DNA of 63,899 nt, the filler included, from Folioceros fuciformis (Eukaryota), in NCBI GenBank assembly GCA_049999805.1. It is 5 parts of 5 records of this genome, joined end to end, with 100 filler letters (N's around TTAATTAATTAA, not from the genome) between each part and the next. Parts side by side here need not be neighbours in the genome. Positions count along the whole stretch, not along the records: positions 46,829 to 54,480 come from JBNGIO010004577.1; 4 more parts are not named here. The stretch is one strand, 5' to 3'. This document shows positions 1 to 63,899 of this stretch, piece after piece (position 1 is the first letter of the stretch; each line of letters opens with the position of its first letter). A program made the translations under genes and the position numbers. The notes under the pieces were generated by a model. That model did no database searches and had not been told where the DNA came from. It worked only from the letters and a program-made list of their open reading frames with translations.

Positions 1-974
1 GATACAAACGCCATACCTGCAAGCCCTGCTACACCGCTCTTCCGTGACAATCTCATGATGAACAGCTCAGCCTGCAGAAGAGCAAGAGATGAAGCCATGT
101 GAGTCAGGCAGCCGGAAGGGAAGGGGAGCTGGTGACTGTGGGTGACTTGTGGAATCCGTGAGGAAGCAAACCTGGTCGTCAGCATGATGTGCCGTTAGCA
201 AGATAGGGATGCCGTTGAGTTCGCATTTGTGCTGAAGCAAGGTGTATCTGCAGACGACGAGAGGTGGAATGGAAGGGGTACCCGGGATGACTGGCTGGGT
301 GGTGCAGGAGAGTGACATTGTATACCTGGCTGAAGCTAGTGAAGAGAGGCACAGCTACGGTACCTGGCATCACGTGCGGCTTCTTGCAGTTGCGGCTGGG
401 GAGGCATACCACGAGGCCAGTGGCACCGAAGTATGTCACAAGCAAATCCTTGAAACAAGAAAAGGTGAGTGAGTGAGAGTGGTGACCCAGACACATCCCG
501 AGACCTAGCAGGCTTGAGAGGAGAGAAAGCGAGGTGGAGGATGGGCTACATACCCATATCCGACACCCACTTCTGAACGCATTTGGCTTCAAGCTCGCTG
601 TTGTCCCTCAACCCGTGATCCACCACAAGACCAATCACACCTTCCGCATGGCCGGTACTGGTACACTTGCTGTTGCCCGAGTGGTTGGATCTCCACCAGC
701 GTTCCGTGAGTACGCACAGAGCCATGCTGTCTGGACCTCCGGACACAGCAATCCCTGCGCCAATTTTCATCCCACCACAGCAGCAGCGTGTGAATGAGGC
801 TCACTCCCACCCAAGTCTGCTGGAAACAGCAAAAGCAATGCAAGTCCCACCGATGCGGTCAGAGGGCAAAATCCCAGCCATGCGCATTCTCCTAGCAAAC
901 ACAGCATCGTGGTGCGCCAGAGAGTGTCCGTCCGATGCCACATCCACTTTCCTCATTCTGCCACACGCGCACAT
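1..974 (-). CDS. RSY3: tRNA(Ile)-lysidine synthase (TilS/RASPBERRY3-like), 5' exons; gene runs off the window start
   Basis: PP-loop IAVSGGPDSMALC, VVDHGLR and RY..L...C......LLTAHHADDQ on successive minus-strand exons. Start codon uncertain; ATG 974 assumed. Confidence 0.88.
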
Positions 975-1178
975 CCACAACTCCACCCAGTTGAAGTTGA
1001 GGCAGCTTTCTGCAGCAAACACGACCCCTTAAACCCTGAACCCTAGAAACGTTCTGGCCATTTCCATCTCCGCCAAGGTTGCTGGTGGCCTTGGCCTGGG
1101 CTAGGCTGGGCTGGGCTGGGCCTGGCCAGGGGTGGAACGTGCACTCTGTAGCGCGCCTGATATTTATATCAAGCAAGC

Positions 1179-2417
1179 ATGAACATGTCGTTGGCTCCTC
1201 CAACAGGCACCCTGCTCACCGTGATCAGGCCCAGGCAAGGTCCCGTTGCGTCGTTGCGGAGCGGAACAGCTTGGGGCCAGGAGCAGCCGCGGCGGCAGCA
1301 GCAGACGCTCCCTTCCAGGCAGACGTCGTCTAGGCGGTCTGGCTGGGGCATTCGGGCAAGGGCAAGGGCAAGGGCAGAGGCAAAGGCAGGAGGGGCAGCG
1401 GGGGATCGAAGCAGGCCTTGGACCTCGTGGGCTGCGGTCCCGGCAAGCAGCAGCCGCACCAGCAGCAGCATCAGTAGCAGCAGCAGGCCCTGGAGCAGCA
1501 AGCTTCCTTCATCATGGGAGGAAGTGAGTCCCGTGAAGGTGGCTGTGTGGGTGAGCGCGGCCATGGCCGGCGCGGCCTTGCTGCAGCTGCTGGGCCGGGC
1601 GGTGCTGTTCAACCCGGCAGTGTGGATGTACGCCACCTGGTGGCTAGTGGTGTGGCCGCTCCCGGCGGCCGTGGCTTTGGGCGCCGCCTGCCTGCTCATC
1701 GGCGTGCGGCAGGTTAAAGGCAAGGCGCGGGAATGGGAGCAGGTGGTGGCGCTCTGCGGAGGGCTGCTCTGGCTCGTCCTGGTGCCCCTGGCTAGCGTGC
1801 ACGGCTATGTGGACGGCTGGCCGCTCCTGCTCTGGGCCCTCTACGTGGCCTTCTTCTTCATCAACGCCGTCCTCAGGCTACGTCTCTACGGCCAGCTGAG
1901 CCCCCAGGCGGCGACGGAGGAGTCTCAGGAGAAGGACCTGAAATGGAGCAGGGCGCCCGCGCCGTCGCTGGCTGCGAAGCTGGCCTTTGTCGGCAGCGTG
2001 GCTGCGGGCCACTGGCTGGCGGCGTTCGAGGCCCAGCCGCTGCTCTTGAGCTGGGACTTCGGCTGGACCTCCAAGCTGGCTGCCTCCTTGCTTCTTCTGG
2101 CCTTCGTGCTGCACTGGAACGGGACCTGGTTCCTGGGCAAGTACTCTAACCGCCTCATCAGGCCCAGGGCTGTGGTTATGTTCGGCCCTTACAGATTCGT
2201 GAGGCATCCTATCTACGGGAGCTACATGCTGCTGTTCGCAGGCTACTGCGTCGCTTTGAGGGCCTATTGGAGTCTCCTGTTGCTCACTCTGGCTTGCTGG
2301 CTCTACTACGAGCAGCGGATTAAGCTGGAGGAGGAACAGTTAGTGGACGCTTTTGGTAATCTTTACACCAACTACAGGGGGAGGGTGAGGAAGAAGTATC
2401 TGCCATTTCTGCTGTAG
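1179..2417 (+). CDS. Isoprenylcysteine carboxyl methyltransferase (ICMT/PEMT)-family membrane protein, intronless, with a transit-peptide-like N-terminus
   Basis: 412-aa ORF with several hydrophobic segments and the C-terminal signature GPYRFVRHPIY...RIKLEEEQLVDAFG...Y...V.KYLP. Confidence 0.85.
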   Translation: MNMSLAPPTGTLLTVIRPRQGPVASLRSGTAWGQEQPRRQQQTLPSRQTSSRRSGWGIRARARARAEAKAGGAAGDRSRPWTSWAAVPASSSRTSSSISSSSRPWSSKLPSSWEEVSPVKVAVWVSAAMAGAALLQLLGRAVLFNPAVWMYATWWLVVWPLPAAVALGAACLLIGVRQVKGKAREWEQVVALCGGLLWLVLVPLASVHGYVDGWPLLLWALYVAFFFINAVLRLRLYGQLSPQAATEESQEKDLKWSRAPAPSLAAKLAFVGSVAAGHWLAAFEAQPLLLSWDFGWTSKLAASLLLLAFVLHWNGTWFLGKYSNRLIRPRAVVMFGPYRFVRHPIYGSYMLLFAGYCVALRAYWSLLLLTLACWLYYEQRIKLEEEQLVDAFGNLYTNYRGRVRKKYLPFLL

Positions 2418-2665
2418 ATGCAAGGCAAGTCCAGGCGGCATACAGATTCTTAACAACACCACTTGGGAGGAGTTACTGTTTATGTCACCTAAGGCTTATG
2501 GTGTACCATGTCCAGAGTCTGCTGCTGTCAATAGTAGGAGACCTACCTTGATTTCTCAAAATCCCTGGGATGCTCGAGGCCCTGTGCCAAGCTCTCAAGC
2601 TTGTTTTCCCGCCTGCAGCTTGTTCTGTGGCAACCAATGATTCCCCCTTCTCTCTCTTCATCCCC

Positions 2666-5600
2666 TCATACCATGATCATTCCCCTGCGTCCAGGGGCCA
2701 GGTCAAGCTCTCGTTTGCGAGCAGCTGAATCCCACATTTCCACGTTCAGGTTCACTGGGCGCAACGGGGTGTCATCCTCTGCCTCAGCTGCTTTGTCGTT
2801 AGGAGTTTGCATGGAGAAAGTCTTCAGATCCTGTGACCAACTCAAGGTATCTTCTTCCATCAGGTTCATGGACTGGGTTTCTGCCGCTTGCACTTGTCCA
2901 TACAAGGTGAAGCCAAGGTTGCCATCAGTCATCTGTAACTCCGCCAAGTGTTGGTACTGATTAGTACTCGCAGTCATGCCGAAAGTTGTCAGATGGATCT
3001 GCTCCTCCTTCTTGACTTTGATCCCATATTGTATCAGAGTACCTCCTGCTGAACGGGACGCTGACCCAACAACTCTATCCAGTTTGGAGGACCTGCTAAC
3101 CGAAGTGTTCAGTTTTACCTCGTCCGCATCGGAAAAGAGAATAGGAGCGAAGTCCGCTCCACTCTGCAGCTGGAAATCTGGCGGAGCAGGTTCATCGTCC
3201 AGCCGATCAAACCGACGGAGTTCCTCCCGTGCCTCTACATTGGGCTGAGACTGTGGTCCTATGGCAAGTCTGTCCATGCCGTTTGCTTGGTTGTTCCACT
3301 CCATGAAAATGCCTGGCTTGTATGAGTTGGAGTGATCACCCCCCGTTATTGGCGAAGGACTGCGTGACGGCTGGTTCCTGACATTATGCCCTGTGTTCCC
3401 CATTTGCGGCGCATATTTGCGAACGCCTGGGGAGGCAAGCGCTTGAGAAGTTCCTCCTGTGCAGAGCAATAGCTGGCGATGTATCTGACGCACTATCGGA
3501 TACGTCTGCGGACCATAGCATATCAGGAATGGAAGCCTTTCATCCCAGCCAGGTTTAGAACCGATTTGAAGGAAAGATGGCCTAGCTTATGCAAGCACTT
3601 ACCTGTAATATATCCTGGAAGGTGCCGTCTTTCATCTCACGCGGTAAACCCTGTATAATCAGTTTGAGGGCCCTGACAACAATTCCGCATACTGTAGTTT
3701 AAGGTCTTCGAGATGTTATCAGGAATGGGGCAAATGCGAAGAGTTTGAGTCCTGCCAGACGTGCGGAAATTGAGCCTGCTAAGCCTAGACGTACCGTGGA
3801 TGCTGGCACAGCGCCAAGTAAGACCGGATAATGTGAAATACGAGCCTTGGAGAGAAACATGGTGCTGTGCCGAGGACCATCACCTGCAGCTCACAAACAA
3901 GAGTGCCCGCAGGAAAGTTGGTGGTCAAATTTCTGCAGCTAGCACAATTGCACAAATGCTGCAGAAGCTCTTGAACTAAATTGTCAACTGGAACTGGCAC
4001 TGACCATGTCTTCATAGAGTTTCAGAATAAGCTCAAGGTCGTTAGAGCCTTCGTCACATATTGCATTGAGGCCATAATCATGTAGATAAATGCACTCCAA
4101 AGTGTGCAGGGCAACCTACAGTAATAATATTCAAGATTATCTAGATGGAAATTGTTTCACAAGGGAGACTTAGTCTACGTTTCCAATCCTGGACTATGGA
4201 CAGCGGCCACATGTATGTGCATATGTAGACATGTATCCAGGGCAATACAGTTCTTACCACTTTTGCCACTTCAATTCCAAACTCCGCGACATGAATGCAG
4301 AGGCCTACAATGCCGCTTTCTAGTGCCCATGTGATGACATAATCTTCACGACTCTGTCAAAAGCCAACAATAGAACTTAGTACAGGCACGCAGAAGCGAT
4401 AAAGCAACAAAGCGGCCGCTTGCCGCATAGATTAAATGTGGATCATATGGCCTATGCACCTGGCAGAGTATGGCGAATACAGAAAGGCATGCTGCTCGCA
4501 GCTCCTCGAACGCTTCTTCCGTGTACTTCGAGTTAATGAAAGGAATGAGGTAGTTGGGCAAGAGAGCTGCCAAAATAGATCAGCCTTAGTACTAACATGA
4601 GTCCTACAATGCGCAGTAAATCACACAGCCAGTAATTGCATCCCGCCTTCGATTGTAGCAGCACAGCTATCCACACCATGAGGGAAATCAGGTTGATGTT
4701 TGAAAAACTCAAAACTACCAGCAACGAAATCTTCACGGGTCTCCGAGTTTGAAGCGATGGTCTGAAGTTGCAATGTAAGTTAGGCAGAAAGGAGGAGTTA
4801 GAACCGTATACGTATGTGGGCGCAGTATTAAGCACGCTTGTAAATGTTAAAGATGTGTACACGTTGACCTGCAAGAGAGTAACTACATTGCTAAGGCGCT
4901 TTGCTCCTCTCTGATTGAGCTCACCATCAGCCAGCTTCTGGTGTCCGGATAGCAATTCCTAAATGGCCCACGTCGAAACACTGTTCAGGTATGTTTATCA
5001 TACTTTCCATTCGGTAGTATGCTTTGAGTCAATTGATCAGTCCTGACCTGGAGTAATGTGTTGACGGTTGTAAAAGAGCTGAATAAATAGAAGGCGGCCT
5101 CACGGTAGTAAGGGGGGTCTTCCTTGCATTTCTGCCAGGAACAGTCCACTTACATGCTGCTCACAAGGATTATTGATGCAATACAACTCTACCAAGTGTG
5201 CCACCAGCGTGTATCAAATGTCATCCGGTGCTGATGAGGGAGTTAGGTGTTGAAGAAAGTAGCTTACAACCAGGGTATAATTCTACCTCGATCAGATGTC
5301 TACTTATGCTCCGTAGGGTGGCCTCGCGAAGTTCAGGGTCCTGCAAATTCACAATCGCTTCACAAATTCCCATTGGGCGTCTTGACCAGCATTTTTGCTT
5401 TGAGCGCCGCCTGCCAGATCTGCTTGACGCTGTACTACCTGCAGGCAAAGGAATGGCAGTCTTGCTCGTGATCCCCTCGAAAAAACCCTGTCAAATTCGT
5501 GTATATGGTGATGGATATAGTATGCTGTTCTGCTGTGATTTAACAATTCCCCGCAACGTGTGAAACATAAAATTCCCGTCGTCTGCACCGCTCTGCAGTG

Positions 5601-6231
5601 CGTCATCAGACAAACTGACAGAACTCTTTGGACAGATCCGAGAATGTCAACCAGATATATCGGACTCCATCGACTGCCCGGGCTCACGTATAGTGAAGCA
5701 GAGAACAGAATACCGTGGATCGATAAACACTACTAGGTTCTGGATATAGATGGCAACATCCAGCTTACAGCACATCGCTCTAAGCATCTTTGACGTGTTA
5801 GCCTGGCTGCGCCCGGAGCCTCGATTCTCTTCTCTCGGGACTGCAGCTCTTGTTATGAAACCTACTTGCATCGCAATGCTTAAAAGATGGAGCAAACAAC
5901 GGATAGGGCTACCTGAGAGATCACCTGTCTCCTGGGAGGTCAGGGAAACACAGCTGGAGTCACTGGTATCACACGCTGCTTCCGAGGTTCCCGGATCCAG
6001 ATCTTGCACTTCAAGACATTCAGACCGCAATCTTTCATTCAGCTCGGCATTCAACCTCGCATGTCGGCGCAATCTAGCTTCCATTTGATACAGTAGTGCT
6101 CGCTGCGCTTCCGCCGTCGACGTCGCTAGTTTCTTCTGGTCCCAAAATGTGTGAAACGGGGCATCCATGACAATCGCTTCCTCTAGCTCATCCTGGTCAG
6201 GCAATCGGAAGTCCATTTCTGCGGGATCCAT
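2666..6231 (-). CDS. Divergent CNOT9/RCD1 (CAF40)-like protein with long N- and C-terminal extensions, multi-exon
   Basis: Exon peptides IVNLQDPELREATLRSIS, NQRGAKRLSNVVTLLQ, LPNYLIPFINSKYTEEAFEELRAACLSVFAILCQ and SPRLVFHIIRSYLAL follow RCD1 ARM-repeat order. Joining ORFs 5647-6231 and 2666-3493 to this gene is inferred. Confidence 0.7.
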
Positions 6232-7334
6232 CAGATTCAGCTCTCAGTCCCTGCGAGGGCTGTACAGTGTACACTACTCCATACGCAATACCTTTTATTC
6301 TGCACACAGCCGCTCATCACGCAAGGCCCTGGGCAATCACGACGAGCAAACGCAACTCTCGACTGTCCCTACACGTTCTGATTTAAGATAGCGTTCCAAA
6401 ACGTTCTCCGATGCATTTCTTCCAGCGGTGAGTCGTTCAAAATCTTCCAGCCGTTCCAAATGCACAAGCTAGGATTGTAAACCGACGTTAGACTACTAGA
6501 AGTAGCTAGGTCTGTGGCTTCCCTCCGTCGGTGAAGCCTGGGTCGTCGTGTTCCGACTCTGATTGCAGCAGAAGGCGCGGATTAGGAGGAGCCTTGACCA
6601 CGGAGCCTCAACCTTTCTCTCTCTAAGTCTCAAGGGACTCCGGAGTCCGATCTAAGTCTAACCTTTACACGGTTAACGTCAGGTAGTGGTTTTCGAAGGA
6701 TTATAAGTCTATCTGGTTAGGCAACCCTGACAGCACAAGCGTCTGACCGCTTGCGGGGTGACTGTACGAACTTATCCAAGTTTAATACAATTATTTGTTC
6801 ATTCACCATGCTCATAGCATGTATGAAAGCAGAGGATGCTAGACCCTTATGCCTAGATCTAACAAGATTAGAATATACCTGTAAACAGTTAACCGTTTAA
6901 AGGTTTTGTGAACGGTTCACTGAATCTATCTATACCTTTGAGATGGAGAAAAATCCTTTGAACACTTTTGCATTGAAATTTAGAGGCATCCATTCTGATT
7001 GTGCAAGATCAGGAGGCGGGAAGCTTAGCACATGCCATTCCAAAGGTTTACTGTCTATTGTGCCTGCCGGATAGAGCAACCACTACATCAGGGCTAGTAC
7101 TCGAAGTGGTGCACGACACTAGATTACTTTCATACCTTTATATAGCCAGGTGCAGTTATGTTCCAAAGCAGTAGAGATAACTCCTGATCTCTATTTTTTG
7201 AGGGTGTGAACATAGGGGTCTATTCACTGAAATCTGGGTATTTCTGCGTGTGAGAAAAGGCATTCACTTCCATTTCAAGAAGCTTTATCCAGAGGATGTC
7301 CAGACGAAAAGTGGGTGCATCCGTACTCAGAATT

Positions 7335-10245
7335 TCAGATCGTAGCGCTGGAAGATAGAGATTCCAGGAGCCTAGGACCCACAGTCGTGATGTCCCCTGC
7401 ATCATAAGAAGCAGACCAGCTGATGGGCATTAGCCTGCTAGCTAGAGTGTAAACCAAAGAATTTGAGGGCAACGCTTTGCTGATGGCACAGAAATATGTT
7501 GTCCGACCGACCTGCCCCTAGAGTTAACAGAATTATGTCACACTGTCCTGCATTGCAAGTGGCTGCAACTTCCCAAGATAACCTCTTCACGACATCTTCC
7601 TGACACCCAAGAAAGCGGATGCTCAAATTCGCTCAAACTACTGCATCTCACACAAGATTTGCAAAGCGATGTGGCAGGTACCAGTTCTTGGATGTAGACG
7701 GCAGGGGGACCCATGATAGCGGTCGCCAAATTTTGCCCACTAATGTTCCACAAGTTCTCTTCACGAGCAGAATAGACCTGCATTCCGACCATACGACAAA
7801 CTCTAGGCATGAAATTCTGCAGGAAGGGCACGGACCTTTCTGGTAAGATCATTAAGAGGGATGAGTATGTCTGGAAAATGCACACTTTTGTGATGATAAC
7901 CCTGTCTGCAGCACTGAAGGCAGGAGCAAAATCTTCAAGCAACTTCGCCAGCCGGCTATAGGACCAGTCTGCCATCCACTGTCAGTTTCTACCTCCCAGT
8001 AAGCAGATTTTCTTTCACAACCGATGTCTGAGAATTTACGATGTCAGGTTGAGACCTGTAAGTGTGAGGTTGAAACACCACCCAAATGGGCTGCTGGTCG
8101 AATCTTTGTCTGGCTGCTTGAAGAACAGCACGGACTTCGGTAGGGTGATGAGCATAGTCATCAAAAATCTGGCATCTTCTGGCTGCACCAACAAACTCAA
8201 ATCTGCGACGAACTCCTCCAAAGTCACTCAATATTCTGCTGGCTGCCTCTGCTGAATCCCTCATCATTTTCAATTGTGCTGTCCCATCACCAGCCCTCTT
8301 CTCCTGGACGGACAGTAAGGATACAGCAACGAGTACCTGGGAACAAGGTACATCAGAACTTCTCCTGAATGAGCAAGCTCTAAGTAAGAAGGCAGGTGTT
8401 TGAGCTGGCGGAATTCGGCCATACTGCTAGGGAATTCAACACATTATGAGTTCCTGGAATACGTAGGCTGATTCTTGCCATCGGCGCACCATCATGTACC
8501 TGCAAAGGATAGAAGCAAGGTGCCGAGATTGTCAGAGACTTCATGTCAAAGAATAGTAACATTTGAAGAACTTCAAAGCAAGTGCTTTTACCGCAACATA
8601 ATCTGATCCACCCCGCACATTCGGAGCGAGCAGTAGGGCCTGCCAGTCATTTTCCTTGCCTAATCCGTATGTGACAACTTGGTATGGAGCCTTCTTGTCA
8701 AGCCAGGATGCCCGGCAGTTCGGCATTGACTCATTGTTCTCCTCAAACGCTCTTGCCAGAGACTTAGATCCAGCACTGCACCCACAAAGTTTACAATATA
8801 TGAGGCCACTGGCAAGCAGTGCGAGTCCATTACCCAAGCTACATTTACCACTCAATGCTCGGCATCCATGGAAGAGTTGAGGTCGTCAGAAAGTGCAAAA
8901 GAGATGAAGAGAACCTGTCACCACAAAGCACAAGGGTTCCTCCCTCTTTGATCCGCGACACAAACTTTCTAAAGACGTTTCTCACGGAAGCCTGGCACAA
9001 GCAAAGTAACGTAGACATATCCACAAACTTTTGCACGTCTTCCTGAAGAGCATCTGGGAGAGAGGGTACCTCGTCCGGGAACATGTCCACATGTTCCCAC
9101 TCAACGTTTGTCACTATCGCCATCCATGGATCAACCCCCAGGAAGCAACTGTCGTATTCATCTGCCTGCACTCCAGTAATAAAAAGTGTGAGCGTTTGAA
9201 TGCCATAGGCCAGATAGGAGGCCTGAAGCAGCCAGATATCTAGGACAGGCTGCCCACTTCTGGAAATGCAAGTGCTAAGACAGGGTCAGTCTTAAACAGA
9301 CCTCTAGCACAAAACGCCGGCCCTGCCCCACAATAGCATTTCCACCGCTAGGGAACTGAGGCACCTCTGCCCCCACGACAACTGTAATGTCCTCCCCCAG
9401 ACCCCTAAGCACCATGGCCAACATTGCTGTGGTGGTAGTCTTCCCTGCACCGACAAATGCGTCCTCAGACCTTTTGCTTCAAAAATACAAAGCAATTTGA
9501 GCAGAGAAGCACGGTCAAGTATTCCATACCATGAGAACCAGCAACAGCAACCAGCTCATATCCCTGAGTGATTTTGGCAAGCCAGGCATCCCTCTTATAT
9601 CTGACACAAAACGGAGCCTGAGCGAGCTTGTGGAATCAAACATGGGGTGAGGTTACAGCGTATGCATGATCAAGCCCGCTGCCCTCTGACTTACATAGGC
9701 ACAGCGAGGGCTCGAGCTGCTTGTAGCTCATCATTGTCCTCCGGTACTGCGCTGGACACCACCACAGCGTCAGGCTTGAAACCTTCAGAGTCTTGTAGCA
9801 GGCTGGCACAGTGACCCACATGCACCGTTGCTCCTTCCTCTTGCAGAGCCTTCATCCGCTCGTTCCAGGTTGCATCAGATCCACTTACCCGCCACCCCTG
9901 CATGCATTTCATGTGCATCTCATTTCAAGCTCCAGGCTGCCAAGGAAAAGCACTCTATGCCGACAGTACTATGGATGAACCCATGGATGGTACCTGCTTC
10001 AGAGCAACCAATGCGAGAGCCGACAGCCCAGTCCCTCCAATCCCAATGAAATGGACTCTGCCTGGCTTGCCAGTCATACTTGCTCTGGCCGCTCCCCCTG
10101 CTGCCCGACGCCTCCCATCTGCACTCCCCTTGAACCGTACTTTCGTCACCAACGCTCTCCCAGGCCGCTCCTTGCTCCTGAGCACCCCACACAACCCAAC
10201 CCGTGGTCTTGGCAACAACGGCTGGCTGCAGCTAGCCCTGAGCAT
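7335..10245 (-). CDS. murC: UDP-N-acetylmuramate--L-alanine ligase, plastid-targeted, multi-exon
   Basis: [35 protein letters not shown] (split by an intron), [44 protein letters not shown]; transit-peptide-like N-terminus; TGA at 7335-7337. Confidence 0.95.
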
Positions 10246-10804
10246 CGCACCTCCCCTCTGCACCTGATGGTGAATGCATGCCCCTACACCCATCTTCCCC
10301 ATCTCACGCCAGCCTCTCAACCCAGAACGATCACAAATGTAGGAACAGAGTTTAGGAGTTGCGCCCAGCACAACTCACTGACATCCAGACATCTCATCCA
10401 GCTTTAAGTTCACGTGCTCGGACACTTGACTCCATGCCCATCACCCAAAATGGGTGTTTCCGGCACTGACAAGTGCCACCAACAGCGGGGCTCGTCTGTT
10501 GCATAGCGGGTTAGGATCCACGCCTTCCTTACTGGATGGCGGGATAGGGCCCGCGGCTATGTTGTTGTCCGGCTATGATCCGCGCTCCTGAGAACTGGGT
10601 CAAGGCTGCTCTCAGAATTATCCTACCCGTGTCTGATGCTGGATTGTCCGGGCACTGCGCCTGGCTCGCTGCCGGATTGATGGCAGACCGAGCCACGGCT
10701 GCGGGGTTGCCCGAGGCCGTGGAGTCCAGGACAGGAGGCACCCACGTTGGGCCTGCAGGTTCTCCTCGCGTGCTGGAAGGTGGCGTCGGGGTCGGCTTAC
10801 CGCT

Positions 10805-10940
10805 GGCCTGAGCATGGAGAAGTGGTGTGCCACACAGTTTCCAGTGCGCCGGCAGATCAAGTTGGGTAGGCGATCGGGCTCAATCGCCAGGTGACGCGAA
10901 AAGGGCCGGCTACACGGCAGGAGAGCTTGCTTGTCTCCTG
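10805..10940 (-). mobile_element. Degenerate Ty3/gypsy integrase C-terminal (GPF) relic
   Basis: Minus strand reads SKLSCRVAGPFRVTWRLSPIAY, then after a frameshift QLDLPAHWKL, resembling the KL.PR..GPF.V......AY.LDLP..W.IH motif. Confidence 0.5.
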
Positions 10941-12216
10941 GATCAGTGACGAGTACCCGTGAGGCTTCATCTCCAATGCAGGGGGGTGGCCTCCTAGATT
11001 GCGGTGCCCGAAAATGGCAGGCTAGAAGTCATGGCTGAGCTGTGGGTTGGCTGCCTTCGATCTGGGGCACCCTGTGCGCCTCAATAGGAGGCAGACGGAG
11101 CAGGTGCTTCCGGGTCTTGACATTTGAAGTAATTTCACTTGTGGGCTTCGTCTGTCATAACCTGGCCTGCCTCAAATGTACATCGCCAAGCCTGCTTCCA
11201 CATCAATTCTATGCAAAGTGTAAGCCATAATGGGGCAGAAGCCTGGATGGTGGATTCCAAACTCTTGCCAAGTTAGTAAGTGTCGAGATTTAGCGCAATT
11301 TAGGACAGGCTGTAGCATTAACTTTGGCAGATAGATAGTAGTACAGGACGAACTCTAAGTATGTACATGAACCTCTCACTCGTAAGCCAGTGGAGATGCC
11401 ATAACATTCCTATATCTCAAGTGCCCGACATAATGCGTGAGGATCAAGCCGGCCCAGAGGCCAGCTGAAGAGTTTGACAGAAGCAACGTCATCTGGAGAT
11501 GATGCTGATTTGTGCTAGAAGAACACAAACCAACCTACACCACAGAGTCGTGTGGAAGCTCCGAGATGGGGTCAGCAATAGATGGTCGGCACAGTAACAG
11601 TAATTTGGATATCCGCCACCCCCTCCAGCACAAGTCTGTAAAATGCTCGACGGGCAACTTTCCCGAAAAGCTAAGGAGGAGGCCAGGCCGCCCAGTTCTC
11701 TAGAGGAACCTCTTTGCACCTCATAACCGCAATCACACTCTGCCACAATTTTGACATCTGTGGAACTGACAGTGCCGTCCAGAGTGTGTAAGATCTTGCC
11801 AAGGGTTTTGATGTACTGTCCAAACTCATGAAGTACTGGGAGCCAACCTGTACATGCCGCAACCTATTATTTTCAATATGCTGGAAATCACGTCTAACCG
11901 CAGCCTCCCTGAATCCATCGTCATATAACCCCAGCCAGTGCAGTTCCCAGCCATTCTGATCCTTCACGCTCATAACTCCAGCCAGTGTCGTGTAGACCCT
12001 TATACCAGCCCGTCTTTTTTTCCATCTCTATTTCTCCAGCAACCCAAAAACCGACATAAAACTAGCCTGGAGGGGATGATTGGCTTCCACAGAGCCCAAT
12101 GACCAGCTCAGTCCCGTTACGTGCGATGATTCATAAGTAGCTACCTGTATGCATGGAACTGCACCCACAGACGTCGGAGCAGAGACAGGCTTACGTGACC
12201 CACATAATGCCTCCCA

Positions 12217-13245
12217 TCAGTGTCGAAAGGCTCGCACCATCTGATCTATCCGTCGCCTACAGAGAGGGCAGAGCCTTAGATTTGACGCACACGAACTGCA
12301 GCAGCACATGTGGCCACAGGGCACAAAGACAGAATTATATTCCTGCTCAAAGCATACGATACACAGATCAGGTGTTGAGCCCTCCCTCTTGGAGGAGACT
12401 GCATCCACCTGGTTGTTCTCATCTCCTGCTAGATCCTGCTCCCTGCGCTCCCGAGCTTCCACTGCTCGTCTATGCAAAGCAGCTCGCCTCCTCCTCTCCA
12501 TCACCTGTCTGACAGCATTTAAGGCAATCAAGTAGACACCAAAAACGGTGAACCCGATCGACATGTACTTGTACCAGCGAGACCATTTGCCAAGGTTGGC
12601 AACCAGCTGATCTAGGCTCCTTCTGGACACATAAAAAGGCCCCCCATTCCGGGGCCTCTGGATGCGCACAACACCTTGGTCGTCTTGAAGAGCTTCTCCA
12701 ACAACGGTTAAGGCCGTTCCAGTGGGAAGAACTCTCTCCATCCTCTTGACCCCCAACATCTTCAACCCCTGCAAATAGTCCAACGTTCCACGCACGAGCG
12801 ACCTGCCCGACTCCTCGAACACCTCACTAGCAATTGCCAGCTCCAATCCAGTCGCCCCCCTTGCACCAACCACATACACCCGCCCGGTCCCATCCTCAAC
12901 ATACCACGGCACCTCCTTGCTTATGGACAGTATGAGAGCAGAGTCCTGCACCCAGGACCCTGTGTCATTGTGCTTGAAGAAATGCTGCTCTGCCGTCTCC
13001 TCCAAAATCACACCTCGCAGGCTTCCATGCTCGCAGCTGATCGGAGAGTCAGACCCCACCCTCCCTGCCACAGCCACAACCACCGGCAGAGCCTTGCAGG
13101 CCGATTGCAGCAGCAGGGCCAGATCCTTAAGCTGGTTCACCTGAACCGCAGACTTGAGTGTACTGGCATCCCTACCACTGTTGTGACTCAGACAGAAGAG
13201 TGCAGCGCCACTTAAGCACAGGGAAACCCCTCCCCACGACAACAT
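12217..13245 (-). CDS. SP1: Chloroplast outer-membrane E3 ubiquitin ligase SP1 (MUL1/GIDE domain plus C-terminal RING), intronless
   Basis: 342-aa ORF with N-terminal TM, EQHFFKHNDTGSWVQDSAL..S.SKEVPWY, second TM and RING CIVC...PCGHMCCC..C...CPLCR. Confidence 0.93.
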   Translation of the reverse strand: MLSWGGVSLCLSGAALFCLSHNSGRDASTLKSAVQVNQLKDLALLLQSACKALPVVVAVAGRVGSDSPISCEHGSLRGVILEETAEQHFFKHNDTGSWVQDSALILSISKEVPWYVEDGTGRVYVVGARGATGLELAIASEVFEESGRSLVRGTLDYLQGLKMLGVKRMERVLPTGTALTVVGEALQDDQGVVRIQRPRNGGPFYVSRRSLDQLVANLGKWSRWYKYMSIGFTVFGVYLIALNAVRQVMERRRRAALHRRAVEARERREQDLAGDENNQVDAVSSKREGSTPDLCIVCFEQEYNSVFVPCGHMCCCSSCASNLRLCPLCRRRIDQMVRAFRH

Positions 13246-13951
13246 TGCATTATCCGATGCTGACTGCGCTGCTCCCCTCCTCCCAGCAGCCGTCGGTCGT
13301 TGGTTAGGGTTGGAGAATCCAATCCAACAGCCACATGGCCTGGATCAACTCCTCGCCGTCTTGAATCAAATCAACCTGCTAGCGCAGTATGCCACACAAA
13401 CCTCACCTTCCTGATGCGCATAACCTCACGGCCTTCTCGCCAAGAATTTGTCCCATTCCACAATCAGAAGAGATCACAGACTCCGCCAACACGCTTGCGC
13501 AGCTACGACCTGCAAATTTGAGACGCCTATCACGATCTTGAATTCGAGCCGACTCCGATGCCTTCCGAAACGCAGCAGAAGCTCAGAGACAGCGTCGCTT
13601 TCCGCGGGGCTGCAGACGAGATCGAGAGAAGACCGAAAGCCCGAAACAAGACAGCCCTTCTGTTCAGTATCTTACTCACCTCAAAAACGGAAACTACTGA
13701 AATGGATAAAATTGAAACCTCTAAGCCGGGTCCGTGGAACGGAGAGAGAACGGGAACATTACCCGAGCTCCCGCCCGCGTTCCCATCCGAAGTGAAGCTG
13801 CTTGTTGTGTTCTGCTGGCGTGCTGCTACAATTCTGAAGCACTTTGCGAGCACTTCTGGCCTGGTATCGTCTAGGGCGTGGGTTGTGAACGTCTCTCAAA
13901 TTCACGCTTCGTCAGTTGGGTGAGAAGGAGGGGTGCAGTTTTGTGGGAGCC

Positions 13952-16900
13952 ATGGAGCTCCCCGAGGAAATTCAGCAGGTGAGCTTGTCTTGCAAAGCAC
14001 GGCAGCAGTGGTGGGATTTTTATTTTCTTTCGTGGTTGCCAGAAACGAGGACTGGAGGCAAGTCTTGGCGCTGTGAGTTGTTCGAAATTTATTGTTTCAA
14101 TTGTCGTGTACAGAAGGCGAAGGTGTTAATGGTCGGGGCTGGTGGAATTGGTTGTGAACTTCTCAAGACTTTGGTTCTCACGGGAATCAGAGATATACAC
14201 TTGGTAGCTCTTATTTTGTTGCTGCTGTGCCGTACGGATGCGCGAATTAGGTTAACCTTTGAGCGTTTGCTTTGAAATGCTGTGGAAGTGCAATTCTGTT
14301 CTAGAGGGGAGTCCACGTTAGACTCTGAATCTGTTTCGCGTGTTTCTTGCAGATTGACATGGACACGATAGAAGTCAGCAATCTGAATAGGCAGTTTCTG
14401 TTTCGGAAGAAGCATGTGGGACAGTCTAAAGCTAAGGTTCATCTTGTCGATTCTGTTTTTTTTTTTTGAGGGGGTGAAGAAGGACACCTTCTCCCAATGA
14501 GTCCAGCTGGCAGATGGATTAGTTTTGCATGTATGACAAATGCTCATGAGCTGGTCATTACAGGTTGCTCGTGAGGCGGTGTTGAAGTTCAGACCCGGTG
14601 TCAACATTGTTGCTCACCATGCAAATGTGAAGAATCCGGAGTTTGACGTGGAGTTTTTCCGGCAATTCAACGTTGTGCTCAATGGCTTGGACAATTTGGA
14701 TGCCCGCCGTCATGTGAATAGATTATGCTTGGCTGCAGGCGTGCCCCTGGTTGAGAGTGGAACAACTGGCTACCTGGGACAGGTGGATTTCAATTGTTCT
14801 CCGTACTATTTTATCTGCTTGCTGGTACTGAGGAGGTTTGCTCTGTGTCCTGGTCGGGGAGCACCTAGAATTTCGACTGTGCACTGTTAGTGCCTTTTTG
14901 ATTAGCCATTAATCTTGTGCTATTCCCAAGCATCTTGCATTGCTGAGTAGGGTGGCAGGTTGATGGGGTGTCCTGCCAGGCATGGATGATCAAAATGTCA
15001 ATTTGTGCTTCTAACGTGACAAGCATTGAGCGTCTGTCATGGTTATGTAGGTGACTGTTCATATTAAGGGACGGACAGAGTGCTATGAATGTCAGCCCAA
15101 GCCTGCACCTAAAACTTATCCTATCTGCACAATCACAAGCACACCATCACAGGTTTGTAGGTTCGATTACCAGGTATTTAGTGGTAGCCAACTTCTCAGA
15201 CTGAGTTGCTGACTCGTTTAAGTTTTCTGCAGCCAGTGCACTGCATAGTCTGGGCTAAAGAGCTCCCATTTGTGAAGCTATTTGGCGACAAGAGTCAAGC
15301 TAATGACCTTATTCTCCACTCACAAGGAAGTGATGCTGTTAAGGATCAAGTACAGGTAGAGCCTATGGAGTTGCAGGAAGGTGAGGATGCCCGAAGTTTT
15401 GCGAGAAGAGTTTTTACCTCCTTGTTCGGTCATAACATTGAGGTTGCTCTCAAGAATGAGGATGCTTGGAAACATAGACGGGCCCCAGAGCCTCTTTTCC
15501 TCGACAACATTTGGCCTGCATCAAAGGACACTGAAGAAGGTGGCACTAGGAGTATTTCTTCAGTGGAAACGTTATCCGCTGCTGCTGGATTAGGATACAA
15601 AAATGCACAAGAAGTATGGACTCTGGAACAAAATGCCAGGGTGTTTCTGGAGTCAGTGCGACTCTTTTTGGAGTGTAGGACAAAGGTTTGCCATCTTCCT
15701 TTGCCCGCCACCAGCTTGTCTTGTTCAAGAACTGGTGGGTGTTTTGTTTGTAGCAGCACCTGAAGTTGTCAGGAGGCATTTGATGTTTCGTCACTGTGTT
15801 GACAGGATATTGGAACTCTGAATTTTGACAAGGATGATCAGCTTGCTGTCGAGTTCGTAACCGCAGCTGCAAATCTGAGGGCCCACTGCTTTGGCATCCC
15901 TCTCCAGAGTCTGTTTAATGCCAAGGGCATTGCTGGGAATATTGTTCATGCTATTGCTACTACAAATGCCATCATTTCTGGCCTGATTGTGCTTGAAGCC
16001 ATAAAGCTCCTCACAAATGACATTGAGAGCTGCAGGTGCTGCAAATGTCTCTTTGGTTGTCTGTGTGATATCGTCATTGAAAGTTGCATGCTACATGTTA
16101 CCGCATCTCCTCTTTAGTAAGCGCCTTGTGAATTACAGAATGACGTACTGCCTGGAACATGCCAACTCGAAGAAGCTGCTGCTGTACCCAGTGGAGCCTG
16201 CGGAAGCAAATGCGGCGTGCTACGTCTGTTCAGAGGTGACCCATTCGCTTTGCATGAGATGACTTACCCGAAGTGTTTGTGAGGTACTTTCTTGCTGACA
16301 TTTGTGCTCTCCAGGCAGCGTTATTTCTGGAAGTCAACACTTCGAAGGCCACCCTGCGTGATGTGATTCAGAAAATCCTTAAGCGAAAGCTTGGAGTAAA
16401 CTCTCCTGTGGTAATGCAAGACACCAATCTCTTATATGAGACGGGCGACGACTTAGAAGCTGACATGGTTGTACATTACTCTCAAAATTTGGAGAAGGTA
16501 AATTTTGTAGCCAGTTTTATCTTGCGTGGGCTCTATTTCGGTGAGAAGTTTATCTGTTTGCTTTCAATGTAACAGTGTTACCTCAGATGGTGGCATGCTT
16601 CCCCTTTTGCTTCTCCAAATTGACTATCTCACTCTGATTGTTAGGTTCTGTCTAAGTTCCCAAACCCTATCGTCAACGGGACTATCATTTCCGTCGAGGA
16701 CCTACAACAAGAGTTCAGATGTAGCATAGAAGTGAAGCACAGGTTCTGATCTCATCCCCCTAAAACCTTGCCGGTAGCCGAATGGGTTCTTTCAAACTGT
16801 CTGCCGCAAAGTTGCCTCATTCCTAACGTTCCACGACACGTACAGGGAAACCTTTGACGAGGAGAAGGAACCAGATGGGATGGTGCTATCCGGGCAATTA

Positions 16901-17107
16901 CCAAGCAGCACTCCTGCAGCTGCTCCCACATACGTAGGGTCCATGTACGTTGCTGTGCAGGATGACGATGACTTAGTCGTCGCAGAAGCTCCAGTGAGCA
17001 CGAAGAGAAAACACACGGAAATCATCATGGATGAAGTAACAGCAAGCAAGGAGGAAGAAGGATGCCCGCCAGCAAGCCAGAAGAGGAAAAGGTTGAGTAA
17101 TAACTGA
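13952..17107 (+). CDS. SAE2: SUMO-activating enzyme subunit 2 (UBA2), multi-exon
   Basis: [69 protein letters not shown] and C-terminal basic NLS. Confidence 0.95.
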
Positions 17108-17217
17108 TTCGACGCCCACTGTCGTGAGAGTCCGATACTGGAGGACTAACCTGCTAACCCTCATAGGTGTGAGAGTTTAGATCATCTGTCTCGGGGAGGC
17201 TGTATTAGTACTTTCAT

Positions 17218-18411
17218 TTAAATGGGAAGAAATACAGCTTCTCGCAGACCGAACATCTTCTTGTTCCAGCCCAGTCCAACGAGATAATTAACGAAAACTA
17301 CTCCGTCCTTAACGGCTGCAGCGCTGGCATAACGGTGTAAGGGGCCCTTGTACCGTTTAGTTAGCGATGCCGTCTCCCAGCCGTCGCTGCTTTCCAGCAA
17401 GTGCACACCGGCTATGCCCGCTACAGCAAGCTGCTGATCCGAAGCCAAAGCAAGCCCGTCGGCCCAGAAAGCCCGCTTGCTGGACCGCACAGGGTTCACC
17501 GAGCTTCCGTCCAGAGCTACCTTAAATATGACCCCGGCCCAGGTGTGCGCCACTAGCAAAAATCCGTCGGGATGATAAAGAATTCCGTTCAATCCGACCA
17601 GGTTGAACGGAAGTTGGTTACCCTGGGACGTGAAGACCGGGCTGGAGATCTCCTCCAGCACCTTGCCTGTCAAATCTACTCTGTAAATCACGTTGGCCTT
17701 GCCATCAGTGACATACGCTGTGCCTGCCGGATCCACAGTCACATCATCCGCCACGCCGCTACGATCTGCGGCAGCAACGCACAGTCTGGTTATGGAATGG
17801 CTGGATCCGATGCAGACACGGGAAGAATGGAATTGCTTTGAACTGGTCGAGAAGCGGGAGGTGGCTTGGATCACAGGAGGAGGGACGGACCAGGGCCGTA
17901 GAGCTTGGTGAGGAAGATGCGACTCCAGGAGCGGGTGTCGTAGGCGGCCAGAGCGCCGTACGACTGGGTGACTAGATCGGCGTAAACTACGAGCAGGCGG
18001 TGGTGTTGTTCGTCCAAGTGGAGTCCCAGGCTGGCGTACTTGCTCACCTCCTGGTCCTGTAGAATGAGCTCATCCTGCGTGGCATTGAAAGGGAGCTGCA
18101 CTCCAGGTGCGGCAACATCATGGTAGAATCTTGATGGCTAGAGAAGAGCACGGGAAGGCAACGGGATTGTACTGTACAGATAGAAGGAGATGGCTTGTTA
18201 CCTGCGTGATACCTCCTTTCATGTCACTGAGCAGGAATCGATGCCCCTGGGGATCCCACACAATGCTTTCTCTGCTCCATCCTCCGGCCCCGTTGTGGTA
18301 GTCCAGAATGTGTCCTTCTGGCCTGCTGCTCAGAAGCAGAATGCCTAAGGCGGGTACCAACACAGCCACAAGGGCCACCACAACCGCGATTTTGATCCTC
18401 GAGAAGGCCAT
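17218..18411 (-). CDS. SMP-30/gluconolactonase-like (calcium-dependent phosphotriesterase superfamily) beta-propeller with N-terminal signal/TM, 3 exons
   Basis: ESIVWD, SLGL..D, ADDVTVD..G.AYVTD, GLNGI.YHPDGFLLV and DGLAL propeller motifs. Confidence 0.85.
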
Positions 18412-19057
18412 GTTCGTCACGCAAGTTCTACACCACTATGGTGTATTTTACAAGGCTGCTACGTACAAGCTCACCAAACTGTGTCCACAAACTTGATGCA
18501 GTTGATTATTTGTTGTGCAATTAGCTTGATTGTGGCGAGCGAGTGGTCAGGGATGGTGGCTGGAGATGCTTCACAGGAGAACACTTTGTCTCGAAGTGTG
18601 TGGTAACCTGCACAGTGGATCCCAGGAGACGCACGGGATGCTTCTGTTTCGGTTGTCGATGTTTGCCACAGTGATGTGACCCCATACCCGGCCGGCCCGG
18701 TCAGTATGAGCATATTTCAGTGGGGTCCAACTCTTAATGACGTGGCCACAACTGCTTCGTGGGGCAGACTCAAGTCCCGGGGGATTTGCCTTTTGGGGAT
18801 TGCACTGGGTTCATTCTGTATGTGGCGCATAAGGGATTGCTAGCACCTCGGATAGCTCCGGGTTCTTACAGCTGCCGGCCAGCCCTGTAACGCCTCGAAC
18901 CTTGAGCAGCTAGAATGAGAGCAAGAGCCGTTGGGAACAGGCGGAGTAGTTCCGTTGCTGTCTATCCACAGTTGTGTGGGCAGATTCTTTCATTGTTTGC
19001 GCAAACAAAGTTCAGTACAGGTTTATCATGAGTTCAAAGCCCGAGTTTGGGTTTGTT

Positions 19058-20957
19058 TCAACCATGCTGCCAGTACCAGTTGGTCTTCCCAGGGTATCCC
19101 AACTGATCCAGGGCTTCCACTTCGTCTTCGGTGAGCCTCCACCCTAGTGCTCCTGCGTTCTCCTCAGCCTGTCGCATCCCAAAAACCGTTAAACAACAGA
19201 GACGAACCAAACAGTGTGAACTGGAAACAGCACACCAAACGGGACGAAGGCGGGGCATCGACCTGCTTGGCATTCTTAGCACCTGGTATCGGAATGGTAC
19301 CTTTACATCTGTAAAACGAGTTGCAGTGCATCAGGATCTTTGAAAACGTTTAAGAAAGTACCTACGGCTCTCGGTACTTACATGCACCAGTTGAGGGCAA
19401 CTTGACCTATGGTCTTGCCATGATTGCTCCCAATTGTCCTCATCTTCTCCAACAAGGGCTCTACGTCCTTGATTGGGATCTTGCCAAAACGCCTGTTGTC
19501 CGGAGGCGGATTTGCCACAGAATACTTGCCTGCAAGGAAGTAAAAGACGAGAAGGTCCAGACCCAGTTTCAGGACATCACCATCAGTGAGTGAGTGAGTG
19601 TGAACCCCCGTTACATACCAGTGAGGCGCCCCATCCCAAGGGGTGAGTAGGCAAATGTTGCAATTCCAAGCTGGGTACATGTGTCTATCAAACCATCCAA
19701 GTCTGGTAGCATTCTTAGCAGCGAGAATTCGACCTGCAGGAGGTTATGGGCAAGGACGATGAGCCACAACTTGTGAAGGCTGAGAAGAGCTGGAGGTGGG
19801 GATGGGTAAGGCTCGAACCTGGTTTGAAACAAGTGGAACATTTCGTTTCCTTAAAACTTTATAAGCACGTTGTATCTCACTCTGATTGAAGTTGGAAACT
19901 CCAACTGCACACCATCCACCCGCAAAGAGATCAATCATCCTGACTTGACGAAACGAGCACCTAGCAAGTGCAGCCCATCAAACTTACATCCACCTAATCA
20001 TCTTGCCCACCTGACTTTGTGAGACCTGCATGATATACATCGGCAAGGCCATGACAGAGATGTTCGACAGGCCTTATAGACAATCCTGGGCCGTGTATCT
20101 GCCAAAACGTGAGTCAGTGACAGATGCTTTGCGGCCACCCTTCCCCCGACCATTCAAAACATAAGTTGCGCTTTACCAGACGAGACACAGACTCCGGTTG
20201 CCAATACCTGAAAAAGATCCACCTTCTCCAATCCTAGTCTGTTCAGGCTTTCCTTCAGAGACTGACGCATCGTCTTGCGAGGACTGAGGTGCCACGGAAA
20301 CGGACAATACTTGGTGGCAATAACCAAACTGCTCCTCTCCTCTGCAGACAAAGTTTTGATGAATTTGCCCACCAACCTCTCAGATTCGCCTGCACCAAAT
20401 CCGCTCACACATCAGACACTTCCAAAGCTACCCTGCACAACCCCCCGGCTCTGCTGCAACTTCATATGAAAATCCCCAAAATACATCGGCATCCTGCACT
20501 CATAAGGTTCAACAGTGTCATAAAGGTACCCTTTCCATAAAGCTCAGCGGTGTCGATCACATGAACACCCAACGCCAAAGACCTCCGGAAAGCTGCCTCC
20601 ACCGCCGCCTCATTCAACTCTTTGTCGTAGCCTCCATATCCCCACATTTTCCTGCCACGAAAACATTCAGCCTCAATTCTGTACGAACCAGAGGCTAGGA
20701 CGTTAAACTCCTGTCCTATGCACAGCGCCTGCTAACGCCCAGGCAGGCTACTCAACGCGCAGAAAACACGCCATCGAGCGATGCCACAGAACATACTTGT
20801 CTCCCCAGGCCCAGGTACCGACGCCCATTAAATGCCCTTTCAAGACATTGAAGGCTGTCTGCTCCGCCCTCAACTTCTCCCCTTCCTCAGAGGAGGTAGA
20901 CGCGGAGGAGGAGGAAGAGGAGGAAGAAGACGCTGTCTCCTGTTGCGGGGTAGCCAT
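19058..20957 (-). CDS. Aldo-keto reductase (pyridoxal-reductase/PLR1-related group), multi-exon
   Basis: MGVGTWAWGD, DTAELYG.GESE, IATK, SL.RLG..KVDL.Q, VGVSN, NQVEFSLL, AYSPLGMGRLTGKY, QVALNW, QAEENAGALGWRL. Confidence 0.92.
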
Positions 20958-23154
20958 GGCGCAGCAAACCAGAACCTCCCACCAGAGGCCACCAGCTGGA
21001 AATGTGCCACTTCTACTCTACAGCTGCATCATCGCCGCATCCAGAAACCCAGCATGCAAGGACAACAGCAGGATGGACGCCTTGCTTGCTCCAGGACGCT
21101 TGTGCACTAGCATCCGTCGTGCAATACAGCGGTGAAGGTGGAGCGGAACAAATCATTCCTGATGTTCCCTGCAGGAACATATGATTGCGCCTGTACCACG
21201 GTTGCCGGTCCCAAAGCCCACAGGTGGGTCTGTGTCTAATGTGGGGCCACGTCGGAAGTGGACTCCTCCAGCTGGCTGCTGCTGGCCGACGCGTCGGCTA
21301 CGCCAAGTCCTAACACTGTTTAACCAACCCGTTGGTAACCCGCTACCGTCCAGTCTGCCGTCCACCAATTTGCACAGGGTACGTGACACGATCGCCACCT
21401 CCGAGCTTGGGACGGAGATCTCAAAAATTTCAAGCCGTTTGGAAACTTTGGCAACTCCGGACACTGGTGCTCGCAATCCGCCAAGGAAGCCACTTCTGTG
21501 AAAGCTGAACTAGTTTGACCTCTGGACTGACACCTGTCTCAGAAGTTCAAGCCTTTGGGCTCTGTCATGGTACGGTGGAGGAGTGCGCCCATCTCGACTT
21601 TACTGTCGACGGCCCTTCTCCTTGCACATAACAAACAAAAGTGGGGTCTCGTCAAGTACATGTTCCGAAGTCTGATGCGCTTTTCCGGAGAAATCCTCTC
21701 AAAAAAATATTTGAGACGACAGCCTTTGGGGATCGCGTCAAGTGCGACAATTGTAGCAGAACTTGCGTCGAGTGCAACATCAAAATCTACACGGTAGGGG
21801 ATTCCACCGTAGCACGCTAGCCTATCTACGACCTACTCCATCTCAGGCTGATTTCTCTGGAAGGTGGACGATGCCCATGAGCTCCTTTACCTGGGCTGCA
21901 CTTCCCCCATCTCTATGCCATGACAAACAGTTCCATCCCGCCACAGCCAAGAACACATGCGCACATAATCAGCAACGTATGGAGGATGCAAAACATGAAA
22001 CGACCACCCACTTTGCTATTGGACAATGCTACGCAAAAACTGGCATTGCACTTTCACGTGTAGGAAAGGAGGAATGAGAAGCTTGAGAAACAGCAATGGA
22101 AGACGAGAGACAAGATTGACTGGCATGAACTGTGTAAGTCTGTTGCGAAAAACAAACTTCGTCCTTGGCTGAGCAAATGGAAGGTGGACATACACAGCCA
22201 GAAAGTGACAGCAGCCTTAGAAAGGGTTTACTGCAAAGACATACATGATTACAAGTCACTCATGCGAGAACATGATTCGTGAGCCTTTCTTGAGGAGCAT
22301 CAGCGCAAAAAGCCTCCGAGATCAGGATTCGCTGCATGTCACGTGTCGTCATGGGCATCTAAGCAAGGGCGAATTGCAAACCCATTACCAGCCATGTGAA
22401 AATTGATAAAACCTCAACAAGCTGTGTCTTCCTGCTATGTGTCGTCTTGATCATCTGACCATGCACACCAAGCATTCTTTACTTCCACCAATCACCCCAA
22501 CTTGTGCATAACTCAAACGCAAGGAGCTTCACAGACATCACAGCCAGCAAGGCAAAGAGAAGACCCAAGTCCAGCACAACGCATGGCGTTGAACGAAAAT
22601 GCTATACAGACACTGCCAAGCATTGAAGCATTGACATTACAAAGTCAACAAAGATGTGGTCCAGAATAAGAACCCCCATGCTTATCTCTCAAGCTCATCA
22701 TCCGGCCAACATCACCCTACAGAACAAAATTGGACTGGAAGGTGCACTAATCCGCTGTTTCCTCAGATATACAGCTAATCTGGCTCTGATGATAAACGGG
22801 TATGCTTCCTCACTGTTTCGGGGCTTTCTAGATATCCTCAGAAAGCCACGACCCTGCACTCGCATCATAGTTAACCCAATCAATTATCATCACAGAGCCA
22901 AGTGCCTGCACTTGAACCAAATTTCATATGTCAATTGCCAGAAAACTAGCAATCCATCAACCACCAGCCTACCAATCAACCAAGCAGTCCGCATTCAGCT
23001 CCGACATCAACTGGACAAATGTCACTGGCACAAACCCAAACCGCCAGACCACATCACGCCACGCCACGCCACGCCACGCCACGCCGCACCAATCCACAGG
23101 AAAAAAACCAGAACAACTAGGGCAACAAAATCTCACCCCAAAGTTTTTTGACCA

Positions 23155-23502
23155 CTACCGATCTGGAGAAGAATGGCAGAGCGTACCCTGAAGAAGAGGA
23201 GCAGCGAAGGAGCTGGTACTCAGCCTTGACACCAGCCGAGCAGTGGCCATAGCAGTGTGCAGCGGCAGCAGGGACTGCGCACACGCGATCCGCGGCACAG
23301 ATGGCCTCCTCAACCGGAAACTGGAAGCTCCCACACCAGCATTCGAGGAGGAGAACTCAGAAGCGGCCGCAGTCCGACCAGTCGAGATGCCTGGAGCTTG
23401 GGACTCTACTCTAATTAACGAGTGCGCAGCTCTACTAGATTGGCAGGATCTCGCCACTGACACAAAAGACCTCCGAGCCGCCCTTCCGACCACGCCCGCC
23501 AT
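23155..23502 (-). CDS. NOXY2/NUCLEAR FUSION DEFECTIVE 6-like small organellar protein (read-through isoform; splice donor after 23187)
   Basis: Ser/Arg/Ala-rich presequence-like N-terminus followed by the family motif AQSLLPLHTAMATARLVSRLS...LQGTLC. Confidence 0.85.
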   Translation of the reverse strand: MAGVVGRAARRSFVSVARSCQSSRAAHSLIRVESQAPGISTGRTAAASEFSSSNAGVGASSFRLRRPSVPRIACAQSLLPLHTAMATARLVSRLSTSSFAAPLLQGTLCHSSPDR

Positions 23503-23679
23503 GGATTGTGCGGATTGCAGCTCCTGCGACGCGAATATGATGGATTTCCGTCTGTTTCGCCTCTTACCGTTTTACTCTCTGACTATGCGAATTCTGGATT
23601 CCGCTCGTCTCTAAACCCTAAACCCCTGCCCTACAGTGAGGACGCACGCACGGTGAAGTGCCTTTTGCGGAAGCTGAGC

Positions 23680-25806
23680 TTAAATCTCTAGCCTTGAAAA
23701 GTAGCTGGAGTTCCTGATGAGCAAAGGCTCCAGATGAACGTGAGCACCGTTCGTGAAGGGCAAAGATGCATGAGAAGATTCTGAGACGTGCGTCTCCCTT
23801 CGCATATTTGCCCATAGCACTTCTATTGTCCTCAGAAGTGCTGCACTTTGCTGGTGCGGCCCATCTCCTGCCACGAACGTATGCACCTTCTTCTCGAGCT
23901 CAATCCAGCTCTGCCCTCGCTCCTTCCATGCGGTGGCTTGCTTTCTCAGCTGGTCCACTTGGATGGCGCAATCCCACATGCCAGCTTGGGCATAGATGTT
24001 TGACATGAGCACGTAGGCAGAAGCGTGTTGTGGCTGTAGGCGGACTGCACAGTCGAAGGCCTGTCTCCCAAGGGCGACGTTCTTGTGCTTCCGGCAGGCA
24101 CCAAGTAAAGACAACCACATAGCTCCGTCTGGCTGAATGGGCAATCGCAGGAGCAGGTGCAGTGCCTGGGTCAAGAGGCCTGCACGGCCCAACAAGTCGA
24201 TGACGCAGGCATAATGCTCCAGAGCAGGAGGGATGTGATGGTCCTCGCTCATGGATGCAAAAAACTCCAGCCCTGCGTCCACCATGCCCCCATGACTGCA
24301 GGCGGACAGGATGGCAAGGAATGTGATTCCGTCTGGGCTTGTGCCTTGCCGGCGCATCTGATGAAAGGAATGCACGCACATTTCCGGTAATCCTTGACTG
24401 GCATACCCTGCTATCAGTGCGTTCCAGGATACTACATCAGGCTGGGGCAGTGAGTCGAAGACAGCCTGCGCGTCCACCATGCTCCCACATTTGCTGTATG
24501 TGTGAATAAGTGAGTTTGCCAAACTGAGGCTGGTGAATACACAGCTCAGTATACTGCGATGGACCTGACGGCAGGTATGGAGGCTGCCGGTAGTGCTGCA
24601 AGCTCTGAGGACGCACAGATACGTTGATTCCTCTGGTTTGAACGATTCTGCTTGCATCCGAGCATACAGTCCAAGCGCTTTCTCTCCTTGGTCCTGATGA
24701 GCATAGCCTGCAATCATCGCTGTCCATGACACAACATCCCGCTGGGACTGCCCTTCGAACACTAGGTGGGCATCTGAAATGCTCCCACACCTGGAGTACA
24801 TACTCACCAGACTGCTACTTACAAACTTATCCGATGCATAGCCCCGTCGAGCAGATTCAGCATGAACTGCCTTCCCCCTCTGCAGACTCCCTACTTTAAC
24901 AGACTCACCATCCACCGAAGTACTCCCCTCACTTTCTGCAAGGATAACACAAGCCTGCAGCAGAGCCAAACATGTTCGATCGTCCGGGCTTACACCTGCC
25001 TCTTGCATTCGACAATAAAGCTGGAAAACCCTCTCTCCTTCTCCATGTTGAGCATACCCTGCCAGCATCGCATTCCAAGACACTACACTCCGGTGACACA
25101 ATCCGTCAAACACCAGCTGTGCATCCCCGATGCTCCCACACTTTGCATACATATCCACCAGACTGGTGCCTACGTACAAGTCCGTATCACATCTGTGCCT
25201 AATCACGTCAGCATGCATCCGAAGGGCTTGTTCCAGGTCCCCCAAGTTGCCACATGCCTTGAGCAAGCCAAGAAACGTGTGTCTGTTGGGCTGTATCCCT
25301 TCTTCCTCCTGCATCTGCTGGTACGTGCTCAAAGCCTCTCCACATTTTCCTGCCTTGGTATACCCAGCAATTATGGCGGTCCAAGAGTAAACAGTCCTCT
25401 TACCCAGCTTGTGGAAGACCTGGAGCGCATCGTCCAGGGCCCCGCAGCTGACCAGCGTAATGACCACAGATTCACCCAACTCGGAGTGCGAATCGAACCC
25501 ACTTCGCACAAGGTGAGCATGCACTCGCTTAGCCTCCCGAAGGACCGTCTTCCGTCGGCATGCGTGCAACAGGTACCCATATACTTCCACCGAACACGGG
25601 CAACCCTGCATGTCAAAACCATAGAGAACATCTACTGCCCTGTGGAGCAGTCCGGCGTCACATAGTTGTTTCATCCGAGACAGAGATGAGCACAGATCAT
25701 AATCCGGTAAGCAGCTCGAGGCCACAAAACTGCCACCACTGCATCGATTCCTGCCGTTCACCTTGTCAGGAAGTCCAAAGATTGGCTGCAACGTGTTTGA
25801 AGCCAT
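23680..25806 (-). CDS. PLS-class pentatricopeptide repeat protein with E/E+ domain and no intact DYW domain, intronless
   Basis: 708-aa ORF with repeated MY.KCG / VVSWNAM.AGY motifs, EHYAC.IDLLGRAG, AYVLMSNIYA and SWIE...HTFVAGD; no HSE/CxxC deaminase motifs. Confidence 0.95.
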   Translation of the reverse strand: MASNTLQPIFGLPDKVNGRNRCSGGSFVASSCLPDYDLCSSLSRMKQLCDAGLLHRAVDVLYGFDMQGCPCSVEVYGYLLHACRRKTVLREAKRVHAHLVRSGFDSHSELGESVVITLVSCGALDDALQVFHKLGKRTVYSWTAIIAGYTKAGKCGEALSTYQQMQEEEGIQPNRHTFLGLLKACGNLGDLEQALRMHADVIRHRCDTDLYVGTSLVDMYAKCGSIGDAQLVFDGLCHRSVVSWNAMLAGYAQHGEGERVFQLYCRMQEAGVSPDDRTCLALLQACVILAESEGSTSVDGESVKVGSLQRGKAVHAESARRGYASDKFVSSSLVSMYSRCGSISDAHLVFEGQSQRDVVSWTAMIAGYAHQDQGEKALGLYARMQAESFKPEESTYLCVLRACSTTGSLHTCRQVHRSILSCVFTSLSLANSLIHTYSKCGSMVDAQAVFDSLPQPDVVSWNALIAGYASQGLPEMCVHSFHQMRRQGTSPDGITFLAILSACSHGGMVDAGLEFFASMSEDHHIPPALEHYACVIDLLGRAGLLTQALHLLLRLPIQPDGAMWLSLLGACRKHKNVALGRQAFDCAVRLQPQHASAYVLMSNIYAQAGMWDCAIQVDQLRKQATAWKERGQSWIELEKKVHTFVAGDGPHQQSAALLRTIEVLWANMRRETHVSESSHASLPFTNGAHVHLEPLLIRNSSYFSRLEI

Positions 25807-26496
25807 CAGCGAAGTGGTGGGAGTTTCTCTTGTTTCCGGTCATGTCATGTCATGTCTGTTGCGGATCTCATTTTGCAACCACAACCGAAGGACGGTCACA
25901 TACATGGTGCAAAGGGATGCTCCTTGTTCATACCAAACTGGCTCGGTCATATACACAATTCGCACAATTACACAAGCCACCTCGTCAACTCTATCACAGA
26001 ACACAGAGCTCGCCTGCTTCACAAGCACCGTCTCCACAGTTTCACGGAGGAAAAGAATTACACTACCTACCCAATATCGGGGCAATCAGCGGGCCAATAC
26101 ACACACACATGCACTCAGCACGCTCCAACTTGATGCCTTGGTCCAGCAGATGATCCTACAGCAAACACAATCTTCCTTGCTTCAAATCAGAAAATTATTT
26201 GCTGGGGTGCACGGAGTATGCGAAGTCCCCTAGCTCTAACAATACAACTGTACAAATTTGTACAGAAAAACCCTGGACGAAATGAAGTAGCAGTACGGCT
26301 GCTACACAGTGACGAAGCAAGTCCTGTCTTTCAAGATTGTGGAGTGCCACAGGCTGGCTGTTCTGTCCAATTCTTCTGATTCTGAGGTACCAAAGCACAC
26401 CAGTTCCGTTTCCACTTCACATACCACACTTCTACCTATCTCTCTATGTAACACCATGACTAATCTTCACAGAGCCTGGTCAACAGCCCTGGGTCT

Positions 26497-29291
26497 TCAG
26501 GAGGAAGATTGGTGCCCACCCATGCCAATAGATCTCTGCGTGAACTCAAGTAACTGTCTGCGTTGGTGTTCGTTAGTGTGTGGCAAGCAGGCCTTGAGAA
26601 GCTCCACTGGGATCTCCTTGCTCATCGCTGCTGTGGCGCCTGCAGTTGCACTTGCCATGTCACTTGATGCCGACATTACAAGAGTATGAATTATGCTTTC
26701 ATACTTCTTGGTACAATAATTTGTAAGAAGAAGAAAAAACGCATCGAATGCAGCCTGCCAGCCAGCCAACTTCTGTGGCTGATAAGCTGTATTATGATGA
26801 GTCAACAGAATTGTTGCTCGCTCCAGCACTGCACGCACAACCAGAGTGGCCCCATCCCCTGCAGGATTGCCAACAGGGCGAAGTGGGGGATGTTCTGGGG
26901 ATAGGACCAAAGCAGCTAAAAGGGCACTAAGAGGTGAGAGGCTCAAACTGGAGATACACACAGCCACTGCAGTAGCTAATCCAGCATTGACCGAAGTCTC
27001 ATTGATATCTTTCTGAACCCCTCCAAACAAAAAGTTGAGGTTTCGGAAAATGGACATTGTTACCAATGTCACCAGCTCGGTACCAGGAAGTAGAAGGCCC
27101 AAATACTTGGTTACAAGCTTGCGGCCTTTTGTCAACGAAACAAGGCGCAAAAAAGTCAGATTATCCCCAAAACCATCAAAGGGTGCATCCTTCCCATATT
27201 GCCCTTCGTGATTGTTGCTGAGATTCATGAGCACAGCCAGCCCTTCCAGAAGAATCTGACGCCTCCTCCTCAGATAAAGTCCACCGTCAGGAGGCCTCAT
27301 GACAGCAAGAAACCGATCAATATCATCAACATCTAGAAGAAGACAGAGTCCATCTTCCGCAACTATCCTCACAGCTAGCATAGGCTCCTGCTCCAGGGGT
27401 CTTTGAAGAGATAACTTCTTCGTGTCAGCTATGAGTTGATCGATGACTCCTCTGCCACCTTCAATCCCACCATCATCTCCAGACATGATTGGATCCATTT
27501 CCAACAAAGGCCTGGGCCTGCGTATGGAAGGGAATGGGATCCTACCCAGGGCCTTTATTTGAAGGAAGGGATGAGGTTCTATGGGTGGTCGTGTGTGGGA
27601 AGGCTGTTCACGGAGGTTCGATGGCGCAAAGTGACGCCTTCCATGAGGAGTTGCGCCAGAATCAACTTTGGCTTGTACTGCTTGATGGTAGTAATCATCA
27701 ATATATGGGTCACTGCTGTGCGTTGCTGCCCACTGGATCCTTACTATGTTATCTATCTCTTCTGCTGTCATGTACTTGGAGCGATGCTGCTGCCAACCGT
27801 TGTGCTCAAAGGAGTCTTCACCCTGTTCACGGTGCATAATCGGAGTTCTTTCTTGCTGTTGATAGGAATGCCACCCAGGTATCTGAGGTTGCATTGGCCT
27901 GAATTGAGAATCTCCAGTATATGAAGGACCAGGACCCATGGTTTGTTGAGCTGGCGGAGCGAGTACACCTGAACCTTGTTCCGTGTCCTTGCTTGCAGGG
28001 GCACTAGGACGGTATGCTGCATGGAGGCCCTCATGCTGGAGGACAACCTGTGGTGGTACTAATGGCTGCTTCCTAATGACAGGAACATGCCCAGACCAAG
28101 CGGGAGGAGATTGTTGATATTGCAGGTCTCTGACCATGAAAGGTATTACCCCAGGAACACCTCCACCGGGTGGCGGTTGATATGGGAAAATTACCCTTCC
28201 AACACCGGGACCCATCGGATTAGGTTGCCCTTGCATTCCACGTGCATATGCCATCATATTTGGAATCTGAGCATGAGGTCTTCCAGGCTGCTGAAAAATA
28301 GGTTGCCGAACAGAAGGTGCGTTAACCGCTTGATAAGAAACTGGTCCTTGGGATGCAAAACCACGACTCCCCCCCATCCAAGCCTGACCCAAAGAGGGCC
28401 CAGCATACTCAGGAGGGCTTGGAGGTGCAAACGATGAAGGTGCTGACGACGTTACACGCTGATCAGGTCCAGTGAATGAACGATGGCTGTCCATCCATGG
28501 GACTGAAGCTGCTTGCGGCTCATTGATATTTTCCAGCTCTGCACAAGCACTCCTCGGATCAAACAAGCTGAACCAAGAGATTAGGGCCTCTGAAACTTTA
28601 TTGCAAACCAGGGATAATGTTCCACCCCTACTTACTTTCACGAGTATTTGACACTCCACGTCCATCCAAGCTACTTTCCATCTCTGAACCCTTGAGGCTT
28701 CCCTGTACAAGAGGATTATACCAGCACCTTCAACACCACGATTCCGACAGTACGGGCTCCCAGGGGAAAAAAAAAAAAATCCCGGCGACTAAAGCCTACG
28801 AGAACCTCACATCCCTACCTAACAGGCATAGACTTAAATGGCTAAGATAAAAGGACTTAAATGGCTGCAGTAAATCCACTACATCCAGATAAAACACCTC
28901 ATCCCAAACCGAATTACGTGATTGTCCACCATTCCCTGTCAACTGGCACACAAAAAAGCACCAAGCGCAACCATCCACACAACCACAACGAGCATCAGAG
29001 GTGATTACACGAAAAGTTCTCAACAAACCTCATCGTCGCGGCTGGTACTAGAACCAGCGTCCGCTCTCGAACTTTCAAGGCCCTCGCCACCGTCTTCATC
29101 CAAACCACCGAGTTCTAGCTCCTGACTTTCATCTCCCCCGAAAAACGCATACTGAGATGCATCAAATCGTTCATCGGCCCCTACAACCACACCACACACA
29201 AGACTCAATCTTACGGCCATCCACATTCCTCCTGACCCATCAGAGGAACGAGAGAATTGCAACGATAAAAACCACCTCCTGAATGGTCCAT
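26497..29291 (-). CDS. PAT1: PAT1 homolog (mRNA decapping activator), short 5' exons plus one long final exon
   Basis: FDASQYAFFG...ELGGL, RSKYMTAEEI..I...Q.AATHSSDPYIDDYYHQA, RRPRPLLE, PLEQEPML, E.P.ELL.A.LPHTNEHQR. ATG 29291 splices in phase to the exon starting at 29180. Confidence 0.93.
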
Positions 29292-29971
29292 CTTTTCGAG
29301 ACACTCAGCTCCTCCCCTAACAGTCGCTACCAATTAGGGTCAGCTCCACAAGCGCGCGTTCTCCAACTGTGAAGCCTTCAGATCAAGAACTAGGTCATCG
29401 CGCAACCTTCAATTGCCCCATCGACAACCCCTTCCGCAGACGCCCCTGGCGCCTGGCGTCCGGGAAACCTCCAAGGCTCAACCCCTTCTCCACCTGCCAG
29501 GCGCGCGATTCCGCCAACGAATCTGACAGCAAACAGAGCGCCAAGGCATGAAAAGACGGCCTGCTTCTCAGAAACGCAATTGGCGTCACTCACAACCGAT
29601 GCGTCCAGACTCCAGATCGAGCTTCGCCACACCAAGCAGGGGACGCCTTGAATGGCCCAATGGCAACACTGCTCCGATCGTGAAAACCTTAGTATCAGGG
29701 GTTTGTTTCGACTCTAAACCCGATAGATATGTTTACACTGAGTTCCCGGACATGATATTTCCGGGAAAAGATCTTCATAATTTCTCGGATTGGGCCACAA
29801 TGTCCTTATCCTGGACGAATCCGGTGCCCACGTTATACGTGCCTCCAATCTCGTTCCTATGGCTCTGGAAACCAAGAGCATGTATAAGCCGGTTGGTGGC
29901 GGGACATGGCCGATTAGCTTTTCACCGCCTTCGTTCCGAGCTCGCTCGGGCTGGTGTCGTTGGAGGTGGAG

Positions 29972-31172
29972 ATGGCGGCCTGCACCGTGCGCCTTCCCGT
30001 GTCTCCCGTTGCAAGCAGCAGCGGCAGCAGCGGGAGAGGGTCTGCCGAGCCCGCTGGATGCGCGCAATGCCGGCGATGGCACGCTCTTGGAAGGAAAGGC
30101 CATCTCGGGAGGAGGATGGTCATTCAGGCTGGTGCTCCAGCCGCCTCTGGACATGAGTCGTTCGTGGTGCGGGCTGCGAAGCGTGTTTCTTCCGGGCGTA
30201 GCTACGTTCTGAGCTCCACCCTGGCTGCGGAGGAAGGCAACGAGGAGGAAGTGGCGAAATTGTGCAAAGGCATTTTGGAATGGGCCTGGGAGAAGCAAGT
30301 GCGCATCTTGTGTTTTGCTTCAGATTGAACTTTTTCTGTTCATTTGACAGTAGGTGATGGAAGTTTTGTGCTTTGCTGGCTGCAGAAAGACAAAAGCGCC
30401 GGTATCTATGTATTTGAGTGCAACGCTGATCCCTTTGAGAAGAATGTGGTGCATTTTTGGGAGCGGTATGAAAGCTTCACGCACATGAACGACATCAGGG
30501 CTTCCCCTGAACATACCAAGTTCATGACAGATGTAAGCCACACCTAGTCTTGCGCCATTCCAAGCTCAGATGTTTCATGTTTCTTCCTCCCTGACTGACT
30601 GATTGCTCTTTCGCTGATGCCATGTTTATGTTTTTCTTGCAGGTGAGGCCACTTCTAACAGGACCTGTGGGCCTGGCTTGCTACGAGTACAAGGATGGCC
30701 AAATTGGAAACATGTTGAATCCTATTGGTATGCTGTCAAGCGTCTCCTTTCGGTCGGACTCGGTCATTTCCTGGCGATGGCCTTCAACCTAGTTTCTTGT
30801 GTTCAACTTTACAGCAGACACTGTGCTGTGAATGTTGCCACGGATGTTGCTAGACGGTTGGAGCCTGGCCTGGGTATGTGGTCCTTGTACATAACGGTGT
30901 GAGTGATGCGAGTCCTCATACATGTTGTCGTGGTGCACTACGCAGGGCCGAAGGGTGAGGGTGGCCTGGACGATGCGACTGGGCAAGGGGGCAGTGGAGG
31001 AGGAGCAGGATACAAGCAACAGTCAATGACCATCAACATGGGGATTGGTGAATCGGCCGACCGAGAAGAATGGGGTTTGGCCAAGATGCTGGCAAAAGCT
31101 GCGGGCAAGCCTCAGGACGAAACCGAAGGAGGCTGGAACTTGAAGAATATCTTCGGTAACAAAAAAGAGTAA
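29972..31172 (+). CDS. Probably plastid-targeted dimeric alpha-beta barrel (ABM/Dabb-like) protein, 4 exons
   Basis: Spliced ORF YVLSSTL...GIYVFECNADPFEKNVVHFWERYES......ASPEH.KF...V.PLL resembles ABM domains; Gly-rich GPKGEGGLDDATGQGG tail. Confidence 0.65.
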
Positions 31173-31992
31173 CGACATAAAAAATGAATGAAAATCAGTA
31201 CATATGTCTCCTCATCTCGCGGTGGAAGTAAATCTTGTTAGATCATAAAAAAAAAGAGTTCTAGGAAGTAATTCTTGTTTACCAGGATGAAGAGCAACAA
31301 CAGTACAAGATTCTCCTACGTGTAAAGCTAACGCTCTCGCAGAAGCGAGGTTCGCGTGCTGAAGGGATGACATTATCATTCGGAGAGGGAATTCCATCAT
31401 TCCTAATCCTCGTCAATTTTTAATACCTAGTACATGGTTTAACGTAATGGAGTGGAGTGGAGACACCGAACTTGATTGAATGTTCACTGGACTACATAGG
31501 TAGAGTTGGTGCAAATGTGAGGTCAGCATAATGGTTGGAAAACGGTGAATAGCGATGAAGGGATATTGTAAATGAAGTAAGGTGGCAGGAAGCTCGAAGA
31601 CGAGGACGAGGACGAGGACGGGATGCCGGTGCGATGAGGATTTGCTCGCTGCCTCTCCCGCATGCTTCCGCCTGCTTCCCGTCTCCGGTCTCAGCTCCCA
31701 GGCAGATTGGCGCTGACGGGAGCTCGAGCAGGAGCCTGCCGGCACGTCTCGTCCGCAGGGGTTCATGGATTTCGAGTGCTGCGTGTCGCTGTTCGTGGAG
31801 GGGCTTTGGGAGAGGGCCTCTGGGACGGCAAAAGGGTGGGAGGGGCCGTAGGGTTGCGGGCATTCGGAGAGAGAGGACGTGCTGTCAATGCTGCAGGTTC
31901 TTGAAGCCGGGAGATGGAGGATTGCGGCTTGCAAGGTCGGAATTGGGGCTGGGGATGCCTTGCTGGTGCAGGGGAAGTGCGAGGGACAATGC

Positions 31993-32092
31993 NNNNNNNN
32001 NNNNNNNNNNNNNNNNNNNNNNNNNNNNNNNNNNNNTTAATTAATTAANNNNNNNNNNNNNNNNNNNNNNNNNNNNNNNNNNNNNNNNNNNN
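31993..32092. other. Artificial 100-bp scaffold join (N44-TTAATTAATTAA-N44); identical joins at 46729-46828, 54481-54580 and 62213-62312
   Basis: Identical palindromic linker with stop codons in all six frames, centred in N runs. Confidence 0.95.
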
Positions 32093-32845
32093 CAACCAAA
32101 GTTCCAGGGTTAACTTGCACACTCTACTTGACGTTATTAGTTTCGTTACTACGTTTATCCAAATTCATATACGCGACACGCAGTAAAATCAGAACTCTTT
32201 CTCCTGGCTTTTTGTTGTTTTTAGCCCGAGCGATAATAAAGATTCCTTCGTCCTCTACAAACAAGACCGCAGACCAAACAAAGCCGCAGCAACTCAAGAG
32301 AGACCCTTTATATACGCTATGAAGATTATATTAATATAGTATTAGAATATATTTTTAGAGTTTTTTAATTAGATATATTTACTATAAAATCATTAATCTT
32401 AAAAACTATTATTCTATATCCCCTCCCAATAAACTAAAGAAGAGATCTTTCTAAGCAGCATTAAGAACTTTAGGAATATTAAAGAATCTTAGGAACAGAA
32501 AACGAAATATGTCAAAAGGGAAAAAAATCTGTCCAAAGAAAAAAGTTTTGTTTAGAAGCTACCAAGTGAAACACGCAATTCTTGAATTCCTAACAAAGAG
32601 AAATTTTTTCTACAAGGAATTCAGTAATAGTATACTAAATAGGACAATGCATAATCCTTATGTAAGCTAGCATTATTGTCAAAGTATAGAGGGTGACACC
32701 TAAGTGTTGTGATAACTCACACTCTATTTTCTCTTCCATTTAGCATACATTTTGCATTAGATCTTTCATACTCTGTTTGCATTTACATCTAGCAAGACAT
32801 CATCTATACAACCCTCAACCGTTAGCTTTGAGCAATCTCTGACAA

Positions 32846-35800
32846 TCAGCGATTCCCACCAAGTATTCCCTTGACAACTTCACAAATGCGTCTAATTCGC
32901 CACGACCCCGGTTCAACCGCTGTTATTGTCTTAACTATAGAATGTGGGGAGAGAGGGCTTTGGGTCTTCACCCTGCTGTATTCCATGTCTACATCGCATC
33001 TTCCGCTTAGCGATAAACTGCAGACAAGGACGAATATCATTCACACAGAAGACCACGATTGAATCGCGGAGAAGATTTAGACGATTTAAGAGCACTGTGA
33101 ACCGTGCCCATGGTAGATACCTTGATAGATCAAGGTAGAGCTTCACCACGAATCGAATTCCCAAGCCGCACTCAGAGAACTTCAGACGTATCTCGAAACG
33201 ACCAGCTGTGAACTCACCATGAATGAGAATTAGATTTAAGTAGGAATGCAGTCAGGCGGATTGGTCAGGCGTTTGCTGGACTTACCATCGCTTGGGACAA
33301 TTTCCTGATTGGTGAGATACCGAAGGAACCTGAATCGACATTCCTGCAACTCCTCGACCAGTTTAACTAGCTTCCACAAAGTTCGTCCAGTTTTCTACAA
33401 GCATCAAACCTGGGTAAGCGAGTGCCGTCATGAAAACGACCAGCTCAATGCAAGGACTGTAGAGAACACCTGTACGTATTCAGTCACCAGTTTCGAGGTA
33501 TCTAGTACAACATCATCGAAGGGAGGCAGGGCCGCCAAGAAGAATCTAGAAGCTTGCATGTCGGCATAGACCTGCACACAATGCCGAGTTGTCTTATATA
33601 CATGGGCTGCTTTGCATGTTTTGATACGGGGAACGAAGTAGAATGTGTACTTTATCAATGTCGCCTGGGAAATACACGAGGCTTGTGAGTTTAACAAGCT
33701 CTTGTCCTGCCCCGCCGTTGTAAAACCTGCCAAAGTTCATCACACATATGTACTGACGGATTTTGGCTAAAAGACAAGCACTCACCAACTGGAATCCTAT
33801 ACCATGGATCTTGGTCAAAACAATCCTTCTTACCTCTGCGTCACCAAATTGTAATAATTGACCTCTAGCACCTGCCGTGGGTTGTTGGTGACTGACAGAC
33901 TAAATTCCACCCTCTGTACAACGGAAGAAACACGTACGATGACACACTGCACTTGATCCACGAACGTAAACAGAGAAGGGATTGTGACGATGCCTGATGA
34001 AATACCTGTATTTTCTGAAGTAACGCAAGCTTATTCTGAATCAAACGGACATGCTCTGGCCTGACAGTATCCTCCCTACTCAATGGTTGCAACTGCTGCT
34101 GTACTTGGGCAAGTTGCTTTATTGCTTCCTGAAAAGAAGGGTTGTCGATAACAGTCAACAAATCATCAAGGAACTTCCACAAAGGTATCTTCAGACGAAA
34201 AACAGAGCAAAAGATTGTCACCTGGTTAGCGTCCCTTTTCTGAGCCAACAGTGACTCCTTTTGTTTGAGGCCAGCCTCCTCCATCTCAACCTGGATAAGA
34301 AGCTATCAGACTACGTAAGAAGCTCAGGTGCACCACCATGACAACATAGGAACTGCACAACATCGAATATTGGCACCTGCTTTAGAATCTCGCGTGTAGT
34401 CCCTTTCTGGGCAGTTGTGACAGAGAGACCCTCAATCAAATGTCTCAAAGTGAGCCCAGTTTGAGCGATTGTCTCCTGCAAGACCCTAACAAGCCCTTGT
34501 GCCTCCTTTTGAGAGCCCTCAGCATCCTTCCATGTCCGTATCTCTTGCTGAAGTAGATATGACACCAGTGAGCAGCCAGTGAGAGGGAACTTACCACATG
34601 CAAATAGGCACAGAAGATGGAATCTGACCTGCAAACCGGTGATTTTTTCACGCATACTCCTCAAATGATCTCCTGGATCTGCTAGATCTTTCATCGCAGA
34701 TTCCCTGTAGCCACTACATGTGAGCCAGAATCAGGTATGCGCAACACAACTAACCGAGAATCAGTGTACCTGGCAACTTTTTCCAGCTTGTCAAGTTGTG
34801 CATGCAAGTCCTTGTGGCCGGATTTCTGCACCATTCTCAGGTGGTTAGTTTTTGCCCCATTTATTCTAATGGATTATGAGACGTGGTGCAGTCCTGTATC
34901 AAACCGATAAAGGAACTAAGGAGATAGAGCCCAGTTTGCTCAATAGGACTACCTGCAGATGCTGATTAGTGGCAGCTGAAAGCGCAAGAGATTTTGCCTC
35001 AATGGATGACTTCACATTACTCAAGGCTGCAATCAACTGCTTTCTTCGTCCCTCCAGAACTTGCATCTGCGTTCGTGCACGGTAAGGTTCACAGAACACT
35101 GACAATTCTAAATATAAATTTCATTGGCTCAATTGTGTACAGGTGTTACCTGTGGCATGACCTGATAGGAAAACTTCAAGCTCTCAGCAAGAGACAAAGG
35201 TGGCTCGATAAACAGTATGACCCCACTTGACGACGCTCCAAGGCGATGCTGACTCCTGGCAAAACTTCTTTCCTGCAGCACGAGCAGCGGACATAAACCA
35301 TAAGACTGGCACCGTCCATTCAATTCTGCCTCTTTGGTGTCCCCTTGATGGAGACAAGAATTGTTGACTAACTAAGCTGACCTTCACAATCTGGAGAAGC
35401 TGGACTACAGTCGTTTGATGCAACTTGGCGTCGGTGATTAGCTTCTCAGATGATGGATAAGCATCTTCCAGCTGCTTTTCTTCATTGGCAATCTAGAGAG
35501 CAAAGTGCGCCGGTCTCAGAATCTGGAATTCAAATGCACGTGATAGAGGTATGATTCAACGGCTTGTGGCCTCACGTCGGGGTGTATAAGCAGTACAGCA
35601 GATGAGTTACTGGCAAGCTCAGCGGCTACAACCTGTTGCTCACTTGTTGGGGAGGTGGAGGGGAGAACTTCTGTGATGCCTGATACCATGTCACTCCTGG
35701 ACAGTTTCGTTGTTGTTGCAGTTGTGTCCGGCTCACAGATGCCCGTCCTGTTTGTCACCGACGTGGTGGTTGTCTCGTCAGCTCTCAAAAGATCTGACAG

Positions 35801-37693
35801 TTTAGGAATAGCCATAGATACATCACCATTGGCGAGGGTCGTTGACACCGACCCTTCGACACGCATTTCAGTCGGCAGCACTGCTGTAAAAGTCATGTCA
35901 GCATCCTGCTTGCTCTTCCTTTTGAGCACTGACGTAATATTTGCGTCTGCCGTCAAAAGCTCAGACAGTTTAGGGATGGCCATCGATATATCGCCACTGG
36001 CGAACCTTGCGGACTCCGATTCCTCACCACGGATTTTCGTGGGCAGTACTGCTGTAAAAGTCATGTCCGCATCTTGTTTGCTCATTCTTCTGAGCACTGA
36101 CATAGTAGTCTCGTCTGCAGTCAGAAGATCCGAGAGCTTGGGCATTGCCATCGATATATCCTCTCTGGACGACAGAACGTCTGGACAGTCGTCAGCCTTA
36201 ATGGACTCCATTCCGCTGATAGCATCAGCCCCTGAATGAAGTGATGACCCAAACCGTGCTGTGGACAAGTTCCCTTTGTGCTTATTTCCCTTCCTAGACT
36301 TCCATCAAACAATTTTTTCGGATCAGCAGACTCTTGCTCGGTCCGTTACAAAAAACAAAACACTAGCACCAATCGTACACCACAAGTCAAACATTGCGGT
36401 TGTTCCTCAATTCTGCCCACTCCTGTTTGACAACATCCACCTGCCTCATTTCAGGCGAGGCACTGGTTCAAAGATTACCTCGTTGCCATGGATGAGTCCG
36501 GAGTAGTGAACCCTGCGGGAGGCAAATTCTCCTTGTCCGATTTCGCTGGAGATTTTCTGGTGCGTTGTTGCTTGGGCCGACTGTCAACAGCCCTCCTTGC
36601 ACCCTTGTTCGGACCACTCAGCGCGTCCTTCTCGAAACTGGTGGCAACTTTCCGCTTGCCCGCCGAAGAAGACCTCTTATCTACGCTGCCATCGTGCTCA
36701 GACACCGCCACCTGATGAGGAGTCTCCGTGCCCGAATCCACGTCCATATCAATGGAGTCCCCACGCTTTATCTCCTCATCATATGCAGGTGAAGCAACCA
36801 CCTCCACCTCGACAAAACCCGGAGTGACCCCCCTTTCCTCCTCCGAGGTTGCCTGTATGAGCTGCCTCATGGCAGCGTCCGAGCTCAGGCTCATGTCACT
36901 GGTACAATCCTCCGCCTCAGGAATAGCAAACTGTGACCGCTGGATGGGCCACTTGCTAGGAATCTCCGTGAAGCTCATCTCCAGCACATTGTGCTCATGC
37001 TCACTCCCAAAAGCGTGTTGATCCCAAGCCGTACAGGTGGTTCCAGTGGCGTCAGCCTTCAGCAGCTCTGCGAACCTGGGAACATCCTCAGTCACGTCGT
37101 CGGCATCACCTTCGAAAATGCGACAATCCTTATCCCCGCTCCTCAAATGCCTCAAGTCCACAGGCCCCGTATTCTCTAAGTCCATGTCCGCACTGCGCAA
37201 ATAACATCATCAATATCAACATCACCCCACAATCCCCACCAAGCCCTTCCCTGCGCCACTGAAGCCGAACGAAACCACCTAACCTGTGCGAATCGGGACT
37301 CCCTTTGCCCGCACTCCAGACTCCAGGGGAAGCCTCAGGACTGGCCCAAATCTGCGCCGTTGCAGTGGCACCGTCGAATCTCGGCGCCAAGGTCGCCCTG
37401 GCTTCATCCAAGCTGCTCTTACGCTTGAGCTTAACGGCCAGGCGAGGCGACCTGCGCACACTGGTGGACACATTTTCTGTCTGCGCTTCCGGCGGGGTCT
37501 CGTAGTCATCGTCCCGGGCGAAGACGTGGACCTTGGTGATGCCCGCAAAGCTCACCCGACGCCCAGCCGAGCCCCTCCGCTTCCTCCTCTCCACGGGCAC
37601 GGATCCTCCAACACTCAGGCACTCCATGAACGTCGTCGTGTCATCCACGTCCCTGGGCTGGAACAAAGGGGTCTGCCCCGTTGCGTCCGCCAT
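32846..37693 (-). CDS. KNL1: Kinetochore scaffold KNL1/Spc7, multi-exon
   Basis: N-terminal PP1-docking RRVSF followed by VHVF.RDDDYETPP as in plant KNL1; acidic disordered middle with DM[S/T][L/F][S/T]-type motifs; coiled-coil exons; RWD-like terminal exons ending RIRRIC...GNR*. Confidence 0.85.
35770..36165 (-). repeat. Coding tandem repeat in KNL1, 168-bp (56-aa) unit, about 2.3 copies
   Basis: ctgctgtaaaagtcatgtc at 35881 and 36049; D[I/V]SMA.PKLS.LL.AD occurs three times. Confidence 0.9.
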
Positions 37694-38656
37694 GCCGTCC
37701 AAGCCGCCGAGCTCTCAGCCTCGGCAATGCACCACACTGCGCCGCCCAGCAGCCCGTCGCAAAGCCGCGGCCACGAGTTCAAATCCCAAGCGCGCGAACG
37801 GAGACTCATCCTCGAGAAGTTCAAACACTGCCAAACTCCGATTAACAGAAGATTAATGGAACATGGCCTTACGCTCCAAAATTCGACGACAAATGCCGGA
37901 AAGTATGTACAATGTACCATCCTATGTGTGTATTCACATACCTACGTCCGTTGACCCGCGGCCCCGCATGGCATTAGTCATCCGGACTACAGGAAATTAA
38001 AACAAAAAGGTGTGGCGCCCGCGCACCTAGGGAAGCGTCTTATTAGTAATGGCACAAGTAAAATAGAATAAAAGTTAAAAGTATAAATCTGAAAATTAAA
38101 TCTACAACTGTGTTGCTGCAGAAGCAAGTATGCTTTTTCATGCCTTTGGAAACAAGATGTGTGTTCTATGCAAACTTTCTAGGCAATTTTTTTTAAGAAG
38201 GATGGAATTGTAATAACCACTATTAAGATGAGTAATATATATTATTCTCAGCTTTAACAATAGTTGAGTTGTGGAGTACAAATAGACCAATACTAAGGTC
38301 TTGAGAACTATAGAGAAAGGTAGATACTAAGGTCTTGAGAACTATAGAGAAAGGTAGACAGTGAGAAGTCTAACCTTAAGATATAGCTTTGGAGGATTTC
38401 AATATAGAATATAGGATAGGGACTATAGAATCCTTTTTTCAGTTGGAATACGTATTTTATATGGGAATATTCTGTAGCATCTAAGGAATGTTCCTCTACT
38501 CTACCTTACCACCTCATCCAACCCTACCTATACACCATATAGCAAATTTTTTTCTCTACCTCCAACCTCTTTGTGGACAGAAAGGAACACAGCGTTTTTC
38601 TTCATTTCGGTTCATATAGAGTGTCTTTTATACCGTGGTCAGGTCTACAGGCAGCT

Positions 38657-38785
38657 GCGCAAGTGCGCCACCATTCCCCTTATACAACACAATGGCGAGG
38701 CATTCCCCTCATGCAAGTGCGCCACCATTCCCCTTATACAACACAATGGCGAGGCATTCCCCTCATACAGCACAATGGCGAGGCT
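38657..38785. repeat. Short tandem repeats (gcaagtgcgccaccattccccttatacaacacaatggcgaggcattcccctcat)
   Basis: Two near-identical copies plus a partial third, read directly. Confidence 0.85.
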
Positions 38786-38926
38786 GTAAGGTCAACATCA
38801 CCTACAGCCTTGGGTTTAACACCTTCACGTTGGCCCCCGCCCCTCCCGCTACAGTCTCTGCCATCCTTTGCTTCACAGTTTCGCAGTCCCCTTCACATCG
38901 CCGCCTTCTCCCTTTTTGTAGACCTC

Positions 38927-39919
38927 GGGTGCCCACTCCCCTGCTCACTTGGCCTGCACCAAACAGGCCCGTTCCCCTGCTCACTTGGCCTNNNNNNNNN
39001 NTCACTTGGCCTGCACCAAACAGGCCCGTTCCCCTGCTCACTTGGCCTACACCAGCCAGGCCCACGCACCTGCTCCCTTGGCCTGCCGCAAAGTCGCCTG
39101 CTCACCGGCTCCTTACCCCGCACCCTCCCAAGCACTCACACCTAGCCACACTGCACGCCACCCTAACTAACTAAAAAAAAGAAATGAGTGTGAGAGTGGA
39201 GGAGATGGACTGGGACGTGAGGGATAAAACAACGATCGGGACACCTACTTTGTGCCCTTTGACCGAAGCAAGCACAAACGGTCCAAACTTTTTGGACACG
39301 TTATGTCCAAACTTTTTGCACCGTATACCGCCCCACTGAAATTTATGTGAAAGAACCCTTGTTCGTATCAATATTCCATACTCCAAGAGCAAGAGAGAGG
39401 TAGACAATGAAAAATCTAGCCTTAAGACATAGTTGTGGAAGGGTTGAAGAGAGAGGTAGACAATGAAAAATCTAGCCTTAAGACATAGTTGTAGAAGGGT
39501 TGAAGAGAGAGGTAGACAATGAAAAATTAGCCTTAAGACATAGTTGTGGAAGGGTTGAAGAGAGAGGTAGACGATGAAAAATCTAGCCTTAAGACATAGT
39601 TGTGGAAGGGTTGAAGAGTAAGCTTATTGAATCTAAAGCTTGTCAGATTGAGTCTAAGAGTCTAAGGTAGTAAGAAGCATAGATCTTCACTCTTTTATAA
39701 GTATCTTAATAAAGAGCAACACTTAGAGAGGTGGTCAATATGGAATACCGATACGGACAGGGGTTCTTTCATAGATATTTAAAGGCGGCGGTATACGGTG
39801 TAAAGGAAGGGATATAAGGTTTGTGCCCGTTTCGGTCATAGGGCACAAAGTAGGTGTCCCGATCACTTTGTTCCCTATGACCGAAAGGTGTAGGCCAAGT
39901 GAGCAGGGAAGTGGCACCC
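38927..39919. mobile_element. Non-autonomous foldback/TIR-type element with long imperfect inverted repeats around a tandem array
   Basis: 39234-39380 is the imperfect reverse complement of 39739-39864; 38927-38960 pairs with 39887-39919; no coding ORF. Confidence 0.6.
39391..39618. repeat. Minisatellite, 56-bp unit x4
   Basis: aagagagaggtagacaatgaaaaatctagccttaagacatagttgtggaagggttg starts at 39391, 39447, 39503 and 39558. Confidence 0.95.
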
Positions 39920-40732
39920 TCCTAGAAGATACTTCAGCCCGACCTTACACACGGTCATGGCGGCCGCGAACATATCCCCGCAGGGGTCATCCCCTCTGGC
40001 ACCCAGCAGCCCGCAGCACACCTCGAGCCCCGCCAGGCCCCGATCGTGTTGGCCACGCTCCCACCCACGAGCGTGCATACCATCTACTCTCCCTGGCCCC
40101 TCACGCCCTCCAAGATGCGCTCTAGCTCCTCCCAGCCCATACACAGACTGCCCCATGCTCCCCGGGCACCGCCTCTAGAACTGGCATGCCCACTCGCGTC
40201 ACATGGTCGATTAGCGCCACCGTCTCTAAGCCCACCACTTCCGCCCCGCCCNNNNNNNNNNNNNNNNNNNNNNNNNNNNNNNNNNNNNNNNNNNNNNNNN
40301 NNNNNNNNNNNNNNNNNNNNNNNNNNNNNNNNNNNNNNNNNNNNNNNNNNNGCCCAGGCTCGTAACAGGCCGCCCCATTCCGAGATGTGCTAGAAACTTA
40401 AGAAAATCGCTGTCTCTTTCGGGACACAAAGTGGTTAAAGATATTAAAAAAAAATTGTATACTATGTTTACGTAGGGTTGGATATGGGAAGGTATATTAA
40501 AGGAATATTCTTGAGATGCCACAGAATATTTACATATAAAATATATATTAAAAAAAACATGACTATGTAATCCCTGTCCGCGTGGGTATTCCATAGGGAA
40601 ATGTGCGTCGGTATTCCATAGGTCAATGTGCTGTCTTGGAGCCTAGTGAGTCGTGTGAGATTGAATGATTTCTAAGTAGAGCGCTGCAAGTGCATAGACC
40701 AGATTAAGAACAGCATAAAAGGGGGCGTTACT

Positions 40733-43700
40733 TTACTTCCCCATATGTGCCAGAATTCGGTTAACGAGGATCTCTTTCTTGCCTGAGACAGCCAGGTCGT
40801 GTGCCAGAAGGTATGGGCGCAGTTGCTGAATGGTAAGATCCTTGAGCTGCAGCGACGAGGAGCATTAGCACATCAGGGAGTGTCGTGTTTCGCAAGCTTC
40901 TCGTGCAAGTGCAGAATTCACTGGCTGTAATAGAATTCCGGTACCTTGCCGCTATCTACGAGCTCCTCCCAGTTGACGCCATCAGCAGCTGTTACCGCAG
41001 CTTCCACAGCTGCTTTGCGCTTTTTTGAAGCCAAGCTGCCTTCTGCTAGCGCCTCTGCTTTTGCGGCTTCTTCTTCGTCATGATTCACTCCGTAGACATC
41101 GTCTTTAAACGCTCGGGCAGCGTTTACCACGGAGGCTCTAAACAGGAGCCGACAATATTATGACGAAAACCAATTTCCTGAATCCAGAACCCGGTGACAG
41201 CCATCGAATACCTTGCGAGACCCCTGGCATCCGGAAGCGTTGTGTCTTCCACTTCAGGTACATCTGGCTCATCGAGAGCGATAGCTTGTAGGGCTGCATA
41301 ATGCCTCTGTAGCGCTGCCCCACCAGAGAGCTATCAGCAAATGCACACCGGAAGCAAAGCGGACATGGCGTATCAAGAGAAAGGAGGGGGATACGAACCT
41401 GGGTTACGAAGGTCTAGGAGACTAAAGTCCGTCAGTTTCAGTTTTTGCACTAAAGCTTCCGCTAATCTCACTTGATCTGGTGTGGCTCGGTGAGGGGACC
41501 CTGGGCTGCATCTATGAAGCTGGACAGACCATGGCCAGCTCTGTTAACAGCATGGAAACCCTTCAAGAGTGCAAAGGAAACAAGCATTCCCATGATCAGC
41601 ATTGAATGCCCAAAGGTGCTGCTGGGCACGCAAATCTGGGAGAGCTTGCCTTCTCCGCTGGCCGAATATCATCAGAGTATGGCAAATAGATCATGTGCAG
41701 CCCTGGTGGTTGTGTTTGCACATTATCTTCGACGATTTCTTTCTGAACCCAACGCATGGTTTGTTTGCAATTTAAAAAGCTGACAGTAACAGCATATATG
41801 TCGGATGCCCAATGAACACCTCAGTTCAATAAAAGTAACGCAGAGCAAGCAGAGCATTTCTAGTATGAAAGGATGCACGAAAGAACCGCACAAGACCTGT
41901 GGCACCAAGGCGACCAATCGTGGAAATGACATCCGCCCGTAGAAAGCAACGGCGTACCTGCACAGCAAAAAGTTCACTCTAGCGACGTCTATGAACGGAT
42001 ATACTAAAGCGAACATGGAGCAGAAACTGGCATCAGATCTTACTTCCGGTGTTTTAACATCGCTCGATGTAGAGCAATAAACGCTGCTGTACTACCACTC
42101 ACACCCTAGATGCACATTAGGTTAGTTCAGTGAGCATTGACATCGCCTGAGCGTATCCACTGCTCACTAGTAAGCCTCTTCCAACCTGTTCATCTGGGTA
42201 GACAAATGTCGATGGTTGCAGGTTATAGTAATCCTTCAAAGTTTCGAGCGACTTGAACCCCAGAAGCTGAAGCTGCACCCCTGATTTCTTTATTTGATAC
42301 ATCTCATCAGGTGCGATTATGACCTTTCGACTGCATTCACAATGAACACTTTGTCACATCCACAAACTGGAAGAAACTAGATTATTATGTCTTTCATTCA
42401 CCACCAATCACCTTCCGATTAGTTGCACTCGTTTTGTCACAGCATCATTCATAAGGGCCCCAGTGTCCGCACAAATGAAGGACCTCTCTGACTGCAAAGC
42501 GTTCAAGGTACAAGGATTGCGAAGTTAGAACTTGCGTGAGGCAGAACCATAGATAAACGAGATAATTCAGGAACTAAGATACCACGGAAAGGTCTGATTA
42601 CAAGAAGTTACCTTCATTTCCGTATTTGTATGTGCCTCCACCCAAGTAGTGGCCCCTGACAACAACAATCATCAGCTCCTGATTGAACACCAACCCATTT
42701 GCTCAATGTAGCCAATGCAGCTTACCAGGGACAGATGACCTTAACATAACAAAACATTGCAGGCCGATTTCAGTGCCGGGAGTGATTGTTAACGTCAATC
42801 GCCTGGCGACGCGCTTTTTCATCACCTTTCTTCGCATGTCATCGAAAAGATCCTTCAAGCTGCCCAAAGACATTTCAGGGTACACAGAGACAGTCAAACA
42901 AGAGAAACATGTGTGCTTTTAAGACGACAGCAGGGTACCATCCCAGCGAGAAACTTATGCAAATACCTCCGTGCCTCGGTTATTGTGAACCTGCTCTCAT
43001 CTCCGTCAACTTGAGCTTGCACCATGTGCTGCAAGACAACAGTCTCGAGGTTACCAACTGATAGGAAATAATCCAACATACGAGCCTTGAGTACATCATG
43101 TCCTTGTCCGAACCACAACGTTACAACCCATGACAGAAACCACATACAGTATAGAAAATATTCGTATTAAATTCCTCTCCCGGCCTGTTTAAAGCATGTA
43201 CTTCAATGGTGATTCCCAAATCTTGGGCATCCTACACAAGAACGCAAGCACCATCAGAGCCCCGCACGGGAATTTGATCCCAGCGGCAAAGGAAAAGCAT
43301 AAATTCACCTTGGCACGTTGAATGGTGGTCCTTCTCATGTCAGCTTGCGCTGCAGCAGGAGCGTCTCCAAAAGGATCATCATTGTTGGTAAAGAGATGTA
43401 TGATCTTGCTAATATTCTTTGTGGAGCTGATGCATTGGAAAAGAGTGGTAAGGGAGACTGATTCAAACCAGAACCTTTGCATGGAGCCCTTGACAAGATC
43501 AATACCGTCCTACCAAAGAGGTGCATGTGATAACAGTCACAAGCATTACCTACGAAGCAATGCTTGTGACACCCAGAGAGAATTGTACAAGGGGTTCTCA
43601 ATAGCGTGGGAACCAAGTTGTTTCTGGCTACCAATCTGACTGTCAAAGATTTCTGTACAATTGAGGGCAAAACAGTCCAAGCACGAAGACAATTTAAGTG

Positions 43701-44613
43701 ACATGATTAGAAAGCAACAATCGGTATAGTGAGCACACTTAGTCTCATATGGATCAGAGAGATAGAAGTTAAAATCTTTAGTCCGCAACCTTTCAGCCCA
43801 ACTACGTTTCACAGGCTTCCGAAAGAAATAAGTCCATGCGTTAAGCCAGTTACCTTTCAGCCCAGCCACATCTTTGATATACACCGCTGATAGCCTTTCA
43901 GGATCTTTGAAAACATAGACGGCTTCTGATTCTTGGGGATTCCTTTTCCTTTTCTGGAGAGGACATAAATAAGGGTAACTTGACTTCGGCAGTGGAGATA
44001 AAACATCCAAAGGCAAGACATCATCCAATCAACCAGAAAACTGTCGCTCAATGTTGCAGACAGAGAGAGTTGGGGCTCCAGGAAGATGTTTGAAGATAGA
44101 AACCAACCGTGTTGTAAAAGCAGATGCCCACTCTGTCTGAGTCTCTCGAGATAATTCGACTCTTCAAGTTTGCAATGACACAATGAATCACTGCATCTAG
44201 GTAAGACTGCTCACCTCCCTGACAGACATAGTGCGTGGTCAGTAGCCCAGAAAACAGACGTTGCGTAAACAGCCACAGGAGGTTGTTCTGGAGCTCTATG
44301 TTATTCCTGAAAACCAGAACAGTACCCACCGCATCTTCAAATGTCAGCTGCATGTCTGGCCCAGCATCAATGAGAAAAATTACAAATTCCGTGTTGCCGA
44401 CATCCTAGAGCAGCGAAAATCCAAGGAAACGGATTCAGACATCTCGTTGTGAAGCCTTGTTCCGATAAATCGAATCTGGGCAACCACCCAGACTTCTCGA
44501 TTGGGAACTGCATTGCAAATAAAGGTATAGACGACCACCGCGGCAAGCTCTCTCTCCTGCTCTTCTTCCTCGTCAGCAAACAAGGACTCCTGGAATGCTG
44601 TATCTAGTTCCAT
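40733..44613 (-). CDS. KU70: Ku70 (ATP-dependent DNA helicase 2 subunit), multi-exon
   Basis: vWA-type SRIISRDSDRVGICFYNT, LYNSLWVSQALLR, LFTNNDDPFG; core LLGFK....LKDYYNL.PSTFVYPDE, PRLVALV; C-terminal SAP domain LKDLTIQQLRPYL...L.VSGKKE.LV.RI..HMGK*. Confidence 0.95.
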
Positions 44614-45689
44614 TGTTCCGGAGCTGGAAGTGTACAAAACCCCTGCGTGACCTTACACGAAATTGGAGGCACGGAGTCGCGTAAAAAAGAAAACTCCATA
44701 CAATCCATACGAGCTGCAAAATTGCCTCATGCACACAAGATTGAGACAGGATCAGCAGCAGAATGCCCACCTGATCCAAATATGAAGCAAGTCAACGAGC
44801 TTTGGAGTACAAAACACCAACTTCAGCTCGTCCAGCACACCTTGAGTGAGCACTATTTCTCAAGTCGGTAGGTTTGTGTAGTATTCGACTTCCCTTTCCC
44901 GCCCGTTTGTTAAGAATCGGACCAATCGAGCTTTCACAACAACAACTGCTACAGCTCTCATCCTCAGCCAATTGAATCCTTGGCTTTCATACAAAGAGTT
45001 CACTCGGCGTTCAGGTTGGAGTCCATTCATACTCTTCCATTCAACATCTCCAGTCAGTCTGGAGATGCTGGGCCTGGGTATCCTTACACCTCTTGGCTGT
45101 AAGTTCCGGGCCAACAATCCGTTACCTACACCGGTAACACCTTAGTGTACTCGACATACCCAGGAACAAAGGTGGATTTTCACTGCGAAGATGACACTCT
45201 GGTTGAGGAAGATGATTTTGTGGAGCTTCTGCAAACTGATGATACCAAGGATATGAATTCTCTGTGCCCATTTATGATGATGTAATGGCAGATTCTTCTT
45301 TCTTTTGCACTATCCTTGCGCTGCAGCCTGGAGGCGAGTTCATGCTACGGGGTGCTGCACACAGACTGCGCCAAGGAGGAGCGTGCCATTGGAACTGTGA
45401 GCAACCTAAAACCCTAGCCAGGACTCTCCGGACACCCATGTGATACGTGAATTTTGTGCACACAACATGGCAGTTTCCTTGGAAGTGAAGCTTCATTTTT
45501 GTGACCAACGTCCCGCGCTCAAGAACAGTCAAGGGCTACTCATTTTGAGTTAGGCCTTCGTCCGTTAAAGTTCATCGTATAGCGGGTATCGGACGGAGCT
45601 GTAGCGGAACGTGAGAAGGCTATATTTCTTGTTAACCTTAGGATTTAGTTAAGCTTCATCCTAATATTTCACGGTCCGCCTTTTTTCCT

Positions 45690-45895
45690 TTTCCCTACAT
45701 ATAAAGCCTTATTGTATATTTCTATTCCTTACATATAAAGCCCCGTGGGTCTTATTGCCCCATGGGTCTTATTGTATATTTCTATTCCCTACATACAAAG
45801 TCTCCTTGGGTCATATTGTACATTTCTATTCCCTGCATATAAGGCCTCATGGGTTTTATTGTATATTTCTATTCCTTTACATGTAAAGTCCTACG
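45690..45895. repeat. Degenerate tandem repeats (tattgtatatttctattcc.tacat..aag), probably transposon-derived
   Basis: Motif recurs near 45710, 45770, 45814 and 45857. Confidence 0.75.
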
Positions 45896-46968
45896 ATTTG
45901 TTTGTACAGTTTTATTCTTATTGTGCATTTTTGTTCTTCCGTGTATGTACTTGGTCCACATTTTTCTCTCCTCTTGTGTATACAACCCAATGGATCTTGT
46001 TCTACATTTCTGTTTTTATTTTGCACTTCCCCAAGCCGACTTCCTCCAAGGAAGAATCAAGAAAAGTAAAGAAGGCTTATTTTTAGAGGTAAGAAAGACT
46101 ACTTAGTGAAATATGAGGCTCCATAAGTGGTAGCCAAACCCCTAACAAGGGTTCCAAAAAAAAGCGTGCAGAAGATGTTTAGAAGCACACGAATCTCAAA
46201 GTGGACCACGAACCACAAGGGAAATCCTTGGGTTTCGTGTACAACAACCTTCGACTCCAGCATAAGCATTGCCGTTTTTAAAACACACGGGAAGACATAA
46301 AACCCTAAGAAAAGATATATGACGCGAAAGCCTCATGTACGGTTTTGAAGCCGAGCCGTGCCAGCAATGGGGTGGCTTAGGGACCGATATGATGATTGGC
46401 TTAGGTAGCGCGGCCGTAAGGGCACCTGTAGAGATATCCTTTGTGAGACTGCAATCCACAAACAAAGCATGGGACTAACCTTTACTTGGAAACAGATACG
46501 GGAAACATAGCATGTCACAAAAGCGAGGCTCGATATGGGATTCGCCCGCTTAGTAGCTTGCTCTAGGGCACCTAGTGAGCTTCTTGATGCAACACGAGAT
46601 GAGGGCAGAGAGCAAAGCCGACTCAATTTCGGGCCACCAAACCCTGCAACTAACTGGATTTTAGAACCAAGGAAGCGCGCGAACGTATGTTGTAAGCTCC
46701 CTCCCTTCTCTTGGTGCCTAGAGGACAGNNNNNNNNNNNNNNNNNNNNNNNNNNNNNNNNNNNNNNNNNNNNTTAATTAATTAANNNNNNNNNNNNNNNN
46801 NNNNNNNNNNNNNNNNNNNNNNNNNNNNTCATCACCCTTTCTTGTAAGTTCCAATAACTGAAGACATACTTGCATTTAGTGTAGAATTATGTTATTTTAT
46901 TTTTTCAGACATCTATATGAAACATCGATTGTTTTCTTCATGTCTTCAACAATTTTTTATTGACTCAG

Positions 46969-49279
46969 AACTTGGTGGACCTTGCTGGATCAGAGCGGTT
47001 CAATAAAACTGGATCTGAAGGACTGCGTCTAAGAGAGGGGATCTATATAAACAAAAGTTTGAGTACTCTTGGAACAGTAATACACAAATTGAGTGATCCC
47101 AGTGAGAAACAAAGGTAATATTATTATAAGAAAATAAAGTCATTCGTGAATCATTTCTGTTGCAAACTAATTATTTAAAATTTGTAGGCAACATATTCCA
47201 TACCGTGATAGTAAATTAACTCGCATCTTACAACCGGCATTGGGTGGAAATGCAAAAACAGCTGTGATTTGCAACATAACCCCGGCATTGGTGAGTGTAA
47301 TTATCGATTGCAATTTGTATGATTGATAATGAACAAAGAAGAGTTTTGTGTAAAATTATTCTTCCTTGGAAAAGGTGCATGTTGATGAAACAAGAGGAAC
47401 ATTGCAATTCGCTAGTCGAGCGAATCGAGTGACTAATTGTGCTCAAGTAAACGAGGTACTTTCAAAATTGTGGATCGGAGAGATTGATTCTTCAATGTTG
47501 TTCTATCACATAGATTAGCTTTATACATATAGTCTATCGTAGATTCATTTATCAACACACATGTTAAAAGAAGATGAACATGATACTCAGATTCTTACTG
47601 ATGCTGCTTTGTTAAAACGCCAAAAGAAGGAGATAGAGGAACTGCGCAAAAAGCTAGAGGTAATAGATTTCAACTAAACCCTAATCCCTAAACCCTAAAC
47701 TCTAAACCCTAAACCCTAAACTCTAAACCCTAAACCCTAAACCCTTTCAACTAAAGAATACATATATAAGCTTTTGTTGTATCATGTATTCCCTAAGTAC
47801 TATGAAAATTGGTATATACTAAAAACAATTTGCATTGCAGGAATCACATTCGGACCATTTGGAGGAACAAATTCTTAATCTTCGAAATGCTTTACTTAAG
47901 GTAAGAGTTTAAACAAGAGGACTAAGTTATTTGTCTTATAAATATATTTATGAAGGCTGAATCAACATGTTATGATACGTAGATTGAGTTGGAACGAGAA
48001 AAGATGTTGGCTGAACTTAATGAAGAAAAGAGAGATAAAGCAAAACAAGAAGAAAGAATCAAAGATCAAGAGCAGAAGATTGAAAGCCTAAATAATATTA
48101 TCCATACAGTAGGCGACGTTGAAAGTGACAAAAAGGTTAGAATAAAATCTTACAAATATTTTTATTATTTATTATTTTTTTTCCTTGAAAGTAGTAAGCT
48201 ATCAATCATTAATTTAATTCTAAACAGATATACGGAATATGGAACAAAACTTGGCTTCCTAACTTACAATCCCTAGGAGGTAGCAATGAGGTAATCTCAA
48301 AGATTGGGTTTTCAAGTTTGTTTTATTTTTGAAGTGGTGGACAATGGGAAAGGAAGAACGGATTAAAATACTTTCTTTTTACTAGACTCGAGAGGTGAGT
48401 GAAAAGAAGAAAGATTTGGAAAGAAAGCTTCAGGAATTAGACAAAGCATTAACTAAAACCAAGAGCGAAAATGAAACACTTCAAACACGTCTACAAGAAT
48501 CTGGTGTGGTACTAGCCAATGCTCAAGATGAGAACCAGAGATTGCTTACAGAGTTGCAAACCTTTGATGCAAACCTTTTGGAGGAAAGGGATAAGACTAA
48601 AATTTTATGTGCGAGGATAAAAGAGTTGGAGGATGAAAACAAAAGGCTTATTGACAACCCATATGATGATGCAATAACTACAATAGATGTGGGTGCTACA
48701 AAAAACTCTACCGAGAGGTTGACAGTACGAGAATGTGGAACATGTGCTGTCTGTGCACAACCTATCAAAGATAATCTCTATTTGGCTTGGAACAATTGTG
48801 GTCACCCTTACCATCCATTCTGTTTTGCTATTGCAATTTCTGCCGATAGCATATGCTATGGAAGGGGCTGCAAGGAAGAGCTTCCTATAAGTTGGATGAA
48901 AGCATTGAAAATACCTTCGAGTACGAAAACCATTGATGATANNNNNNNNNNNNNNNNNNNNNNNNNNNNNNNNNNNNNNNNNNNNNNNNNNNNNNNNNNN
49001 NNNNNNNNNNNNNNNNNNNNNNNNNNNNNNNNNNNNNNNNNCCATGAAAATACTGAAATTGAGGTCGATATGAAGATACATGAAGATCATCATGATGATG
49101 GTGTACCTTGTAAATTACATAGGAAAACTAAAAAGCCAAGTACATACAAGCTTGCATTAAAAGCATTGGATCGCTGTTATTTAGGCACTGATCGCAAAGG
49201 AAAAACTAAGAAAAAATCTACAAACAAAGCGCACGATCCCTCGAAGAAAAAGGCAAGAGAAAAGGGTTGGCAGAATTAA
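46969..49279 (+). CDS. Kinesin-7/CENP-E-like motor (C-terminal half visible), coiled coil and RING-H2-like domain; 5' end lost in the gap; continuation past the 48942-49041 gap uncertain
   Basis: GT-AG exons 46969-47114, 47188-47290, 47375-47455, 47591-47659, 47841-47900, 47983-48135, 48229-48290 and about 48386 onward give [78 protein letters not shown], then CAVC...CGHPYHPFC...C...C. Confidence 0.85.
47675..47745. repeat. Interstitial plant telomere-like repeats (AAACCCT)n, about 10 units, inside a kinesin intron
   Basis: taaaccctaatccctaaaccctaaactctaaaccctaaaccctaaactctaaaccctaaaccctaaaccct read directly. Confidence 0.92.
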
Positions 49280-50291
49280 TAAAATTTAATCCTAATATTA
49301 TTACAATATGCATTTTAGTTTGGTTGTAGCAAAATGATCAATATAAAACCTAACAGGCTGACTAAACGTTCACTACTATTGTTACAGTATTAGAGTTTGC
49401 ATGTGCATAGTAAATGGTACTGATATGATCTGACACGCTAATTGCAGTGGAAGAAAAGGCTTTCACCCAGAATCAACAACAAAGCATGTAAGGTAAAAGG
49501 TAATAAAGATTTGTCATAGTTTTAGAGGATTCATATNNNNNNNNNNNNNNNNNNNNNNNNNNNNNNNNNNNNNNNNNNNNNNNNNNNNNNNNNNNNNNNN
49601 NNNNNNNNNNNNNNNNNNNNNNNNNNNNNNNNNNNNATTGCGAAAGAGAATAATTTTATTCAGAAGAACTTTTACACCCTAGATAAGTCGTAACATATTA
49701 TTATATGAGATCATATTACAATTTTGTTGGTGCCAGTGGGAGTACGGACAATTGCATAGTTGGGCTTGGAGTATCCGTCCATTAACAATGTAAAAATGAA
49801 TTATACAATAGTTTATGATCTCTTTCTTCTTTCGAGAATGGAGTGCATAAAATCGCAGAGAAAAGAATGGAGTGCATAAAATCGCACAGAAGAGTCACAA
49901 GAGCCTGCAAAAAGCTGACCCGCTCTCCCACACGTAAATAGACAAACCTGCGGCCTGGATTTTGGGAAGCATAATAATTTCACTTTCTGCCTACCACCCT
50001 ACACAGTTACTGGACAAGCGTGCAGGCAAGGAAACCACCAAGGGCCACAATCCTGGCAGCACAGCACCATCGATAGAATAGAATAGAATAGATTACACAA
50101 TCGGGAAGGAAGACTGGTGGGAGTCACCCGGCCCAGCATCTACCTGATTTTCGCCGAGGTCTGTTGGTGACCCACCAAGAAGGAACTAAGCTCACGGATG
50201 CCTAAGCCGCCCCGGGGCGGCTCTTCCGTCTTCCACACCACAGATCATGGAATTGGAACGAGGAAAGGCATCCCGCCACCCTCTTCCCCCA

Positions 50292-50335
50292 AGCTAAGCC
50301 AAGCCAAGCCAAGCCAAGCCAAGCCAAGCCAAGCC
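50292..50335. repeat. (CCAAG)n microsatellite downstream of phototropin
   Basis: Pentamer run read directly. Confidence 0.9.
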
Positions 50336-50609
50336 TGGTGTCGTCTCCGGGTGGACTAAGGGACCCGGTCCTCTCCTCGCCAGGAAGCCTGTACAAGCTC
50401 ATCAGACTGACTCTAGCCTCGGCCGAGCTACCTGCTCCCGTGGACACACATCTGAAGTGTAGCCCTTTCCATCTATGGAGATGGAGGGGTTGTAGCCCCT
50501 CGAGAAAAGGGGGCAGAATGTTGAAGAAGACGCTTGCCATTGCATGGGAAGGACGTCCCCGTGCAAGCAGAGGGCAGGCAGGCACTTAGGTGGAAGGGAA
50601 GGGCAGATA

Positions 50610-53600
50610 CTAGAACACATCACCAAAGGTAAGGGAGTTGGACTGGGTGGCCTCCGTCTCGTCCCACTCCAGGTCTGGCGCCTTGGCATCCGCGTCCAGG
50701 TCGTCGCCACCCCCAACCAAGCCGATGGGCGTGTCCAGAGGAGGCGGTCGCATCCACCGGATGAGCGGCCAGTTGATGCCCCGGAAGAAAGGGTGCTGCT
50801 TCAGATCGTTGGCGCCCCGGTATGCGCCCAGCCGACGGGTGGGATCCCGCTGCAGCAGCCCCCGGATGAGCTGCCTCCCCGCCAAGCTCACCGGGACGCT
50901 GCTGGGGAATGTGAGCTCCTTGTTCAGCACGTTGACGAAAGTCTTGTGCCGGTTACGGCCCCGGAACGGCGTCCGCCCGTACAGCATCTCGTAGAGCAGA
51001 ATCCCCAGCGCCCACCAATCCACCGCGCTGCTGTGGCCTGCCCCAGCAATGATCTCCGGCGCGATGTACTCCTCCGTGCCCACAAAGCTGTTGGAGGATA
51101 CACTCGGCTCGGCAAAGAAGACCGGGGGCGGGCCTGGCCCGTCCCGCCTCCGCTTCCTCCGCCTCCCCTCGTCTGCCCGCGCTGGCCGCACCAGCTGCGG
51201 CTGGGAGGATGTGAGGAAGGAAAGGTCGAAATCCGTGAGCAGGATGTGGCCGTTGCTCTGCAGTAGCACGTTCTCCGGCTTCAAGTCCCGGTAGATGACC
51301 CCCATACAGTGCAGGTATTCCAGAGCCACCACAACCTCGGCAGCGAAGAATTTGGCCGTCTCCTCGCCGAACACCTTCTGCGGCTGGCGGTCGAGCAAGA
51401 GAAAGAGCTCTCCCCCGGGACAGAAGTCGGTGATGAGGCAGACGTGGGTCTTAGTCTGGAAGGAGGCGTAGAGCGTGGGGAGGAAGGGGTGGTCCATCAT
51501 GGCCAGGATCTCCCGCTCCGCGCACGCCCGGTGCACCTTGTTCCGCTCCAGCATCACCCCCTTGTCCATGGCCTTCATGGCGAAGAGCTGCCCCGTCCCC
51601 CGGAGCTCCACCAGGTGCACGCTCCCGGTATCCCCGCACCCCAGCGGCCGGATGGGCCGGAAGTGCTTCAGCCCCAGCTTCTCCCCGCTCCTCTGCACTC
51701 TCTTCACCGCATGCCAGAGCGGGCTGTCCCGCTTGTGAGGCCGAGGGCTCACGGGCCTGGAATGGCGCACCCACAAATCGTCCGGAGTGAGGTTTGCGTC
51801 TGGCAACTCCCTAGCCGCGGCATCCACATTGTGGGCGGTGGCCCGCACCACCTTGGCTCCCTCCTGCTCCGTCCGCTCCGAAAGCCGCTTCCTGATAGCC
51901 CCCGGCTCGTACTCGCTGCCGTCCAGCTGCACCCCGATGAAGTACTGAAGATCCCCCCTTTGGTCGCGCATGGCCTGTAGGTGGAAGAGATTCCAGAACG
52001 GCTTCCCGCTCTTGGTGTAATTCAGGAGCTGGACGGTGATGTCTCTCCTCTCCCGGATGGCATCCGCGATCTTGCGCACAATCTCCCTGTCAGTGTCCGG
52101 CCCCTGCAGGAACCGGCAGTTCCTCCCCAGCACCTCCTCCCTGCTGTACTCCGTGAGCTCGAGGAAGTGGTCGGAGGCGAAGATGATGGGATTGTCCGGC
52201 AGGCGGGGGTCCGTGATGACGAAGTTCTTCTCAATCCGCTCGAGCGTGGTGGCCAGGTCTATCCCCCGCCGGATCTCCTTGGCGTGGTCCGCATCGTCCA
52301 GGCTCTCCGGCCGCTCTTGCTCGTCGTCCACCATGATGAGCTCCGGCTCCGGGAAGTCCTGCAGCGGGTCCGCCTCCTTCTCGAAGACATTGTTTCTCTT
52401 CTCCAGCCCCAGCAAGGACAGGAAACCGGAGGAGCGGTGCCGGCTCCTTCCGCCTGCAATGACACTGTCAGGATCATCATGCTGCAGGCTGACGCTCCCG
52501 ATGGAATGGCGCTTGTCAGCTTGACCCAGAATGATCTGCGAAGCCCTCCGGCTGGTCCCGGTGCTCTCTGGAGGTAGCTGCTGGGTGCGCACAACGCGGT
52601 CAGGCCTGGTCACGGCTGTCACCAGCTCCGACACGAAGCCGGAGGCCTTCTCCCTCTGCCGGGCGTCATACTTGATGAGAGACTCCGGGAGGCCATTGGG
52701 ACGGAGGACGTTGGCCTTGCTGCCCTCCGTGTACTTGCTCACTTCCACCTGCATGCCTATGAACTTGATGACCGTCCCGGAGTCGTCCTTGATAGGGGCG
52801 ATGGTGAGGAGATTCCAGAAGGAGCTTCCATCCTTGCGGTAGTTGAGCAGGCGGCCACAGAAGGTGTTGCCTTCGTGTAGGCAAGTACGGATGCGCTGCA
52901 CCTCGTGAGAATCCGTTTCCGGGCCCTGGAGGAAGCGGCAGTTCCGACCAATCACCTCCTTGGAAGAGTAGCCCGTCATGGAGAAGAAGCCCGCGCTGGC
53001 GTAGAGGATGGGGAAGTCCGGCTTGGTGGCGTCCGACACCACGAATGTCTGCTGGAAGGTGGAGAGCGCGTCCTTGACGTCGCGGGAAACCTTGGGGAGG
53101 GTGGAAGCGGCGCCATCGCTGCTGCTGCCGCCCTCCGATGTGCGCAGGGAGGGGATGGATCCGGAGCCGCGGGGCTGGGCCTGGTTCTGCCCGGCCGCGG
53201 TAGGGGAAGGAGAGGCCTCGTCCCCGGACTTGCGAGTGCCCACCCTCCCGGAGCCCAGCTCCTCCTTGAGGACCAGCCCCCACTGCGCGGCTCGGTCTGC
53301 TATGGCGGTGTCCGAGGACAACACGTCTTTGTTGGCGGCCTCCTCCTTCAGCGTGGACATGGCAAGCGCAGATGGCGTGCCAATTCGCTCCGGAAGCACG
53401 TAGGCCTGCACCTCCGCCTTGGGCCCGGGTCCATTCCCGTTGGCATTCGCATTGGCATTCGGCTGAGGCTGGGGCTTACGGGGGAACTGGTCGAGCCCCA
53501 TCCACTCCTGGGCCAGCACGGAGGTTGGCGGGGGAGACGACGGCGCCTTCTTGTCGGCGGCAGCAGTGGGCCATCCTCCCCCCACCGACATGAACTGCGT

Positions 53601-54056
53601 CTTGTTGTTGGAGGCGGAGTGGTAGGAGAAGGGGAGCACCCGGCCCCGGCCCTGGAGGTGTGGATGGTCGTCTTCGTCCCCGTCCGAATGATAGTTCCGG
53701 CGCACGTCCGGTAAGACGTCCTTGTCGTAGGTGACGGAGGCAGGCGGCGCAGGGAAGGCGGGGGCGGGGGCGGCGGCGGCGGTGGCGGCGGGCGCCCCAG
53801 CCGAGCCGCCTCCGAAGACGGGAACATCCGACCTGTTGGGCATGGCAAGGCCGGCAGAGAAGAAGGAGTTGGCGGCGGTGGGTGCTCCCCCAAACACCTC
53901 GAGGGAACCGCGGGAGTCCCTGGGCATGTCGGGGCGCTGCGGGGGCGGCACCACCTCGCCCGCCATCGCGGGCCTGTAGGTGGAGGCTCCCGGCTGCGGA
54001 GCCCTGTTGGGCACCGATGGCGGCCAATCCGCGATGGGAGGCTTGGCGGGCGCCAT
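50610..54056 (-). CDS. PHOT: Phototropin (LOV1-LOV2-AGC kinase), entirely intronless
   Basis: 1148-aa ORF with two GRNCRFLQG LOV motifs and kinase motifs LGCGDTGSV, YRDLKPEN, DFD and SNSFVGTEEY; no phytochrome module. Confidence 0.98.
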   Translation of the reverse strand: MAPAKPPIADWPPSVPNRAPQPGASTYRPAMAGEVVPPPQRPDMPRDSRGSLEVFGGAPTAANSFFSAGLAMPNRSDVPVFGGGSAGAPAATAAAAPAPAFPAPPASVTYDKDVLPDVRRNYHSDGDEDDHPHLQGRGRVLPFSYHSASNNKTQFMSVGGGWPTAAADKKAPSSPPPTSVLAQEWMGLDQFPRKPQPQPNANANANGNGPGPKAEVQAYVLPERIGTPSALAMSTLKEEAANKDVLSSDTAIADRAAQWGLVLKEELGSGRVGTRKSGDEASPSPTAAGQNQAQPRGSGSIPSLRTSEGGSSSDGAASTLPKVSRDVKDALSTFQQTFVVSDATKPDFPILYASAGFFSMTGYSSKEVIGRNCRFLQGPETDSHEVQRIRTCLHEGNTFCGRLLNYRKDGSSFWNLLTIAPIKDDSGTVIKFIGMQVEVSKYTEGSKANVLRPNGLPESLIKYDARQREKASGFVSELVTAVTRPDRVVRTQQLPPESTGTSRRASQIILGQADKRHSIGSVSLQHDDPDSVIAGGRSRHRSSGFLSLLGLEKRNNVFEKEADPLQDFPEPELIMVDDEQERPESLDDADHAKEIRRGIDLATTLERIEKNFVITDPRLPDNPIIFASDHFLELTEYSREEVLGRNCRFLQGPDTDREIVRKIADAIRERRDITVQLLNYTKSGKPFWNLFHLQAMRDQRGDLQYFIGVQLDGSEYEPGAIRKRLSERTEQEGAKVVRATAHNVDAAARELPDANLTPDDLWVRHSRPVSPRPHKRDSPLWHAVKRVQRSGEKLGLKHFRPIRPLGCGDTGSVHLVELRGTGQLFAMKAMDKGVMLERNKVHRACAEREILAMMDHPFLPTLYASFQTKTHVCLITDFCPGGELFLLLDRQPQKVFGEETAKFFAAEVVVALEYLHCMGVIYRDLKPENVLLQSNGHILLTDFDLSFLTSSQPQLVRPARADEGRRRKRRRDGPGPPPVFFAEPSVSSNSFVGTEEYIAPEIIAGAGHSSAVDWWALGILLYEMLYGRTPFRGRNRHKTFVNVLNKELTFPSSVPVSLAGRQLIRGLLQRDPTRRLGAYRGANDLKQHPFFRGINWPLIRWMRPPPLDTPIGLVGGGDDLDADAKAPDLEWDETEATQSNSLTFGDVF

Positions 54057-54899
54057 GGGGGTTGCACTCTGCGCCGGGCCTTCAAGGAGGTGAGCCGCTG
54101 GACGTCCACTTCCTTGAAGCTGACGGCATGCGCGTGCGCATGTGACGACGCTGCAATTCCCTGGTGCAAGTGAATCCCCTGGCCTGGCCCTGGTGCAGCC
54201 ACGAGACGAGAGCTTAGGCTAGCAATCCTGGAGCGGAGAGGGCCGGTGCAATTGGGTTGCAGCGGGAGCAGCAGGCTGAGCAGGAGAAGGGGGTGGGGAA
54301 GGAGAAGATGGAGCAGGCCTAAGGAAGGGACCGGCGGCAGGGGAGCACGTCGCGGGCACAAGAGTGGCCATGTCGGGGAGAAGACGTAGCCTAGCCGGTG
54401 CACCGAGCAAGCGAGGGCGCTAGTCCAGGAGCTCAGGCTTGGATGAGCCTGCAGTGGTACACGGAGGAATGCAAGGGGGGNNNNNNNNNNNNNNNNNNNN
54501 NNNNNNNNNNNNNNNNNNNNNNNNTTAATTAATTAANNNNNNNNNNNNNNNNNNNNNNNNNNNNNNNNNNNNNNNNNNNNTAACCCTAGGTAGGTTACTT
54601 TAATCAGGGTTAACCTAACCCGTAACAGAGAGGAGAAGAGAGTTGAGAAAAGGAGCATTGAGAAGAAGTGAGCTGAGAAGGAAGTTGAGTGGAGACGGCC
54701 TGGGCGTGGAAGTCGCGAGAAGGAGACGAATCCGCCGATTGCGAAGTGGAGGGAAATCCTATCCCTCCCTTATTTCCTAACTGTTGACTTCCACCCCAAG
54801 GCTGGTGACGGTGGAAATGAGAGACTAGGGACTGAGTGGGTGAAAAGGAGTGGGTACCAACCGGTGGTAGTGCTACGACGATAGTGGAACATGGATGAC

Positions 54900-56800
54900 T
54901 CGGCCAGTATAAAACCCTAGGTGAGTCAGAGGGGATCAATCGCGATTCGAATAGAAGTGCAACTGCGAGGTTGAGAAGTGGAAGCGGAAGTAGAGCGGAG
55001 CGCGACTTCGGCAAGGAGCAGAAGCACGCGCAGCAGCAGTGGAGCAAGGCGAAGGCGGTGCAACAGACAATTGAGACTGCGAGGAGACAAGGCAGGATGG
55101 GGAGAGAGAATATCGTAGTGCCGCCGGCGGTGGAGGAAGCGACTGGAGAGGAGAAGCAACCTCCTGTGCCGAGGGTGGAGTTGGCCTTCTGGCCAAACAT
55201 GGAGTACTGAAGGGCTAGTGGGGGAGCTAGGCCTCGGGTTCATGGCTCAGCGATGGAACCATGCAGCTCCTGGCCTCGTTTGGGAGTGCCCTCAGCGACT
55301 GAGGGAACCAGTCCGGGAGGAAGGAATTCGAGGCAGGCCGCAGGACTGGAATCTGGAGCTGATGCGGCGCGTGTATGGGCGCAAACATGAGGAGGAAGCC
55401 GGACTCGTGCTAGAGTCCATGAAGAAACGCAGCACTGCAGCGGCCGCTACAGCACTGTTTAAGGCTGGAAATGGGAGAGAAGCCAACGGGTGACTAGCCA
55501 GGGACATGGCGACTGCCCAACTGATGGGGCTGGCTAGGTGGCTTCTTTGTTTTTTGCAGATCCGCAAGACTATCTCTTCAACCAGATGCTCTTATTTGTG
55601 CACGAGGTAGTTAAGGGCAGTAGGGTGGATTGGGGCAGGATCCTGTACAAGAGGATGAGTGAGGAGAGGCATAACTTGGCCTCATCCTCTCCTCGACCTT
55701 CTATGATTTCTCCTTTCTTGGTACACACCTATTGCTATGCTAACCTCCAGCCTGAAGTAGAAGTAATTGCCTCCCTACACGTGGAAGCCGCTCAGGGAGG
55801 TGAAGTGGAAGCCCGTGGAATCCAAGGAAGTAGACTCCAGCAGTTGGGAGTCAGGAGGCAAGGGGAGTTCAGAGGAGAGGCCCGACCAGGCCGAAAAGGA
55901 AGGTGGGGACAGGACGGAGAACTCCCACCAAAAGGAGGAGGACTGTTGGGCAGGTCACCAAGAGTGGGAGTGGGTCAGCACAGCAGGAAGTCATCCAGGA
56001 GCAGGCTGAGAAGGAACCAAAGGCTCCAGAAGCAGGCTGAGAAGGAACCAAAGGCTCCAAGAGCAGGCTGAGAAGGAACCAAAGGCTCCAGGAGCAGGCT
56101 GAGAAGGAACCAAAGGNNNNNNNNNNGAGAAGGAACCAAAGGCTCCAGGAGCAGGCTGAGAAGGAACCAAAGGTTCCAGGAGCAGGCTAAGAAGGAACCA
56201 AAGGTTCCAGGAGCAGGCTGAGAAGGAACCAAAGGCACCTCGGGTGCCAGAACTAGAAACGGCCCCATTTGAGGGGAGGGCTAAATTAGGGCACGTTACG
56301 AAAAAAGAACCCTTCCCAGGATGGGAAGAAATTTATATAAGAGGAATTACCCTTCTCGGGATGGGAAGAAATTTATACAAGAATTCCTCTAGTCGCCAGG
56401 CTGCAGAGGATCTGAATTGCGATCACCGCTGGGAAGGCAGAAGGCAGACCTTGGACAGGAGGATGCCTCCTGTGGGGAGTCGCAGCAAGTCAACTTGCTA
56501 GGCTTTATCTCAGCGATGGTGTAAGCCCAGGCAGATATGCTGATGAAGCTGCCAGGGCACTAACCTGACTGAGCATGCAGGCGGAAAGGGAGGCTAAGCC
56601 CGGGAGAAGAAGGCCGAAGCCCGGGAGAAGTCGGCGGCACCACGTAGAGGAAGTTCGACAGACCCTGAGTACAGCCAAGGAACGGGCCGAGGAGGAAGTC
56701 TTCCAGGCAAGAGAAGAAGTGCTGAAGGAAAAGCAAGACATGTGTCAGGTTTCTCACATGCTTCTCCAGAAGAGCCTTCGACACACATCAAGTAAGATTC
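54900..56800 (+). mobile_element. Degraded accessory ORF, probably from an LTR retrotransposon (stops and frameshifts)
   Basis: Broken frames reading RGRPQDWNLELMRRVY...VDWGRILY....E...L.......ISPFLVHTY, then a charged repeat and a coiled-coil-like stretch; resembles plant retroelement extra ORFs. Family not verified. Confidence 0.5.
55998..56236 (+). repeat. 30-bp tandem repeat (about 8 copies, with an internal N gap) encoding EQAEKEPKAP-like units
   Basis: gagcaggctgagaaggaaccaaaggctcca repeated. Confidence 0.93.
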
Positions 56801-57000
56801 TTCAAGACATGGTTCATGTGCAGAATTTACCTGTGGGCCAGGGCAATGCAGCCGAGGTTCCAGAGTGCCCTCATTTGGCAGCACAGCTGTTTGAATTTCG
56901 CCTCACCAAGAACGGTAACCCTAGTTTCGTACTCTATTCCCTTGATGCGTTGCCCATTTGTCTGGATGTGTGGTACTATGCAAGCATAGGAACCTACCTC

Positions 57001-60000
57001 CTATGCCGTGCTCCTTTTCACCTTCTGGATGTAGTAGGCTGTATCCAGGACCTTAGAAGGAAAATCTATGACATCCACATTGATCTGCATAGTTGCAACA
57101 TCCTCCCCCTTCGTGAACTCCATTTCAAAATCAGGACCTAACCACTCTCCAGCTCCAAAATCTGGCTGGGGATGCAATTCCCTTTTGTGAAGTAACGGGA
57201 ACTCTGCCAACGTGGATTTTGCGCTGCCCTCCAGAAGACTGAAACAGTCTACTCCAGCAGTCAAAGGATCACAGAAACCTTTCTCAGATTTTGCATAGTC
57301 CACGCTTGAGATGTGATGACCTTTAGCACTACTGCCAGGGTTAGGTTCACCAGCATGAAGCTGCGGACCTGGAAAATGGCCATCCATCACCTCACTACCA
57401 GACATCAAATTTCGAATGCAGAGTAGATCATCTATGCATCTCGTCAATGATGGTAACACATCAGAATTTTGGAATGAAGGAAGCTCAGCCTGATATTCGG
57501 CTAAGCCCTTCGTAAGCGTATCAAACTGTTTCACCGAGAAAGTACTGAGACTTGCTCCGTTGCTGCTTGGAGAACAAAGCATGGCTGGCTGCTCCGAGTC
57601 ATAGCTGCGAAAACCCCTGTGTGGATTGGTTCCACCTTCCGTTCGGACAGTAGAATTGCATGGGTCCACCATCAGTAAATTTTCTGAATGGCTTCCTTCA
57701 TACCCCGCCTCCCTGTTCATGAAAGAATCATGGCAGTTTGCCGTGCAGACCATAAGTTGCTCTGCTTCCACTCCACAAGTACCCACGGAGCATTGTACAT
57801 GGTTTCTGAGGGAGAAACTACTTGATGATGAACTGCCAAAGTCCATTGCATGGATGTCTGGTGACAAAGCGTGCAAAGTCACCTCCTCCAAGCAGCAAGA
57901 ATTCTTTGATGACATACTGAGAGTCCTATGTCCATCCTTATACATCCACTGAGTTTCTCCAATCTCGTGTGATCCAGGACTGCTGCTGCCTTGACCCCAT
58001 ACCTTCCTAATTGGGCAAGGCTCACTAGTGCTATCATGAAACGCAGATCCAGCCCGGGGTCCTCCCCACACAGTCAGCTGAGGACTTATTTCATACTCGG
58101 TCACCAAGCCTTGCCCCCAAACAGACACCCTAGTTTGTACGGACAGTGCGTTACATGCACCACTAGATGGAAGCAATGCAGTCGGCTGCAAAACGACATT
58201 CCCTGTGAACACATTGGATACCTTGCCACCATTGGTGCAATCCCCCTCTTCACCAACGCACATGGCTTTCCAAACTTGTTCCACCTCCGCAGTGGTCATG
58301 TCCTCTAGGACTCGGCTATCCTGCAGGCGTGCACACCCCTCCTCCACCGACAGTTGAGAGCTGTTCTTTCTCTCAATTAGTTGCAGTGAGTCCCAACTGT
58401 ACGTGCCAGAAACACCAGGAACAAACGCGGCACGATATTCAGATTCAGCCTGTTTGGATTTTGGACTTTCGAGATCACATTGAGCAGCCACCTTTTGCTG
58501 ATAATCTCGCAGTACAGTGCATCTTGGGACCATCTCTGCGCTATCGAAGGACCCATCTGCTGACTTCCTGTGCTTTCGACGCAGGTCCTTCCGCCTCATT
58601 GTGGCATTCCAATGGTTCTTTATAGCATTTTCAGTTCGACCAGGTATAAGTTTCGCAATGTCAGCCCACCTATTGCCAAGCTTATTGTGTGCTGACACAA
58701 GGGCTTCCTCTTCTTCAGTGTTCCATCCATCACGCTGTCAAACAAGGGGAGCAACATTGATGTCCACAGGTCACAAACTAAAAAATTTCTTTGTCCTTTA
58801 CATTGGCAAGGCGCGATAATTGACAACAAGGAATGAAACTGAGAACCACACAAAGAAGGTGCTCTACCTTTATGTCAGGGCGCAAATGATTGTGCCAGCG
58901 TTCACGACATTGCTTTCCAATTCGGCCTGTCAAATATGTAGCAATTAGTGACCAGCGCTGCTGTCCATGCCTTTCAACAAGCTCCATAAGGTACCTGTCA
59001 TCAGACAAACACACCTGGAGATAGGACTCGCTTGAAGGTAAAAACAACGAAGATAGAAAGGCAGATCATGCAAACCTGTCCTCTTGAGGCGTCCACTGGC
59101 CCTTTATGATGTTTGGCCTTCTTGGACCCCCCTTGGATGAACGCTTCAAGAAACGCCTGCTATCTCGGTCATCATTCTGTTCTGCTTTAGCCATCTCGTA
59201 AGCCTCTCTGGCAGTAAGTTCCTTGACTGTTTCCTGCAGTGAACCACCGAGATAATATTCATGGCCTGGAATAACTACAGTGACAGCTGCAGCAATATCT
59301 TCGCCTGGAATACCCAACCACCCTCGTAGACTACTTGGTCGCAAATGTTTGTCCTCTATCCCTCCTACATTTGGAGGTGAATGGGAGTCCCGCTGCCTTA
59401 TAAACTCTTCAGGTACAGATGGCACCTTCCCCTCGAGCTGCTTGTATTTCTGATTTTCCTTCAACTGCATTTCCAGTATCTGTGCTTTGAAGTTGGCACT
59501 TGCTACTACAGAACAGTCTTCAAAGTAGCTCCCTTCCTGCCAAAATTCCCCAACTATGACTGGATCCACACAGGCTTGAGAGTAATAACCTTCAAGCTCT
59601 CGTATGCAGCCAGAAAATGCACCGCCCCCCATGTCAAAATCGTTTAGAATACCACTTAACTTTAATGAACCACAGCCTTGTTTGGTGTCGGAAGGATTCT
59701 CTAACAAAAGGGATGCTGCAACCCTTTCCACCAAGCTTGATGGCTCTACTAAGGAGCTCTCTATGTTTGGCAGATCCACAACGGTTTCAAAGGACTGAAT
59801 CCCACTGTCATCGACTTCAATGGTCAGATGTTTCAGCCCTGTCTGCACCGCGTGACAGGGCTGCTCATTGTACTGCTCTCTGATTTCATCAATCACTTGG
59901 TATTCTGTCTGCACTTCAGGCAACAGCCTCCCATTAACAATAGATTCACTAACCCTGGCACCTCCAAACTTTTCCTCATCTTCAGATAGTTGATAATCTC

Positions 60001-60457
60001 GTTCTAAATTTGCCAGCAGGTGTGATTGTTTTCCCCTCGTGACATACTCTGCACACATAAAAGGAATGCTCATGCCTCGTTCCACCTGACTTGACTTGCA
60101 ACTATTTAGCAACATGGAAGTGATGAATCGTGAATTCGATTTTTCACGTTTTGACTGGACTCCCTTTGAGGAGACCAGATTCGCAGTAGAGCTATGAAGG
60201 CTGATGCTGTCCTTGGCAGATATATCAGCTCGTTTGTCCAATCCCCATTCCATCTCCTCTGCAAGTCTCCTAGCATACCCGTTCACGTTTTGTCCGCTAG
60301 CCTTGAGGCTTGCTGTATCACTACTCCATGTAGATTCGGTGACCATGGAATACACAGGGAGTTTCTCTTTCATTTTCCTTCCTCGCCTAGGGCCCCTGAC
60401 AGTTGCACGCCTTTGCTCAAGCTCAGCAACTCCTCCTCCACTTCCCTGCAGCATCAT
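57001..60457 (-). CDS. R2R3-MYB of the FGMYB / MYB98-MYB64-MYB119 clade with long N- and C-terminal regions; exons about 60457-59076, 58994-58868 and 58734-57001
   Basis: [33 protein letters not shown]...EE..LV.AH...[26 protein letters not shown] is typical of this clade; canonical splice sites. Confidence 0.88.
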
Positions 60458-60878
60458 CCTCCCGAGGTGACTTGCCTGTGGAATTTTCAAGAAACGTAGC
60501 TATGGATCCGTTAGCTTCAAACCTAAGAACTGGAGTGAAGTATTTTCTCCAGCATCAAATCGGGATGGAAGTTTTTCGCTTCCACACCAGCTTTTCTGAC
60601 CGGCAACTCCGATCAGGGTTTGAGTGGCACTGGTCCCTGGAGAACAAGCATGACGCTATCCTACAAGGTGAGGCCAGAACATGACTTAAGGGACAACCTA
60701 TGTCCAGGAGGTTCCCAAATGCCTAATGTCCTTTCGCTGAATGCATGACATCCACTAAGCCTGCTGTTTGAAACAAAGGTGAATGCACAGGCTCCTAGAC
60801 AAGAAGAGCGAAAAAAGCTGGGTAGGGAAAAACGTCTGTCGTAGAAGCACATAAGCAGTCATCTGCACCTACCGCACA

Positions 60879-60957
60879 GCAGCTTCTAAAAAAGCTCCAC
60901 TCTTTCCGAACATGTCAAGCAGCTTCTAAAAAACTCCACTCTTTCCGAACATCTCAA
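60879..60957. repeat. Direct duplication of about 39 bp upstream of the MYB gene
   Basis: gcagcttctaaaaaa(g)ctccactctttccgaacat.tcaa occurs twice. Confidence 0.85.
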
Positions 60958-61721
60958 GGGAAGACAAACATCTGAGGGTTCCGCAGCAAAACTCAGTCCT
61001 CCATCACGGTGGATTCCCAAGAACCCGGCGTATCTGCCAGGCACCGACTACGAGCCCAGACAGCAGCTATGCTGACCAAATGCCTGAGCTTTAACACAGA
61101 TCACAAATTACCGTGTCACATCCTCATGCACTTCGGCATATGACGTAGACTTCGCTTGACACCCGTACCCAACTATAAGGTCCTGTGCCGCCCAATACTA
61201 ATACCAATACCCTAGACTGTCCGCGAGTCAGACGGCTAGAAGCAGGTAACAACATTCCGAGAAAACTAGCCTATCGCTTGGCTCTGGCAGGAAAGGCACG
61301 CAACACATGCTTCGGAAAGGGCTTTTTGTGCCTTCGGCCGCCCCTTCACCCCTTGCGCGCAAAAAACCCTAGGAGTATAATTTTACTTCTTTTTCTCGTA
61401 CTAAGGCTTCGTTTNNNNNNNNNNNNNNNNNNNNNNNNNNNNNNNNNNNNNNNNNNNNNNNNNNNNNNNNNNNNNNNNNNNNNNNNNNNNNNNNNNNNNN
61501 NNNNNNNNNNNNNNCAATTGGGAGTAGTAAAAATCGTCCCATCCCGAGAGTAGTAAAAATTGTTCCATTTACAGGGTTTCATTTAGGCATTTTCATCTTT
61601 TTTTAATAAAAATATTTAAAAATGGAAAAAAAAATCTTTTAAATCAAAATTTTGAAAAAACTTAAAAGCTTCCAAAAAAATCAAAAATGCTCCGTCATAC
61701 TACATAGTTGCTAACCTAATT

Positions 61722-62212
61722 CTAGTTTGCCGGGTTTAAATAATCATGAATCCTTGATTGATACTGAGTTGCTTTCATCCAATGACTAGCAATATGTTTT
61801 TCCAACTGAGAAAGCGACTTGAAAGCATTAAGAGTGTTATGTGGCATCTCTTCCAAAAACATCTTCGCTATCCTCATAGCATTATTTACAACATCCTTTG
61901 TCGTATGTGGTCTTGGCGCTATGGTCTCCACTAACGTTGTATCATTCTCCTCACCCTCCTCATTGATAGGCAGAGGGATTAATGCTTGCCATATTTCATC
62001 CTCTGTAGGAATATACGTAGTCTCCAATCCTTCATCCTACTCAAAGTTCAGATACTCTTCAGCTGTCATCGTTGGATATGCAACATCAGCAATTCCTGTC
62101 ATATCCTCAGACGTTAATAATCCTAAGCTTCGCATGGATTGTTGTAGCTCTTCTACCTGCGTTTTCAACGAATTAGAGTGATTTTGAGGATTCGACAATG
62201 GATCCTCTGGAT
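61722..62212 (-). mobile_element. pogo/Tigger-like (CENP-B related) transposase C-terminal relic
   Basis: MTAEEYLNFE*..ET...TEDEI...acidic stretch...QSRIHDYL resembles the pogo tail ending Q..I.DYF; internal stop; truncated by a gap. Confidence 0.5.
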
Positions 62213-62312
62213 NNNNNNNNNNNNNNNNNNNNNNNNNNNNNNNNNNNNNNNNNNNNTTAATTAATTAANNNNNNNNNNNNNNNNNNNNNNNNNNNNNNNN
62301 NNNNNNNNNNNN

Positions 62313-63899
62313 ACAAAAGTGGCTCCACTCATCAAGGAAAGAGAGGAAGTATACTGCTCCTCCAAAGGACTGTGTCGACATAGGTCCACAAACATCGGAA
62401 TGAATTACCTCAAGCAAAGAAGTAGCCCTTGTTGGAGAAGGGTCGTTATAAGGTTTTTGGGTAAGTTTCCCTATTTGGCAGCTTTCACAGAAGAGGGTAG
62501 GGTTGGTTTTAAGCGTAAAACCATCCTTATACAAGTGTGCGTTTTGTGCTACCCGATCAACATAAGCAAGACTTGGATGACATAATCTATAGTGCCATAG
62601 GAAGGTAGTGCTAACTTCTGGATTAGCATCTGCAACGTGAACTTGATGTGTGTTAGGCTGACAGTTGCCTTGTGTTACGATCAGGTGATAAAGGTCATGA
62701 TATGGTGAGCCATTGGCTAAAACTAGAGAAGGTTGTGAAGCTGGGGAAACTACACAATTTGTGGGAGTGAAAACGACTTGCAGGCTATGGTCATAGGTGA
62801 GCTTATGGACTGACAGCAAGTTCTTAGTCATTTAAGAAACATGTAGAACTCCCTTCAACAGTATGTTGTATCCATGGTTGAGTTCTAGTTTAACATTGCC
62901 AGTCCCTTGAATAGAGAGTCCACTGTTGTCTCCTAACAAGACGAATTGATTTGTTGTATTAAGGGAGTATGTACAAAACATGTCCCGCGAGTGGCAGATG
63001 TGGTTGGTCGCTCAAGAGTCCAAAAACGTCTGCCTTGGTAAGTGACAGACACACTTCTAGTATAGCTGGTGTCTTATTGTTGGTACTTGCTGTTGTAGAT
63101 CGTACAGCCACATTAGTTTCAGCTGCAAGTCGACGTGCTTTGCCTGATTGTTTTTTGCGGCACTCACTCTCAAAATGCCCTGGGATCCTGCACCAGTTGC
63201 ATGGTCCTTTCACTCTCCGGGGAGTGAAGGAATTCTGTGGTATTGATTGTCCACTATAGGGACGTCGAGGTGCAGAGAAGTATCCTCGGCCTCGACCCCT
63301 ACCTCGACCATGAGAGGTAAACAACACATGCTGTTGATTAGAGGAGGAGGGTCTTCCAGCTCCTATTCTGCTGGATTCCTCCTCCAACAAGGCACCCACT
63401 ACCTTTGACAGAGTAACAATGGAGCCTAATTGTCGAAGCAAGGTAGATTGAGAGCTGACAAATGTCCGATAACTTGCTGGCAGGGACGTTAGGAGAACAG
63501 TGGTAGCCTTCAACATAGTCAGGGTCTCTCCAACAGCTGCTAAATGTGCTCTCAAGGTCCAAAATCGATGAAGGTGATGTTCCACTATTTCACTTTCTTT
63601 CATTCGAAGAGAATAGAAAAATTCGAGTGCAGTGACATGGAATCTTTAGCAGCGAACATGTCATGGAATACTTTCCAGACATCGTGTGCTGTGACTTGTC
63701 CTTGTGTATGTTGCATCATGTTTTTGTCAAGTGCTGAAATTAATATATTCCTTGCCTTTTTGTCTTTCTTGTGCCATGCTGCAATTACATTCACGGCACT
63801 TTGTCCTACATTAGGTGTTGGATTTGTGGTAGGGGCTGCAAGTGAACCGTCCACAATATCCATAAGCTCGTGCTCTTCAAGAATTGCAACCATTCGCAT
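62313..63899 (-). mobile_element. Degenerate Ty1/copia LTR retrotransposon (gag-protease-integrase)
   Basis: gag W..KD.KA...I, LL.SLP.SY; zinc knuckle CNWCRIPGHFESEC; protease motif interrupted (FLDS*ATNH); KNLLSV; LWHYRLCH; CESCQIGK; LEVIHSDVCGP; stops and frameshifts. Confidence 0.93.

Follow-up and report, generated by a model that had tools for sequence, protein, structure and literature searches.

A gene of the plant NOXY2/NFD6 family in Folioceros fuciformis probably carries an inherited switch, operated by the choice of splice site, that exchanges the last residues of its protein. The gene lies within a 63,899-nt stretch of DNA (assembly GCA_049999805.1; hereafter, the window), and all four classes of tail described below are found there in phase behind a single phase-1 junction that follows ..Q, with RNA support for three of the acceptors.

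Sequence similarity marks the locus as an ordinary nuclear member of the NOXY2/NFD6 family. Its first coding exon (23187–23502, minus strand) begins with an ATG at 23502–23500, comprises 105 codons plus one base, ending in phase 1, and is covered by contigs from all four public sequencing runs used here (X1, X2, X9 and X13; that they are RNA runs is a guess, as for all 22 runs on the list). A phmmer search with the translated open reading frame returned 12 proteins at E ≤ 0.001, among them Cryptomeria 'NONRESPONDING TO OXYLIPINS 2' isoforms (E 8.5e-07 for P0004) and Dioscorea 'NUCLEAR FUSION DEFECTIVE 6' (P0008, E 2.1e-04); a profile search then yielded 745 proteins, many named NFD6 or NOXY2, and an atlas feature search placed an NFD6 cluster at rank 2 (score 0.93). 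The family assignment proposed in an earlier note on this DNA is borne out by this significant similarity to named members. A single-sequence word-index search with the same frame had found nothing at E ≤ 0.01 before the full HMMER scan and the profile searches recovered the family. The 115-residue frame matched no Pfam family, which is expected because, to our knowledge, NOXY2/NFD6 proteins have no Pfam model. Within the window, tblastn found no second copy of the gene (best other match E 0.96). The family core S-L-L-P-L-H-x-A-x-A-x-A-R-L-x-S-x-L-S is present in the protein, with S77-L78-L79-P80-x-H82 conserved; all 40 of the 40 sequences aligned share S77, P80, H82 and L94, and L81, A86, A88, R89, S92 and S95 are kept in at least 90%.

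The first 32 residues contain 6 Arg, 6 Ser and 6 Ala and neither Asp nor Glu, a composition that fits an organellar presequence, and the N-terminus appears presequence-like, basic and disordered. AlphaFold2 predicts one helix at residues 75–100 and disorder elsewhere (mean pLDDT 55, with low confidence outside the helix), and the conserved core coincides with this sole predicted helix. Both NFD6 and NOXY2 owe their names to Arabidopsis mutants, NFD6 to one defective in nuclear fusion, and we know of no molecular function for NFD6/NOXY2. The protein is probably mitochondrial. In PMC8358658, the Arabidopsis noxy2 mutant is described as showing mitochondrial aggregation and insensitivity to the oxylipin 9-HOT.

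A script spliced the exon-end base at 23187, in phase 1, onto whatever follows each of the 82 AG dinucleotides that the minus strand carries between 23186 and 21800. This reproduced exactly the coordinates, donor phase, five tails, read-through peptide and lengths of the earlier note, and added a sixth in-phase tail, EMGEVQPR, that the note lacked. The features that follow all lie on the minus strand. Reading through the first donor (CAG G/gtacgc, GT at 23185–23186, seen as CT..AC on the plus strand in the contig joints) gives GTLCHSSPDR (23155–23187, stop TAG at 23157–23155), which is covered by contigs at 23136–23216 in X1, X2 and X9. Behind the donor, G-W-L tails are encoded at a candidate acceptor giving GWWLMDC (22946–22968, 23 nt) and at acceptors giving GTWLCDDN (22880–22905, 26 nt) and GSWLSEDI (22828–22853, 26 nt), and D tails at an acceptor giving DDQDDT (22435–22454, 20 nt) and at a candidate giving DAHDDT (22339–22358, 20 nt), each followed by a stop. 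The last-exon acceptor (21887–21912), which is used in X1, is predicted to yield EMGEVQPR and a stop if joined to the donor at 23187. A (GGCGT)x6 microsatellite occupies 23056–23085 within the intron. When 23186–21800 was shuffled 2000 times with dinucleotides preserved, and scored with patterns written after the tails and their homologues were already known, none of the 2000 reached the three G-W-L tails observed (mean 0.005) or the two D..[DE][DG]T tails (mean 0.0005), and an E.G...PR tail never arose in them. The tail set lies far beyond chance, which is excluded as its source.

All the transcript evidence for use of these sites comes from assembled contigs of presumed RNA origin. In X1, all 9 placed contigs are at least 99% alike, and 23187 is joined to 22853 (depth 22, with 30 letters on the short side and 427 on the other) and to 22454 (depth 18.9, side 29). 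X13 represents a second organism, in which 22853 is used as in X1 (depth 4) and 23187 is also joined to 22905 (depth 5.2, side 27). Every joint from 23187 is bounded by GT..AG on the minus strand and has a short side of 27–30 letters. One donor is thus shared by alternative 3′ splice sites in either organism, 22853 and 22454 in X1 and 22853 and 22905 in X13. Of the five acceptors that the earlier note proposed for 23187, splice choice held for three, 22853, 22905 and 22454; the contigs of X1, X2, X9 and X13 include no joint to 22968 or 22358, nor a direct joint from 23187 to 21912, the one that would produce the EMGEVQPR isoform. Contigs show presence, not absence, and their depths cannot rank isoforms; 23018–23097 was skipped as a repeat during contig placement, and X1 has no cover at 22856–23119. 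The read-through form is represented in X1 by a contig at 23136–23215 (depth 15.3). Contigs of X1, X2 and X9 all stop at 23136 or 23137, and a loose end of X2 at 22854, reverse-complemented by hand, reads as read-through sequence joined to acceptor 22853. A second donor is therefore probable behind the read-through tail (G/GTGAG, 23135–23137, with the exon end at 23137 and GT at 23136–23135), a site that the earlier note also lacked.

The same contigs define what lies beyond the acceptors. The X1 contig that crosses acceptor 22853 continues unbroken from 22852 to 22426, that is, 427 nt past it, and X1 contigs tile 22245–22852, delimiting a long alternative exon (22245–22853, minus strand) with the donor CAT/GTATGT after 22245. 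From there 22245 is joined to 21912 in X1 (depth 10.1, CT..AC), a like joint occurs in X13, and the last intron is also left unspliced in X1 (contig 21883–22274). The tail acceptors are alternative 3′ splice sites that open one long exon running to donor 22245, which is then spliced to 21912. They do not, as had been supposed, begin terminal micro-exons: a micro-exon is an internal exon of about 51 nt or less with an acceptor and a nearby donor, and the exon found here is of another kind.

The tails stay open in relatives. In organisms B and C, the tail at 22454 reads ..QDGT and a stop, and in organism D the tail at 21912 reads EMGEMQPR and a stop (hand translations of listed contig letters). 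By hand reading, a G>C change that relatives carry at 22949 (plus strand) turns Cys into Trp in the GWWLMDC tail. In X2, 6 of 192 letters differ across 22825–23016, which holds the three G-W-L units, as against 52 of 490 across 23187–23676; relatives thus conserve the stretch that holds these units more closely than exon 1.

Most isoforms in databases are automatic predictions. A census of tails in 269 family proteins gave 152 read-through tails and a further 13 in extended form, 29 E.G...PR, 18 D..[DE][DG]T, 15 GT, 3 G..W.. and 39 other endings. The D tails are 6 residues long in 18 of 18 and the E.G...P[RS] tails 8 in 29 of 29, lengths that are fixed by the patterns themselves. The read-through class GTLC..SP.. 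occurs in seed plants and Sphagnum, with counterparts of GTLCHSSPDR in Cryptomeria (GTLCCTSPDR), Ginkgo (GTLCCTFPDR), Sphagnum (NTLTHMSPDR) and angiosperms (GTLCCTSPGL). The E.G...PR class occurs in angiosperms, where EMGEVQPR is matched by Dioscorea EMGLSIPR and by ELGLSVPR, and the D..D[DG]T class in both angiosperms and mosses, where DDQDDT is matched by angiosperm DGIDGT and DGIDDT and by moss DDCDDT and DDDDGT. The G..W..DD. class occurs in mosses. Physcomitrium has DDCDDT and GGLWIIDDS, and Sphagnum has DDDDGT, DDEDGT, GGMWIIDDS and GTLTHISPDR..; the tail types are kept among bryophytes. Arabidopsis AT4G17310, Brassica, Camellia, Theobroma and Nicotiana each have several tails from one gene, and annotated angiosperm isoforms do vary in their last residues alone, as the earlier note had it. 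Each tail class is present in at least two major lineages.

Because each type of tail matches isoform tails of relatives, the switch seems to have been inherited, in large part from an ancestor of early land plants, and the Folioceros lineage appears only to have multiplied two of the acceptors. As we propose it, the protein would consist of three parts: the presequence-like N-terminus, the single conserved helix and, behind it, 6–10 residues of tail, with exon 1 ending in phase 1 directly past the helix so that splice-site selection would pick the tail. Use of the second donor, 50 nt downstream, would retain the read-through tail GTLCHSSPDR; splicing of donor 23187 to the long-exon acceptors 22905, 22853 and perhaps 22968 gives tails with G-W-L and acidic residues; splicing to 22454 gives the acidic DDQDDT, and perhaps to 22358 DAHDDT; and skipping of the long exon, from 23187 to 21912, would give EMGEVQPR. 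The tails would be translated, and their charges, from −2 to +2, may confer different partners, sorting or stability on a small mature organellar peptide. The reading that we favour from these sequences is one of isoform-specific C-termini on a helical organellar peptide of about 45 residues.

Folioceros fuciformis is distant from both mosses and seed plants, and the occurrence of all the tail classes in so distant a plant behind one junction, with RNA support for three acceptors, suggests that the family has inherited its variable tail as a deliberate feature. If so, knock-out or complementation studies built on one cDNA, or on a C-terminal tag, could overlook or hide some of the function. 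A bolder version, which we advance tentatively and at somewhat less than even odds, is that splice-site choice has kept, since early land plants, a multi-way switch of the C-terminal 6–10 residues of a one-helix, roughly 45-residue mature peptide among read-through GTLC..SP.., E.G...PR, acidic D..D[DG]T and hydrophobic-acidic G..W..DD. tails, the tails serving as codes for sorting, turnover or partner binding. If true, the tail switch would be among the very few protein-coding alternative splicing events of such age, and the tails would be interchangeable codes of this kind in mitochondria or plastids. The locus also offers a compact test case in which very old plant alternative splicing acting through protein variety can be set against mRNA decay.

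That contrast frames the main rival reading, regulated unproductive splicing, to which we give a minor but real share of belief. On this reading 22853–22245 is a poison exon: its inclusion from whichever acceptor puts a stop far upstream of the last exon junction and leads to a degraded mRNA, the tails arise as side products, and the exon-skipping EMGEVQPR form or the read-through form is the productive one. Every tail but EMGEVQPR does have its stop well upstream of the 22245/21912 junction, GSWLSEDI by 583 nt, DDQDDT by 190 nt and the read-through form by about 627 nt of mRNA. By the 50–55-nt rule, a stop farther upstream of a junction makes an mRNA a target of nonsense-mediated decay; since these stops lie beyond that distance, such mRNAs would be targets when the last intron is removed. 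Purine-rich GAY repeats act as exonic splicing enhancers, and the D tail is encoded by such repeats. Moreover, the legend of S7 Fig in PMC5362245 lists AT5G47455, an Arabidopsis relative, as altered in splicing in SR-protein mutants, which shows that the event is regulated. A decay switch would not, however, need the length, residues and stop position of the tails to stay constant from mosses to angiosperms, as they do. The X1 forms that include the exon (depths 22 and 18.9) are not below the read-through form (15.3), a comparison for which contig depth is a poor measure, and the last intron is also left in. A search of 21500–23800 against Rfam found no RNA family at E ≤ 1, and the folding of 22820–23020 (z = −2.17; 6 of 200 shuffles fold equally well) is too weak for a structural claim.

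Two further readings seem to us improbable by a wide margin. Splicing noise, in which a few of the many AG sites in a long, weakly defined intron are spliced accidentally and the similar peptides serve no purpose, would be in keeping with the poor polypyrimidine tracts before the acceptors (22 nt upstream inspected) and with the two of five proposed acceptors that lack a joint in the contigs; it is very hard to square with tails that no shuffle equalled, the same acceptor use in a second organism, the same tail classes annotated in mosses and angiosperms and a G-W-L region more conserved in relatives than exon 1. We would be just as surprised to find separate terminal micro-exons born of recent exon duplication, a lineage-specific last-exon cassette. 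Motifs are indeed shared within pairs: the units at 22905 and 22853 have AGTGCAGG..C.TGGCT in common, both with frames of 26 nt, and those at 22454 and 22358 have ATG..CA.GACGACAC in common, with 38 of 76 columns identical and densest across the coding 20 nt. However, only 15 of 61 columns are invariant when the three G-W-L units are aligned, the unbroken X1 contig and the tiling to donor 22245 leave no small exon, and both tail classes are old, since mosses have the G-W class as well as the D class and angiosperms share the latter. The earlier note had argued for duplication rather than chance; chance is set aside by the shuffles, and recent duplication is not supported as the origin of both families. 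Only the additional copies at this locus look local, and their resemblance at the DNA level is modest. From the sequences compared, what is particular to the locus is its three G-W-L and two D-tail acceptor copies, and the variable tail is a long-standing trait of a known gene family that has drawn little study, not a new invention.

We found no paper with the tail motifs or describing the tail switch, and supplementary lists of conserved splicing events could include the gene; the literature on conserved alternative splicing in land plants held nothing on the NOXY2/NFD6 family among the matches listed. A string match to the core motif in an mRNA-display paper was unrelated.

Angiosperm NFD6/NOXY2 genes (Arabidopsis AT4G17310 and AT5G47455) resemble this locus in the core helix motif and in the break after ..Q. 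Protein ends of RefSeq isoforms X1–X7 from Brassica rapa, Camelina, Camellia sinensis, Theobroma cacao, Nicotiana and Ziziphus were compared, and GTLCCTSP[DG]L corresponds to GTLCHSSPDR, E[LMF]GLSVPR to EMGEVQPR and D[GDE][IVT][DE][GD]T to DDQDDT. Unlike the window, angiosperms also have the two-residue GT tail (15 of 269), which might be a truncated G-T-W tail, and, among those compared, a G-W tail in Ilex only (GFWGIKDS), whereas the window has three G-W-L and two D-tail acceptors. In mosses (Physcomitrium patens P0211–P0213; Sphagnum P0207–P0210), isoforms of one gene or orthologue vary in the tail alone. Across the whole exon, the moss proteins are just 34–54% identical to the protein encoded here. 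The moss G-W tail GG.WIIDDS has 9 residues, compared with 7–8 in G.WL..D. of the window, and the likeness is short: G, W, an aliphatic residue and two acidic residues. The long-intron events of plant SR-protein genes, as described in PMC1636356, are like this locus in having a splicing pattern common to bryophytes and flowering plants; those events are said to regulate the level of splicing factors, whereas the alternatives here encode short tails on a small, probably organellar protein.

The minus-strand open reading frame (ORF) starting at 23502 does belong with NOXY2/NFD6, as the earlier note had proposed: a full HMMER scan returned 12 proteins at E ≤ 0.001, with Cryptomeria isoforms of 'NONRESPONDING TO OXYLIPINS 2, mitochondrial', a Dioscorea 'NUCLEAR FUSION DEFECTIVE 6' and Sphagnum proteins as named matches, and a profile search gave 745 matches, the majority named NFD6 or NOXY2. 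No Pfam model matched the ORF; the family assignment is sound. Residues S77, P80, H82 and L94 are invariant in a 40-sequence alignment. AlphaFold2 predicted a single helix at residues 75–100 (pLDDT 83 for the block at residues 81–90) and disorder in the rest of the protein (mean pLDDT 55). Residues 1–32 carry six Arg and no acidic residue, a composition that reads as that of an organellar presequence.

The first exon (23502–23187) ends in a phase-1, donor-like CAG G|GTACGC after 23187. A script that spliced its last base onto what follows every one of the 82 AG dinucleotides at 23186–21800 recovered exactly the five C-terminal tails that the note had listed, all on the minus strand: GWWLMDC* (22968–22946), GTWLCDDN* (22905–22880), GSWLSEDI* (22853–22828), DDQDDT* (22454–22435) and DAHDDT* (22358–22339), together with the read-through peptide GTLCHSSPDR*. 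The look-alike tails are, as claimed, not due to chance: none of 2000 shuffles of these 1387 bases that preserved dinucleotides reached the three G-W-L tails (average 0.005 per shuffle), the two D..[DE][DG]T tails (average 0.0005) or an E.G...PR tail, a significance somewhat overstated because the patterns were composed after the tails and homologues were known.

To follow the joints, contigs assembled from four public sequencing runs (X1, X2, X9 and X13) were used; none is recorded as RNA, and the RNA nature of every run is a guess. All nine placed X1 contigs are at least 99% identical to the window, and the other runs come from relatives, mostly 90–95% alike. X1 behaves as cDNA: its cover is absent at 22856–23119 and its joints have GT..AG ends on the minus strand. 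It joined 23187 to 22853 (depth 22; contig sides of 427 and 30 letters) and to 22454 (depth 18.9), and 22245 to 21912 (depth 10.1); X13 joined 23187 to 22853 (depth 4) and to 22905 (depth 5.2), all depths being unfit for ranking isoforms. Three of the five proposed acceptors are therefore in use, across two organisms. The contigs of the four runs, which prove presence, not absence, showed no joint to 22968 or 22358. Two X13 joints lack GT..AG ends (22919/23156, AA..AC, 236 skipped, depth 6.1; 21967/22075, AT..AA, 107 skipped, depth 4.1) and could reflect genomic deletions in this relative or errors of assembly. A 230-nt X2 contig (record 19) matches over only 41 nt (22834–22874), followed by 186 unlike letters; it may come from a paralogue of that relative or mark a further junction there.

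The terminal micro-exons of the earlier note gave way to a different architecture. X1 contigs (records 4 and 3) run unbroken from acceptor 22853 to 22245, where a donor, CAT|GTATGT, is spliced to 21912, so the proposed exons are alternative 3′ splice sites opening a single exon of at most 609 nt, each with a stop close behind. Contigs reading through donor 23187 (X1, X2 and X9) all end at 23136 or 23137, at a G|GTGAG 18 nt past the stop of the read-through tail. The reverse complement, made by hand, of a loose X2 end at 22854 reads as read-through sequence linked to acceptor 22853. We infer a second donor at 23137, whereby the GTLCHSSPDR form would come from alternative 5′ splice-site use, not plain intron retention. 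Within the alternative intron lies a (GGCGT)x6 microsatellite (23056–23085, minus strand); at 23017–23114 the relatives are shorter and unalignable, with 74 (X2 record 18) and 70 (X9 record 26) letters against 98.

Donor 23187 joined by script to acceptor 21912 would encode a sixth tail, EMGEVQPR*. The acceptor itself is in use, spliced from 22245; contigs of the four runs showed no joint leading directly from 23187 to 21912. In organism D, a near relative, hand translation of the 35 letters that separate the two flanks of the 22245 joint gives EMGEMQPR*. The EMGEVQPR stop codon lies inside a strong donor-like CAG|GTAAAG (21885–21892, minus strand), unused in X1 record 1, which reads straight through.

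Upstream on the same strand lies a PPR protein of 708 residues that carries an E motif (23680–25806; PPR_2, E = 7.2e-58; E_motif, E = 6.9e-10); it ends only 178 nt before the ATG of the NFD6-like gene. A 1964-nt X1 contig (record 7) spans both genes, which may therefore overlap in their transcripts or UTRs. An ATG-led minus-strand frame with a Ser/Glu-rich start (around 20955), some 0.9 kb downstream from the last NFD6-like exon, is probably the next gene, bounding the NFD6-like 3′ end.

G-W-L units occur three times in the window and D units twice. The units at 22905 and 22853 share AGTGCAGG..C.TGGCT in a DNA alignment; the three G-W-L units have only 15 of 61 columns invariant, and the D units share 38 of 76, most densely over the 20 coding bases. 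Local duplication, which the note had suggested, is plausible but not proven; the tail classes are old. The stretch containing the G-W-L units (22825–23016) is better conserved in relatives than exon 1 plus the 5′ UTR: X2 differs at 6/192 positions there, 30/429 at 22426–22854 and 52/490 at 23187–23676, and X9 at 8/170, 32/451 and 51/490. The stretch is therefore under some constraint; it has no Rfam match and folds only weakly better than shuffles (z = −2.17).

The likely explanation is a choice of splice sites at a single phase-1 junction, by which a small helical peptide receives one of several inherited tails. The chosen tail would set the charge of that peptide, the net charge of the core (I72–Q105) plus tail running from +2 (read-through) to −2 (DDQDDT). 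Because tail length, residues and stop position are conserved, the tails are predicted to be translated and functionally relevant. The main rival, unproductive splicing, appears rather unlikely beside that conservation, and draws on stop positions: all tails except EMGEVQPR stop 190–627 nt before the 22245/21912 junction, and by the usual rule a stop so far before an exon junction marks an mRNA for nonsense-mediated decay. The Arabidopsis relative AT5G47455 also shows altered splicing in SR-protein mutants, according to a figure legend (S7 Fig, PMC5362245). Mere splicing noise would be a very improbable source of the joints, and a micro-exon cassette equally so: the shuffles, the fact that another organism uses these acceptors too, conservation and the contig continuing behind 22853 contradict both.

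Public annotation already includes the NOXY2/NFD6 family with its tail isoforms, and choice among 3′ splice sites is textbook biology. Our literature search found no description of the tails or their conservation, which supplementary lists could contain; several tail classes common to bryophytes and seed plants look unreported, and a modest follow-up is worthwhile. Isoforms of ten 90%-identity clusters and matches of a bryophyte-weighted profile search were listed, and 269 family proteins in all were classified, a sample biased by its collection whose counts show presence only: 152 read-through type tails (plus 13 with extensions), 29 E.G...P[RS], 18 D..[DE][DG]T, 15 GT, 3 G..W.. type and 39 other endings. 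Arabidopsis AT4G17310 yields several tails from one gene (GTLCCTSPDL, ELGLSVPR and GT), as do genes of Brassica rapa, Camellia, Theobroma and Nicotiana. Physcomitrium has DDCDDT and GGLWIIDDS; Sphagnum has DDDDGT, DDEDGT, GGMWIIDDS and GTLTHISPDR... The D-x-x-D-D-T tails in the window thus correspond to the D tail of angiosperms and mosses. For the related organisms B and C, hand translation of a loose end gives a D tail closing with ..QDGT*, the same [DG] alternation as in other plants. The G-x-W-L-acidic tails resemble moss GG[LM]WIIDDS over a short match, and EMGEVQPR* matches both the eight-residue E[LMF]GLSVPR of angiosperm isoforms and Dioscorea EMGLSIPR.

Follow-up and report, generated by a model that had tools for sequence, protein, structure and literature searches.

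The motor described here finds its closest described counterparts among plant kinesin-7s, including KAK1 (At1g59540), a kinesin 7 which, according to a review, associates with kinetochores and drives the congression of chromosomes. A second parallel is provided by the RING-bearing kinesin-7s of seed plants: in a wheat survey (PMC11660758), the RING is restricted to group B within kinesin 7. Proteins of group B have a kinesin-7 motor followed by a coiled coil, with a RING-type finger on the C-terminal side, and this is also the layout predicted at the present locus. The finger itself shares its C3H2C3 ligand order with the RING-H2 domains of EL5, RNF13, RLIM and Vps18/Pep3, the last having helices ahead of its C-terminal RING-H2. 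Finally, the drive kinesins of maize Ab10, KINDR and TRKIN, are kinesin-14s with C-terminal motors that lie in tandem arrays tied to knob repeats. They are like the present gene in being kinesins linked with chromosome segregation, but the latter is a kinesin-7 with its motor on the N-terminal side, and neither repeat linkage nor an extra copy was seen.

The locus lies in a stretch of 63,899 nucleotides from Folioceros fuciformis (GCA_049999805.1), referred to as a whole as the window. Judging from sequence comparison, we lean towards reading it as a true nuclear gene with introns, of which the 3′ two-thirds are present; the gene would belong to a non-seed land plant and encode a KIN-7N/7L/7O kinesin-7 with a lineage-specific tail.

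A kinesin-7 gene model at a scaffold edge

The kinesin scaffold (46829-54480) is unplaced and 7.6 kb long, and carries the following elements of the gene:

46829..46843, plus strand: possible final 15 nt of an upstream kinesin exon (SSPFL), then GTAAGT; a weak, inferred call that may be intron
46969..47114, plus strand: exon 1, switch II (DLAGSE) and the next motor helix (PF00225, E 2.6e-15)
47188..47290, plus strand: exon 2, microtubule-binding part of the motor (PF00225, E 1.8e-13)
47375..47455, plus strand: exon 3, last part of the motor plus the neck linker (..NCAQVNE), from the KIN-7N alignment; by itself without a Pfam match
47591..47659, plus strand: exon 4, neck coiled coil, from the open frame and KIN-7 alignment
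47841..47900, plus strand: exon 5, coiled coil, from the open frame and KIN-7 alignment
47983..48135, plus strand: exon 6, coiled coil, in which KIN-7 homology stops at about residue 193-202
48228..48290, plus strand: exon 7, short and Trp-containing, with a weak likeness to the KIN-7N GDV..D..W..NK..L motif (shuffle test)
48386..49279, plus strand: exon 8, terminal, interrupted by a 100-N gap, stop TAA at 49277-49279, from the frame and homology to the protein P0121 (see below)

All seven introns are GT..AG, phase is kept at 7 of the 7 junctions, and 410 codons are open through exon 8 up to 48941. The eight exons with canonical splice sites that an earlier note on this DNA had described, in one frame from switch II via neck and coiled coil to a Cys/His cluster, can indeed be read in the spliced product. 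The model begins at switch II only because the scaffold edge lies 140 bases further 5′; N-terminal motor exons (the P-loop and switch I side) were found nowhere in the window, and SSPFL agrees with the usual RVSVL at the last residue only, which would be atypical if it is exonic.

The identity of the motor is clear from Pfam PF00225, which exon 1 matches at profile positions 228-272 (56.7 bits) and exon 2 at 275-307 (50.7 bits), against a curated cut-off of 29.3; only 228-307 of the 327 profile positions are represented. The alignment of exons 1-6 to KIN-7 proteins covers 193 residues, has one gap and shows 63-72% identity, and in a tree that does not include the NACK, MKRP and RING-type kinesin-7s, the motor falls in the KIN-7N/7L/7O clade with a support of 0.965. 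The clade includes KAK1 and is CENP-E-like, in agreement with the label the motor had been given before. Among the best 120 kinesins, the named matches are KIN-7N, KIN-7L or CENP-E, with one 'like AT1G59540', the gene we take to be KIN-7N. Compared with the angiosperm members of the clade, the motor proves roughly equidistant from all of them (63-68% identical) and therefore not nested in any angiosperm group. Angiosperm contamination was rejected on this basis and because identity to any compared sequence peaks at 76%, over a partial overlap of 133 columns. The top match in the list, from Mesotaenium, proved to be a different kinesin type, with 43-44% identity over the joined sequence.

KAK1/KIN-7N, KIN-7L and KIN-7O resemble the present protein in the C-terminal half of the motor, the neck linker and the first coiled coil (about 193 residues), but past residue 200 or so their tails are unrelated to the present one, and alignments to clade kinesins stop at residues 153-202. 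The short stalk, previously treated as an anomaly for a CENP-E-like kinesin, loses that standing: clade members among the matches listed are 612-850 aa long, and KAK1 is itself a kinetochore kinesin-7.

Scaffold setting and base composition

Several features around the gene bear on how its surroundings are to be read:

46729..46828, no strand: artificial joint, N44 + TTAATTAATTAA + N44, at the 5′ edge of the kinesin scaffold; the window is split by four such spacers
47674..47745, plus strand: telomere-type array of a 7-nt unit, 10.3 copies with 90% matches, in intron 4 (47660-47840), from a repeat scan
48942-49041, no strand: 100-N gap inside exon 8, as present in the sequence
49537..49636, no strand: scaffolding gap in the sequence, the sole join of the kinesin contigs to the phototropin contig
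50610..54056, minus strand: phototropin ORF, a convergent, uninterrupted, GC-rich neighbour with two PAS/LOV domains and a kinase; 1202 open codons, first ATG at 54056

Five unplaced scaffolds make up the window, with four N44-TTAATTAATTAA-N44 joints between them, and the 'gaps' flanking the kinesin scaffold (46729-46828 and 54481-54580) are six-frame-stop spacers at two of these concatenation joints. That the locus lies among gaps and repeats, as had been claimed, is accordingly an assembly artefact. The 'transposon-like setting' likewise came from the concatenated scaffolds, no transposon feature having been detected, and this caution is the main practical value of the gene.

The exons are more AT-rich than their GC-rich neighbour, as the earlier note observed: they have a GC of 0.39 and a GC3 of 0.34, against 0.65 and 0.83 for the phototropin. 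Exon GC also exceeds that of the kinesin introns (0.28), the pattern of working plant genes. In 200-bp steps, GC stays at 0.26-0.41 until about 49830 and at 0.55-0.73 beyond, and the kinesin block of about 3 kb is the only long AT-rich stretch of the window, holding 11 of the 20 500-bp intervals below 0.40 GC (254 scored). Stronger CpG depletion was considered as the cause and rejected, the observed/expected ratio of 0.60 being within the window range of 0.45-0.80. Most simply, the AT-richness reflects a difference in composition between a gene with many introns and a neighbour without any; a search of the literature on intronless phototropins returned nothing usable. The telomere-like repeats previously noticed in one intron are likewise present, as the plant telomere-type array of intron 4, which contains 8 of the 9 matches to the two-unit motif in the window, with 0.02 expected by chance.

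The sharpness of the GC break near 49830 also speaks for foreign DNA or a mis-scaffold, in which the contigs 46829-48941 and 49042-49536 would come from another plant, for instance a co-sequenced bryophyte or fern. The kinesin contigs are linked to the phototropin by a 100-N gap only, the third contig begins with 260 AT-rich bases that may simply be phototropin 3′ flank, and the relatives of the tail come from ferns and liverworts. GC is also lower in the kinesin introns (0.28) than in two host introns, those of a Myb gene on another part of the window (0.41-0.43). Nevertheless, we consider such an origin unlikely. The joining of contigs by scaffolders needs read-pair links; of six sequencing runs listed, three contain the stretch in whole or in part, none of them an RNA run, and two that carry the label of this organism, and may be the source sample, have 82% and 64% of its words, the third, with a share of 0.06, being left out of account; the kinesin introns (73-181 nt) are of the host length class (81 and 133 nt in the Myb gene); and the CpG ratio lies inside the host range. 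Moreover, no database protein is above 75% identity to exon 1, which excludes a sequenced contaminant, albeit not an unsequenced one.

The terminal exon and its finger

Four parts follow one another in exon 8, first a long helix, then a disordered linker, next the RING-H2-like finger and finally an end rich in Lys:

48389..48655, plus strand: predicted single long helix, exon-8 residues 2-90 (pLDDT 86-97)
48743..48871, plus strand: RING-H2-like finger with ligands C120, C123, C138, H140, H143, C146, C157 and C162 (exon-8 numbering), from alignment, profile and predicted fold

The finger has the pattern C-x2-C-x14-C-x-H-x2-H-x2-C-x10-C-x4-C, in the order C3H2C3, and its first six ligands do not vary among the 8 sequences aligned. 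Where a canonical RING ends in C-x2-C, the final pair of the present finger is C-x4-C and that of its relatives C-x2-4-C. Every match to the Pfam RING and PHD profiles falls under the curated cut-off, with RING scores of 16.4-18.6 bits against 24-31 (zf-RING_2, 16.4 against 27.3; zf-rbx1, 17.7 against 31; zf-C3HC4_2, 17.8 against 27). A profile built from eight relatives nevertheless reaches RING-H2 domains at E values of 8e-6 to 1.5e-3, including solved domains of Vps18 (8e-6), EL5 (5.9e-4) and RNF13 (8.4e-4). An AF2 model has a pLDDT of 77-85 across the finger and superposes on EL5, HRD1 and RNF165 at 1.3-2.1 Å over 49-50 columns. RINGs head the Foldseek list, EL5 among them at 2.1 Å over 50 columns, with no row reaching an E value of 0.001. 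The finger also carries the EL5-like motifs CAVC and CGHxYHxxC but, unlike RING-H2 domains, it ends in C-x4-C and has no Trp after Cys6. Its ESM Atlas features fall in RING-type clusters at 0.87-0.92, which we regard as leads only. Of the RING-H2 domain announced in the earlier note, the ligand order is present, the family profile and predicted fold resemble RINGs, the last pair has the deviating C-x4-C spacing, and all scores lie under the Pfam cut-offs; we call the finger RING-H2-like, a designation that is weak by Pfam and is suggested by the family profile and the modelled fold.

The finger also sets the protein apart from group B. Group B fingers are of the C3HC4 type and lie at the extreme C-terminus, in contrast to a C3H2C3 finger that ends in C-x4-C and has at least 100 residues of tail behind it. 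The motors probably belong to different subgroups, since the 120 nearest motors lack a RING: none has a precomputed RING family, neither the Cys/His module nor a Pfam RING was detected in any of these 120 kinesins, and their tails are unrelated to the present one. Together with the sub-threshold finger scores, this probably sets group B apart from the present gene.

Relatives of the tail module were seen only in ferns and bryophytes (liverworts). P0121, a 301-aa protein encoded on a 14-kb contig from the assembly of a sequencing run, is 58% identical to the tail over 175 residues (E 2.7e-59) and has the same C-terminal end; the piece after the gap matches its C-terminus at 48% identity (E 8e-15), with the stop at the same position. 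Because of this homology, the pieces either side of 48942-49041 are assigned to a single exon, the seemingly unbroken frame across the gap being due only to its arbitrary length. A relative from Riccia sorocarpa (KAL3677007.1) bears the name 'RING-type domain-containing protein', and Adiantum nelumboides has at least three gene models with the module (MCO5603792.1, MCO5568527.1 and MCO5550691.1). The Adiantum copies share 77-79% identity over 382-502 residues. Their flanks differ, a retroviral-type protease accompanying one copy and a NIF phosphatase another, which points to a family that is dispersed and perhaps associated with elements. The Adiantum, Riccia and P0121 proteins all have, as here, a coiled coil followed by C-x2-C..C-x-H-x-Y-H-P-x-C..C..C..W, but no kinesin domain is annotated in any of them.

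Searches for longer proteins with this tail gave no scoring match, either with a single sequence against 5336 word-index candidates or with an eight-sequence profile against 8000 candidates, the latter being insensitive enough to miss the known 796-aa and 826-aa relatives as well. In metagenome contigs, none of 593 pattern matches was confirmed and nothing matched a degenerate version of the motif; our literature search found no paper on a kinesin of the KIN-7N/KAK1 clade with a RING-H2-like tail. Since neither the protein searches nor the 120 nearest kinesins contained a kinesin with such a tail, the fusion is seen in this one species only.

It could thus be asked whether two unrelated pieces are involved, a decayed or truncated kinesin and a separate or dead coil-RING-like ORF whose join is fortuitous. 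The junction of exons 7 and 8, like the other splices, is predicted from genomic sequence, kinesin homology ends before exon 7, and the likeness of exon 7 to KIN-7N is marginal: its motif scores 32 against one Arabidopsis protein, with shuffles at 21.3 ± 4.0 (9 of 500 reach 32), and has no significance against the other five of six proteins compared. P0121 is called as a stand-alone protein with a Met start, and if intron 7 is kept unspliced the kinesin frame closes after 13 codons. We nevertheless regard a chance join as unlikely. Exon 7 and the tail exon are merely 95 nt apart, and the preservation of phase at every junction argues against chance. A stop codon abuts the exon 8 acceptor on its 5′ side, overlapping the canonical AG, and the exon has no Met ahead of the finger, so that it is unable to stand alone and must be spliced. 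Gene calls in run-assembly collections of this kind are such that the Met start of P0121 may be a caller artefact within an exon. The in-frame gene model of a kinesin-7 with a RING-like finger is therefore supported.

Mobility and the meaning of a probable finger-bearing kinesin

The earlier note went further, proposing a transposon-captured, possibly multicopy kinesin fragment that is joined to a ubiquitin-ligase domain and serves as a selfish motor in segregation. The tail consists of one exon, without introns, attached to small kinesin exons, which fits en-bloc acquisition; the dispersed Adiantum module, the unplaced scaffold and the kinetochore affinity of the motor clade also point that way. 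The element-borne part of the claim finds no backing on the scaffold itself, where a terminal-repeat check found neither terminal inverted nor long direct repeats, the sole inverted pair being 19 nt at 84%, and the multicopy part finds no second gene copy or other kinesin fragment in the 64-kb window. In the 7.6-kb context, with the 5′ side missing, neither element ends nor extra copies are seen, and no satellite adjoins the kinesin-7 gene as would be expected of an Ab10-type drive kinesin. With nothing indicating mobility or selfishness, with an apparent 5′ truncation that is the scaffold edge, a telomere-type array that is a short intronic microsatellite-like run, constraint apparent on motor and tail alike, and Ab10 kinesins of another class, we consider a selfish motor very improbable.

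A broader conjecture is also doubtful. A kinetochore-type kinesin of non-seed plants may have swapped its targeting tail for a coil and RING-H2-variant exon that in ferns is dispersed, multicopy and possibly retroelement-associated, giving a ubiquitin ligase carried by a motor on the microtubules of spindle or kinetochore; its gene would perhaps be young, fast-evolving or segregation-distorting and lie in unassembled AT-rich DNA.

Returning to the lineage-specific kinesin-7 that we favour, the usual tail beyond the neck coiled coil would have been replaced by one large terminal exon, encoding a helix of about 90 residues, a flexible linker, a putative two-zinc finger of RING-H2-like type and a lysine-rich end. 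The protein would dimerise via its coiled coils, the dimer may walk toward microtubule plus ends or kinetochores, and the finger might bring in an E2 so that ubiquitin is transferred, or just bind a partner. It would parallel the group B kinesin-7s of seed plants with an unrelated finger, and our reading is of an ordinary, incompletely assembled gene that varies the known theme of kinesin-7 plus RING.

RING-tailed kinesin-7s have been described in seed plants but hardly studied. If the fusion is true, the clade of kinetochore kinesins would have acquired, independently, a second RING-like finger that is unrelated to the first, and a fern and bryophyte family of RING variants, for which there is no Pfam model, would be defined. 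It would also suggest selection for ubiquitin-ligase activity or zinc-finger binding at microtubule plus ends.

The kinesin gene and its scaffold

The window contains 14 runs of N (eight of 44 N, four of 100 N and two of 10 N), and the eight 44-N runs form four spacers of the type N44-TTAATTAATTAA-N44, which carry stop codons in all six frames and are the customary device for chaining unplaced scaffolds. They show that five such scaffolds make up the window, which is not continuous chromosomal sequence, so that neighbourhood across the spacers is meaningless for any finding in it.

Pieces and spacers of the window, with the gene under study
1-31992, first piece
31993-32092, spacer
32093-46728, second piece
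46729-46828, spacer
46829-54480, third piece
46969-49279, plus strand, kinesin gene, exons 1 to 8
48386-49279, plus strand, exon 8 (the tail), with the RING-H2-like finger at 48743-48871
54481-54580, spacer
54581-62212, fourth piece
62213-62312, spacer
62313-63899, fifth piece

The kinesin locus lies on the third piece (7652 bases), in which two gaps of 100 N (48942-49041 and 49537-49636) separate three contigs. The gaps and repeats that the earlier note saw around the locus thus describe the assembly, with its scaffold spacers and contig gaps, and not biology. The gene starts at switch II because the scaffold starts 140 bases upstream, and no N-terminal motor exon was found elsewhere in the window. 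The scaffold opens with 15 bases ahead of a GTAAGT that may belong to the preceding kinesin exon, although the peptide they encode (SSPFL) is atypical for its end. Both 10-N gaps (38992-39001 and 56117-56126) have the same 11-15 bases on either side, as if gap filling had failed to close an overlap there.

Eight exons with canonical splice sites in one open frame had been proposed, and this model holds: each of the seven introns is GT..AG, no junction breaks the phase, and the frame stays open for 410 codons as far as the 100-N gap. Exons 1 and 2 match positions 228-272 and 275-307, respectively, of the 327-position Pfam kinesin motor profile (E 2.6e-15 and 1.8e-13), exon 3 by itself being too short for a Pfam score. 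Spliced exons 1-6 align with plant KIN-7 proteins over about 193 residues at 63-72% identity with one single-residue gap, and through this near-gapless alignment homology confirms five of the introns. The introns (73-181 nt) have a GC of 0.28 and the exons of 0.39, which is the contrast of a working plant gene.

A motor of the KIN-7N/7L clade

Of 3386 candidate proteins, 2365 matched exon 1 at E 0.001 or better. The best 120 of these 2365 are land-plant proteins and a few unnamed ones, those with names being KIN-7N, KIN-7L or centromere protein E; their identity to exon 1 is at most 75%, and no precomputed Pfam family beyond PF00225 and PF16796 is listed for any of them. In a FastTree phylogeny of a 200-residue region from 35 sequences (the window kinesin and 34 of the best 120 matches, chosen for taxonomic spread), the window kinesin groups with angiosperm KIN-7N/7L and a Cephalotus protein of 1295 aa (clade support 0.965), its pairing with the Cephalotus protein being weak (0.69). 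Its identity to every full-length clade member is 63-68%. The window kinesin is thus not copied from an angiosperm gene that has been sequenced, and has the look of a deep branch outside the seed plants.

A 2025 review identifies At1g59540 as KAK1, a kinetochore-associated kinesin 7 that is the plant counterpart of CENP-E, and names P. patens kinesin7-III as a candidate in the same context (PMC11794483). The label "CENP-E-like" is therefore apt for a motor in this clade. The earlier note gave very long stalks as normal for CENP-E-type kinesin-7s, but KIN-7N/7L clade members among the best 120 matches are merely 612-850 aa, so a short stalk is no anomaly.

The tail exon and its RING-H2-like finger

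Similarity to kinesins stops near residue 200. The resemblance of exon 7 to a KIN-7N motif is marginal, its score being reached by 9 of 500 shuffles for one protein and by 66 to 436 of 500 for the other five compared. Immediately ahead of exon 8, a stop codon overlaps the AG acceptor, and within the exon no Met precedes the zinc finger; exon 8 therefore cannot stand as an ORF by itself.

When the tail was compared exhaustively with 1.84 billion representatives by phmmer, nine proteins matched at E 0.001 or better. The best, P0121, has 301 aa and no name, is encoded in an assembled sequencing run and shares 58% identity across residues 11-185 (E 2.7e-59). Because its C-terminal part also matches the ORF piece past the 100-N gap (48% over 54 residues, E 8e-15), the terminal exon extends from 48386 to 49279 across the gap. 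About 260 sequenced codons of this exon are open within AT-rich DNA and it shares with P0121 the ending ..AREKGW-x-N-stop, which argues for constraint on the tail sequence and against a neutral pseudogene. Of the eight matches besides P0121, seven are three Adiantum nelumboides hypothetical proteins or fragments of these, one Riccia sorocarpa protein (named "RING-type domain-containing protein" at source) and unnamed fragments; the remaining one is a tick protein matched in its coiled coil only. No relative of the tail has an annotated kinesin domain. In Adiantum nelumboides, the coil and RING-like module forms a small multicopy family (P0122, P0128, P0130 and P0126, one a fragment).

When the tail and seven relatives are aligned, C120, C123, C138, H140, H143 and C146 are invariant, and the further Cys pair is C-x4-C in the window sequence. 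The finger has no Pfam match above threshold, scoring 18.6 bits against PHD (cut-off 24), 17.8 against zf-C3HC4_2 (27), 17.7 against zf-rbx1 (31) and 16.4 against zf-RING_2 (27.3). Against solved structures, the eight-sequence profile matches the Vps18 C-terminal RING-H2 (8e-6), a KMT2D PHD finger (1.3e-4), rice EL5 RING-H2 (5.9e-4), Pep3 (6e-4) and RNF13 (8.4e-4). In an AlphaFold2 model of the tail built on the eight-sequence alignment (mean pLDDT 80.7), residues 2-90 form one helix, residues 94-115 are a disordered linker, and the finger is compact (pLDDT 77-85). Foldseek gave no PDB row at E 0.001 or better with this model; its top rows are RING domains (RING1B at 6.9e-3, EL5 at 2.1 A over 50 columns, HRD1 at 1.3 A over 49). 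We conclude from profile and model that the finger is RING-H2-like and belongs to a fern and bryophyte family that has no Pfam model, any E3 ligase activity being purely putative.

Composition, mobility and the nature of the fusion

The roughly 3-kb kinesin block is the only long AT-rich stretch in the window, with 11 of the 20 500-bp windows below 0.40 GC (254 scored). It adjoins an opposite-strand phototropin frame of GC3 0.83, and the reported contrast between AT-rich exons and a GC-rich neighbour is real (GC 0.39 versus 0.65).

Other features of the window
12220-13344, minus strand, ORF with GIDE domain and C3HC4 RING, a predicted SP1/MUL1-like organelle E3 ligase architecture
23609, single telomere-type motif, beside the PPR gene
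23683-25839, minus strand, intron-free PPR protein of 719 codons with E motif (RNA-editing factor type)
26500-28788, minus strand, open frame of 763 codons, no Pfam match at E 0.001
45761-45890, 44-bp tandem repeat, 3 copies, 79% matches, near the second scaffold's end just ahead of the spacer
49835-49891, 29-bp tandem duplication, between the kinesin and phototropin stops
50289-50335, (CCAAG)n microsatellite, 9.4 copies, between the same stops
50610-54218, minus strand, phototropin, complete uninterrupted frame of 1202 codons with long low-complexity N-terminal region, two PAS/LOV domains and kinase
57004-59120, minus strand, Myb-repeat gene, introns of 81 and 133 nt with GC 0.41-0.43, the host intron reference
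59069-60499, minus strand, open frame of 477 codons, no Pfam match at E 0.001
62962-63645, minus strand, copia-type gag fragment (PF14223, E 2.1e-12), within the small fifth scaffold

Among land plants, phototropin genes without introns are unusual; the hornwort phototropin is intronless, and the literature searched held nothing usable on such genes. Other genes in the window range in GC3 from 0.38 to 0.83, so the genome is compositionally heterogeneous. In some plants, though not in this lineage specifically, GC3 is well known to fall as intron number rises; under such a relation, the many-intron 3' part of the kinesin would be the AT-rich extreme and the intronless phototropin the GC-rich one.

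The intron lengths of the locus match those of the host Myb gene, but its intron GC is lower (0.28 against 0.41-0.43). CpG o/e at the locus is unremarkable, and the amino-acid make-up of P0121 is likewise AT-type. Two runs labelled as the same organism contain 82% and 64% of the stretch's words, but represent one sample that may be the source. Contaminating DNA from a non-seed plant not yet sequenced, joined here by mis-scaffolding, is therefore an unlikely but possible origin of the locus.

A selfish, element-borne kinesin has found no support so far. An acquired module would fit a tail that is one intron-free exon, and three Adiantum gene models carry the module at 77-79% identity over 382-502 residues amid different flanks (a retroviral-type protease in one, a NIF phosphatase in one, and a pfkB fragment); this family may be element-associated or a product of chimeric gene models. 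Against an element-borne or multicopy gene, the scaffold has no terminal inverted repeats (the sole inverted pair is 19 nt at 84%) and no long direct repeats apart from microsatellite-like runs, and the window holds no second copy of the locus. The telomere-like repeats noted in an intron exist but are small, amounting to 10.3 copies of a 7-nt unit in intron 4.

A wheat kinesin survey places a RING region solely in group B of kinesin 7 (PMC11660758), so that a kinesin motor joined to a RING is a known plant theme. Compared with group B, the window motor is of a different subgroup and its finger of a different type. The module profile or Cys/His pattern occurs in 0 of the 120 nearest kinesins, and our literature search found no description of a kinesin with such a RING-H2-like tail. 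Of the proposed chimera, then, a kinesin-7 with a RING-H2-like tail in one frame survives, while the transposon-like setting was a misreading. Most probably the locus is part of an ordinary gene, one for a kinesin-7 of the KAK1 clade whose RING-H2-like tail is lineage-specific.
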